Below, piece by piece: positions 1 to 64,000 of a DNA stretch of 64,000 nucleotides; positions within the stretch are counted from its first letter, which is position 1, and the number at the start of each line of letters is the position of its first letter. The stretch spans positions 28,026,001 to 28,090,000 of the forward strand of contig OZ076409.1 of assembly GCA_964187785.1 (NCBI GenBank), written 5' to 3'. The position numbers and the translations under genes were made by a program. The notes below the pieces were generated by a model. That model searched no databases, had not been told where the DNA came from, and saw only the letters and a list, made by a program, of their open reading frames with translations. The DNA comes from Amphiscolops sp. MND2022. Lineage: Eukaryota.

Positions 1-1009
1 GTTAAATAGACAGTTTCTTCCGTCGTCTCTGAGATGGTCGGATTTTTCTGAAAGGAATCGTTTTTTTTGCGGATCAGATTTCTAAGAATGTATTGCTTCT
101 TAAGTATAGTATGTAGTAACTTGCGGCCAGTCCCGATGTTTGGGTGTATTTCCTGGAGATCACCATTGAAATTTAGGTTGTTCCTTTTCCAGGTTGACGC
201 GAGGCGCGTCTTCACGGGAGTGTACGCCTTTGATCTAATTGCCGCGGGTCTAATGGAATTAAATCTAACTGTTAGGTCTAACTTTCAGATCTAATTTTAT
301 CTAAAATACTTAGTTCTAACCCCTTTATGATCTAATATGTGTTCTGAAAGCGAAAGTATAATGTCGGGCATATGCGATGTATGCACGCTCGCCCTCACCG
401 TCGCAAAGACCAGCTCCCAATACGATCGTTTCGCGATCTCCGTTCCCGCTAGATCTTTGCTCCTGTTCGACCTTGCTTAGCAAGATGGGAATATAAGCGG
501 CCCAAGGGGCCGCGGGGTATTAGAGGAAATGGGGACAGATTTAGATCCTAATTGACTTATTTTTTTTCTCAAATTAGATCAAATTAGAAGAGATTTTCAG
601 ACCTGATTATTTATATCAATTTAATTAGATCTCAGTTTTGCCCCCTCTCTTAGATCTATTTAATTAGACCTGATTCCTCGTAGCTGTCTTCACGTCCAGA
701 ATAAGAATCCCCGTGCTCTTCAACTTTTGCTGTTTGGTGAGCTTGCCCGTTGGACGCAAAGAATAGCTTCTATTCTGTTCTTGAACGAACACAAAGTGTC
801 CAACATATTCTTTGTCTAACAGGGTCTGTTTCCGTTACTTCGATGTTTGGAAAAAGATTTGCTGATCACGTTGTGTCATATTACCAATTTTTCAGTTCTA
901 CTTCTTGAAAGGGAGTTTTGGAGTTTTTTCCCTGGTCTAGGGCTTGTGGGCTTAAAGATAGGCCACGAATTGTCAGAATATTTGTTTTCAGTGCCTTTTG
1001 CTTGGGTGG

Positions 1010-2318
1010 GGGAGAACGGAATAAGACCTACGGAATAAGACCTAAATCGAAAACGAGAATAAGACCTAAGAATTCTTTCATTTTTCGGGAATAAGACCCA
1101 AAGTTTTAGGACTTATTCCTGCTTTTTAGGTCCTTTTCCTGTTCAATGGTATTAATTGTTTTTCAAGTTTTTCAGTCGATATGGAATAATGAGTATAAAG
1201 GGAAATTGAATTTGAGGTGTCATCTCTATCGGAAAGAGTGCACAGGTACAGCCAGCATTGAGGATGGTCTCCTTTTTGAAAATCAGCCCCATTGCCACGA
1301 TAGAGACTTGCATTCCATCGAAAAACTGAAAATTGAGGCCAAAATAAAAGAGGATTCTGAAAAAACACCGCTCGCTCCCCGTGATATATACAACAACCAT
1401 GTAAATGATTCCAATGCTCAAATAAGTCCTTTTCCTAATATTTCTTCAACTATGCGAAAAAGACGTGCAAAAACTTTTCCACCAGTTCCGAAGACGCTCC
1501 CCGAATTCGATCAAACTCTGAGAGAAAACGACCTAGGTTGCATTGAGAAGAAAGTCTTCTATCGTTCCTTTTCAACAGCTGTCGGAGAGTATGCTCTTAT
1601 ATTCTCAACTGAAATTCCTGACGACCTCCTAGAAAAAATTGAAATTCTCCCATGCTTTCTGTCAATGGCCAGAATCGTCTTACAAATTCGGAAGTAGAGG
1701 ATTTTCATAGTAACTTTGGCAAACGTATGGCTCGAAAACGTCTCAATTTTTGGTACTTTCTTAACAAACTGAAAGTTGTTGCCAAAGCTTCTCATTTGGA
1801 AATAATTCAACTTGGTCAGGGTATTTTGACGCGACGATATAAGCGCAAATCCAGCAAAATTATTGATCGATACATCAGCGAAGCTGAACAAAAATTACAA
1901 GAAGAGAGGTATAGAAGCATGGAATTTCTGAAAGCGAAGAGATGGAACTAACGGACTTCACGTTCTGCAGTTTCTGCGAGACCCAAAAGATTGAATTCTG
2001 CGCAACTCCGTGTGGGCATATGCTCTGCACTTTGTGCATTGAGCAACAAAGTTGCCCTAAATGTCATCTATCAATTGTGTCACGCTTTGCAATTTTTTTC
2101 GATGCCTGATAACTGTGTCTTAATTCTTTAATTAAGGAATTAATTCTGGCCTCAAACGCTCTTTTTTTTAAAAAAAATGGACTTATTCCCCATTTTAGGT
2201 CTTATTCCTGATTTTTTAGGTCTTATTCCTCTATTTTTCATTTTAGGTCTTATTCCTTTAGGTCTTATTCCTTTTGAATTTTTAGGTCTTATTCCTTAGG
2301 TCTTATTCCTGGTCACCC
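1010..2318 (+). mobile_element. Mutator/MULE-type DNA transposon, internally deleted, with tandem-repeat TIRs
   Basis: Left end GGGAGAAC plus repeated GGAATAAGACCT; right end repeated AGGTCTTATTCC plus TGGTCACCC; flanked by direct repeat (C)TTGGGTGG (8-9 bp TSD); transposase fragments inside. Confidence 0.85.
1146..2109 (+). pseudogene. Fragmented MULE transposase: FLYWCH-like Zn finger, C-terminal TNxxxExFH motif, RING-HC finger
   Basis: LRCHLYRKECTGTA...PHCH (1146 frame); LTNSEVEDFHS...NFWYFLNKLK (1652 frame); CSFC...PCGHMLCTLC...CPKC (1942-2109); the central catalytic core is missing. Confidence 0.75.
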
Positions 2319-2320
2319 TT

Positions 2321-2664
2321 GGGTGGCTGTAAATAGGTCGAATTTTTCTGGTCGAAAGGACAGAGGTCGAACCTTTCGATCGAATTACAGGGATTGAATG
2401 GAATGCGGTCGAATTTTATCGTATTTGTTGTATGGCTCGGTCGCTTCGCTCCCTTCGCCAAGTAGCAACATTGAGGCATGGCCATATGGCACTTCGCTCC
2501 GCTTCGCTCCTGCATTCAGGGCACTAGGGTTATATGAACATATCTGACTACGTTATAAAAATTTCGATCCGAGTTGTTTCGATCCCATTCAAAATTTTGG
2601 TATGTCGACCTGAGGACTAACCCTGATTTTCGATCCCGTTCCTTCGACGTACATCCGCCCACCC
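2321..2664. mobile_element. MITE with GTCGAA/TTCGA-repeat TIRs, interrupted at its left tip by the MULE (second copy about 5882-6225)
   Basis: GGGTGG...GTCGAA repeats versus TTCGA repeats...CCACCC; flanks CTTTTGCTT (995-1003) and CTTTCGCTT (2665-2673). Confidence 0.7.
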
Positions 2665-4136
2665 CTTTCGCTTGAGGTGTTCTTATGAATTAACGGCGTT
2701 GTCTAAGGAGCTTGCGCCTATAAGGAAGACAATGTATGAAGATAGATAAAGGAACGAACTAACAGGATAGAGTTGAGTCTTTAGCCTTTTTGCAAACAAG
2801 TCAAGGTCCAATTCAGGTCCGCAAGATCCAAAGATGTGTTGAGCAACCAGATGTGGGTTGAATTTCAATCAAAGTCTCTGAAACTACGTAGTAAGTTCAT
2901 CACAACAATTAGGCTGAGACTAAATACAGGATCAATGGTTTCGTAAATTGTACAAGCGTTTCATAGGGTACATTTTGGCCTGAAAATGACGTCAAAGTTT
3001 TTATCATATTTGTTTTTTGGGCAAAAAAGATGAAAAAAATGTCGAACTTTTTTCTCATTCGTAGCTCATATTTGTCAAAACTGACGAAGATACGGAAACC
3101 ATTCTCTTTCGAGAAAGACAGCATTGATATAGGCGTTTTTTTTTGGACCAACAAAGTTTCCATCAAGTATGACACCTTCGTTTTGCTGGATTTTTTTGAG
3201 CAAATAAAGTTTATGAAAAAATTTTCTGAATTTTTCCATTTTCTCCCAACTTGTAGCTGATTTTTTTCAGAACTGAAAATAGATACGAAACCATTCTCCC
3301 TCACAAAGTGTGGCAAGGATGTGGGCTGCTTTTTGTACTATCAAAGTTTCCGTCATGAAGTATGACGCCTTCGAAATTCTGCCAAAAATATATTTTTCTG
3401 AAAAAAATACTCAACTTTTTAGTTCATCAAAATTTCCAGATCTGGAACTAGATATGTTCAATAGGTTTTTGGCCCTGGGATTTATTCTTTTTTAGCACCT
3501 TCTCCAGACCATTGAACGTTTCTGCTCGAGCCCAAGCGCGATATGCAGTCGCGCCTGTTTTTTTAACGTTAATCTTGATTTCAAAATTGGACTTTCTGAA
3601 AGGTGGAATATCATGTTTTGAAAGTTTTACTACACCAAATGGTTGACATTAGAACAAGAGAGACTTGATGCAGGTTTCTTTGCACGTTCCTTAGTGTTTT
3701 TTTTATCTTAAAAAAATTGCTGCTTTCCCTCCTTCTGATTTCACGTTTTCGAATTTTTTTTTTCATAAGCGGAATTGAGATTTTGAATTGTCACGGATTT
3801 CAACCCAGTATGTAAGACCAAAATGACATTTTAAAGCTTACATCCCGAAATGTAAGCCATTTTAAAATGTCACTGAGATTTATGATGAAATTTTAAATTG
3901 TCACGATATCAATCAAAAATCCTTTAAATTGTCACTGATACTCTATTTTAGCTCTTAAAGCCCAGGTTTGTTCCACTTTGTTTCACCTGAATGTTTTTTT
4001 CAGCTATCGAAATGATCAAATTTTATAATTTAGTATGATTTCCGCAGAGATGAACTTCTGAACATTTCCAATCAATTACGCAGTCTCAAGATTAAGTAGG
4101 ATTAGCAAGTGCTGTGCAATTGACACGTGATGAAAG

Positions 4137-4388
4137 ATGCAAAATCAATTCGATAATGTCAATACATTTGGTGGAAATGATCACATCAATCGCCGGGGCT
4201 CAACAGGGAGCGCGACTAGTCAACAATCCAGTGCTAGCTCTTACACAATCAGTTTCCAAAGTCAACGAGAAGGCTTTCTTTCGAAAGCTACAGGGCGACC
4301 GTTGGAGAAACATAATTCAGAAAAACAGTCTGATCGCAAATGCATTGTCTATCTTCTCGATGGACATCCAATTGAGTTCGCCTATAAA
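4137..4388 (+). CDS. FRMD4: FRMD4-like coding exon 1 (Ser-rich N-terminus plus start of FERM F1 lobe)
   Basis: ATG ... RKCIVYLLDGHPIEFAYK then GTGAGT donor, phase 0. Confidence 0.85.
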
Positions 4389-7300
4389 GTGAGTTTTTGG
4401 CCTTCATTGTATTTTTATTGTTTCTGTGATAGCAGGAATATTATTGAAACCTCAAGATGCCAACTTTTTTTCAGTAAAATTCTTGTGATACTGAATAATT
4501 CAGATATTTTGTTCGGCAGTGACTATAATAAGCGTGAGAATTAAATTTTTCAAGCTGCCGACGGCAATTCAATTCTCGTGCAATGGAACGAGCAAGTGGT
4601 AATTATGCAATCGTACGCTGACGTCATTGAGATGAAGCGAGCGAATTTTCGTAATTATGCTTTCGTACGCCGAATTATTCAGATGAAGCGAATGAGTGTT
4701 AATTATTCGTTCGCCGAGAGCTTCGCCTGCATTTGAATGCGAATGCGAAACTTCGTCTACGCCCAGTAGTTATATTTGCTTTAGTCCGAGATTCAAAGAT
4801 GGTATAAACTGGTACAGTGATTATTTGCGCGCTAAATAAGGATTAAACAGGAGTGTATTGGTATTCCAGATATGATTCTAATATTAATGAAAGATTAAAG
4901 CAGAAATGATAAGTGTGCCCCGGAGGGGCCTATTTTTACAACTCACAAAAGTGTTAACTTAGGGTTCAAGCAAAAGGTAGCTGAATGGTTTCTATTTGGA
5001 TTGAGACAATAGTTGACAACCAAAATTGGCATAAGACCTTGTATTTCTATTTCAGTAGTCCGGACTTCAATTTTTTTACTTCGATTATTCTTTGTAGTGT
5101 AGACCATTTCCCTTTTGAAATATTGCTACATGGGCAACGGAGTATTATTTGCTCCATACGCGCTACTTTCTTGTTTCTTTTTTCATTTTCAAAAATTGTA
5201 ATATTTTTTGAAATTTGTTTTTTTTTTCGAGTTAGAGAAAAACAGATTTCGAATCTTGTTTTTCTTCGGTAATCCTGAAACATCCACCTTTATTACACTT
5301 GCGATAAGCAAGTGTTATGGGAAAGTGCGGGTGCTTTTTCCCCGCGACAATTCTTTCGTTTCAGCCCGCAAGTCGCATAGTTCAGGCGTTCGTGGTCTAG
5401 TGGTAAGATGCTTGCTTTTCAGCCCAGAGGGTTCGTGTTCGAACCCGTGAGTATGCGCTAATTTTTTTTCACCAGTATTCCGAAGCAGAAGGTTCTCACT
5501 AACGGACTTCACGTTCTGCAGTTTCTGCGAGACCCAAAAGATTGAATTCTGCGCAACTCCGTGTGGGCATATGCTCTGCACTTTGTGCATTGAGCAACAA
5601 AGTTGCCCTAAATGTCATCTATCAATTGTGTCACGCTTTGCAATTTTTTTCGATGCCTGATAACTGTGTCTTAATTCTTTAATTAAGGAATTAATTCTGG
5701 CCTCAAACGCTCTTTTTTTAAAAAAAAATGGATTTTTTAGGTCTTATTCCCCATTTTAGGTCTTATTCCTGATTTTTTAGGTCTTATTCCTCTATTTTTC
5801 ATTTTAGGTCTTATTCCTTTAGGTCTTATTCCTTTTGAATTTTTAGGTCTTATTCCTTAGGTCTTATTCCTGGTCACCCTTGGGTGGCTGTAAATAGGTC
5901 GAATTTTTCTGGTCGAAAGGACAGAGGTCGAACCTTTCGATCGAATTACAGGGATTGAATGGAATGCGGTCGAATTTTATCGTATTTGTTGTATGGCTCG
6001 GTCGCTTCGCTCCCTTCGCCAAGTAGCAACATTGAGGCATGGCCATATGGCACTTCGCTCCGCTTCGCTCCTGCATTCAGGGCACTAGGGTTATATGAAC
6101 ATATCTGACTACGTTATAAAAATTTCGATCCGAGTTGTTTCGATCCCATTCAAAATTTTGGTATGTCGACCTGAGGACTAACCCTGATTTTCGATCCCGT
6201 TCCTTCGACGTACATCCGCCCACCCCTTTCGCTTGAGGTGTTCTTATGAATTAACGGCGTTGTCTAAGGAGCTTGCGCCTATAAGGAAGACAACGTATGA
6301 AGATAGATAAAGGAACGAACTAACAGGATAGAGTTGAGTCTTTAGCCTTTTTGCAAACAAGTCAAGGTCCAATTCAGGTCCGCAAGATCCAAAGATGTGT
6401 TGAGCAACCAGATGTGGGTTGAATTTCAATCAAAGTCTCTGAAACTACGTAGTAAGTTCATCACAACAATTAGGCTGAGACTAAATACAGGATCAATGGT
6501 TTCGTAAATTGTACAAGCGTTTCATAGGGTACATTTTGGCCTGAAAATGACTTCAAAGTTTTATCATATTTGTTTTTTTGGGCAAAAAAGATGAAAAAAA
6601 TGTCGGAACTTTTTTCTCATTCGTAGCTCATATTTGTCAAAACTGACGAAGATACGGAAACCATTCTCTTTCGAGAAAGACAGCATTGATATAGGCGTTT
6701 TTTTGGACCAACAAAGTTTCCATCAAGTATGACACCTTCGTTTTGCTGGATTTTTTTGAGCAAATAAAGTTTATGAAAAAAATTTTCTGAATTTTTCCAT
6801 TTTCTCCCAACTTGTAGCTGATTTTTTTCAGAACTGAAAATAGATACGAAACCATTCTCCCTCACAAAGTGTGGCAAGGATGTGGGCTGCTTTTTGTACT
6901 ATCAAAGTTTCCGTCATGAAGTATGACGCCTTCGAAATTCTGCCAAAAATATATTTTTCTGAAAAAAATACTCAACTTTTTAGTTCATCAAAATTTCCAG
7001 ATCTGGAACTAGATATGTTCAATAGGTTTTTGGCCCTGGGATTTATTCTTTTTTAGCACCTTCTCCAGACCATTGAACGTTTCTGCTCGAGCCCAAGCGC
7101 GATATGCAGTCGCGCCTGTTTTTTTAACGTTAATCTTGATTTCAAAATTGGACTTTCTGAAAGGTGGAATATCATGTTTTGAAAGTTTTACTACACCAAA
7201 TGGTTGACATTAGAACAAGAGAGACTTGATGCAGGCTTCTTTGCACGTTCCTTAGTGTTTTTTTATCTTAAAAAAATTGCTGCTTTCCCTCCTTCTGATT

Positions 7301-10300
7301 TCACGTTTTCGATTTTTTTTTCATAAGCGGAATTGAGATTTTGAATTGTCACGGATTTCAACCCAGTATGTAAGACCAAAATGACATTTTAAAGCTTACA
7401 TCCGGAATGTAAGCCATTTTAAAATGTCACTGAGATTTATGATGAAATTTTAAATTGTCACGATATCAATCAAAAATCCTTTAAATTGTCACTGATACTC
7501 TATTTTAGCTCTTAAAGCCCAGGTTTGTTCCACTTTGTTTCACCTGAATGTTTTTTTCAGCTATCGAAATGATCAAATTTTATAATTTAGTATGATTTCC
7601 GCAGAGATGAACTTCTGAACATTTCCAATCAATTACGCAGTCTCAAGATTAAGTAGGATTAGCAAGTGCTGTGCAATTGACACGTGATGAAAGATGCAAA
7701 ATCAATTCGATAATGTCAATACATTTGGTGGAAATGATCACATCAATCGCCGGGGCTCAACAGGGAGCGCGACTAGTCAACAATCCAGTGCTAGCTCTTA
7801 CACAATCAGTTTCCAAAGTCAACGAGAAGGCTTTCTTTCGAAAGCTACAGGGCGACCGTTGGAGAAACATAATTCAGAAAAACAGTCTGATCGCAATGCA
7901 TTGTCTATCTTCTCGATGGACATCCAATTGAGTTCGCCTATAAAGTGAGTTTTTGGCCTTCATTGTATTTTTATTGTTTCTGTGATAGCAGGAATATTAT
8001 TGAAACCTCAAGATGCCAACTTTTTTTCAGTAAAATTCTTGTGATACTGAATAATTCAGATATTTTGTTCGGCAGTGACTATAATAAGCGTGAGAATTAA
8101 ATTTTTCAAGCTGCCGACGGCAATTCAATTCTCGTGCAATGGAACGAGCAAGTGGTAATTATGCAATCGTACGCTGACGTCATTGAGATGAAGCGAGCGA
8201 ATTTTCGTAATTATGCTTTCGTACGCCGAATTATTCAGATGAAGCGAATGAGTGTTAATTATTCGTTCGCCGAGAGCTTCGCCTGCATTTGAATGCGAAT
8301 GCGAAACTTCGTCTACGCCCAGTAGTTATATTTGCTTTAGTCCGAGATTCAAAGATGGTATAAACTGGTACAGTGATTATTTGCGCGCTAAATAAGGATT
8401 AAACAGGAGTGTATTGGTATTCCAGATATGATTCTAATATTAATGAAAGATTAAAGCAGAAATGATAAGTGTGCCCCGGAGGGGCCTATTTTTACAACTC
8501 AGAAAAGTGTTAACTTAGGGTTCAAGCAAAAGGTAGCTGAATGGTTTCTATTTGGATTGAGACAATAGTTGACAACCAAAATTGGCATAAGACCTTGTAT
8601 TTCTATTTCAGTAGTCCGGACTTCAATTTTTTTACTTCGATTATTCTTTGTAGTGTAGACCATTTCCCTTTTGAAATATTGCTACATGGGCAACGGAGTA
8701 TTATTTGCTCCATACGCGCTACTTTCTTGTTTCTTTTTTCATTTTCAAAAATTGAAATATTTTTTGAAATTTGTTTTTTTTTCGAGTTAGAGAAAAACAG
8801 ATTTCGAATCTTGTTTTTCTTCGGTAATCCTGAAACATCCACCTTTATTACACTTGCGATAAGCAAGTGTTATGGGAAAGTGCGGGTGCTTTTTCCCCGC
8901 GACAATTCTTTCGTTTCAGCCCGCAAGTCGCATAGTTCAGGCGTTCGTGGTCTAGTGGTAAGATGCTTGCTTTTCAGCCCAGAGGGTTCGTGTTCGAACC
9001 CGTGAGTATGCGCTAATTTTTTTCACCAGTATTCCGAAGCAGAAGGTTCTCACTTTGTCGCCACTATGAGACTCCTCTCTTTTTTCGGCTTTGTGAGACT
9101 TTTTTTCAAAAAAAAATTTTAATGTCCTCAAAGGGTCCTCCCTTCAATTTGTTTGATATTTTGCAACAAAACAAATGTTAAAAAATCCCTAAGGGTCCCT
9201 TCTTGCAGATTTTTCGGCACTATGAGACTGTTAAAATTCTCATTTTTTTGTTTTTTTTTGAAAATTTCTCAAAGACTGCAATGGGTTCCACCTCATTTTT
9301 TTTGAAATTTTGCAACAGAATGGTTGTTAAAAAATCTCAAAGGGCCTCCCTGATACAGTTTTCGGTATTGTGAGTAATTTCAAATTTTTTGTCCTAAAAT
9401 TAGGTTTTCTGAGACCCAGCACGCTATATCCGAATTGTTTTTTTCAAGACCGTTTTTTTCTATGCTACTTTTTTTCTAATTGGTTTTCATCGAAGCCCCC
9501 CCTCAATTTTTACTTGAAATGAAACGTTTTGCGAGCATAAAGGACTGCTCAAGGTTTTCGGCACTATGCGACTTACCGGAGACCTTCTAAAAATTTTTCG
9601 AAACATTTCGAATTTTTTTCCTCATTTAAAAATGTTACCGGTTGAGGAAGATGGGTTTTTTGCTGTTTTCAGTTGGGGAAGAATGGTTTTCGAGACTTAT
9701 GCCCATCCCTTCGGGTATTTTTTGGCGCTGTAAAATTGATGAAGTTTTACCATAGTCCTTTTACCCTTGGTTCTACGTATGATATTGCTTATTTGGTTTT
9801 CTTCAAAAGTTCGCAACCTTCTGCGCAAATGTTTGCGAAGCACGGCTTTGCCTCTGTGTAAATTTTGTCAAATTTAAACTAACGACGCCTGTGCTACACA
9901 GACATCAGACAATCTTGCCGCCACCAGACATTCCGCCGACAACCGGGAACTTCTAGAACAAGATGACTACAGAGCAATATCAAAAACTGAAAATAATCTA
10001 AAAAGAGACAATTCACTGGCGACCGAAATTTTTTAACTCTGAAAAAGAACAAAACAGGACACGCCTTTATAGATACTTTTAATACAACATTGTCCGCTCT
10101 CCTAGACAGACATCAAGATGCGTTGTTGGTCGTTGTGGTGATGCCCCGTCTTTTACTTCCGCGAACGAAAAGCGAAAATGATGGATCACACAACCAAACG
10201 GTAACGCGACGGTTCGAAATGTGGCTGAGCGAGGACAGTTCGACGATCTGTTTCATGAAGCGAACCCCCTCCAACTATGTCTCAGGAGATCTCAAGCCAT

Positions 10301-13300
10301 ACAAAGAGACGTTTTCAAAGACCTCGGTCACCATGTAGCATCTACACAAATTTCGAATGCGCTCAAATGTCTAGATCTGGAAGGTCACGTACTGTCGCTA
10401 AGCGATAAAGTTGATAAAACAGTGAATCAACTTGCTCGAGAAACATCCAAAGCCAGTAGACATAAAGAAAATTACTTAGTTGAGAATTCTCTTGAACAAA
10501 CTATGCCCTTTCACCCCTCAATCTCTGGCCAACTTAACGCCCGAACGATTCGAAACCCGCCATGAAACCTCAAGGTAGTCACGGGCCGTTAGGTTTAATC
10601 GCAAATGAATGGCGACGTTTTCTGACACTCTCTGGGCAATCCTCTGTTGACATCTGCAAGTGCTTAGCGGACATAGCAAGGCTTATCGCTACAACCGAGC
10701 TACCTTCCGAAACCCTCGACGCCTATAACGCTTGCCGTTTGATTCCATCAGAGAAGAATGCCGTTGTCAGGCCCATTAACGTTGGTGAAGTGCTTCGGCG
10801 ATTAACTGAAAGAAGATTCTAAAATGCCTCTGCAATGATCTCAAACAGCTGGGAGGCACCTTGCATCTCTGTCCAGGTCAAAAATGCGGAACAGGATTGG
10901 CCATTCACTCTTAGAGACGCCGTTGACAAACCCGAATCGGAAGGAGTTCTCCTAATGACGTCACAAATGCATTCAATGGTTTGAACTGAAAATTGGCACT
11001 CAGAAACATAACGGTTATGTCCCTCCCTTCTCATCCCTCTGAAGAATTCATACGCATCGCCTTGCTCCCTATTCGTCAACGGTGAAGAGATTCTTTTACA
11101 AGATGGCACGACTCAAGGTGATCCTCTTCCGTTGGCAATGTATGGAATTGCCCTTTTGCCACTTGTGAAGTTACTGGAGAACACCGATATAGTCCAGAAG
11201 ATCTACATCGACTCGCCGAGGCTTTAGCCGAACACGGCCCAGCGTTTGGACACCACATTACCAAGTGCCACATTATAGCGAAAAAGAGTCACATAAAAAG
11301 CGCCAAGGAAATTCTCAAGAATAAAGATGTTTATATCTTAGAAGGGACTCACCAGCCTGTCTAGATTCCAAAACAAAAGCAGTGTCAGAGCAAGGAAAGA
11401 CCATTTCGAAAGTCTCACAGCACGCCAAAACATCCTCTCAATGTTTATCAAGCGTGTTCGTGAAATACGAGCAACGAAGAGTCGAAGCTGAAAACAGCTC
11501 TTTAACCCGCTCGTGTTTGCCACCACAGGTAGAGCCGCACCGACTGCCTCTACGGTAATGAGCAGGCTTGCATTCAAACTGAGCGATAAGAGTGAAGACA
11601 CTTATGCAGAGGTAATGGGCTGCTTAAGAGCGAAAGTAAGTTGTTCAAACGACAGCCTGAGATCATCGATTCTGCGATCAGTGCAATAGTGTAAGAGGAA
11701 AGACTGTCTTAGTGGAACCACCACATGGTAACGTGCATTTTCTCGCTGATTCCACTTTGCAACGAGCAATGTCTAACATTGTGATACTAATGGAGTAATT
11801 TATAAATTTTCCTCCACTTGCCGATGTCTGCAGTGTTTGCATGTGACCGTTAGTGACACTGCGAGGAGGCTCTGCAGCTTGCAGCGTATACGACTCTCTC
11901 CAACTTTTTCCGACTTGCCCTCCTTTTAACAACGGTCTCCTTCCATATTTGTCCCAACATGAAAAATGGGTTTCAGTACAATTTAAAAAAGGGAAAAAAC
12001 GAACAGCGCCTGTGAAAAGAAGCTATTGTCTAGTTATTACCGCGCGTGAGTTCGCGGTTATCTGCAGCTGTGGCAGTGACTGGGAGTCAGGTGCATGTGG
12101 CTTCGAATCCTACGCTGAACCAGTTTAGTGCTGGCAAAACCCTTTGTGTTTTTCCGGCACTGTGCCACTTTTTTCGAGAACTTTTTTTTGGGAAGTTTTT
12201 TGCGAAGTTAAAGGATATTCTTTTGGGTTTCTCGGCACTATAAAACTATTTTTTTCGAGAAATTCGTCGAATTTTTACAATTGGGTTTTTGATGTTTTGA
12301 GTTAGGGAAAAGCGATTTTGAGAGTGTATCCCTTCGGGCATTTTTGGCATCGTAAATTTGACGACAATTTTCATGACAGTGTTCCTGTGCATATGTAAAA
12401 CACGACTCATTTTGAACCTTAAGCGGGGTGCCGCCTAAAGCCGTTCCCAACTTGTTAGCCCTTTTGGAATCGCTTCCTCAGATATTGTTTATTTGTTTTA
12501 GAATTCTCTCACTGCTCAAGAATTGTATGACATTGTATGCAGCCAACTGTTGCTACAAGAAAAAGAATATTTCGGGCTGTTCACCTTCGACGAGTTGTTA
12601 GTCTGCCTCTAGGTTTCAGACACTTGTAAGACAAATCGTGACGTTTTTTAAATTTACTTCTGTTTTCAGGCGCCACAAACATTGGTTGGACATGAAATCC
12701 AAAGTGACTTCTTGCGTCCTGGACTCTTCGAAGCGTCATTTTGAAATCTATCTCGGCGTCAAGTACAAATTCGATTTTTTTTTCCACCAAATTCAAATTA
12801 AAAGTTCTGTCCCTCGAAGTCCCTAGTGTTGTTTGCAGTAATATTTTCAATCAAAATATTGGACTATCGTGGGGAATTTTGTAACTTTTTGTTTGTAATT
12901 ACTTGAAATCTCAATACTGTTTCTGAAGCCGATTCTTTGCAATTTTCGAAAACTAGGTCACAAGGTGATTTTGGACCTTTTTTTCCTGAATCACTCCTAT
13001 GTTACGCTGTAGCTCAGGAACATTTCCAGAGTTCCATTTTCAGTGAGAATTACAGTAATTTTATTTCCGATACTCGAATTTTTAAATGTGAAATTTCAAT
13101 TTCCTTGTTTCTCAACTGATATTCGTTAACGACAGAACTTTTGTTACCAGAATACGAAAGTTCAGTAACTCAGTGATAATGTTTTTACAGGTTCTTCGTT
13201 TTGAGTTTGAAAAGACTTCGTCATTTCACAACGATAGAACTATTCTATCTTCAGTGTCGTAAACTAGTGTTTGGGGTTAGTGCAAACTTTCGCTGTTCTT

Positions 13301-16300
13301 GAATTCATAGTTTGACGGTACGGCTGTTGCAAATCTTCTCCATTACTAAGTAATAAAGTTGCTATTTGAATCTGGCCATTTGTCTTCACGCTTGAAAGGC
13401 TAGTTTTTCAACTACATCGTGTACGAGAAAACTTAACTGCGAAGAATGGAAAAGATGGAAACGGTGTTTGTATTCAACGGAGCTTAGCGAAAGCTCAACT
13501 ATATGTCAATAGTTAAATGTAAAACTCATAAAATCGTTTCCTCCTGATGTTTCCCCTTTTGTGTTTTCGTATTTGATGTAACTTTTCTGTGCACTTGTCA
13601 AATCTGATACTATATTCTGTGAGTGCAGTACACTATATACAATACGATATTCTACAGTGCAGTTTTGGCTGTTCGTGTTACTTACCAATTAAAGCCATGG
13701 CTAATCAGCATTTACCCCGTATCATAGAGAACGATGCTGAGACAGGGGCAAAGTCTACTAATCAGATTCGGCAATGGCCCTCTCGTTCTCGACATAATGA
13801 TGACAACAGTTCCATGGTATCGACAATCCCTCCCGAGGAAATTATTTTTGCTTCCCTGATGAACTTGAAGGCTCAACGCCGTAGCTGCTGATGCAATCTT
13901 GAAACTGATTGATTTCTCGACTAGTGGATAGTTGAATTTCCAAAGCATAGCAAAATAACCAATAGCGTGACGTTTTCACTAATTTTTCTAGATCATGATG
14001 TTAGTAAAGAGTTAAAATTGGCGACTATGGGGGCACGGCAATTCGTACACACGACATTTCGTACACACGACATCTCGTACAAAAACCAAAACCAGACATT
14101 TGGTACAATAGCGAAACCAGACATTTCGTACAAAAACAAAACCAGACATTTCGTACAAAAATGAAACCCGACATTTCGTTCAATTTATATTATACAACTT
14201 ATTATTATAACGTAGTCAGCTATGTTCACATACCCCTAGTGCCCTAAATGCAGGAGCGAAGCGACGTGCCATTTGGCCATGCCTCAATGTTGCTACTGGG
14301 CGAAGGGAGCGAAGCGACCGAGCCATACAACATATATGCTAACCTCTTTAATTGAATCAAGTTCCATACATATTGGCTGTAACGGCACTGAAAGCTAGTA
14401 ATTCTGTTGTTTGAGACCTATTTTGCAAATCTGTTCAATTTAATTTTGTACGAAATGTCGGGTTTCATTTTTGTACCAATTGTCCGTGTACGAAATATCG
14501 GGGTTTTGGCTATTGTACGAAATGTCGTTTGTACGAATTGTCGTGGTGCCGGCCACTTCAAATAAAAACTCTATTTCATGTTATGATGAGAAATTGTCCA
14601 GACGAGAATTCTTAAAGCAACACGTCATTGAAGAATTAAGAAAACTATTTGCTGCGGTACACCTAATATGTAATTGCAATCACTATTTGGGCTTATTGTT
14701 GAAACAGATTTGAAGAGGCACTGTAATTTTTTAAGCAAATTTTGCGAAGGCAGTTTCTCGAAGATGTTTGATTATCAGATGTTTCATCTGGTCTTGAAAG
14801 TTGGGAAGCAAAAATGATGTGTATTTAATGTAGTGGTTGACAGAAACGAACAGATTTTCGGTCAAACGGTTTCATAAAGACAAAATAAACAAAAGCACTA
14901 TCGTAGGGCTCCTCATAGTGATAGTGTTCTGTACTGCCATTATTGTAATGATGAAGCTCACCGAAAACTGTAGAGGAGATATTCCAAAGTACGGCTTCAA
15001 ATGTGCTGGCAAAATACGCAACTCGTCTAAGCCCAATGATGATTACTTCTGCTACGATCCGCAGAAGTTCGGCTGTCATTACCTCAGTCCCGACGAGGAG
15101 ATTCATGTTCACGTGTTCGGAGAGATCAACAGATGCAATGGTGTTCGGTTGACAACCCAAGTACGTTTTGCTCAAAATACTTTATCATGAACTCATCCAA
15201 ATTCTTAGTTTAAAATAAATTATTAGGTTGGAGCTTTTTTTCGGGCTAGTTTCGGGCAGGTGAGAATTTTTTCGGGCTACTTTCGCTGAACTGAGAGTGT
15301 GTTTCATTACTTTGATGTTTTGCACTACAAACTGCCGAGCCCGTAAGATTTTTATTAGTAATTTTAATTTTTGTGGAATGTGCAATACTAACTAGCGTTT
15401 TTCGACTCCTTATAGCGGGCTTGTCATCGCTAGTGTTTCATGAGATGCCACCGGCATCAAAAGCTAAAAGCGTTTAAATATAGCCGAGCTCAACCGAGAA
15501 ACTATTGATGATAAACTCAACTGAGAAAAGGTTGCTTACTGAAGTGTTTTAAATTTTTCCGACGAATTCCCAGGAAATAAATGTACTAATGATTTAAGCC
15601 AAACAAAAAGCTTTGAAACATTGCATTCACTTCTTAACGTTCGTTATCAGGTAGAGAAAATTGTTCTGTGGGATAAAGACCTTTTCCTGCACTTTGGAGA
15701 CGATAATTTGGGAAATTGTGTCATTCAAGATGGTGGATATTTCTACTGTCACCACAGGGGTGTGTTCCTCGTGGAAGGGGTCTCCGAAAACAACCCTCCC
15801 GATCTGTATTTCAAAATCACTATCAATGACACCAACCATGGTAAGCGTTAAATCACTAAACTAAAAGGAACCACGCTGATTTTAAAAATACAGTCATGAA
15901 CTGATTTCAGTCGACACTCATTACAGTATAGTCTCGTTATAGTACAACCCTCGTTTTAGTACACACCTATTAAAAGTCCCAAGCCCCAAATAAGTAAGCA
16001 TACTAGTAAATCTACCCGATATTGTACAGTCTCGTTACTATACAACCCTCGGTATTGTACACTTTTCTCATTGGTCCCATTAGCTGCCGCCACGTGCAAA
16101 CAACCCTCGATATAGTACACGCGTACATGCGCCGGTAATTACATCATAAATTTATGTCATCCAATCATCCGTATTAAGTGCACATAAACAAACAGCTAAC
16201 TTTACACGCCAGCATCAAAGGTGAGCACTGCGCAGTTGAACACAGGGGCCGTGTTGTACAATTAACTGCCCGATACTGTGGTAACCAGGGATATTAACAT

Positions 16301-19300
16301 ATCTTTTCAATTGGAACATTTTATGAAAATAACGTAGTGATTTTCATAAAAAGTGCATTGGCGGAATTTAATTTGCGGCATTCTAATTGATGCAAACAAT
16401 TGATTTTTTCACTTTGCAATTAATTGTTGATAGCCCCTGGTTGAACACCCAACATGAGCGCGACAACAACTGCGGTACCAAAGAGAAACCAGCGTTCGCT
16501 CCTGGACAAATTTACCATTATTAAAGCATTTGAAGCTATACGCAACCAGCCGGGTGCTAAAGCAAAGATTGTCCGCGATTATGGCCTACCAAATACTTCT
16601 TGTTTGAACCGCATCCTAGAGAAGAAAGAGGAAGTTTGTTCAAAATTCGAAAACAATTTTTCGGCCGACCGCAAACGATTTAGAACCAGTTTTTACCCTG
16701 AGCTTGATCGCGATTCATATGCCTGGTTTCTACAGATGCGTTCGCGCAATATAGAACTTTCTGGCGATTTAATTTTACAACAGGCCAGCCGAATGGCAGC
16801 AGAAAAACAAATTCAAAATTTTTCTGCCTCGCAGGGGTTTCTCGGAAGATTTAAACAGAGGTACAACATAAAATTTCGTAAGCTCTATGGCGCTGCGGGC
16901 AGTGTCAACACCGACGTAGTTTCTGGTTGGATGGAAAGACTCCCGAGTATATTGGGCAATTATGAGCCTAAAGACATTTTTAACTGGGACGAGACGGGTC
17001 TATTTTACACTCAATCACACAATGCTTCATTTATTACGTCGGCTGAAAACGAAAATAGAAATTTACGTGGCAGAAATCAAAGAAAACAGCGTATTACTGT
17101 TTTGGTCATGGCCTCAATGGCCGGGGAAAAATTACCACTGGCAGTTATCGGAAAGTACCGAAGCCCTCGTGTTTTCAAGAACGCTAGATTGCCTGTTGAA
17201 TATTATTCACAGAAGAACAGCTGGATGGATGCCAGCATTTTTGAGAAAATTCTTGTAAATTTCGACAAAGCCATGGGAATTCAAAATCGGAAAGTGTTGC
17301 TGTTTATTGACAACTGTAGCGCCCATCCACAGATTTCATTACAAAATGTTACCATTCAGTTTTTCCCGCCCAATGTTACCTCTAAATGTCAGCCTCTAGA
17401 CATGGGCATCATACAGTGTATGAAACACCACTACAAAAACGAAATTCAACGTCGATTTCTTACGGCCGTTAATTGCGGCCAAGACTTGCCGAAAATTACG
17501 TTACTGGACGCATTGTTTTTTCTGAAAAAAGTCTGGTTGCAACAAGTGTCTGCAGCAACAATCAGCAATTGCTTTCGGAAAGCAGGGTTCCAATTACCCG
17601 TTACCTTAGTGACTGATGTTGAAGAAATTGAGACAGAGACTGAGCATACTGACAAGACTTTCGACGACGATAACCTAACCGTGTGTTCCCCAGACACCAC
17701 TGCCCCGGGACCAGACATGGAAGAAGCGACTGAGAATGATTCTGATAATTCGACAGACGCCGATGATTGTGAGGTTCCAACATCTGCGAAGGCATTTCAA
17801 GCGATAAAAACGCTACATCAATATTTCTCGACACATAACGGCGAAGAAGAGGCCCTTATAGTTGATAATTTGTATACTAAACTTGATCGAATCGCTAAAA
17901 ACTCATTATCGCAAGCGCTTGTCACCAGTTATTTCACTGTTGAATAAAAATCTTGTTGAAAATTTTGTATTCGTTATAGTACAACCCCCGGTATAGTACA
18001 CTTTTAGTCTTTCTCCCGAAGAGGTGTACTGTAATGAGTGTCGACTGTAGTTATAAATTTCTTGATGAAAAGGCTAGGACGTTTTAGTCTGTGTCATCGT
18101 TGCACAGTAATTAACATCATGTTAATAACAGCACTGTATTTTACATGTAATTTACTCGTTGCATTCTAACATTTGTTAATTGACAAGTTCATCTAGGGAC
18201 TTTTTGCACAGCTGAGCGAGAGTACATGTAAGCCTGGCGACACTTAAATTATCACTTTCAAATTATTTTATTCCAATCCAGATCAATAATGCCGCCGAAT
18301 AACGGCTACTTGCTTTTCTACCCTAGGTTTGACCTATGGTAAACTGCGTGCTCAAATGGGTATTGAGAAAGCAGGGAAGCTGGCTTTCTTGTTCAGACTC
18401 GTTAATTTATGATATTAATAGGATATGCTGTTATTAACGTGTTTTTTAGTCGGCGCTTTTAATAATAAAAGAGCCCGACTATTACAGTCACTCAGTTTTT
18501 TTTCTTTTTTTAAGACAGACTCGAAGCGACGAACGTTAACGTTCAACTAAAGGAAACTAAATACCAGGGAAACGCAACTAAGTTATTCCCTTTGGTTTTT
18601 TTACTTTTTAAACGTAACCTACAAAACCGAACGGGACTAAAGGGTCCCCCCTTTCGATTTTTTTTCGGCACTGTGCGACTTTTTTTCGAATTTTTTTTGT
18701 CTCCAAAAGGTCCCCTCTTCGATTTTATTTGAGCCTTAGATATAGCGCCGACTTGAGACGTTCCCGTCTGTTTCTTTTATTCAAGACACACCAATGCGTC
18801 CAAAATGCACAAGACTGCCGATATGGGATAAATCAATTGCTGTAGTCGTTACAGCGTTGACTTGCGAAGACTTCAATACATTTGCAAAACTAGACAAGAT
18901 CTCCCCCTTTTGAGCTGTTTCGGAATTTGCAACTTTCTGAAAAAGTTTCATCAGCTGGTGACCCTTCGTTCTTTCCTGTTTTCTTTTGAGAAAAAAAAAC
19001 ATTTTCATACCCTAAACTGCCCCCCTTTGTTTTTCGCCACTAAGCGATTTTTTGAATATTTGTTTTCAAATTTGCTTTTCAATAAATGTTTCAGTTAGGA
19101 AAAATCTTTTTGATTTTTAATCGTTTTTCGAATCTCATGGGTGCCTCATACGGGTATTTTCGGCGCTGAGTTGAATAAAAATCATCAGTTGTCAAGAAAA
19201 GAGGTCTCTTGGTCGCGTGCCGAAGTTTTTTTATTGGATAAAATTATGAATTCAAGTGAGAAAACCTTGTTATTTACAATAAAGCTGTAAGGAAAACAAA

Positions 19301-22300
19301 CAGCCATGGCTAATTCAATTGATTCTTCGAGAAAAAGCCCATGTTTTTTTGTTCCATTGTCTTTTTTATTAACCATGGCTTTCTTAAGAGTCCAAATGCT
19401 GATCCAAACTGATTTGATTGAGGAAATTGGTTGAAGATCTGATTACCCCATTTGTATTTAAAGTTCTCTCGATCATATTTGACTTGTTGCTTTAGATTTC
19501 TGTGGTTCTCAGTCTCGCTGTGTGATCAGCACTCGCCAAGTTGGAACTGTGACTCCCCACCGCAGTGCAGTCAAGTGTCGGTCGCCCGACCCAGAAGTGT
19601 TCACCATTGTCACAGACCCCGATCTGCTCTTCTTATTGGACGAGTCAAGTACGTCACACTCAGTATTCTATAATTCAGTATTACTTTCGAACTTTCAAGT
19701 GAGAAAGTCTAAGCGTCGGTTCAAAAAACGAATGAATTGAAGTGTACAAGTGAGGGAAAATGCGCATATGATTGAAGTGCAGTCAAGATTTCACGTTTCC
19801 TCTCAAGTGATTTTTTTAGGAGTCGGAAAAATTTTTCGACTACTTATGCAATCGTGTTGTTTTTTTTTTCTCCCGACCTTTTCATGAAAATTTCAAATTT
19901 CTCAAAAACTGTCCATACGATTTTCACGAAATTTTGCACAGTCATTCTACACCCAAAGGGGCCCCTGCGTGTGCAAAGCCATCAAAATCGTATGGCTGGG
20001 ATGTGAGAAACATAGCCAAAATTAGCCCAAAAATGGCCAAAAAACAGCCATTTTTCGACTTTTTTCGATTTTCTCAAAAACTGTCCATACGATTCGAACG
20101 AAATTTTCTACAGTTATTCTACACCATATTAGAGTCCTATATGTGCAATGGCATCAAAATCGTATGGCTGGGATGTGAGAAACATAGCCAAAATTAGCCC
20201 AAAAATGGCCAAAAAACAGCCATTTTTCGACTTTTTTCGATTTTCTCAAAAACTGTCCATACGATTCGAACGAAATTTTCTACAGATATTCTACACCATA
20301 TTAGAGTCCTATATGTGCAATGGCATCAAAATCGTATGGCTGGGATGTGAGAAACATAGCCAAAATTAGCCCAAAAATGGTCAAAAAAGGGCCATTTTTC
20401 GACTTCAGAAAAAAACCTAAGCCGACTCCTTTACCGCACATGCGGCTCTGGTTTCAAAAACTCAGCAGTGTTTCGTAAGTGCTCTAAAAACTAGTTTACC
20501 ACCCGGCTGTCAAATAAGGAGACTCGTCGTCTAAAACTGTTTTTTTTTGTCTTTACCTAACCGAAAAACCTAAAATTAGAGAAACTTTTCTAAAAGTGTT
20601 CATGTTCAAAATTCATCATGCTAGCTATTACCAACTATAAAGGTAGTCAGTCTAATAGAAAAAAAAGGTTTGTTCGAGTGACCGCTGTTTTTTATCAGCC
20701 AATAAATCGCTGTAGATGCCGACCCTATAAATCACATGAAATGCAATCATTTGGAGGCTTCCAATCAAGTGCAATAACAAGCCTTGCTTGTCCGCCAATT
20801 TCTCATTGAAGTTTTGATTTGATTCTTAGCAAAGAAATGACGCCGCTTAAGACTTTCTTTAGTGGAATTGTTTTTGCTCATGCTAAAACCGTTCTGCAAC
20901 GTCAGTCAAGGTTTAAGCTCAAATAGGGTTAAGTTTACCAAGTGTTTTTGGGTTTGCATTTTGTCTGGAATTATGCCTTACATCAGAATGAGAGTGACAT
21001 TCATGACAGGATTTCCCGTGTAAACTATTGTTCCAAGTCCACTTCGCCTGCAACTATCATTTAAAGCTGAGCTGTCAATTGAAATTGTAATGAAGCCGAA
21101 ATTTGAATTTGCAGCTTTTCGACCAACAAGGTTGATACGGATAAAATGAAAGCACAAAATAAAGTAGGAGTTAAATATTTTGAAAATCCGAAACAACAGC
21201 GTGCAATGTTTAAAAGTTTGGTTGCCAGATTGTTATTAAACTTAGCTGAGAAATGGCATTACATGCTATTAGGTCCAGCTCGGTGCATTGACGTCGGTAC
21301 ATGTACCGTAGCGCATTTTGTAACACTACACGAAATATCGATCTACACGATTCTGACAAAATACTCGAGGAAACAATCTGAATCAAACAAAAAAAGGTCT
21401 CTTTGTTTCTTTTCAGTCGCCGCTTTTCTTCAAAAAAGCGTCGACGGATCTTTTCTGTTAATTCAATCCCCCCCACAGTAAGCGCGGAAATTTTAATTCC
21501 CCACCACTATCAGCGATGAGTTTCAGTTGCAGTTAAAGCTATAGAATGCTGCAATTTGATTGGTTGTTACTATTAATTCAATCATTATTTCATTTGACCG
21601 CTCAACTGGGGGGGGAATTAACAGAAAAGATCCGCGTCGACTCTAGTCATGGCTTTTCGTCAGTTTATTTTTTCGATGCACCTGAAGTGACTCAAAAAGT
21701 TCTATCAAAAGTTGTACCTGTTGGCCCTTATTGAGATGAAGCGAATGAGTGTTAATTATTCGTTCACGGAGAGCTTCGCCTGCATTTGAATGCGAATGCG
21801 AAACTTTGTCTACGCTTAGTACTTATTTTTGCTTCAGTCGGAGATATATAGGCGGTATAAACTGGTACAGTGACTAATTGTGCGCTAAATAATGATTAAA
21901 CAGGAGTGTATTGGTATTCCAGATATGATCCTATTATTAATGAAAGATTAAAGCAGAAATAATGTGTGCCCGGAGGGGCCTATTTTTTGATATTTTGCAA
22001 CATAATAGATGTTAAAAAATCTCAAAGGTTAAATCCAAGGAAAAAGTGGGTTTCGAATTTTATGCGTATCCCTTCGGGTATTTTTTGGCACTGTAAAATT
22101 GATTAAATTTTAACAATAGTGCCTTTTGCAAATTAAAAACTTTACTTTTTTGAACCTTGAGGGCACCGACTTTGGCCGTTCCCGGCTTGTTTGTTTTGTC
22201 TTCAACATGTGATCTTGCACAGACCCGTGTTTGAAATTAATGTTTTTTCAGGTACAGTGTTTCTAGAAACAAGCCAGCTGGACAATTGGACTGTTTGGAA

Positions 22301-25300
22301 GTGTTATGTCGTCATTGATCTTGACAAATTTGACCAAGGTGTTTGTGAGGCAAACAACAACTGAGCACACTTTCCCACTAACTAAACTATCTGATTTGTT
22401 TATATAGTTGTAGTTTATTTAATCGAATGCTCTAGTTTTTCCATTTTCGGAGTAAACTCTGAATCAATCTTTAATCTTGCTGTTCTCCAGTGTGAAGTGA
22501 TACGATAAAGTGTAAAATAATATGGATCCTACCACTGAATACTGTAAATTCTGATTTGCAATCATAGATTTACGTTGTTCAGTTTTGACTGAATTTAATT
22601 GTCTCGACACAGTTAGTTGAAGCTCTAATTGAGTTGAAGCTCTGCTGTTCCATATCGAACCCTTTGTGCTTCCAAATGATGACATACGGTTGGTTGATGA
22701 AATTGTCTTGGCTACAGAAAAATAATACGCTTCAAAAGTACCGTCAAACTATTTACAGTCAAATCTCATCAGATTTTCTCGATATAACGTAAATTTTTGT
22801 ATGAATTTATCTGGAATTCCTTCCGAGCATTTGAACAATTTTGAGGTTTGACTGTAGTTGGCAGTGGCATTTGAATTTGAATAAGTGTCTAACTTATGGG
22901 TTATTCTTATTCAGGGTGACTTGAAAGCCGACAGTGAGACTTTATTTGAATTGGCTGCGACCGCTCTACAAGAAATTTATGGTGATTTCGAAAGGTAACC
23001 AATCCGAGAAGAAAGTGAATAAGTATATAAATCAAGAAGGGAGTCAAAAAATGTTTCATTTCAGCCTTAAGGTGACAGAAGACTGCTTGAAAAGTACACC
23101 TCTGCTCTCTGTGGATGCATGGTCCAGTGAAGACTCTTTTGCAATTTGGTAATAATTCTCAAACGCCTTTATTATCTTTAATTTTGATATTGAGAACCAG
23201 CAAGTCGAAGAAACCTTGTTTATCTTTGTGGCACCAAAACCAAAAAGCTGTGGAGAACTTAGGCCCACGTTCTTTTGCTTGTAATTTTTTTCAGTGAATT
23301 CCATGAATTGCATTTTTGACAGTATACCGTTGATTTAATTCAAAGACTGTATACAATACAATGTAGTTTTGATATTTTAAAAGCTGTATACTGCGTAAGC
23401 TGAAATGTTGTAAAAAGCGTAACTGCTAGTTTTTTTCCAGATTTCTAACTTTTCATTTCATCGCCACTACAAGTCTTAGCTACTTCAATTCTGATAGCAG
23501 TGATTCAACTCTTTCATTGAGATGAAGCGAACTAGTGTAACTAACTAATTCTTCCGTCAAGAGCTTCACCTGCGTTCAAATATGAATGCCATACGAGTGT
23601 TAACAATTCATCCGCTGAGAGCTTCGCCTGTGTTCAAATACGAATGCGGAACGTCATATGCTTTTTAGCTGTATTTTCGTTTATTCAAGTAACAAAACTT
23701 ATAGTGCAAGATTTGTCCAACACATCTGTTGATAATTATATCCAATTATGTTTTTGGATTGAGAAAGATGCTTTGTTCATTGAACCTTAAAGTTAATGGT
23801 GATTGTATCCTTAAGCAGAAATATTACGGAGCCCTTCTTTTCAGACATTGAAACGACCCAATTGTACGGTAATTTTTATTATTTCTGCGATAGCAGGAAT
23901 ATTATTGAAATCTCAAAATGTCTACATTTTTTCAGTAAAATTCTTCGCATGATGCTGAATAATTCAGATATTTTGTTCGGCAGTGACTATAAGCGTGAGA
24001 ATAAATTTCTCAAGCTGCCGACGACATTTCAATTCTCGTGCGATGGAACGAGCGAGTGGTAGTTATGCATTCGTACGCTGACGTCATTGAGATGAAGCGA
24101 ATGAGTGTTAATTATTCGTTCGTTGAGAGCTTCGCCTGCTTTCGAATGCGAATGCGAAACTTCGTCTGCGCTTAGTAGTTATACATGTTTTCTTTAGTCC
24201 GAGAAGAATTAAAGGCGGTGTAAACTTGTACAGTGATTAATTGTGCGCTAAATAATGATTAAACAGGAGTGTATTGGTTGGTATTCCAGATATGATTTTA
24301 TTATTAATGAAAGTTTAAACAGAAATAGTAGTGTGCCCCGGAGGGGCCTTCTTTTTCGACTTCAGAAATTCTCGCAAAAGTTAGTTTTAAAGTTTCTAAT
24401 TTTGATCGGCTAGATCTGACAACCCTGTTAGAACCAAAGTACGCGTTTGGTGACAAAAGCGACTGGATATCATTCAAACCTAATTTGCGGCCGGTAAATT
24501 GCAACGGCTAAAATTTTGATGATCTAAATGGTCAATTAATACTTTTAGGTTTTCGAGTGTTTGGATTTAACAATTCAATTTTTAAAAAGAGTACTATTTT
24601 GGCATTGGTGGAACAGTTGGCGCAAGGGGTCCTCTGTTTTCGACACCATTTCAATAAGTATGAAAACTTGTGAGATCATGATCAAACTAAGGAATGTAAA
24701 ACTGCACAAAACAACATTGAACTCAAATCCACTAAAATAGGGTACCCACTGTGAGAGCCTGGATCCAGAACTGCTTGAGAACCAAACACCAAACTTTAGA
24801 GTTCTACAAAAAATTTTGATAGCTAAAAATTCGAGAAGTCTACAAAATACTAAGTGTGCGTAAACTTTGGTACCCTACCATATGTCTTTAGGTTGAATAT
24901 TTTACTTTCGTTGTTTCGCACTGTATTTGTATCGGACTGGCATTTTTTAACAAAACTGGTAAAGCCATCAACAATCGTTGGTTGATATGCATCACCGGCT
25001 GTCCTTGCAACTTACAAGTTTTGCTTATGAAACATGTTGCATTTCAATCGCTGAATTAGATCCTTCACACCGGACGACGGTACGCTTAAATAAACCTCAT
25101 TCCAACTGCCCAACTTTTTGTTGTGTCGGTTTGACGAGTTGAATTGTCACAATTTTCCTTGCTTTTCGTTTTCGTGTTTGAGTCTTGTACAGTGTCATTT
25201 TTCGAATGGTGGCGTCTATTGGAGCGAGTAACGTCTAAAATTGTTTCGGGAATAACTTCTAAACGCATTACGTCTAAATATCAATGTTTTAAGATAGGGA

Positions 25301-28300
25301 ATGATCACGACTTGACTATACACGTTATTCCCCTTTTGCATTTAGATGAAATTCTTTAGAAGTTATTCCTGCTTGCTTTTTGCATAACGTCTCTTGCAAC
25401 GCTGTCGAATGCCCTCTAGCCATACGTGATTCATCTTGAAACAATCAAGTGGTAGGCTGTTTGAAGTTCATCTCCGATTTGAAAAAAAAATCGTTCTTCG
25501 TGGAATCGACTTAATGTCTCCGAATTAGAAATAACGGCTCCGAATTAAGTTTTAAATTAAATATCCAACTGACTCAAGATAGCTATGTTGCTCCAGATTA
25601 TATGATCCGCTTTCCAAAAGGTTAATCACTTCGGCGCCTTTTTGGCAAACTTCCACACCAAAGTGCTACCTAGAAATTGTTAGTTTGGAAGTAATCCATC
25701 CCTTATCACACCGAATTCTGTCGTGTTAATTACTTGGAAATGGTGTTTTTTCAAGCGGTTTTTTTTGCAAATAGCTTCATATTTTCCGTATTTCATTTTT
25801 TTCAAAAATTCAGGTTTGTAGAACTATTAGTAGAAATTTTTGGTCACTTATTTTTTTAAAAGTCGGCTACTTTTTTAAAAAAAAATAGTTTTATGATCGC
25901 TTGTCTCTTTTGGCGAGAGGAGTTTGAAGTCAATAAGCGGATCAGCTACTACAGACATAATGTAATACATCTAATTTCTGGTGACTATTCATACAGCCGA
26001 TTTTATAAAATAGGTCTCAAAAGTAGAATTAAATTACTAGCTTTCTGTTAGTGCTGTTGTAGCCCATATGTATGGAACTTGATTTATTCGAAGAGGGTAG
26101 CATATGTTGCTCCTTCATTTAGGGCACTAGGAGTATATGAACAAATACAATAGTGTAAGAAAAGAACAACCCTTATTTGTAAGAAATAATTTGGACTGCA
26201 TGTAAACAGAGCTAGCATTTTACATGAGGCTTTCTTTCGTTCTCTATTTTACTCATGAATTTAAGGGACTGGAAAGACCAATTGAATGTTTACGATTATA
26301 GGTACAATCGCCTAATTTAGCAGATTCTCCTCATATTAATTTTATCGGTGATAAATCTGAAACCGAAAACATAATCCCCAATCTTTACGAAGAATAGCTA
26401 TGTCTTACGTATTAAGATAGTAAATAAAATGAAATTATAGAAAACCCCTTTCAAAAACTAAATAATACCAATTATCTTGATGTAAAATAGCTCAATGTCT
26501 TCAGTGAATAAGGAAGTACAATAGTGTAAGGAATGAACTGAACCTTTATTTGTAAAAAAAAGAATTGGACCAAAACAAAACTAGCTCTGATTTCTGCTAT
26601 CGTCCAAGTTGCATTTTTGACAGTATACCGTTGATTTAATTCAAAGACTGTATACAATACAATGTAGTTTTGATATTTTAAAAGCTGTATACTGCGTAAG
26701 CTGAAATGTTGTAAAAAGCGTAACTGCTAGTTTTTTTCCAGATTTCTAACTTTTCATTTCATCGCCACTACAAGTCTTAGCTACTTCAATTCTGATAGCA
26801 GTGATTCAACTCTTTCATTGAGATGAAGCGAACTAGTGTAACTAACTAATTCTTCCGTCAAGAGCTTCACCTGCGTTCAAATATGAATGCCATACGAGTG
26901 TTAACAATTCATCCGCTGAGAGCTTCGCCTGTGTCCAAATACGAATGCGAAACGTCATATGCTTTTTAGCTGTATTTTCGTTTATTCAAGTAACAAAACT
27001 TATAGTGCAAGATTTGTCCAACACATCTGTTGATAATTATATCCAATTATGTTTTTGGATTGAGAAAGATGCTTTGTTCATTGAACCTTAAAGTTAATGG
27101 TGATTGTATCCTTAAGCAGAAATATTACGGAGCCCTTCTTTTCAGACATTGAAACGACCCAATTGTACGGTAATTTTTATTATTTCTGCGATAGCAGGAA
27201 TATTATTGAAATCTCAAAATGTCTACATTTTTTCAGTAAAATTCTTCGCATGATGCTGAATAATTCAGATATTTTGTTCGGCAGTGACTATAAGCGTGAG
27301 AATAAATTTCTCAAGCTGCCGACGACATTTCAATTCTCGTGCGATGGAACGAGCGAGTGGTAGTTATGCATTCGTACGCTGACGTCATTGAGATGAAGCG
27401 AATGAGTGTTAATTATTCGTTCGTTGAGAGCTTCGCCTGCTTTCGAATGCGAATGCGAAACTTCGTCTGCGCTTAGTAGTTATACATGTTTTCTTTAGTC
27501 CGAGAAGAATTAAAGGCGGTGTAAACTTGTACAGTGATTAATTGTGCGCTAAATAATGATTAAACAGGAGTGTATTGGTTGGTATTCCAGATATGATTTT
27601 ATTATTAATGAAAGTTTAAACAGAAATAGTAGTGTGCCCCGGAGGGGCCTTCTTTTTCGACTTCAGAAATTCTCGCAAAAGTTAGTTTTAAAGTTTCTAA
27701 TTTTTATCGGCTAGATCTGACAACCCTGTTAGAACCAAAGTACGCGTTTGGTGACAAAAGCGACTGGATATCATTCAAACCTAATTTGCGGCCGGTAAAT
27801 TGCAACGGCTAAAATTTTGATGATCTAAATGGTCAATTAATACTTTTAGGTTTTCGAGTGTTTGGATTTAACAATTCAATTTTTAAAAAGAGTCCTATTT
27901 TGGCATTGGTGGAACAGTTGGCGCAAGGGGTCCTCTGTTTTCGACACCATTTCAATAAGTATGAAAACTTGTGAGATCATGATCAAACTAAGGAATGTAA
28001 AACTGCACAAAACAACATTGAACTCAAATCCACTAAAATAGGGTACCCACTGTGAGAGCCTGGATCCAGAACTGCTTGAGAACCAAACACCAAACTTTAG
28101 AGTTCTACAAAAAATTTTGATAGCTAAAAATTCGAGAAGTCTACAAAATACTAAGTGTGCGTAAACTTTGGTACCCTACCATATGTCTTTAGGTTGAATA
28201 TTTTACTTTCGTTGTTTCGCACTGTATTTGTATCGGACTGGCATTTTTTAACAAAACTGGTAAAGCCATCAACAATCGTTGGTTGATATGCATCACCGGC

Positions 28301-31300
28301 TGTCCTTGCAACTTACAAGTTTTGCTGATGAAACATGTTGTATTTCAATCGCTGAATTAGATCCTTCACACCGGACGACGGTACGCTTAAATAAACCTCA
28401 TTCCAACTGCCCAACTTTTTGTTGTGTCGGTTTGACGAGTTGAATTGTCACACTTTTCCTTGCTTTTCGTTTTCGTGTTTGAGTCTTGTACAGTGTCATT
28501 TTTCGAATGGTGGCGTCTATTGGAGCGAGTAACGTCTAAAATTGTTTCGGGAATAACTTCTAAACGCATTACGTCTAAATATCAAGGTTTTAAGATAGGG
28601 AATGATCACGACTTGACTATACACGTTATTCCCCTTTTGCATTTAGATGAAATTCTTTAGAAGTTTTTCCTGCTTGCTTTTTGCATAACGTCGTCTCTTG
28701 CAACGCTGTCGAATGCCCTCTAGCCATACGTGATTCATCTTGAAACAATCAAGTGGTAGGCTGTTTGAAGTTCATCTCCGATTTGAAAAAAAAAATCGTT
28801 CTTCGTGGAATCGACTTAATGTCTCCGAATTAGAAATAACGGCTCCGAACTAAGTTTTAAATTAAATATCCAACTGACTCAAGATAGCTATGTTGCTCCA
28901 GATTATATGATCCGCTTTCCAAAAGGTTAATCACTTCGGCGCCTTTTTGGCAAACTTCCACACCAAAGTGCTACCTAGAAATTGTTAGTTTGGAAGTAAT
29001 CCATCCCTTTTCACACCGAATTCTGTCGTGTTAATTACTTGGAAATGGTGTTTTTTCAAGCGGTATTTTTGCAAATAGCTTCATATTTTCCGTATTTCAT
29101 TTTTTTTCAAAAATTCAGGTTTGTAGAACTATTAGTTGAAATTTTTGGTCACTTATTTTTTTAAAAGTCGGCTACTTTTTTTAAAAAAATAGTTTTATGA
29201 TCGCTTGTCTCTTTTGGCGAGAGGAGTTTGAAGTCAATAAGCGGATCAGCTACTACAGACATAATGTAATATATCTAATTTCTGGTGACTATTCATACAG
29301 CCGATTTTATAAAATAGGTCTCAAAAGTAGAATTAAATTACTAGCTTTCTGTTAGTGCTGTTGTAGCCCATATGTATGGAACTTGATTTATTCGAAGAGG
29401 GTAGCATATGTTGCTCCTTCATTTAGGGCACTAGGAGTATGTGAACAAATACAATAGTGTAAGAAAAGAACAACCCTTATTTGTAAGAAATAATTTGGAC
29501 TGCATGTAAACAGAGCTAGCATTTTACATGAGGCTTTCTTTCGTTCTCTATCTTACTCATGAATTTAAGGGACTGGAAAGACCAATTGAATGTTTACGAT
29601 TATAGGTACAATCGCCTAATTTAGCAGATTCTCCTCATATTAATTTTATCGGTGATAAATCTGAAACCGAAAACATAATCCCGAAAACATAATCTTTACG
29701 AAGAATAGCTATGTCTTACGTATTAAGATAGTAAATAAAATGAAATTATAGAAAACCCCTTTCAAAAACTAAATAATACCAATTATCTTGATGTAAAATA
29801 GCTCAATGTCTTCAGTGAATAAGGAAGTACGATAGTGTAAGAAATGAACTGAACCTTTATTTGTAAAAAAAAGAATTGGACCAAAACAAAACTAGCTCTG
29901 ATTTCTGCTATCGTCCAAGTTATTTGAAAATCAAGTAAAACATTCTAAAGTTTTGTTGGGCACTTGAAATGTAGGTTTGCAAATAATGCAAAAACTTGCT
30001 AATTTCATTTTTCATTGATTGTATTTACTACTGAATTGGCACATGGGACATCATTTTGGACAATTTTGTAACGTCTGGCACCTAATTTGGAACTTTTGTT
30101 TATTTGGCAGGTACTTCTTCATTTACTGAAGACATTCAACTATTTCACATCAAAAAAATTGGTATTATAAAGTTTTTGAAAAGGGTTTTCTGTTTTTTCA
30201 TTTTATTTACTATCTTAATACGTCGGACACAGCTATTTTTTGCAAAGACTGAGGATTGTTTTCCGTTTTAGATATTTAGCCGATAAAATTAATATCAAGA
30301 AAATCTGCTATTTAAGGCGATTGTACCCATTATCTTAGACATTCATTTGGTCTTTGCAGTCTCTTAAATTAATGGGTAAAATAAATGATGAACAAAATCC
30401 TCATGTAAAATGCTAGCTCTGTTTATATGCAGTCCAAATCATTTCTTACAAATAAAGGTTCAGTTCTTTTCTTACACTATTGTACCTGCCAAATAAACAA
30501 AAGTTGCAGAAAGGTGCCAAGTGTTACAAAATTGTCCAAAATGACGTCCCTAATGCCAATTCAGTAGTAAATATTATCAATGAAAAATGAAATTTGTGAA
30601 GTTTCTTTATCATTTGCAAACCTACGTTTCAAGTGCCTAACAAAACTAGAAAGTTTGTTTAATTTATTTTCAAATAACTTGGACGATAGCAGAAATCAGA
30701 GCTAGTTTTTTGTTTTGGTCCAATTCATTTTTTACAAATAAAGGCTGTTTATTTCTTACACTATTGTAGTTCTGACAAAATCAGACACGCGTTTTCAGAT
30801 TAGGGAGTTCAATTTGATTTCAAATTTCAGTCAATCAGATTACAGCATAAACAAATATTCTGCTGTTTGAAAATTAGATGTGTATTACAATTTGTCTGTA
30901 TCACGTTCGCCCATTAAGCAATCCAGCGTTGACATTGATAAATGATCGTTCGCTGGGAGCCTGTAAATTCATTTACCTTATTTGTACCATTATCTTCCGT
31001 TCAATTGTACAGAATTATTGCTCCTAATTCAAGTAGTATCAGAAATTTTCAGTGAAACTCATTTGGTTTTCATGTTTGCAAATTTCAAATTCCGAAGAGC
31101 GCGATTTCAAAGTGAGGCGCCATCTGCAGAAAATGTGATTTCTCAGTGTTTAGTTTGAGAAACCAAAGTTCAGGACTACATGTTTCCCAAGTGAAATGTG
31201 GCGCGAGATGGACAGTTATTGGTTTATGAAGGGTCATTATAGAAATGAAATCCGTTCAATGAATTCCATCAAGCAACAAAACGCCAGCTGTCGATGTTCT

Positions 31301-34300
31301 TCAGATTCATGAAACTCGGTCAAAAAGTTGTTCTGTCCTTGAAAGTAAGGTGCTCGTTAAGTTCACAATCACCTTGTGATTGCAACTGGTTTTGATTACC
31401 CACAACTGCGAATGTAATTGTTGGAATAACTTTTGGGTCGTTGCCATCGCGCTCATGAAACACGTCAAAGTTAAATTCCTATTAATATGTCCCTAACACT
31501 TTTGTGTCAATGTTGACGTCTGGAACTTTTACGGTAAACTGCAGGTAACATAAGCAAAGTTGTGCGAAAGTTTCAGAATTCAATTTGTTTTTTTACCCCA
31601 TTGTGATGACGTGAATTTTCTTTTTAGTGAGCAAAAAGTGGCGGACTACCACTCTCGGCTCGTGGGCAAAACGAGAGGCGAGGCCATTCTGCATTACATG
31701 AACATAGCGGAGTCTTTAACTATGTACGGCATGCACTTCTACCGGGTGAAGGGAAGACCGGGCTGTAACCCCCTGTGGGTTTCCATCGGTCTCATGGGAC
31801 TGCAAGAGTGGACATTCAAAGACGATAGCACAAGCACAGACAGCACACACACAAACAATGATATCCGCATTCCCACATCAATATCAGTAAGCTTAATCAT
31901 ACATGTATCATTGTTTTTGGTTTCATCAAAAATTGTTGAGATACATTGTAGTACTAGAAACAAGCTGGGAACGGCCCAAGTCGACGCTCCGCTCAAGGTT
32001 CACAAAAATCAAATTTTTTAAATCTGCAAAGAGACACTATTTTGAATATTTTATCGAATATAAAGTGCCCATAAGAAAGAAAACCGGCTGGAAATACTAA
32101 ATAACTGAGTTTATTTTCGAAAAGAAGTTTGATCTGGAAAAATCTCATAGTGTCGAAAAAGGAACTTTAAGCTCGCCAGACGCTTTTTTTGTGCCGAAAA
32201 CTTTAGTGAAAGTGAAAGGGTGTACCATTTGACCAAATAAAATTTTAGTCGAAAAAAGTCGCACATTGCCAAAAAACACCATCGTTCATTTCCTCACTTA
32301 TTAAAAAAACCGCTCATCAGTTCAACAGGACCAAAAATTATCAAAGAGGTCATCTCAAAACTCTGGAAAATTTTTCTTTTTCAGAAACCCTTTAAAAACG
32401 AAAATTGTGGAAAGTTTGTTTTTATTCGGTAAGTCGCATAGCGCCGAAAAAACAATGGCCCTCTATGCTCGCAAAACCCTTTGTTTCTGCTAAAAGTCGA
32501 GTGAAGCGGTTTTGGTTTTGAGAACTTTGGAAAAAAAATCCGCTCAAGTCCGAAAAGAGCCCAATGCTCCACTTCTGTAAGCAACGAAAATGCTTACTGT
32601 CAGTTTAGTGCGAGACTCGGACCCACGTGTTCCTGCGTCTCAGAGTTTTTCAAAAATCCGAGTTAACCTTTAGGCTAGGTGGCAGTTAGAAGTTACAAAG
32701 GCATATGTTACTATAAGCATTGAAATGCTTGCAGAAATCTGTCAATTCGGTGGTGTTGAAGAAGCCACTGCTATAGTCCGTTCTTTTCTTTGAAAAGCGC
32801 CGATTAAAATCGGCCGCTTTTGGTTCAGTTTTGAAAAACGGACTCGCATTTGATGAGCAAAATGTGATCGAATAAAAGTTCCGTGACGAATTAATCTGAA
32901 TTACCGAACTAACAAGTTTATTCTTTCAAATTGTTATGTTGCCATTGAAATAAACATTAAATGTGAACAAAGTGTACCAAGATATTACACCAAAACGTGT
33001 AATTCGAAATCAAAATTTAAACTTATGTGTAGAAAAAAGATCTGCCAGCATATTGTCTGAACGAGTCCCATGTTTTTCAATTGCTCTCTAACTAGTCAAT
33101 TCTGTGAAGCATTCACTGTACTTGTCGAATGAAATTGATGGAATCGAAAGGAAAGCGGAAGAACTTGAATAAAACCGGTTATTGAGAACGATAATATTTT
33201 TGGAGGTAATAAAATTGCGGCCTCCTGAATTGGAGCCAAATTAATACTCATGAAAAACATTTTGTCTCAGTTTTTAAATATCGACATGAACTTGTGAAAC
33301 TAGTTATTAGTCGGCGCTTCATGAAGTGAAACGCGACGATACTAGTGGCTTTTTTCAATCCACACGAGCTGACCAAAATAGTTCCTAGAAGTTCTACGAT
33401 ATTTTAAGATGTCAAATTGGGCCAATTGGCCCAAGGAACTTAACCAAAAGGGTTGCTCCTTTTTCAGCGCAACATACAATGCCGTGCGAGGAGACTAAAG
33501 GGTCCCCCTTATAGTTTTTTTTCGGCATTGTGACTTTCCGAATTTTTTTCCCAGACTTCAATTTTTTTGATGTTTTGCAACAGAAATGATGAAAAATCCG
33601 AAAGCGCGCCAGGGTTTTTCTGGTACTGTATAAGAGAATACTTGACACTTTGAAGTCTTTTTGCTGTTTTTGAGCCTCAGAAATGGCGCCGACCTTTGCC
33701 GTTCCCGTCTTGTTTTATAATTCTGGCGGCTTTTGTATGAACAAAAGCTAAATCAGTCTCAATTTAACAGATACATAAAATTAGGTTGGTTTCAGTACGT
33801 ATTTTACTCTGTTTTATGTCTTTCCGTATTCACAATGAATTAGTAGGAATATGAAGACATTAATTGTGACTGTCGTATTTAGAAATTTGATTGGAGCTCT
33901 ATTTCACATATCAGACATGAAAAGAAAGAATTGACGATAGAAGTTGAACAGAAGGACGTTGATGGGTTAGTTTTGAAAATTGTTAATTTCGACGCTTTCT
34001 GTTTTAAACAGTCTTCAAGAATTTGAATACTTTGTTGAAATTGTCCACAGCTCAGTAGTGACAACTGTGTCCAATTTTTGTACTGTTCCAGAGTTTTGAA
34101 GAGTTTTGTGTCATTTCAAAAATGTCTCATTACACGCTTCGAAGGTTTCAAGTTAATGTGAAGTGAATTTGTTTGTAACTTGATTGAATAACTTAGATAG
34201 ATATTCACGCGTTCAAATCACACAGCTGCTCAAAATGTTTAATGGTATTATCAGTCTTCTAAGAGTGCTTGTTCTTGGAGATACAAATATGCAATTCTGT

Positions 34301-37300
34301 AAAATACTTATAAAGACAAGATAAATGCTGGTCTGTGGTCTAGAATTTGTGTCAAATTACAACGTCACGACATCTTGCACTGATTGCCATCGAATGACTG
34401 CCCATTTGGGTGCATTTATTTGTAATTCAGCAAATAATTATATAGTTTCATGCTTTCATGGTAGCATGGTTGATGCAGAACATTGACGCACATAGTTTGA
34501 AAGGAAGGATGGATTAAAAAGTAAAGTGTAAGGAGAGTCTTAGCTATACTGTAAACTGACTCGTATTAGCTGAAATTTAACTGAAATGTTCTGGAGTATA
34601 GTCGATTTAAGGAATCCCAGACTGTTTTCTTTGAAATACTTGAAATACAAAGGAAACAGGGTTTTGAGTTGGAACTTCGTCAAAATGAGAGCAGATATCA
34701 GGAAAAATCTTTCAGTTTTCTCTCAGCAGCTGTCTGCTATCGTACATGTAGTTCGACGTCAAAGAGAATGAAAATTGATGTTTCCTGTAAACTTAAGCGC
34801 GGCATGGCTCGAAAGATTTTGGTGGAAAGGTACTCCGACAAACAACGATGTCGCCGTGTACAACCTTCCCCCTCCCTCAAATTACGAAGCCGTGACCTTT
34901 GACCTCGAGACATCGTATACTCAGTCAGGGGTCACATTCATATCTGAACTTCCTGCACATGACATCGGAAGGGAAGCGTAAGTATTAGTGAACGGGAATG
35001 GGATTTGCTTTGAAGAGTGGTGGTCAGTGAATTGACTAGAATGACATATTGTTCGAATGTTTTTGATACAAAATTCACTATTTTGAAACTCATTCCGATT
35101 AGATTTGTATATTTTATAATTCTTGTATATTCGACTATCGAGCTATATTCCAGCTGTATCTCATGAAATTAAGTGGGATCTGTGAAAACAAGCTAGTTGG
35201 TTTTTCGGAATTTATGCCAATACTTCAGTTTGTAAATTGAAAATTTTGTTGTCTTTTTTGATTTCTCAAACTCACTTTTCATACTTTTCTTAGGTTTCTG
35301 GGAGTTGTTTAATTCACTGATAGGAACATTCAAAATCTCCAATGCATTCAGATTATTTGGGGAATCCAATAATGAACGATTTGAAAAGAGATTTTGCGAC
35401 GACAGTTTGGATTGATGGTTAAAGCACTATGTCAAGTTACCGGCTATGCTTACTCTAGTTCCTCTTCGTTTGAAGAGAAAATGGTGTAGTTTGAAAGAAT
35501 GATTGTCATCATTTGATTCCAAATCATCCTGTTTTTTTCCACCATTCCCTCGGAAGCATGCGAGTCAGTGTGGTTCTAACACCATGTTACTGCGTGTTCT
35601 ACTATTGTTTCATGGTTTTCCTTTCCTGACTTTTCACTTCGCGTCTAGCCAATTGCAACCAAAGTAGCCAGTCCATTTTTCTGTATCTCGTAGTGAGTAT
35701 CGTGTAGAAAAACCTCCAGAGTTCCATCATGCAATTTTGTCGTTGTACTTTTTTGCAACTGCTTAACTTTACTATGGGTTATAGAGGAAATACTCCCATT
35801 TGTTTAATCATAGTCAAAGATTTGTTTTTGTGTTGAATTCTTTATAAGCTCTGTTATCGTAGCATCTTTTCATACCATCAAATTAGCTGTAGCTTTTTTT
35901 AGAACTTTATCGTTTTCTGAAATGAATTTCATTGTGCGTTGAATCACTGTCGTAGCTGCTAGATTTTTTGAGGGTATTTTTTGGATTGTGTTAATGAACG
36001 TACATCAAGAAACGGCTCTTTGGAACACTTGATGAAATTTGCGTCTAAATTCTTGCCTGAGACTGAAACTGGTGGTGACTATCCCGGTGACGTCATTTGT
36101 CTTGGTTGTGTGATCATATTAACTACCAAATTGTATATGGGACTACCTCATGTCATGTTTTTTTAATTCGCTTTGAATCACTTAAATTATCCTTGGTATT
36201 GGTATAAGTCATCAATATGGTCGCGGAACCAATGTATATATTAATCGTAAATAGCCTAGCTGTACTTCAATGCAGCCTACCTTTTCAAATTCTGAACCGT
36301 TTTGCCAGTAGCCCATGATATCTAGCACATTTTTATTGAAGTTTGTTGGTATCGTGTTTGATTTGAACGGCCCAAGCAATACAGCGAATTTCTCTACAAA
36401 ACAGAACAAGCCGGGACCGGCCCAAGTCGGCGCCATATCCAAGGCTCAAAAATAGCAAAAAGACTTCCAAGTGTCAAGTATTCTTTTACAGTAGTCGAAA
36501 ATCGAAAATTTTTCGAAAAGTTTTTTTTTGAAAAAAATACATAGTAAAAAAATGGACCGAGTGGCGCGTCGGGGCTCGCTAGCGCGAGCCTCTGGCGCGT
36601 TAACGTCTCACAATGCCGAAAAACTGAAAGGGGGGACCCTTTGAGGTTTTTCAACATCCATTCTGTCGCAAAACATGAAAAAATTGAAGAAAATTTTTTT
36701 TATTTTCGGGAAAAAATCTCACAATGCCGAAAAAAACTGAAAGGAGGAACCCTTTGGGATTTTCCAACATCCATTCTGTCGCAAAACATCAAAAAAATGC
36801 AGGGGGGACCCTTTGAGGAAAAAAATTCGAAAAAAATGTCTCGCAGTGCGGAAAAAAATTGAAAGGGGGGACTCTTTGGTCTCGCCCGGTATGGTATGTT
36901 ACGCGGAAAAACAGGTAAAACCATTTTGGTCCAGTTCGCTAGGCCAAATGGTGCAATTTGACACCATAATATTTTGTAGAACTTTTAAGAACTATTTTGG
37001 TCAGTTCGTGTGGATAGAAAAAAAAAGAGTCACTATAATAGTCGCGTTTCACTTCATGAAGCGCCGACTAAAAATGGGGTTTTCTTGCAAACAATAGGTT
37101 ATTTTATTCCAAATTTCCCTTTTTGGCAAAAAAATGGTTATACTATTCCAAAATTCCTTTTTTGGAAAAATCCAGTTTTCTCAAAGTCCTTAAACGGATA
37201 CAGAAAAGCAACCCCATACCCTTCCACAACAAGACCTTGTTCACCAAAGCCAAAGAATATGCTGTTTGGAAATGTTTGGAAAGCATCTATGTCTGAAGAA

Positions 37301-39338
37301 TGGAGCGCGCTGCGACATGGGCTCATTTAATCGAAATGAAAGCCCTGTACCATGACTTTTTAAACGCGATATAGTACTTTTCTCTGGGATGTGCAGTTTT
37401 GTGGATATATTAATGATTCAAAATTTTGAATCGAAAATTTCCGAAAAATTTGCAAAACGCCCGGGTCAGGTTAAAACAAAGTTTTTCATGTATTCCAATC
37501 TTGTCAAGTAAAAATATAGAGCTCTAGTGGCTAAAATAACGCAAATATAATGCTGCTAGGGAAGTGTATGGCATGATTTCGTAGAATTCAGCGACCAAAA
37601 AGTTTTTCAGGAATGATATTGAAATTGGAGCCTTACTGAATTTGTAAATTGTAAACTGAATTTGAAAATTTTCGCCAAAGTCGATACAAGACAATTTATG
37701 CCTAAACACTTGTTCGCTATGAATTTTGATGTTCACTGATTTTGTATTTTTCAAATTTGGCTTTTGATGTCATGAAGTTCGGTTGTTTTAAGACACCACT
37801 GTGGCGATCACATCCAAATACTGTTTAACTGTTCTAATTTCTTAACAGTTGTCTCATTCATCTTTCTCACTTGTGGTACTGGACAAACGTTTTCCTAGCA
37901 TCTATTCTGTTGTTTTCCATTTCTTTGCTTCAACTTTCTCGCACCTCCAGGTACTCAGTGGACAATGGGAGTGGCAAGCAGAATTCAGGAGCTGTGACTG
38001 GTGCTGGCCCTAAAACCCCGAAAGCGCTGACTATTGAGGATGACAGCAAACGCCTGTTCAACATGCGCACACCCATCCTGGGCAGAGGGGGCAGTGGCAG
38101 TTGGAGCAGCAGTCGCAGGAATAAGACAGGTGCGTCTTGTTATCCCTAGATAATAGTGCCATGAGTTTTCATCAAATACTGCCTTTTGATAGAAAAGCTG
38201 TCATTTTGTAGACTCTGTGCTGAATTTTGTTATATACTCGATTCTGAATCAGTTAACTTGTTGAAAGTGTTTCTTAGATACAACTCGTCTTTTTCCAGTC
38301 GTAATTTTTTTTATAAAGTTGAATTTTCCTAAAGTTACACTAGGGTACCAAAAAAACTAAAGATACTTGATTTTGCTGTCAAAAAATTTCAAATCGCAAA
38401 AAAATACATGTGACACGGAAGTCTCTAGAGCAAACCATTTTCCAATTATGATCAATATCACTGGGAAACAAAACAAAAATTACTTGAGTTATAACAGCCT
38501 ATTTTTGCCTTTTGGAATTCTGAAATTTATCAAGCAATATTTCAAAAACCGCTGTCCGTAACAAAAAAATGCATGTAACAGTTTTTGTACCTTTGATTCA
38601 GATCTATAACTGTTGACTCCAACACTTCTGAGAACGCCCTACTTATGAATGTACACCACAAAATGATCACCAAATGCTAATTTTTCAAGTTTTACTCTGT
38701 GAAAATAATGGTTTCGGCGGAATTACAACGGTGTTTGGCTGTTCATTATCAAAAAAGTACTTCCGAAAAGGTGTTAAATATAAAAGAACTGTGGCAAAGT
38801 TGCAAAAATGATCCTTAGAAGTTTTTCTTTTGCCCAGTAGTTTTTTTAGATACTTCGTAATAAAGTTTGAAAAATTCCTCGAAGTACAATTTGATATACC
38901 TTAAGTTTGTTTAAATTCCTCGAAGTACAATTTGATGTTACTTAAAATTTTAAATTTTGATTCGATTGTGAAACAAAAAATACCGTTTCAATTCTGATCA
39001 ACATTTGAGTGAGAGACTTTTGCTCCTGAGACTTTCTGTAAAAACGAATAAATTAAAAGATATTCCTCTTTGAAAAATTTCGGTAACCAAATTGACTGTT
39101 TTTAGCTTTTTGGTACCTTTGTGTCTTACCAAGATCCTTGGAAAAATGTCGATTTCTCTTTTTTGAACAGATACAAGTGTTTTTCTTCCGAATAGCTTGT
39201 GCTTTGAAAAGCTGTTTGACCCTTCATTTTTTTCAAGGCGTATTTTCTTGGAGTGGCAAAATGGAAGTGACTAAGACCATGTTCAAACTAGCCTGCGAGC
39301 ATCACAAGTTCTATCTACAGTACATGCTTGCCACAAAT
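4137..39338 (+). CDS. FRMD4: FERM-domain protein, FRMD4A/B-like; spliced gene, 3' end not located (497 aa reconstructed including the candidate cassette exon)
   Basis: Coding exons 4137-4388, 12502-12596, 12670-12762, 13191-13275, 22915-22994, 23065-23148, 31628-31886, 33883-33965, (34798-34977), 37951-38129, 39238-39338 are all GT-AG bounded and phase-consistent. The translation follows FRMD4 motifs in order: RKCIVYLLDG, QEKEYFGL, HWLDM, TIELFYLQ, LFELAATALQEIYGDF, GKTRGEAILHYMNIAESLTMYGMHFY, FDWSSI, MFKLACEHHKFYL. Confidence 0.88.
4417..4935 (+). mobile_element. HINE/Helentron-like non-autonomous element, family D (copies 7973-8490, 23877-24352, 27178-27653; partial 21729-21985)
   Basis: 5' hairpin ATTTCTGC-GATA-GCAGGAAT (as in the 23881 copy), 3' subTIR GCAGAAAT then stem-loop GCCCC-GGA-GGGGC; T-rich flanks. 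Confidence 0.7.
7694..7944 (+). pseudogene. Duplicated copy of FRMD4-like exon 1 with a 1-bp deletion (frameshift)
   Basis: Near-identical to 4137-4388 but CGCAATGC instead of CGCAAATGC; same GTGAGT donor at 7945. Confidence 0.7.
8845..9859 (+). mobile_element. HINE/Helentron-like element family A with internal tRNA-Glu-like segment (truncated copy 5290-5500)
   Basis: 5' ACACTTGC-GATAA-GCAAGTGT hairpin; 3' CGCAA(A/G)TGT subTIR plus GCGAAGC-ACG-GCTT(T/C)GC stem-loop; A box TGGTCTAGTGG and B box GTTCGAACC in 8941-9012. Confidence 0.75.
9900..11700 (+). mobile_element. Degenerate CRE-clade non-LTR retrotransposon (RT and C-terminal remnants)
   Basis: CRLIPSEKNAVVRPINVGEVLRRL, GTTQGDPLPLAMYG and FNPLVFATTG...MSRLAFKLSDK motifs, with frameshifts and deletions. 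Confidence 0.85.
12502..12596 (+). CDS. FRMD4: FRMD4-like exon 2 (FERM F1)
   Basis: ttttag|NSLTAQELYDIVCSQLLLQEKEYFGLFTFDE|gttagt; phase 0 to 2. Confidence 0.9.
12670..12762 (+). CDS. FRMD4: FRMD4-like exon 3 (FERM F1)
   Basis: ttttcag|RHKHWLDMKSKVTSCVLDSSKRHFEIYLGV(K)|gtacaa; phase 2 to 2. Confidence 0.85.
13191..13275 (+). CDS. FRMD4: FRMD4-like exon 4 (F1/F2 junction)
   Basis: tttacag|FFVLSLKRLRHFTTIELFYLQCRKLVFG|gttagt; phase 2 to 0. Confidence 0.88.
13697..22364 (+). CDS. Nested 5-exon gene: 300-aa type II single-pass membrane protein, putative divergent TNF/Eiger-like ligand
   Basis: Exons 13697-13816, 14834-15160, 15651-15840, 19496-19648, 22252-22364 join in phase (0,0,1,1) to 903 nt ending in TGA. 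One hydrophobic stretch (IVGLLIVIVFCTAIIVMM) follows basic residues; the ectodomain has 12 Cys and TNF-like motif order. The exon 1 donor (GTATCG) is weak. Confidence 0.7.
14029..14550. mobile_element. MITE with ACATTTCGTAC tandem-repeat TIRs, in intron 1 of the nested gene
   Basis: CAATTCGTAC/ACATTTCGTACA repeats on the left, GTACGAAATGT/GTACGAATTG on the right; degenerate 9-bp flanks GGCGACTAT / GGCCACTTC. Confidence 0.8.
15908..18047 (+). mobile_element. Full-length Tigger/pogo (Tc1-mariner superfamily) DNA transposon
   Basis: Perfect 21-bp TIRs CAGTCGACACTCATTACAGTA; TA on the right flank (TT on the left); subterminal TATAGTACA-type repeats; intact transposase. Confidence 0.95.
16454..17947 (+). 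CDS. Tigger/pogo transposase (CENP-B-type HTH plus DDE_1, DD29D)
   Basis: 497-aa uninterrupted ORF; FSASQGFLGRFKQRY, DIFNWDETGLFY, LLFIDNCSAH, CQPLDMGII. Confidence 0.95.
   Translation: MSATTTAVPKRNQRSLLDKFTIIKAFEAIRNQPGAKAKIVRDYGLPNTSCLNRILEKKEEVCSKFENNFSADRKRFRTSFYPELDRDSYAWFLQMRSRNIELSGDLILQQASRMAAEKQIQNFSASQGFLGRFKQRYNIKFRKLYGAAGSVNTDVVSGWMERLPSILGNYEPKDIFNWDETGLFYTQSHNASFITSAENENRNLRGRNQRKQRITVLVMASMAGEKLPLAVIGKYRSPRVFKNARLPVEYYSQKNSWMDASIFEKILVNFDKAMGIQNRKVLLFIDNCSAHPQISLQNVTIQFFPPNVTSKCQPLDMGIIQCMKHHYKNEIQRRFLTAVNCGQDLPKITLLDALFFLKKVWLQQVSAATISNCFRKAGFQLPVTLVTDVEEIETETEHTDKTFDDDNLTVCSPDTTAPGPDMEEATENDSDNSTDADDCEVPTSAKAFQAIKTLHQYFSTHNGEEEALIVDNLYTKLDRIAKNSLSQALVTSYFTVE
18447..18772 (+). 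mobile_element. HINE/Helentron-like element family B (short copy)
   Basis: 5' TAGTCGGCGC...GCCCGACTA hairpin; 3' GCGCCGACT subTIR plus G(A/G)GACGTTCCCGTC; T-run flanks. Confidence 0.75.
19817..20453 (+). mobile_element. HINE/Helentron-like element family C with ~3 x 172-bp internal tandem repeats (short copy about 57277-57470)
   Basis: 5' AGGAGTCGG...CGACTACTT; 3' CCGACTCCT plus CCGCA-CA-TGCGG stem-loop; CTCAAAAACTGTCCATACGA recurs at 19901, 20073, 20245. Confidence 0.8.
21440..21640. mobile_element. Small foldback MITE
   Basis: GTCGACGGATCTTTTCTGTTAATTC ... GAATTAACAGAAAAGATCCGCGTCGAC inverted repeats. Confidence 0.7.
22756..22854. mobile_element. ~100-bp Tc1/pogo-type MITE
   Basis: TA|CAGTCAAATCTC ... 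GAGGTTTGACTG|TA. Confidence 0.65.
22915..22994 (+). CDS. FRMD4: FRMD4-like exon 5 (FERM F2)
   Basis: attcag|GDLKADSETLFELAATALQEIYGDFE|gtaacc; phase 0 to 2. Confidence 0.9.
23065..23148 (+). CDS. FRMD4: FRMD4-like exon 6 (FERM F2)
   Basis: tttcag|LKVTEDCLKSTPLLSVDAWSSEDSFAI|gtaata; phase 2 to 2. Confidence 0.85.
23310..29921. repeat. Tandem duplication, two ~3.3-kb units (23310-26610, 26611-29921), intronic
   Basis: Near-identical sequence with a 3301-bp offset; TT microhomology at the junction. Confidence 0.95.
29256..30898. mobile_element. Three-layer nest of TA-flanked (Tc1/mariner-type) MITEs
   Basis: Outer TIR CAGACA(T/A)A(A/T)TGTAAT...TCTAATTT (29256-30898); middle element 29452-30766 and inverted inner copy 29830-30482, both with CAATAGTGTAAGAAA-type TIRs and TA flanks. 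Confidence 0.75.
31628..31886 (+). CDS. FRMD4: FRMD4-like exon 7 (F2/F3)
   Basis: tttttag|EQKVADYHSRLVGKTRGEAILHYMNIAESLTMYGMHFYRVK...PTSIS|gtaagc; phase 2 to 0. Confidence 0.92.
31960..32808 (-). mobile_element. HINE family B copy with tRNA-like A/B boxes
   Basis: Reverse-complement termini match family B; on the minus strand TAGCCTAAAGG...GGGTCCGAGTCTC. Confidence 0.7.
33308..33713 (+). mobile_element. HINE family B copy
   Basis: TAGTCGGCGCTTCATGAAG ... GGCGCCGACCTTTGCCGTTCCCGTCTTGTT. Confidence 0.75.
33883..33965 (+). CDS. FRMD4: FRMD4-like exon 8 (FERM F3)
   Basis: atttag|KFDWSSISHIRHEKKELTIEVEQKDVD|gttagt; phase 0 to 2. Confidence 0.85.
34798..34977 (+). CDS. Candidate symmetric (phase 2/2) cassette exon of the FRMD4-like gene
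   Basis: 180 nt open frame (AAWLERFWWKGTPT...GRE), strong GTAAGT donor, weaker cttaag acceptor; phases fit both neighbouring exons. Confidence 0.55.
36405..37072 (-). mobile_element. HINE family B copy inserted in a piggyBac-like MITE (about 36241-37474)
   Basis: Family B termini; flanking sequence matches 52399-52788 and ends in GGGTTAA. Confidence 0.72.
37951..38129 (+). CDS. FRMD4: FRMD4-like exon (Gly/Ser-rich loop in F3)
   Basis: Long pyrimidine tract, ctccag|YSVDNGSGKQ...SSRRNKT|gtgcgt; phase 2 to 1. Confidence 0.78.
38338..39123. mobile_element. Unclassified non-autonomous TIR element
   Basis: CACTAGGGTACCAAAAAAACTAAA versus TTTAGCTTTTTGGTACCTTTGTG; no clear TSD. Confidence 0.55.
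39238..39338 (+). CDS. FRMD4: FRMD4-like exon (end of FERM F3)
   Basis: tttcaag|VFSWSGKMEVTKTMFKLACEHHKFYLQYMLATN|gtgagt; phase 1 to 0; HxFY is the terminal-helix motif of FERM C lobes. Confidence 0.88.
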
Positions 39339-42085
39339 GTGAGTAATCTTCCATGCCTTACATTGTTCCTTAAATAGCTAATTATCACTATTGTAGTAGG
39401 AACCGTGATTCCTATATCAAGTCTTCATCACAATGGGTGATGGGCATGTTTCATGTGTGAATAATAAGATTTATCTTTAGGCAATATTCTAGAAACACTG
39501 TCTTGATTTCATGACAGTTGCCGCAGTTGAAAATTCATTGTTATTCAGATATCTCAAACCTTCAGGACCTTTTCAAATTTCGTTCTGAATTTCATAGGTT
39601 AATGAAAAGATTTGGTTGTACTTGTTTTTTTTGGCTTCTGTAATTCAATTATGCTCACATCCAACCATGTGGATGAATTTTTGGTCGGCGCTTTTTGTAA
39701 CAAAGTGCCAAACTCATAAGGTGGCAAGTTTTATATGTCCTGTCAGACCACAGAACTCATACTGGATGGTCCATCCATCTGTAAGACTTTGGTTTCTGTT
39801 GGCGTTTTTCGAGCCTAAAGGGTGCCCCTTCTGGTATTTTATACCCTTTCGTGCAGATTGTAAGAATTTCCTCGAAGCCACCTATTTCCTCGAAGAAATC
39901 ACATCAAAAATTTTGAAACGTGCTTAGCAAAATCCAAGTCCATTTGAAATTCTTGTACATAGATAGTGACATCGATTCAGCATATGTGGTAATGTGAGAT
40001 TGAAAACATGTGATTTGTCTCTAGTTCAGATGGCAAGTAGTTGGGCGTTTGAATAATCAGAGGAAATCAAGATATAGTTTGATTTATGCAGACTTTCGAA
40101 TATCCATGAAAGCGTAGACAATAAAAGATTTTATCAGTTATTTGACATCATCTGCATGCTAATCTTGTAATCCTCAATTCAGTGTAAAGTTCTGTGACTG
40201 ACCTATTGATCTCTACCAGGATTTTTGAACTTTTTGCCATCAGATTATTATTGCATTATGAAGTTTTTTGATTGATGTCTAATGCTGGCAATGCAACATG
40301 TAGATAACAGTCAAGGATGATAAAAAAACGTAATGTAATTGAACCTGTGAAATACTTTTTGAAAACTAGCGATCATTTTATTTTTTGCAATATTTTTCTA
40401 GAATTCTGATTAATTATTTCGTGACGTAGAAGTAAAAAGTTATTTAAAGTTAACGCAAAGTTTGAAAGATGTCAGAATTATTTTTCTGTCGTTTTTATTC
40501 ATGGAAGTTTCGGTTCGCTTTGATTTTTTGTGATACTTAAAACGGCAATTCATATAGGAAGAAAATATTTTGGAAATTATGAAAGAAGCTTTTTCCCGGC
40601 CGCAATTTTTCAAGTTAACTTTGACAAAGTTCAACAATTTTGCATTAACGTTGCTTTGAGCTCAAACCATTTTTCAAGTAGCATTCAAACAACGATGGAA
40701 GTATATACTCATAAATTGTGTCTTTTGGAATATTGAACTTTCCGGTTCCATCGGTAAAATTTTCTCCAAGCATTGTAGAGAACAAAAACTGAAGTTTCGC
40801 GCTTTATATCTATCGCTTTCTCCCATTGACTGATTTGTTTTTGGGTCAAATTTGTTTAGCTGCATTGAAAGCATTATCAGAATGGTGCCACAATTCTTAA
40901 CATTCTTCTCCGCTGGAATAAAAACAAAGCTGCTCCGTCCAAAGGAGGTCTGACAGTTTGCCATGTCTTCTTGGTTGGCTTGGCGTGTTACATAACCAAT
41001 GAGTCATTGGCTTGAATTGAAACCAAATGACACTGGAAGAAACATGCTGCAAAATGTACAATGGATAAATATAGTTTGGCTCTGCTTTTCTTGTCTCCCC
41101 AATCTCTGCTGAGCTTGTAATGGAAGCAGATTAACCGTTGCGAAATTGCAAAACAATTGGTTATCATTCGAATGCAATCAGCATGTCCCAGTCCGGTCGC
41201 GATTGGGGACTTTTTGTTTACCTTGCTTTCCCGCCGTGCTTTCCTCGATTCATAAATTCTGTTGTCACTTGCCATAGTGTTTGCATGTTTCAAACGCAGT
41301 ATTCTTCAATCGCTCTTTTGTTACTGTATTTGTGTCAAACATGTATTGAGCCCTTTGTCTGCTTAGACTTTTCGGTTGAGCGCAAACTTGCTTTGAAACT
41401 TTCAAATAGCAAAGCAAACACGGTGCCCTTTATGTTTGTGAATCAGTTCAGCTTTTCGTAGTAGTACATTTGTAGCCTTATGATTCATAAAACTATCCTG
41501 CTGCTTGTACTTGCTAGCTTGAAATGGCGTTCCTTGGGACACAATTCGTGTAGTAAGCTCTCGTACTTACCATTCATATACTTGGTACTATCGGCTGGTA
41601 GTTTTGCAATCCCTACGAGCCCTTGTAGATGGATTCTACCGTGGATTTTAGCAAGTTTCTTTTTATTGACGAAAAAGTAGCACCTACACCTGTCGAACCA
41701 GTTAGTCAATCTTTCACTTTTTTCTCTTGGTCAATTGGTCATTCAGACAAAATGGTAAATACGTTTATCTTGTACATGCATGTGTAGCGATAGACTTAGC
41801 TGATGATAGATTTCAAGCTGAAGTCTTTGTAAGGTTGTCACATGAATTGAATTTTTTTCAATTAAAGAATTTACTAATAATAATTATTAAAAATTTACAT
41901 ATTAGTGATAATCTAATTTATGAACATTCAGAACTTGAAAGTACAACACAGTAGGAAGTACATGACACAATTGATATGATTCATCAAGTAATCGGAAGGG
42001 AGGTTCCGAAGATGAATTTTTTTGGAGACAGTCATTGACAAGTTGTTACTCTGGTTGTGTAGGCAGAGGGGAAAGAGAAAGGGAT

Positions 42086-43070
42086 CTTCTTGTCGAATGT
42101 CACAAAACGGATGACAGCCTCTCCAGAACTTCAGCTGGCGGGAGATCTTGCCATACATCCTCCTTGACTGTAGGGTATAGCGGGCAGTCGGTGATGACGT
42201 GGTCAAGTGTTTGTGGATTGGTTCGACAAGGACAACAAGCGTCATTTGTTATCTTCCATCTGGTGAGATTATCGCTGGTTCTGCACACACGCGTTCGCAA
42301 CCGGTTGAGGGTACACCATTTTTCCGGGGTAGGTCAGCTCCTAGTGGCAATTCTTCCCTGGCAGCTCGCTGTATCCTTTCTTGCCATCTAACGAGCCGTA
42401 CAGACTCTGGATCCTCAGGCGAAGGTACGCAATATGTGAGCCACGTTGTTCTGTTGATTCGGGGTTTCGGAGGTTTGTACTTGAGTAGGGGGTTTCTTTC
42501 CTTGGTGAGTTTGTACAATTTAGTCTCAGCGTCAGTTCTTCTTCTGATATCTGGTGGTGAAATTCCAGAAAGGACGTATAGGTCTTCAAGAGGCGTGGGT
42601 TTGAGGCAGCCTGTTATCACTCGACAAGCTTCATTCAGAATAGGGTCAATCTTGGAAGCATTTGAGCTGTTCGACCAGACTGGAGCACAAAATTCGCCCG
42701 TCGAAAAAACCAGACTGAGGGCTGCTGTTCTGATGGTACTTGCATTTGAGCCCCAGGAGGAATTTCCGAGTTGTTTGAAGAAGTTAACTCTGGTCTGTAG
42801 TTTTTTCTTCAGTTTCACAATGTGGTGCTTGTAAGTTAGCGAACGGTCCAACGTGATACCTAGATATTCGGGGTCTTCTTTATGCTCCAGGGGTTTTCCC
42901 AACCAATGAACTGAGAGCTGTCGCTTTGCTTGTTCGTTGTTTAGATGGTAAGCACAAACTTTGGTTTTTCCAGGGTTAGCATTCAGGCCCCACTCCTGAT
43001 AGTAGTTACCAGTAGATTTCAAAGCTATTTCGAGTTTGGCTTCCACCTTCCCAAAAGTGTCGTCTTGGGC
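42086..43070 (-). mobile_element. 5'-truncated Vingi/Ingi-like non-LTR retrotransposon (RT C-terminal part plus Cys/His motif)
   Basis: WGLNANPGKT, YLGITLDRSLTY, WGSNASTIRTAAL, EFCAPVW, ITGCLKPTP; frameshift into CPC...QTLDHVITDCP; short AAGAAGA tail. Confidence 0.85.
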
Positions 43071-44246
43071 TAGAGAAAAAAGGATGGAAGATAACTACTG
43101 GAACAATGATCTCTGGACATGTGTGTCATGTGTTCCATGATGATCTTCTTTGACCGAAAACAGAAAACATCAAAATCGAGAAGGAATATCTTGAATGCTT
43201 GCCAATGACCTTTTATTTATATAAATATAAATATACAAGTTGAAACTATTTATTTGACATTTGAAACTATTTGACATTTATTGAATACTCGACCAACTGA
43301 GAAAAAGTAATTTTATAATCATAAGAACGAAATAATACAGATAAAGAACAGTTTAGTTTTCCTAACCAAAAGTGGATTGCGTCCCAAGCATCCTAGACTA
43401 CCGCTCGACATCTTCTGAGGAATCGTCTTGAGAGAGGTGACAAAATAATACTCTGAAAATAAGAGTTGTGACCATGTGTTTTTCACCTTGAGACTTTTAA
43501 ATCCTTTTTCCTTTTCTTTGTCTTTCAAGAACTGTTTTCGCGACAATAGACAAATCTTCAAAAATTGTTTTCTTCAATCTTGAGTGAAACACAAAGAAAG
43601 AGTGTCTCGCTGCCTTCATCCTTTTTGTGTGGTCATGAATTTTTCTGCATGAAGGGCCGCCGGAAAGTGTGGCATGCAAATGCAGTGGGCGTGTTTTATT
43701 GCGCAACTTTTTATTCCTCTGAACTTTTTGTTCCCTCGCGGCTTTTCTACCAAGGTTGCTGCATTGTAAAGCAGCCTCTATAAACTACCCACAATTATGC
43801 ATATAACCCAGACTCTGTTAAATCCTGTATTTAAGCATATAGCTTGGTAAATGCTGCTTCACAGTGCCGCTAAAAATAAAGCTAGGAAAGCTCGAAGTAA
43901 AAATGCCTCTGGGTGGGAATAAATTGAGCCAATTTCTAACTACATTCATTAGAACGAAGAATAGAGATGAGAATTTTTTCTCCATTTCTGTTTGTCTGCA
44001 GAGAGGGAGTTCATTACAAGTTTGAGAAATCGTTAATTGTATCTTAACGCCCTTCTTAGCAATGATTTGAAGCTCTAGGGCTACCTGTATATTGTCAACT
44101 GTTCGAAATTGCTCCCTAGCTGAGTTTTTGTCTCCATTATCCCGATTGGTTGGTTTCTCAATGTTCTCTAAAAATATGCAACAAATCAAAGTTTACTGAT
44201 TTGGAAAAAATGGCTGTTTTAGCCACTTCTAGTTTTACAACTTAAT

Positions 44247-45023
44247 AACAAGACGAGAACGTCTAAAGTCGGCGCCATATCTAAGGCTCAAAAAGCGCAA
44301 AAGACTTTTTTTGAAAAAAAACTTAATTTTTTTTCCGAAATTTTATCGAATTTTTTTTTTCGAAAAACCAAAAAAATGGACTGAGTGGCGCGCCGGGGCC
44401 CGCTAGCGCGAGCCCCTGGCGCGCTAAAAGAGGGACACTTCCGAAATTGTCAACATTTTTGTTGCAGTTGAAGGAGGAACCCTTTGGAGAAAAAACAAAT
44501 TTTCGAAAAAAAGTCTCACAATGCCGAAAAACTGAAAGGGGGGACCCTTTGGGATTTTTAAACACCCAATGTGTTGTAAAATATCAAAGAAATTGAAGGG
44601 GGACCCTTTGGAGAGAAAATAATTTTCGAAAAAAAATCTCACAGTGCCGAAAAAAACTGAAAGGGGGGACCCTTTGGAATTTTCCAACATCCATTTTGTC
44701 GCAAAACAGCAAAAAATTGAAGGGGGGACCCTTTGGAGACAAAAAAAATTCGAAAAAAAAGTCGCACAGTGCCGAAAAAAACTCAAAGGGGGGACCCTAT
44801 TGTCTCGTCAGGTTTTGTATCTTACGATAAAAATGGAGTAACTGAAAGGGGGGACCCTTTGCACTATCTTAAATACGCTCCCCGTTTGCCGATCCAGTAC
44901 TTTAGTTTAGTAGTTCTGTTCTGTAAAAAGTGTCCACTACGCATACATTCTGTTATCTGACGAAAAAAAAAACTAGCCACTGTAATAGTCGGGCTCATTT
45001 TCTTCTAAAATGCGCCGACTAAA
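44247..45023 (-). mobile_element. HINE family B copy
   Basis: Family B termini; internal GCCGAAAAAAACTGAAAGGGGGGACCCTTT repeats. Confidence 0.75.
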
Positions 45024-46699
45024 AACGAAAATAAGTTTTCCGAGCTAGAAAAATGGAAGAGTAGAAAAATCCAAGTGGGTCCATAGTGTTCTGCAGTGAA
45101 GAACGTGGTCTTTCATAAGAATGCAGAGATTACGAGTTGATGACCATTTCAAAACAATTATCTTGTGTGAAATTGAGAATTATCTGGATAAATATCTCTT
45201 AAAAAACTAATTTTCAATATTTTGAGACAGATCCTTCATACATTACTTGAAAAATATTGCCTGAAATTAATTATGAATTAGCCGTGAATCACTTGCAGTA
45301 TTCAGCGGTCGTTTGAATGGCGTATTACAACATCTCATAAATGAACTGAAGAAAATTGAGCCAGGAAGTGATAACATATTTGAATCATTACTTGGATTAC
45401 TTAACATTTTTAGTTAAATTGCACTCGATTGTAAAGTTGCCTTGAATTACGGAACTGCTAAAACAATCTACAAATTTTGGAAAACTCGGAGAATACCGAT
45501 GCCAAAGTTTTACAATTTCATAGTTGATGCTTTTTCATTGTATCCCTTGGAGTGTTACACCTCGGTTGCTTAAAATTGGGAATTTTTCTCTTATTCTCTT
45601 GCTGAAGTTTTTAGTTTTCTGGAAAAATTCGGCAAAAAGTCAGTTCCGGTGATTTGTCTCGATGGATCCAAGTTGAAGTTCGAATGTCTTAGATTGTTAG
45701 AAATTCAGTTTTGATCCATTTACATCCACAATGTGTCAAACGGTGTCAATGATTCCAGCTTTGCAACGAAACGAATCTTTATTGGCATGCGTTGCTTTGA
45801 TCTTTTTCAGTCTTCAGTGGTATGCCGACTTGGCCGTTCTGGGCTTGTACAACATTTCTTTCAATTTTAAATGTGTTTTAAAGAGACGGTTTTTATGAAA
45901 CTTATTGAATTTAGCTAAGGGTGAACCCTTCATGAAATAGAAAAAAATTGAGAAAGGCTGCGCAGTTACGAAATAACCAGGAGGAATCATTTGGTCTTAT
46001 ACAGCTCTGTAATTTTGGTGAATTGTGAAATAATCAAAGGTAGCCTATTGGCCGTTTTGGATGCGCTTTAGATCTAAGGCCAAATCTGTCGTCTAGAGGT
46101 GAAGGCTAGTCACTGTTGTAGCCGGGCACTTTTATTTCAAAATGCACTGGGTAGAAATGTGCTCAGTCGATTCGAGGAAAGCTCATGCCATTATTTCGGA
46201 AATAGGATTCGGGAGTGATCTTTATCTTTTGACACAAACTGGACAGCATAAAATGCGGGAGCAAGGAGCGGGGATTAAAAGGAGCGAGTTGTTCTTCGCT
46301 CAAACAAAATTGCTGAGTAGTGAAAGTGTGGATACACTTAGTGTGAATCAATGTGAAAGGAAAAATGAATACATGTAATTGAGTCTGATAATTTATCTTT
46401 CACCAGGCCAATATTGGTCAAGTGTGCCACAGAACGCGCTGACAAAACTTGTGGTGCAAGTTTTAGCTATCAGCCCAAGTGATACGGCAGGCTATTTTCG
46501 ATAGCAGGTGACATTCAGCGTCCAAATGATACATTGTGTGATTTACTTATGATAAACTATGGATAGTGGAGATAGTTGACTGAAAAAAAACATGTTGGAA
46601 GAAACAGTGTTTGTAATCAGTCGTATTTTTTCAATGTTTTTTCCAGCGTTTCAACTTTCTTCCGGCTTTGAGACTTTTTTGAATTTTTGACTGCGAGTC

Positions 46700-47990
46700 G
46701 ACCTACAGCCCTTACACAGAGGACGCAGCTTCGGAATAGGACGCAACTTGTTTTACTTCGTATATAGCTAATGGCTTCAGAGTAAGTTGCAGTACATTTT
46801 TCATTGACTTTTGATGCAAGTCTGGCTATGACTTTTGTGGCTAATTGTCCAGCTCCGCATGTGCAGCCAAATACGAGTGAGTTAAAAGTCCTCTTTTCAA
46901 CGTTGATACTTCTCGACTCATATTTGATCTGTGTTACGTGGAACTTGTATGCCTCGTTGATATTTTTTGGGTAGGTATGACATGGCTAATGAGTTGAAAA
47001 TTTTTGAGTCGAAAAAAGTTCGTTCAAAAACGTGAATCCCAGAGTCCATTGGTTTTAATGTCAGCCTTGCTTCGTCTTCAGTTGACATTGTTTTATGAAC
47101 GAAGGACTCGCCTTCTAACGGCTGTTGCTTCGGCTCGATTTCGACATCGAAACAGACCTTCATGATGACTGCGAAGGTGTCTCGAATTCATCATGTCGCA
47201 TTTGTGTATGACGGCGCTTGTTACGTTGAAGGGAATGTGACAGGCTAAAAGGTTCTCAGTACGGACATTTTGTCAGTATTTCGAGTGGTTGCCAACTATA
47301 GCGCAAAGTTAAACTCGTGGAATTCAGTTTTCCTCATATCAAAGCTTGAGTGGCAGCGAGTTTAGTCAGCTCGAGGCGCCTTTTTCAACAGCAAGATCTA
47401 AAGCGAAGATTGGTTTTCATGAAGTCTATTTTCAAAAATTTTCTAATACTCTTGTGGGTTTCTCTTTCAATTTTTTCATTACAACAGAGTGTTGCAGTTT
47501 CGCGGCCACTCTTTCTAGGCATGACGCCATTTCTCTATACCAATTGATTTCTCGCAGTCGGTCTTCATTCAGGATTATGTTTAACCCTCCGTCTAATCTT
47601 CGATAATTAAGTGCTTGTCTGTCATAGCCGGTATCATTTTTTTTTAATTTTTCGGTTTCTTGAAGATTCTCTAAGATTGCGGGTAAAACGCGGTTTGCGG
47701 GGATGTTTTACCGTTTTTCAACAACACGATGTTCATCGACATTCTTAATTTCACTTGTCGAACAGTTTTCGGCTTGGTTGATGTTCTCAGTTATAATAAT
47801 AATTTTGCATTTCCTTAGTGAGTACCCGAACACGGAGCCGTGTTGTTTCAGCTTATCATGCTCAACATTCAGATTGTCGAGGCTACCTGCAACGATAAGT
47901 TCATGGTAGCGAATAGCGATCAAAAGTAGCGGTTTCATGCTCTGATACTAGACAGCTTGTTTAGCTTCTTCGCGTATGCGATTAGAGCGA
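46700..47990 (-). mobile_element. Degenerate CRE-clade non-LTR retrotransposon, 3' part
   Basis: Minus-strand remnants EKGASS*L, LRYSW, MRHDE, VCFDVEIEP..QPLEGE, EDEARL, RTFFD, FNSLVFG...IARLASK; many frameshifts. Confidence 0.82.
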
Positions 47991-50900
47991 ATGTGATAAA
48001 TTTGGATGGCCTTTTATCAAGTTGAATTGGTGAAATAACGGTATCGAAAAGTTTCGAAACTGACTTTTTGTCTCCGTGCTTTGAACGAATAAAACTGGAA
48101 AAAGTCAATTGGTTTTAAACAAATAAAACTTTTTTTTTGTGTTTTTTTCAAAAAGTTTTTTTCCACCGTGCATTATCACCATGACCTTGTATTGCGTGCT
48201 TGTCTTTTCTCTGGTGTGTATTCTCATGCGTATTCGGTAATGAATAGGCAATTGCCTCTCAACAGGGGTATGACTTCGCTAGCTAGAGAATCGATTCATC
48301 AGTGATAATTTTTATTAGCTGTTTTTCGGATGTGCGCAGAACGATCACTACCCCAGGCGCATGGTTACGCGAAAACTGTGGCATACGTGAAGAGACCGTG
48401 TGAAAGGCACTGGAGTTTAGCGTGAGTTCACCAAAAGCATTAAAAATTCCGTATATGTATACGTCTTAGTTATACCCACAAACAACAGCGCTTCTTGGCA
48501 GTCAGTCAGTTCTCTCACTGAGACGAAAAACATTTTCGCTCTGCGGTTGCAAATCAACTGGAAGTACTGAAAATTTTCTTTCTGATTAGTGATTGCGATT
48601 AGACATGTCCACCTTGCCGGGCAATCCCATTTCAATCCGGTCAGTTCCTATTCAGTTTCGTGGTTAGAATTGTGGCCTCTTAAGACAAAATTGACTTGTA
48701 CAATGAAGAAAATGGAGTGCTTTTCGCATGGTATCTAAAATTTTCTCCATCTGATCAATTTGAATCCTTTCCAAAAATTGAAGATGTCATTTTGGTTGAA
48801 GCCTGGATAATTGTTGGAGCTGAAATTATTTCAATCTAATCGTGTAGACGGCTTGAAAGCCGGTGCATTTTTGATAACAATCAATTTTTCCTCCATCTCG
48901 TTACACATCACATTCCTGACAATATTCCGAAATTGCATGAGAAGTCGGCTGTGTAATTGATTGAAAATAGTCGGCGCATTCTAGTAGAAAATGAGCGCGA
49001 TTGTTACAGTGACAAGTTTTTTTTCGTCAGATAACAATGAATACGTAGTGGATACTTTTCACAGAAACTATTGGGCCACGTGAACAAGCTATGAACGGTA
49101 GAGTAAAACTATCCGGATATAACGTTGCATATTCTGATATAGCGCATTTCCACGAGACTAAAGGGTGTCCCTTTTGATTTTTTTTTCGACTTTCGAATTT
49201 TTTCAATGTCTCCAAAGGGTCCCCTTCAATTTTATTGATATTTTTACAACAAATTGAAAGTTAAAAAGCCCAAAAGGGTCCCCTGTTTACATTTTTTGTC
49301 ATTATGAGACTGTTTCAAATTCAAGTTGCGTTTTAAGTTGCGATTCACTAAAGAGGAGGTGGAGGTTCGAAGATATTGCGCTCTCCGAATTTTTGACGTT
49401 ATTTCCGAACTACATTGCGTTTTACTAAAGAGCAGGCGGGCGGAGGTTCAAAACAAGCGCTCCCATCTGGCCCAGCACGCTATATCCGAACGTTTAAAGC
49501 GTTTTCCGAGCACGAAAGGCACCCTTTGGTTGTTTCGACACTTTTTTGTGAGTTTTTCATTGAAAATAGTTATGAGCATATTTTAACTTTTTCAGCGGGA
49601 CAAATTGTTCAAAAATGACAGTTCTTTGTGTGATTGGATATGATTTTGGAACATGACATATTTCGGGAAAAAACGTGGCTGAGTTGGCAATTTTTTTACA
49701 TAGAAATATGGGTGGAAAATAATAAAATTGGGAAATTTAGTTGATGGCCTTATTAATCATTGCTTTCTCAACCTGTGAATAAAGTACGCTCTAAGTCATT
49801 TTTGAACAGTGGTATATTCATCATAGAAGAGTCTCAAAATGTTCAAATAACCTTTGCCAACATCCGTTGTATTGGAAGCCAGTTTTGTGTTAAATTGAAG
49901 CCATTGAGCTTTTCTAGATATGTCAGTTTGTAAAAAAAGGAAACCCAGATTATATTGGGTGTTGCCAAGGGGAAGTGACGTTTTTTAACTACCTTGCGTT
50001 AGTTTGATTACAAGATTGACGGGTTTTAATCGTCGTATTTCTCTCCACCAATCAAACTTCCTTTCTATTTACCCTGGGGTGGGTGAATCTGACTTGATTT
50101 CCTCCGCCTTCGCTTCCTATGTTTTCTTCAACGGTAGTACTAAATTCATGTAATGAGAAAAACAGAACTACAAAAAGCACCAAATAAGAACAAGGAACCA
50201 CTTTTCCTGTTAATACTTCCATATGCGTTTTTTATCCCTGGTATCTTCTGTAGACGCGTTTGTTATCCACCCATGTAATGTTGCATCTTTTCGTATGTTT
50301 TTATCAGTTAATTGAGTTGAATCCTTCCAGCTTAAATGTCCTTGTCTTGTAATGATGTCAATTTGCCAGACCAGCTCAAGAATTCAACCCGAATTTGTTC
50401 ACCTTTCTTTCTTCATATTCATTTGTGATGCAAACGCCAAGACTTTGTGGCCGCGGATGTCATTTAGCACTCAGGCAACGAAGCCATCTAACGCTGTTCT
50501 TTTTGACAAAGCACCGTGAATAGAGAAAAAACTTGAAATGTTGAATTTTGTGCTACCGGCACCTCCGTTGTCTCGCTTTTGCTTCCTCTTCCTTCATTCA
50601 TTCAATATTACATTCAGTCAGCAGTTGCCACCGCCGTCGTTTCAACTTTTTAAAAATCTCCTCTATTCACCAGTACTGAAAATTATTACACTGCACTTAG
50701 CCGTTTATACACTTTATGCCGCTCTTCCAGCGAGCCCTTTTCCAACAAAAGCATTCCATCTTTTGAGTGTCAGTGTTCAGGCTCCGCTATTGTCCATTTT
50801 AACAAGTCTTTGGTTTGGTGCACAAATATTTCTCCAATTTTCCAAGGACGTTTTCATCGAGTTTCCCATGAATTTATAATTGCTTGCCATTAGTCTGTGT

Positions 50901-51337
50901 AAAAATGCACATACTAATGACTAATTACGCCATTTCCCATCATAAAACTCTTTCTCAATCGTAAATCCATTACCAAACCCTTGGGTTGAAAAAAAGTAGA
51001 TTCCAAGTAGCCTCTGATTTCTGGAACTCATTTGGATTGGGCGAAATGTTCGCATTATTTTTCAGACTTTGCCACTATCAAGCCATTTTCAATTCAATTT
51101 TGCTGTTATTCCTATTGAGGTCGGATTATGTCTCATGGTCGCAAGGTTTTTCAGAACTCCCAAGATTTTCGCGAAAAGCACTGTGGTTTTTCTCTAGTTT
51201 TGATTGCAGTATGATAGCACTTTTTAAAGCAGTATGACAAGATGTCTACCTGTTACATATACGAAATTTTGGCTTCAGAACTAAAATAATTAAGGAAAAA
51301 GAAAAAAAATTAAGGAACAGCCATAATTTGTCTTTGA

Positions 51338-51422
51338 CATTGTTCGAGATTCTCATTGACTGATTACATCAAACATTCCCGGAATGTTTGATGTAATCAG
51401 TCAATGAGAATCTCGAACAATG
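51338..51422. repeat. Perfect 42-bp inverted repeat with 1-nt spacer
   Basis: CATTGTTCGAGATTCTCATTGACTGATTACATCAAACATTCC-C-reverse complement. Confidence 0.95.
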
Positions 51423-51499
51423 GGGGCCCGATGGTGCTTCCTGATGGTTACATAAAGAAGTCAATAATCCCCAAGACTTAGTTCTCTATATATCCAAAC

Positions 51500-52188
51500 T
51501 TATTACACTTGCGATAAGCAAGTGTTATGGGAAAGTGCGGGTGCTTTTTTTCCGGGCGACAACTTTCTCATTTCAGCCCGCAAGTCGTATAGTTCAGGCG
51601 TTCGTGGTCTAGTGGTAAGATGCTTGCTTTTCAATCCTGAGGGTTCGCGTTCGAACCCGTGCGTATGCGCTAATTTTTTTACAACTACTCCGAAGCAGAA
51701 GGTTCTCACTTTTTTCGGCACTATGAGACTTTCCCCCATTTTTGGCTTTGAGATACTTTTTTCGAAAATTTTTTGAAGACTCCAAAGGGTCCCCTTCAAT
51801 TTTTTGAAAATTTACGAGAATGGATATTTAAAAATCTCAAAGGGCCCCTTTCTAGAGTTTTTGGCATTGTGAGATTTTTCAAAAGGAATCACTTTCGTTT
51901 TGAAATTAGGTTTTCTCAGGCCCAGCACGCTATATCCGATTTTTGTTTTTTTTCAAGGTGTTTTTTCCATGCGACTTTTAAAATTTGTTTTCACCGAATC
52001 CCCTCCTCAATTTTTACCAGAAACGAAACATTTTGCGAGCGTTAAGGACTCTTCAAGGTTTTCGGCACTATGCGACTTACCGGAGACCATCAAAAAAATT
52101 TCGAAAAAAAAATTTCCTCCATTTTCTGTTTCGCAAGTGTTCTTCAAAAGTTCGCAAGTGTTTGCGAAGCACAGCTTCACCTCTGTGT
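51500..52188 (+). mobile_element. HINE/Helentron-like element family A
   Basis: Same 5' hairpin, tRNA-like segment (51598-51669) and 3' CGCAAGTGT subTIR plus stem-loop as 8845-9859. Confidence 0.75.
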
Positions 52189-52398
52189 CAAAAGTGCTGC
52201 CTCTGTGTTACATGTAGCGAAATTATGGCCGTGGAGAGTTTCGATTTTTCATGCACGTGTAAATACTGAGTGCATCGAATCTTGGCAGTGCAATCAGTAG
52301 GCAATTTAAACTTTGAAGATAAATGAAACCCAATTAAAATTGATTATGGAGTAGTCAAAAAATGAAATCTTTGATCGTTAGCGGAATCTCCATCTTAA

Positions 52399-52788
52399 CC
52401 CTAATGAACCTAGTGGTGCTTTAAAGCAGCCTACCTTTTTTCCAAATTCTGACGTTGACGAAATCCAGTTTTCTCAAAAGTCTGTGATCAATAGAAAAGA
52501 CCAACCACATACCCTTCCACAGCAAGTCCTGGTGCAACAAACCCCCATAATATTTTGTTGTTACTACAAGCCCCCGCGCAGCGGCGGTACCGGAAAAAGA
52601 CTAAAATTCTAAAGGAAGGGACGCGTGGCGACAGAGGCTCACCTGACCAAAATGAAAGCCCAATACCAGAGCTTTCAAACGCGCTATAGTTCGTTCCTCT
52701 GGTATACGTAGTTGTGGAGATATTGATGATTTAAAATTTTTTAATCAAACTTTTTGAAAATTTTAAAAAACGCCCAGGTCAATTGGGG
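52399..52788. mobile_element. piggyBac-like MITE
   Basis: TTAA|CCCTAATGAACC ... GGTCAATTGGGG|TTAA; related copy at about 36241-37474. Confidence 0.7.
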
Positions 52789-53059
52789 TTAATACAGAGG
52801 GAGGCATTGTTGCCGTTCTATGACATCACGTCCAAGGACAATAGGCCGCCCAAGGACACTACACCCACAACAATTTAAAAGTTTGCATGTAAAATTGTTG
52901 AGCGTAATTTCTTTGGGCGTAATGCCCGGACACCGTTCTTGCATACTGCCGTGTTATTAGTCACAGAAGTTTCAGATGAATACGAATGTACACAAGATGA
53001 AGTTTTCTTTCTTCTTTTAAAAATATTTCTCTTGACAAACTTTTCTCGATACTTGTAAA

Positions 53060-53649
53060 AACAAGCCGGGAACGACCCAAGTCGGCGTCATGTATAAGGC
53101 TCAATGATATTCAAGGAAAAACTCAGCCTATTTTGAAATTTTTCATTTATCACACAGTGCCGAAAAATCCCGAAAGGGTTTTCCCCGAAACTCGAAAACA
53201 GTTTTTTTCTGCATCAGAAACATCAGAAAAAAAAACTATTTTGCCTTTGAGAAAAATTAAAATTTTTCAAAAATATTTGGCAAAAAAGTCGCATAATGCC
53301 GAAAAACCCAAAAAGAGACACATTAGGCTCAATAAACATTTTTTACAAACCAACAACTTCAAAAATTCAAGGGGGTACCCTTTGATGGAATTCAAAAATT
53401 TTCGGAAAGTCGCATAGTGCCGAAAAAAAATCGGAAGGGGGACCCTTTGGTGTACCCTCTACTTTTGGAAACAATAAAAAACTTGTGGTTTAGTGCGAGA
53501 CTCGAACCCTACGTTCTTCTGAAAGTCTCAAGCTTCTGGATGTCTGAACAGAAAAAGTCTGAATGAACAGAAAAAGTGGACCGATCGCGTTGAACTGACG
53601 AAAAAAAACTGTAAGAGTCGTGCATTTTCTTCGAAAACGCCGACTAAAA
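53060..53649 (-). mobile_element. HINE family B copy
   Basis: Family B termini; B-box-like GTTCGAGTCTCGCACTAAAC on the minus strand. Confidence 0.72.
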
Positions 53650-55282
53650 ATGGAGCGTTCCAAAAATTATCAAACGAAGGTTGCATTCCCTTTTCTCTCT
53701 GTAAATGACTGTAAGTGAGAGTCATTCGCTTTGTTATGCTGTCAGGTTTTCCAATTAATATGTTACTTATTTTACCAAGTACAAGACGTAGTGTATGTAC
53801 CTAAAATTGAAAATTGGAGCACGAAATTAAAGTCATTTTCTCTGGTCATTTTTGGTAGTACGTTTTTCCCCATTTTTCCTAGATTTTTACTAACCGATAT
53901 GTTGTCGTTACAAATTATACCAAATTCAATCATTGCAGACCTGAAATTTCGTTATACGTAATTGTGCGTTCATATTTCGAGAAAAACTTCTGAATATTGA
54001 GCTAAAAGCAATTGAAAATGTCTTTTATATGAGCTTATCTTGAGCTTTCATCCTTAATCGCTCTTGGCAAGGCAAGTCTGATATCTCAAAAGTGAAGGTT
54101 ATATCAGACTCGTTTCAGTATTCTTTTGCTTCAAGCACTTACCTGTAATCATTAAAAGTAGCTTCTCTCGAAATAGACGAAGGTCATGGTCAAAAAATCA
54201 TTCCATTTTTCTAAGAGGATGCTAGTGAACGAACACACTGATCCCAGGCTTACCATTAGAACAATTCTACTAAAAAAAGGGATACTCCATTATTTCTGTT
54301 TGTCTTGCTAATCAATTCTTTATTCGTCATTACATGAAAGAGTTGTGCAGTAATTTGTCCTCACATTTGAGATAAAAAATTATCAGTATTGTAAACATAC
54401 CAGTGTTTGACTAGGCATCGGCAACTTCTAATAATGACTGCAGTGCTTGCTACCATTCTTATCTCCCTAAAAAACACCTTAGTTGCGTTTAAAATAGCAA
54501 GGCCTCCCATGTACTACATTCTATAAATTTTCTACACTTTGAAAGTTTTTCTTTTTAATAAACTAAGTTCCATTTATTGGATATGCTACGGTTCAATGTG
54601 GATGAATTACTTGAAAATTGACGAAATAACAGTTTTTTCTCTTATGATAACATGAATCTGTCATACATTGGTTGTTCTTCCTCAAGGTTTTTTCATACCT
54701 TTACTGAAAAACAATTGATTGTTGTTGACACGTGTAGTAACAATTTTCCGATCAAGTTAGTTTCACTTCCAATAAGGAATGTTAAGTTTCGCCTGCTTAT
54801 GATGGAAGCAGACTCATACTATGTTCGGAAAAATTTGTTTACGTAGTAAATCAACACTTATAAAAGTCATGATCATGCAAAAATTTTGTGGCAAATATCC
54901 AAATATGGAAACACGATTTATAATAAACTTAATCAAATAATTAGAACTACTTATCAGGATTGATTGAAATCACCAGAAAAAGGCCGCTTTTTCCATGTTG
55001 ATGAAATATTTGACCTATGAGTTGAGTTTTCGACTAAACCTCACTTTTTGTAAGTGCAGGCGCTACAATATGACGTGAACAAAAAGTCCGGACATTGAAG
55101 TTCTATACGTTTTTTTTAGTCGGCACATTTTCCCTTCAGGAAAAAGCCAGACTATTACAGTGATTTTTTCGTCAGAAACAGAATGTATGCGTAGTGGACA
55201 CTTTTTACAGAAACCACTAAAACTGCTAAACTAGTGTACCAGCGAAAACGCATCTAAGGTAGTGCAAAGGGTCCCCCTCTCA

Positions 55283-55660
55283 TTTTTAGTCGGCGCTTCA
55301 TGAAGTGAAACGCGACTATTATAGTGACTATTTTTCAATTCTCAAAAGTTCTCATCTAGTTCTCAAAAGTTCTACAAAATTTCATGGTCCCAAATTGAAT
55401 CATTTGGCCTAGCGAACTGAACCAAAAAGGTTTTCCCTCTTTTTCCGCGTAACAATACCGGGAGAGACTAAAGGGTCTCTCCCGGTATTGTTACGCGGAA
55501 AAAGAGGGAAAACCTTTTTGGTTCAGTTCCCTAGGCCAATTGATTCAATTAGACACCATAAAATTTCGTAGAACTTTGTAGAAGTAATTTGGTCAGTTCG
55601 TGTGGATTTAAAAAGTCACTAGTTGAGTCGCGTTTCACTTCATGAAGCGCCGACTAAAAA
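55283..55660. repeat. Foldback made of two HINE-B 5' halves in inverted orientation
   Basis: TAGTCGGCGCTTCATGAAGTGAAACGCGACT at both outer ends; perfect 55-bp arms 55414-55468 / 55475-55529. Confidence 0.85.
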
Positions 55661-58600
55661 ACCAACCCTGCGTGACAGACAGAACCACTCGATGTTCATG
55701 AGAAATTGGTGTTTCTTTTCGAGAGAGTTTTTCTCCATGTTTTCCTATTGTATGGCATGTTTCGGATATGAGACACCCACTCAGTTTTTGCCCTAAAATA
55801 AACTCCCGAATATAAGGCGTAATTTTCTTTCACTGCCAAAAGTCCTCGCCTTGTATCTTCTAATATTTGTTCACTTCCATCTTTGTACGAACTATGAAAA
55901 CTTCTGCAGAAGTTTACCTATAACACGTCTCTATGTACTATGATTAATATTTCGTTTGCGATCTAAGTTTTTCCTTTTTGCGTAATATAGAAACAATCTT
56001 GATTAGGTTTCTTCTTATCTTGGGATTCATCGTTGTCCACTAATTACCCTGTCAAACTTTGAGGTCCTCAGTGTTTACACGACCGAAGAAAATAAGAAAA
56101 TCCGTAATTTCCAGTTTAGTCTCCGGTACATGTAATAAGATTAAGTATATATTCAAGACTTCGGTTTGTGATCATCTTTTTACGTGTCAGTAGAGAGCTC
56201 TGAGTTTTCGAGAGCAGTTAGTCAATGATATTTAGACTCTCAAATTGGATTTACAATATTAAATGTAAATATTTTTAGTTGCAGACTTGTCTCCTACTGG
56301 TGGCAAGACTTCCTAAATAAAACCTGACCAGTTAACTGGTTAACCGATTAATTGTCGGAATGGATTTCAAAATATCTAACCGGACAAACCAAAGATAATG
56401 TGAGTTAGACCCGAGCCCAACTGATTAACGGATGCTATGTGGAATAGTCTAAAAATAAACTGAAGTACAAAGAAACGTTTCCACTTTTGGTTCTGTATTT
56501 TAACCAATTTCGGTCATTTTCTGATCAATATTAAAATTCGCTCTTTGAACGATTAATTGATCAAGATAAAATTCTAACTGGTCATGGCTGCTGTTATCCA
56601 TAATAAAAGGGGTATAAACTAATCAAAACTTCGAAACTTTTTATCTATCGAAGTTTTCAGAAGTCCGCAAAATCATAAAGCGTTCCAAACTTTTGTACCA
56701 AACAGTGGTTCCATTCTTTCATCACAGGACCGTGCTTGTACACTACGAAGACATGATAGCCACCATGGAAAAGTCATGAATGGGCATTGTGAATTTTCAA
56801 GACACTGAAGATTCTCACGTTCAGTCTGAAAGAACCTCTTGACAGTTTTAAAGTCTTCATTAACTCACATCTGTTGTCTATAGTAATAGAGGTGCCTGTT
56901 CACTCGTGAAAATTGTACCAACAGTTGTCATAAGTTGCCGTCAGGCTAATAAGTATGTGGTAGTATTTTTATCGGATCTGGTACACGTATATTTCTATTG
57001 GGAAAATGCTGTTTAATTTCTAACCAAACCAAAAGCATTTCAGTTTCAATATAGCATACAATTGCTGTATTAGTATACAATGTTGATCTGTTCTGTTTGT
57101 GTACAGTTCTGTTTGTTGTGAACCCGGTAAAAACTCAAAATTAGCAGTCGCTGATGCAACTTCTTGCTTCTATTAGTTTGGCTCAAGCCTCTTGAAATAT
57201 TGACTGATTTTTTAAACGACACTCGGACGTATCATTATCATTATCAAGATAATGAATTATATCTAGCTATTAGTTTTCAGGAGTTGAAAAAATTTTTCGA
57301 CTACTTATGCACTCGTAGCTTTTTTCTCCCGACCTTTCAATGAAAATTTCAACTTTCTCAAAAACTTTCCATACGATTTGAACGAAATTAGACTCTCTCG
57401 AAATAAAATACGTCTTTTGTATTTCAATATTTAAACTGTTTCCGTCCTTTACCACACATGCGGCTCTAGTTACATTTCACGTGAGAGGATGTACAGAGCA
57501 TGTAGATGTGATAGGCAAAGCTTTCGAACCATAAAGGTTCGGGCACGAAAAAATTATTTGTCTACATCGTTTCCATATACTGTTTTCAACTTTGTTCGTT
57601 AACCCAGATTCTGAAACATTTCAAAGGTTTTTCGTGTACTTACCACATTATTTTAAACTTGTGGCTTCAAAGTCTTTTATATTGATATATTTTCGACATA
57701 CTTTCTGAAAACCTTGTTTTGAAAGGTGTAATTGAAAGCGTGTTTTTGAATTAAATGCCAGATTTTAAGGTATTAGCTTACGTCCTGGCGTGACGGCATA
57801 TCTCTATTTCAGTCTCAATGTCATTTTTCCGTCCTTCGTAAATTATGGAAAATCCTGGATAATTACCTGAAACGGCGGCGCGATCGGAAATTTATTCTGG
57901 CTTAGTATTAGCAGTGGGTAAACACTTCAAAGCAACTTTGTTTCGCCATGCATTACTGGCTCTGGTCCTTTGACAAATAGCTTGGAGTCAATATTTTGGT
58001 TGGCTCCTTAAGTAGCCGGACTCTGGAATATGTACAGCACAGATGAATACACCACGCCGTTTGCGCTCTGGTTTCTATATTACTGAGCTGAAAGAAAACT
58101 TGTCTGGTTTGTTCATCTGGAAGTGTTTTGAAGTTTTATTGTTCACAAGTTTGTTTGGTCATGTCTTGAGTGTCTTATTTTTTCTAAAATACTTATATTG
58201 GAAAGTAAGTAAGCTCTGAATTGTCTCATATAGATCCATTTTCGGCGGTCCTTGTGGCCTCTGTTGTTCTGTGTAAACTGGTGTTTCATTACTAAAAGAT
58301 AGTAACAGCGCTTTATTTTGTTCTGCTTCTACGCTTGTTGATTCCACCACATTCTTCGGCTGTACTTTTGTGGGAGGTTTCTGGTGTTCTTTTAATTTAT
58401 GATATTAATGTTATTTTGTGGTACAAACCAAATCCTTTGTCTCAGACCTATCTTAGTTCAGCTTATCTGCCATTAAACTTATTTGTTCACTTATCATACC
58501 AATGTGAACACAGATGAAATGCTGTTAGTTCCATCGTTTTTCCTATTTGTTCAGAACTTAACACAAAAAACAACAACGCAATATCAGGATGGTAACAACC

Positions 58601-60979
58601 AACGACTGAATAATAGCACAACTAAACATGAGAAGTGAAGATTAATTTATGTTGTGTTCTAAATTCAAAACTACATGAATTCATTCTTCCATCGTCGTTA
58701 GTAAAATAGCTGCCGTTGATGGTATTCTAAATTTTTCGACGCGGCTCAACCAATAACACCACTGCTTTCTTTCTCTGAGGTGATAGAGCAGTTTGCTATT
58801 CTTACTATACCTATTTTCTGGAAGCCGGCCCATGCTAGCTGTTCGAATGGAAGAAGCGACGGTAGCTTATCTCTAGTTGAATAAATTTTATCGCCAGTTG
58901 CATTGCTTCCTCAGTTTTATTTCATTTTTTTTCTTTTTCCTTCTCCACTTTAACCAAGTTGATTACAATCCATATTCTGCTCAAAAGTCGCCGCCGTCGC
59001 GCTAATGGCTGAACTACTTGTCAGTCTTGTAGTATTCAATTATTGCGGCAGATTATAATACTCTTTTGCTTGCTTTATTAATTGAGACAAACTCGCCCCT
59101 GAATTTCTATCTTCAGCTCCTCAGCATATCTACCTGTTGTGATATTAGCTGCACTGACTTGTATTCATAACGTTGTAATCCCATCGCTGAGAAACTTGAC
59201 TGGTGCGTCGGAACCCAATCTAAATGTATGCAAATAATATAGATTTATATTCCATTCATTTCGTTTCATCTGATCATTCATTTACTTCTGGGTTGGGAAT
59301 TCAACCCAGCATTTTCCTACCTTGTTTCCACAACGGAAGCCACAGCTCTTGACATTATCGTATCTTCATTTCAACAATCTTGCAGCAGCCGCCGTAGTCG
59401 TCTTTGCTTTGTTATTATATCATTAATGTTAGCTAAACTTGCTTCTAATAAATGTATAGTTCAAGTGCAGCTTTAACTAGTACCTGCTCCTCTGCCGCGA
59501 CCTTCGCGTTTCAAGTACCACCCCCTGAGTGGCCATAGGAGAAAATGCCGGATTGGGGCTTCGAAGTGGGTGTCAACACAGCATCTTGGTTCAAACGTGG
59601 TTGCTCTAATTCCGCAAACATGAACCATCATCAAACACTTACCATTCTCAACCCCAATATTATTAGCAGTGTTGTACATTTCCATTGCTTTCTTCGTTGT
59701 CAGTCAAAAATTAACGCTTTTCTTGAATTAACACGTCATTTTATAAAACGAGAAAAACCTTTCAATGATAAAGTTAATGATTTCGTATCTGATATCGCTC
59801 CGCAAATTCTGTCAAAAAGTGATTTTTTGAAGAATTATGACGACGCAGGTTGAGAAAAAATAGAATCACTGTGAAAGCTTAGCAAATGTACACCACTTAT
59901 ACTCGCAGCAGTACCTTCTCTATCCACTGCTCCCAAAAACGCGTCCAGTACCAATGGGGCCGTCATCACGTTAAATGGACGTGGTCCCCCCAGAGGTCAC
60001 GACCCCTCCACCCAGAACAGTATTATCACTGCACCTCCGGGGGAACAATCATTCAGGGCATCGGGACTACGTTACACTCTGCGCTTCATGTTCCAAATCC
60101 TCATTTTGGCCCTCACTTTTTCCAACATCAGTTTCCAGTTCAAAGCGTTCGCTCACTTGCAGCGGGAGTTCGATTTCTTCCTCTGCAAATACGCCGTCAT
60201 TTCTCTTTTCATTGCCGTCGGAGTTTTTGGGCTACATCTAGGTTGCGTAGAGAACCACTGGTTAAGGATGAATATAGAAAAAATGACATTTTTCAGGACC
60301 CAAATTATCAATGTCCATCTTGGACCAATGATTTAAACGTCCAGCCTGCAGAAATGAGAAATTGTAAAAGTGTATCATGTTAATTTGTGAATCCAAGAAA
60401 TTTTTGCAAATGACCTTCATTTTTGTCTTTTTGGGAACTATTTATTACCTGGTAAGTTCCGATCTTTAAAAACTCATCAACTTCAGAACATGCTGAATTC
60501 TATTGACAACGTTACAATTTCCACTCCTATGTCCTGAATAGCCTTGATACATATATTTCATGAAATCCCACTTTTTAGGAATCTAGCTACATAAAAAAAT
60601 CTAGCTGTATTTTTAGTCGGCTCTTTGTTGGCAGAGAGAGTCGTGACTCTTGTTACAATATTTACTTTATCCAGCCTTTGTATTATTTTTGTAAACTTGC
60701 CGTTGCGCATATACAAATCATCCAAGGGGTCTCTCTTTGATGATTGCTCTATTAATAAAGGTTCATAGGAAAACTAGAAGAGACAAAAGCGCTCTTTTCA
60801 TTTTTTATTTTCCGTCCATATTTCATATGGAAAAGGAAAATGTTTAAATCAAACGGTTTTTTTAAAAATTTGCCAAGCACCAAATTTATATCCAAGCTAA
60901 AGCGTTTCACCCATAGAATTCAACTGACGTGAAATTAGTATCATGCGGTATGTATTTGTAGAGACCTGTGGGCTTTTTT

Positions 60980-61700
60980 GGTTAACCCCAAAATGACCCC
61001 AAAATTTTTCCGATTTTTATCGTTATGCAATTTTTGTCAAATTTTCGATGGATTTCTTGGCTCAGGATGTTGAAAACAATCAGAATGGTTTTTATCCAAG
61101 AGGTTTTTCGAAGAAATAAATGCAAATTTTCAATTTTGAAATGCCTCAAATTGAGACCGAATTTTGAGAAAAAAATCCAAAAGATCTGATTTTTAACGTT
61201 TTTATGCAATTTTTGTCAAATTTTGATACACTTGCAAGCTTAGAAAGTTAAAAACGATGAACAAGGAAAACACTTGTTGTCCAAGAGACTTCTTTGAAGA
61301 GATAACTGCATCAAAAAATGCCTCAAATTCAGACCGAGATTCCAAGAAAAATCAGATTTTTAAAGTTTCCATGCAATTTTTGTCTGTTTTTGGAAAGACT
61401 TGGTGGCTTCGAATGTTGAAGACGTTTAACAAGGAAAGAATTCGCTGTCCGAGAGGCTTTTGTCAGAAACTAAACGCAGCTTTCCAATGAAAAAAGGCTC
61501 AAATTGAGACCAAAAGTTTCAAAAATTTCGAAATAAACTGATTTTTCACGTTTTTTGCGACTTTTGTCACATTTTCAAGACTTTTTTGGATCAGATTGTT
61601 GAAAATTTGTTGTTTAATAGGGTTGTTCGATAAAATAAAAGCAGTTTTCTAAGAATCTATGACAACAAAATAGTCAATTTTGTTTTACAGTTTTTGATTC
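60980..61700. repeat. Diverged ~175-180-bp tandem repeat array
   Basis: ATGCAATTTTTGTC and CTCAAATT(G/C)AGACC motifs recur at that spacing; weaker similar sequence at about 63100-63600. Confidence 0.6.
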
Positions 61701-61713
61701 TCCAACGCAGTTT

Positions 61714-62780
61714 TTAGTCGGCGCCTTTTCCCTTAAGGAAAAAAGCCCGACTCTTACAGTGAGTAGTTTTTAGTCGGCGCCTTTTCCCTTAAGGAAAAAA
61801 GCCCGACTCTTACAGTGAGTAGTTTTTTTTGTTTTTTTCAGTTGACAATCTCACTCTGAGTGGTCCACTTTTCTTACAATCTTTGTTCACATTTGTTCAC
61901 ATTTGTTCAACTAATTTTCTGAGAAGCAGGGGATCGTGGGTTCGATTCTCGCACTAAACCACAAATTTTTTATGCTTCCAAAAGTAGATGCGAGACCAAA
62001 GCTTTGTTTCGTTTCGTTTGATTTTTTTCGTTTTTTTCGGCACTATGCGACTTTTTTTTCGAAAATTTTCGGAATCTATCAATTGCATTTTTTTTGAAGT
62101 TTTCGGTTTGTAAAAACGTTTAATGAGCCTGAATGGCCTCTTTTTGAGTTTTTCGGAATTGTGCGACTTTCTAAAAAAATACTTTTTTTCGAAAAAAAAA
62201 ATTTCAATTTTTTTTTGAAAAAAATAATTTTTCCAAATGTTTCCAATAGTTGTTCCTTGAATATTTTTGAGCCTAAGATATGGCGCCGACTTGGGACGTT
62301 CCCGTCTTGTTTTTTTTTCAGTTGACAATCTCACTCTGAGTGGTCCACTTTTCTTACAATTTTTGTTCATCTTTCATATTTGTTCATCTTCCATCTTCGA
62401 CCCAGCCGGAGAGCGTGGGTTCGATTCTCGCACTAAACCATAAATTTTTTAATGCTTCCAAAAGTACATGTGAGACCAAAGGGTCCCCCCTTTGGGTTTT
62501 TTTCGGCACTATGCGACTTTTTTCGAAAATTTTCGAAATTTATCAAAGGGTACCCCCTTGAATTTTTTTGAAGTTTTCGGTTTGTAGAAAACGTTGAATG
62601 AGCCTGAATGGCCTCTTTTTGAGTTTTTCGGCATTGTGCGACCTAAAAAATACTTTTTTTCGAAAAAAAAATCAAAAAATTTTTTTGAAAAAATTTTTTT
62701 TCCAAATTTTTCCAATAGTTGTTCCTTGAATATTTTTGAGCCTAAGATATGGCGCCGACTTGGGACGTTCCCGTCTTGTT
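61714..62780 (+). mobile_element. HINE family B tandem array (duplicated 5' end, two bodies, two 3' ends); a further copy starts at 63644 and runs off the window
   Basis: TAGTCGGCGCCTTTTCCCTTAAGG twice (about 61716 and 61771); GGCGCCGACTTGGGACGTTCCCGTCTTGTT twice (ending about 62311 and 62780). Confidence 0.8.
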
Positions 62781-64000
62781 CAACGTTTCCGTGAATTAGA
62801 ACTCTGAAACAACAACTGAAATCGTTGTCCAGTAAGCTTTTTGAAGGGATGAATGCCGGTTTCTGTTATATAAATGAGCTTAAATTTGACACAACAATTG
62901 TGGAAAAGTCCAAAAATTAAGAGTTTATGTTGCTTATGTGAGTACAATTTTTGAGCGTTTTTGAGTAGGAAGGTACACAACCAAAGGCGAATGAACCAGG
63001 TATGTAGTGTCCTTTTTCGATGAGGAAATTACGTTGTTTTACAGCAGAAATACTTCAAAACGATAGGAGTGAGTCGGAAAGGAGAAAAATTGAAATTTTA
63101 AACGTTTTTGTGCAAAGTCTGTGAACTTTTCGAAACGTTTCGAATGCAAGAAAACTAAAATGGTTCATCAATAAATGCAATTGATATCCAGTTGGCTTTT
63201 TTGGGAGGTGTTTGCTAATTTGTGCTTGGAAAATGTCTCAGTATGAACCGAAAAAATTATAAAATATCAAAAATTTCCTTTTTGAAAATTTGTGATTGTT
63301 TGAGAAAGTTTTTCTGAACTAGATGGTCCTAACGCTTCAGATGATTTATCAAGCTATGCAGTACGCCTTTCAAAGGAAAACTTTGTAGTTTTCTAGGTTG
63401 AACATTATCTCAGAATGACCCAAGTGAGTCGAAAATCCAATACTTTACCGAAAAACGATTTTTGTTGGAAATTTCGTAAATTTCGTATATTAGAAGAATG
63501 AGAACATTCAATAGCAAGCAAACGCAAGTAGACCTTTTGAAAATCAATTACAGTTTAATGTTCGAAAAGAGCCTCACATTGACCCCAAAATAACTAAGAA
63601 GTCTAAAAGTCGAATATCCTGCTGGTCAGCGGGCGTCTTGTGAGTCGGCGCCTTTTCCCTTAAGGAAAAAAGCCCGACTATTACAGTGAGTAGTTTTTTT
63701 TTCAGTTGACAATCTCACTCTGAGTGGTCCACTTTTTACAATTTGTTCATTTGTTCAACTTCGACCAATTTTCTGAACCCGGAGAGTGTGGGTTCGATTG
63801 TCGCACTAAACCATAAATTTTTTTATGCTTCCAAAAGTACAAGTGAGACCAAAGGGTCCGTCCCCCTTTGGGTTTTTTTCGGCACTATGCGACTTTTTTT
63901 GGAAATTTTCGAATTTTATCAAAGGGTACCCCCTTGCATTTTTTTGAAGTTTTAGGTTTTTAAAAAACGTTTAATGAGCCTAAATGACCTCTTATTGGGT

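Follow-up and report, generated by a model that had tools for sequence, protein, structure and literature searches.

The window, a stretch of 64,000 nt on contig OZ076409.1 of the acoel Amphiscolops sp. MND2022, hosts on its forward strand the FERM-encoding part of an FRMD4 gene. We traced seven coding exons: exon 1 (4137-4388), where the F1 lobe of the FERM domain starts, exon 2 (12502-12596), exon 3 (12670-12762), exon 4 (13191-13275), exon 5 (22915-22994), exon 6 (23065-23148) and the examined part of exon 7 (31628-31811), which has a single match in the genome. When spliced, they form an ORF of 291 aa with no stop that stays in frame across intron 4. The FERM domain is confirmed by matches to moesin and ezrin and by Pfam, which detects FERM_N in exon 2 (E 2.9e-5) and FERM_M from its start in exon 5 (E 0.17) to its end in exon 7 (E 1.3e-6). 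Outside the window, two exons downstream on the same strand match CUPID (PF11819, E 2.7e-15 and 2.4e-4); the exons between the FERM part and these two were traced only in part. The host is FRMD4, with a FERM domain followed by CUPID, and it is a single-copy gene (one match genome-wide). Other candidates for exon 6, at 23894-24058, were discarded as they lie inside a repeat.

Intron 4 of FRMD4 (13276-22914, 9,639 nt) is in phase 0 at both ends, with the donor GGG/GTTAGT at exon 4 and the acceptor cag/GGT at exon 5. It contains all coding exons of a second gene on the same strand, composed of five GT-AG exons that encode a 300-aa ORF without stops or frameshifts. Exon 1 (13697-13816) carries the ATG, 40 codons and a phase-0 donor; exon 2 (14834-15160) encodes a predicted membrane helix, at a peak of hydropathy, followed by a putative Cys-rich stalk and first beta strand; exon 3 (15651-15840) encodes the core of a putative transthyretin-like domain; exon 4 spans 19496-19648, with fitting phases; and exon 5 (22252-22364) is coding up to the TGA. 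Four of the five exons match, in order, the protein XP_063725471.1 of Symsagittifera roscoffensis (tblastn E 2e-25, 6e-24, 3e-10 and, for exon 4, 4e-7), with identities of 41% for exon 2, 63% for exon 3 and 67% for exon 5, and with 100 shuffled queries no match fell below E 1e-3. Exon 1 is only weakly similar to the first exon of the ortholog, at the level of shuffled sequences (669 of 2,000 score equally well), and we consider it no more than plausible. A 33-nt in-frame mini-exon at 18327-18359 was discarded for want of a counterpart in the ortholog. The nested exons share no coding sequence with FRMD4, the ORF of which is intact across the intron. The nesting of a separate gene on the same strand between FRMD4 exons 4 and 5, proposed in the earlier note, is therefore real. 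So is the transposon content ascribed to the inner introns: nested intron 3 hosts a Tc5/pogo-type DNA transposon (15908-18047, forward strand, 2.14 kb; Pfam DDE_1 E 1e-38, HTH_Tnp_Tc5) with perfect inverted ends of 21 bp and an open 497-aa transposase (ORF 16454-17947), and local BLAST assigns another 21% of the host intron to other repeats. An Rfam search of 12000-24000 returned no match.

Over residues 50-295, the inner ORF shares 48% identity with XP_063725471.1 (E 1e-86), a protein of 336 aa that begins at its own methionine and does not match the FRMD4 host exons. The family found so far comprises three members in this genome, two in S. roscoffensis and one in Convolutriloba macropyga, annotated as 'uncharacterized'; the three annotated homologs start at their own methionine, lack a FERM part and match the inner exons only. 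Fragments on contigs of the S. roscoffensis cluster have the same breaks, before exon 2 and both before and after exon 3. The two paralogs in the same genome, on C7 and C1, have their exons in the same order and retain a phase-0 intron ahead of exon 3; the nested exon 3 is 40-45% identical to theirs. When compared with these paralogs, codon conservation is highest at position 2 (0.70-0.71) and drops to 0.37-0.38 at position 3. No FRMD4 exons were found in the 60 and 80 kb around them, where FERM-like matches were discarded as spurious. Since the paralogs lie outside FRMD4, the nested family does not need FRMD4 as a host. A tree of six sequences places the nested gene beside XP_063725471.1 with a support of 66, and the C7 paralog beside XP_063723948.1 with a support of 100; this is only indicative because the paralog models are rough, with exon 4 omitted for C7 and in the wrong frame for C1.

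The inner gene creates a splicing problem for FRMD4, as the earlier note had anticipated, since the host transcript must skip the inner exons. The regulated splicing or mutually exclusive expression that the note deduced from this may occur. Scored with a small position matrix built on 19 sites, the strongest acceptor of the whole host intron is that of the nested last exon, at 22252, and FRMD4 spliced into it would be truncated. The skipping is therefore not explicable by weak sites. Several donor-like GT sites occur downstream of the inner stop, and the host donor lies 421 nt from the inner ATG. No AATAAA or ATTAAA is present in 22364-22914, after the inner stop; for AATAAA, whose density in the window is around 0.9 per kb, absence from 550 nt is within chance. 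The 3' end of the inner gene must form before or near position 22914.

We propose that the inner gene is transcribed from its own start and that the FRMD4 transcript removes it as a single block. In a read-through FRMD4 pre-mRNA, each inner acceptor would pair with a nearer inner donor. In front, the inner block would offer no more than a weak acceptor, and it would close with a terminal exon, so that 22915 would remain as the partner for the host donor at 13275. Premature termination and collisions may be kept low by a weak signal for 3'-end formation in the inner gene and by activity of the two genes in cell types that are presumably distinct for the most part. Addition of a spliced leader to the inner pre-mRNA, at 13658, is also possible. 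Overall, the reading that we hold to be probable, if by no means assured, is that of an intact five-exon gene on the same strand in FRMD4 intron 4, likely encoding a type II protein with a TTR-52-type domain and likely having its own start, which the host splices out as a whole.

Spliced-leader RNA genes are present in the genome, and they add a possible mechanism that the earlier note did not contain. The leader of S. roscoffensis has 2,378 matches, compared with 0 for the reversed control, and 1,247 copies are followed by GT as in spliced-leader genes, many of them within a tandem array of 904 bp. In one of the two copies inspected, a GTAAGT donor is accompanied by the Sm-like site AATTTTTGA. 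In S. roscoffensis, 30% of the genes are trans-spliced according to the accessible part of the genome paper (PMC9911081). Upstream of the inner gene, an acceptor scan returned a U-rich stretch (13526-13657, forward strand) that ends in an unpaired candidate 3' splice site, ctacag/, with 13658 as the first exon base, 39 nt before the inner ATG and with no intervening ATG. This stretch is possibly an outron with a trans-splice site, or the acceptor of a 5'-UTR intron.

Given the 1,247 leader copies and the candidate acceptor, the inner mRNA could be cut from the FRMD4 transcript by trans-splicing. The inner gene would then have no promoter of its own, and the locus would behave as an operon-like either/or unit: the FRMD4 pre-mRNA would be cis-spliced from 13275 to 22915, or it would receive the leader at 13658 and end before 22915, which would yield the inner mRNA and destroy the FRMD4 message. 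The abundance of leader genes, the position of the U-rich stretch and its unpaired AG, and the little room left for a separate promoter are in agreement with such a unit. However, the AG at 13657/13658, while the sole one with a positive score in 13276-13696, reaches only the 93rd percentile of the 498 AGs of the intron (19-site matrix), and the paralogs of the nested gene lie outside FRMD4 genes. Trans-spliced genes, moreover, commonly possess their own promoter. In addition, the word 'operon' does not occur in the accessible part of the S. roscoffensis genome paper (PMC9911081). We regard a promoterless inner gene that shares the FRMD4 transcript as unlikely, and as marginally less likely still the full scheme in which cis-splicing produces FRMD4 and trans-splicing at 13658 produces the mRNA of a membrane-anchored TTR-52-like protein with the FRMD4 message discarded.

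FRMD4 could also use the inner exons chiefly as an alternative 3' end, thus producing a membrane-anchored fusion of the FERM F1 lobe with the transthyretin-like domain. Host exon 4 is indeed in frame with 13658, 14834 or 15651 (resulting in 488, 435 and 326 aa, respectively), and inner exon 1 is in frame with host exon 5. This fit is weak evidence because introns are most often in phase 0. Such a fusion would retain just one FERM lobe and is at odds with the three annotated homologs, which have their own starts and no FERM part, so that we consider it quite improbable.

It is more doubtful still that the nested gene is a pseudogene or was misplaced by misassembly. Two tandem duplications with 99% identity do occur nearby in the window, and FRMD4 exon 1 has a second copy with a 1-nt deletion (7694-7944, forward strand) within a tandem duplication of 3.55 kb; both exon-1 copies are also present on one ENA contig record. 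Nevertheless, the 300 codons free of stops and frameshifts and the canonical splice sites argue against a dead gene, and the host intron holds no large duplication. Furthermore, the transposase, ORF 21146 and the ORFs of both first exons, host and inner, lead to ENA records for contigs of 54,635 bp. ORF 59886 and inner exon 1 also have variant alleles, which lead to records of 625,549 bp; records of equal length are inferred to be one contig. The look-up found eight of 16 ORFs, those of the downstream host exons not being among the eight.

For the product of the separate gene that we favour, hydropathy peaks just once, around residue 62 and behind a polar N-terminus, corresponding to a type II topology; the hydrophobic helix lies around 60 residues into the nested protein and 79 into the ortholog. 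In a profile search of 1.84 billion proteins, one of the seven matches was a TTR-52-family protein (E 2.9e-4; hhalign probability 60%), which itself matches PF01060 (E 1.8e-14). The acoel proteins and a PF01060 protein have a common order of motifs (W-D-x-D...DD-x-L-G...G-x-F...P-D-L-Y-F). No acoel member reaches the Pfam cut-off of PF01060, and the link to it is only indirect, through P0007. The language-model leads of the Atlas, all below 0.9, are DUF870 and TTR-52; the full-length ortholog has no feature match there. The structural model of the homolog P0003, which is of moderate confidence (pLDDT 56), finds the TTR-52 structure 3uaf at rank 2 with Foldseek (E 8e-3, probability 0.99, TM(target) 0.50) and, among transthyretin-type folds, with Z 5.4 (rmsd 4.7, 108 residues aligned). 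Transthyretin-type sandwiches fill the top rows of these searches, without any match reaching significance (E > 1e-3, Z < 8), and the protein modelled is a homolog of the one in the window. The model of the 336-aa ortholog is of low confidence (pLDDT 41), and a search of solved structures with the family profiles returned spurious or membrane-helix matches only. Taken together, the profile match, the language-model lead and the fold of the homolog weakly suggest a transthyretin-like beta-sandwich behind one membrane helix. The inner protein is likely a membrane protein of type II whose outer domain is of the TTR-52 type.

The earlier note had called the gene TNF-like, an identity for which we find no support. 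A divergent TNF-family ligand would suit the type II topology, the ectodomain rich in beta strands and a G-x-F/Y-x-C motif that resembles strand C of TNF on the surface, but it is very improbable, as the TNF profile PF00229 matches neither the nested exons nor the full-length homologs and every positive lead points to transthyretin-like proteins. The best 50 rows of each of the three fold searches hold no TNF entry, a negative too limited in scope to dismiss a jelly-roll fold. Genome-wide Pfam searches for TNF and TTR-52 returned no match and are uninformative because the controls also remained under the cut-offs, with domains split by introns. The accessible text of a paper on acoel immunity (PMC12849515) does not contain 'TNF', and the literature matches for acoels and transthyretin are unrelated. 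The inner protein may act in recognition at the cell surface by binding a ligand or lipid, a role tentatively suggested by analogy with nematode TTR-52, which binds phosphatidylserine/lipid.

The acoel protein family, previously undescribed, is the fresher part of these findings, and with it the range of TTR-52-like folds may reach past the nematodes. Selection apparently disfavours nested genes that lie on the strand of their host and have several introns, and for this reason the present gene, intact with four introns inside a conserved scaffold gene, offers a clean test locus for the skipping of strong internal splice sites. Since the genome has leader genes, the locus also tests whether acoels free nested genes by trans-splicing. 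If the two genes did form a single either/or unit, Xenacoelomorpha would have a switch akin to an operon, and worms that host algae would carry a recognition fold of the engulfment type, one regarded as typical of nematodes.

When compared with known systems, the acoel proteins may share with C. elegans TTR-52 (PF01060, PDB 3uaf) the transthyretin-type beta-sandwich tentatively predicted for them, and they have the order of motifs in common with a PF01060 protein. The accessible part of PMC5773127 describes TTR-52 as small, secreted and derived from a nematode-specific expansion, whereas the acoel proteins (245-336 aa, with the nested one at 300 aa) have an N-terminal hydrophobic helix, additional segments rich in cysteine and histidines that are conserved, and they score below the Pfam cut-off. 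The arrangement of the two genes recalls the 'alternative' operons of C. elegans, in that an intronic gene is possibly freed from a shared pre-mRNA by trans-splicing. Such operons are reportedly resolved by leader trans-splicing, as Morton and Blumenthal are said to have described in 2011. The acoel case differs in being a candidate only, and the accessible part of the S. roscoffensis genome paper leaves operons unmentioned (PMC9911081). Nesting of multi-exon genes on the strand of the host is a known, uncommon minority class, and no nested gene in FRMD4 is among the literature matches listed. The statement of the earlier note that nested genes are for the most part antisense is true of Drosophila, with 71% (Lee and Chang 2013, PMC3814207, accessible part), and only weakly so of mammals, where the accessible text of Montibus et al. 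2024 (PMC11694760) calls the orientations 'broadly similar' and the catalogues, in the parts available, include non-coding genes (PMC11694760; Kaer et al. 2011, PMC3192792). From the accessible parts of the Drosophila studies, 73% of the same-strand nested genes are single-exon and the median number of introns in the multi-exon group is one (PMC3814207, PMC5174743), same-strand multi-exon genes account for around 8% of nested genes, and nested pairs diverge in expression (Assis 2016, PMC5174743). The same-strand, intron-containing nested genes of Drosophila share with the acoel gene the presence of their own introns, the location in a host intron and the risk of mis-splicing and transcriptional interference. 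The acoel inner gene differs in having four introns and lies in a genome with leader genes, whereas Drosophila, to our knowledge, does without leader trans-splicing.

The host gene FRMD4 lies on the plus strand of a 1.07-Gb genome. Splicing of seven of its exons (4137-4388, 12502-12596, 12670-12762, 13191-13275, 22915-22994, 23065-23148 and exon 7 from 31628 onward, the last with a single match in the whole genome) leaves an open frame of 291 amino acids. Pfam recognized FERM_N and FERM_M within these exons, and CUPID in two same-strand exons approximately 13 kb beyond the window. FRMD4 is defined by FERM and CUPID. A 3.55-kb tandem duplication (1947-9054, 99% identical) includes exon 1, whose second copy carries a 1-nt deletion and sits between exons 1 and 2; both copies are also found on one ENA contig record. 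A second tandem duplication (3.3 kb, 99%) occupies 23308-29921 in intron 6, and a search of it returned no host exons. The region 59500-60400, in a later FRMD4 intron, is GC-richer with long overlapping open frames, one with a weak SUR7/PalI match (E 2e-5, below cut-off).

The intron at 13276-22914 is as the earlier note had it, in phase 0 with GT-AG ends, and hosts a five-exon gene on the same strand. The final model of this inner gene has 300 codons without a stop, and every intron is GT-AG; a 33-nt mini-exon of the first model was dropped, as comparison with homologs put 19496-19648 there instead. Homologs with a species name belong to two convolutid acoels only, Symsagittifera roscoffensis and Convolutriloba macropyga; these and an exact match to the S. 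roscoffensis spliced leader suggest that the genome is that of a related acoel, and no gene in it is identical to either named ortholog. The protein shares 48% identity with the S. roscoffensis ortholog XP_063725471.1 (residues 50-295, E 1e-86), 39% with XP_075258182.1 and 31% with XP_063723948.1. Four exons of the five have matches in the ortholog, in the same order, and a shuffled-query control returned 0 of 100 at E<1e-3. For exon 1, 669 of 2,000 shuffles align to the ortholog equally well; it is plausible from its ATG, donor and phase only. Two paralogs (C7:57.23-57.24 Mb and C1:53.97-53.99 Mb) have their exons in the same order and share the intron that precedes exon 3; among the three genes, the second codon position is the best conserved. 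No FRMD4 exons were found in the 60 and 80 kb around the two paralogs. The tail-to-tail neighbour of the C1 paralog is an intronless RGS12-like frame of 1,401 amino acids (L012 from 6439 onward; G000:C1:53.956-53.961 Mb), with PDZ, RGS, RBD and GoLoco domains. With an open host frame and 300 stop-free inner codons, the proposed same-strand multi-exon gene nested in FRMD4 is real and intact.

Exact look-up of 16 ORFs from the window found 6, or 8 when two variant alleles are counted. Both copies of host exon 1 lie on ENA records of 54,635 bp, as do inner exon 1, the transposase and ORF 21146; ORF 59886 and inner exon 1 have variant alleles on records of 625,549 bp. Equal record lengths suggest shared contigs and therefore argue, without proof, against a gross misjoin at this locus.

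The inner introns do bear transposable elements: a 2.14-kb Tc5/pogo transposon whose transposase frame is open, together with smaller repeats that make up 21% of the host intron. The transposon spans 15908-18047, with a transposase frame of 497 amino acids. Since none of the four members of the transposase cluster is on the 625,549-bp record, and a copy with 7 amino-acid differences is on another contig record, there is a hint that the insertion is recent or polymorphic.

We scored acceptors with a matrix built from 19 sites, taking percentiles over 498 intron AGs. Host acceptors fall between the 95th and 99.8th percentile, those of inner exons 2 and 3 at the 82nd and 89th, and that of inner exon 5 has the top score of all. 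In computed joins, host splicing into inner exon 4 or 5 truncates FRMD4, and splicing into 13658, inner exon 2 or inner exon 3 gives in-frame fusions. Neither AATAAA nor ATTAAA occurs in 22364-22914, an absence within chance. In the simplest view, inner donors would capture inner acceptors; because the remaining block would have a weak front acceptor, the host donor would then join 22915, provided that the inner 3' end is unused. Separate expression of the two genes, which PMC5174743 reports for nested pairs in Drosophila, would ease the conflict.

Spliced-leader trans-splicing affects 30% of S. roscoffensis genes, according to PMC9911081 and its preprint. The leader of that species is exactly present here, with 2,378 matches in the genome versus 0 for the reversed control; 1,247 copies are followed by GT, many within a 904-bp array, and one of two examined gene copies has GTAAGT and an Sm-like site. 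The sole positively scoring AG between the host donor and the inner ATG is at 13657|13658, with a U-rich stretch upstream and the ATG 39 nt downstream. From sequence, base 13658 could be the outron acceptor of a separately promoted inner gene; alternatively, addition of the leader at this base could cut the inner mRNA out of the host transcript.

Units of the leader RNA gene type form a tandem array of 904-bp period at G000:C1:16.23-16.43 Mb (L049-L056), and two units compared diverge after the donor, one having an Sm-like site and the other a long hairpin fold. Of the 2,378 matches, about 1,100 depart from the exact leader plus GT type. At L043-L048, on C1 and C2, the sequence that follows an exact leader copy varies, and the upstream flanks are unrelated; a 1.5-kb element is common to two of them, and in three a hairpin comes directly after the leader. 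These copies look like reinserted trans-spliced RNAs. Two leader-like copies (5/32 mismatches) lie on the minus strand from 2914 and 6475, within the first duplication.

The inner protein comprises, in this order, approximately 60 polar residues, one hydrophobic helix and a cysteine-rich beta region; the C. macropyga homolog P0004, alone in the family, also ends in a hydrophobic segment. The label 'TNF-like' is probably a misnomer: the TNF profile matched neither the inner exons nor the full homologs. A profile of exon 3 from the three paralogs, searched against 1.84 billion proteins, retrieved 7 at E<=0.001: three are named acoel proteins or cluster with them, three are ENA fragments that lack a name and are near acoel members, and one is P0007 (E 2.9e-4), a TTR-52-family protein (PF01060, E 1.8e-14; hhalign prob 60% over 50 columns). 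Atlas clusters of DUF870 and TTR-52 at 0.76-0.82 are leads only. The fold model of the full ortholog was poor (pLDDT 41), and that of the homolog P0003 (205 amino acids) reached pLDDT 56 and pTM 0.58. A fold search with the latter ranked TTR-52 (3uaf) second (E 8e-3, prob 0.99), and also matched intradiol dioxygenases and hydroxyisourate hydrolases. A wide fold search returned transthyretin-type chains at Z 5-6, including 3uaf (Z 5.4, rmsd 4.7, 108 aligned). Each line is weak, and it is from the agreement of three methods that the protein is likely to work like a membrane-anchored transthyretin-like protein, outside formal PF01060 membership. TTR-52 of C. elegans, from a family expanded in nematodes, is described as secreted and as acting in engulfment (PMC5773127), whereas the acoel protein is predicted to be membrane-anchored. 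Literature listed for acoel and transthyretin contained no description of this family or locus.

Proof of a TTR-52-like function, or of trans-splicing out of the FRMD4 transcript, would make the locus more interesting. Listings for FRMD4 and nested genes held no description of it. Nesting of approximately 10% is called normal across animals (PMC10282587). The earlier statement that most nested genes are antisense stands for Drosophila, where the figures in PMC3814207 are 71% antisense and, among same-strand nested genes, 73% single-exon, which leaves approximately 8% in the same-strand multi-exon class; it applies only weakly to mammals, where orientations are given as broadly similar (PMC11694760). 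As a same-strand nested gene with several exons, the inner gene belongs to a minority class that is already known.
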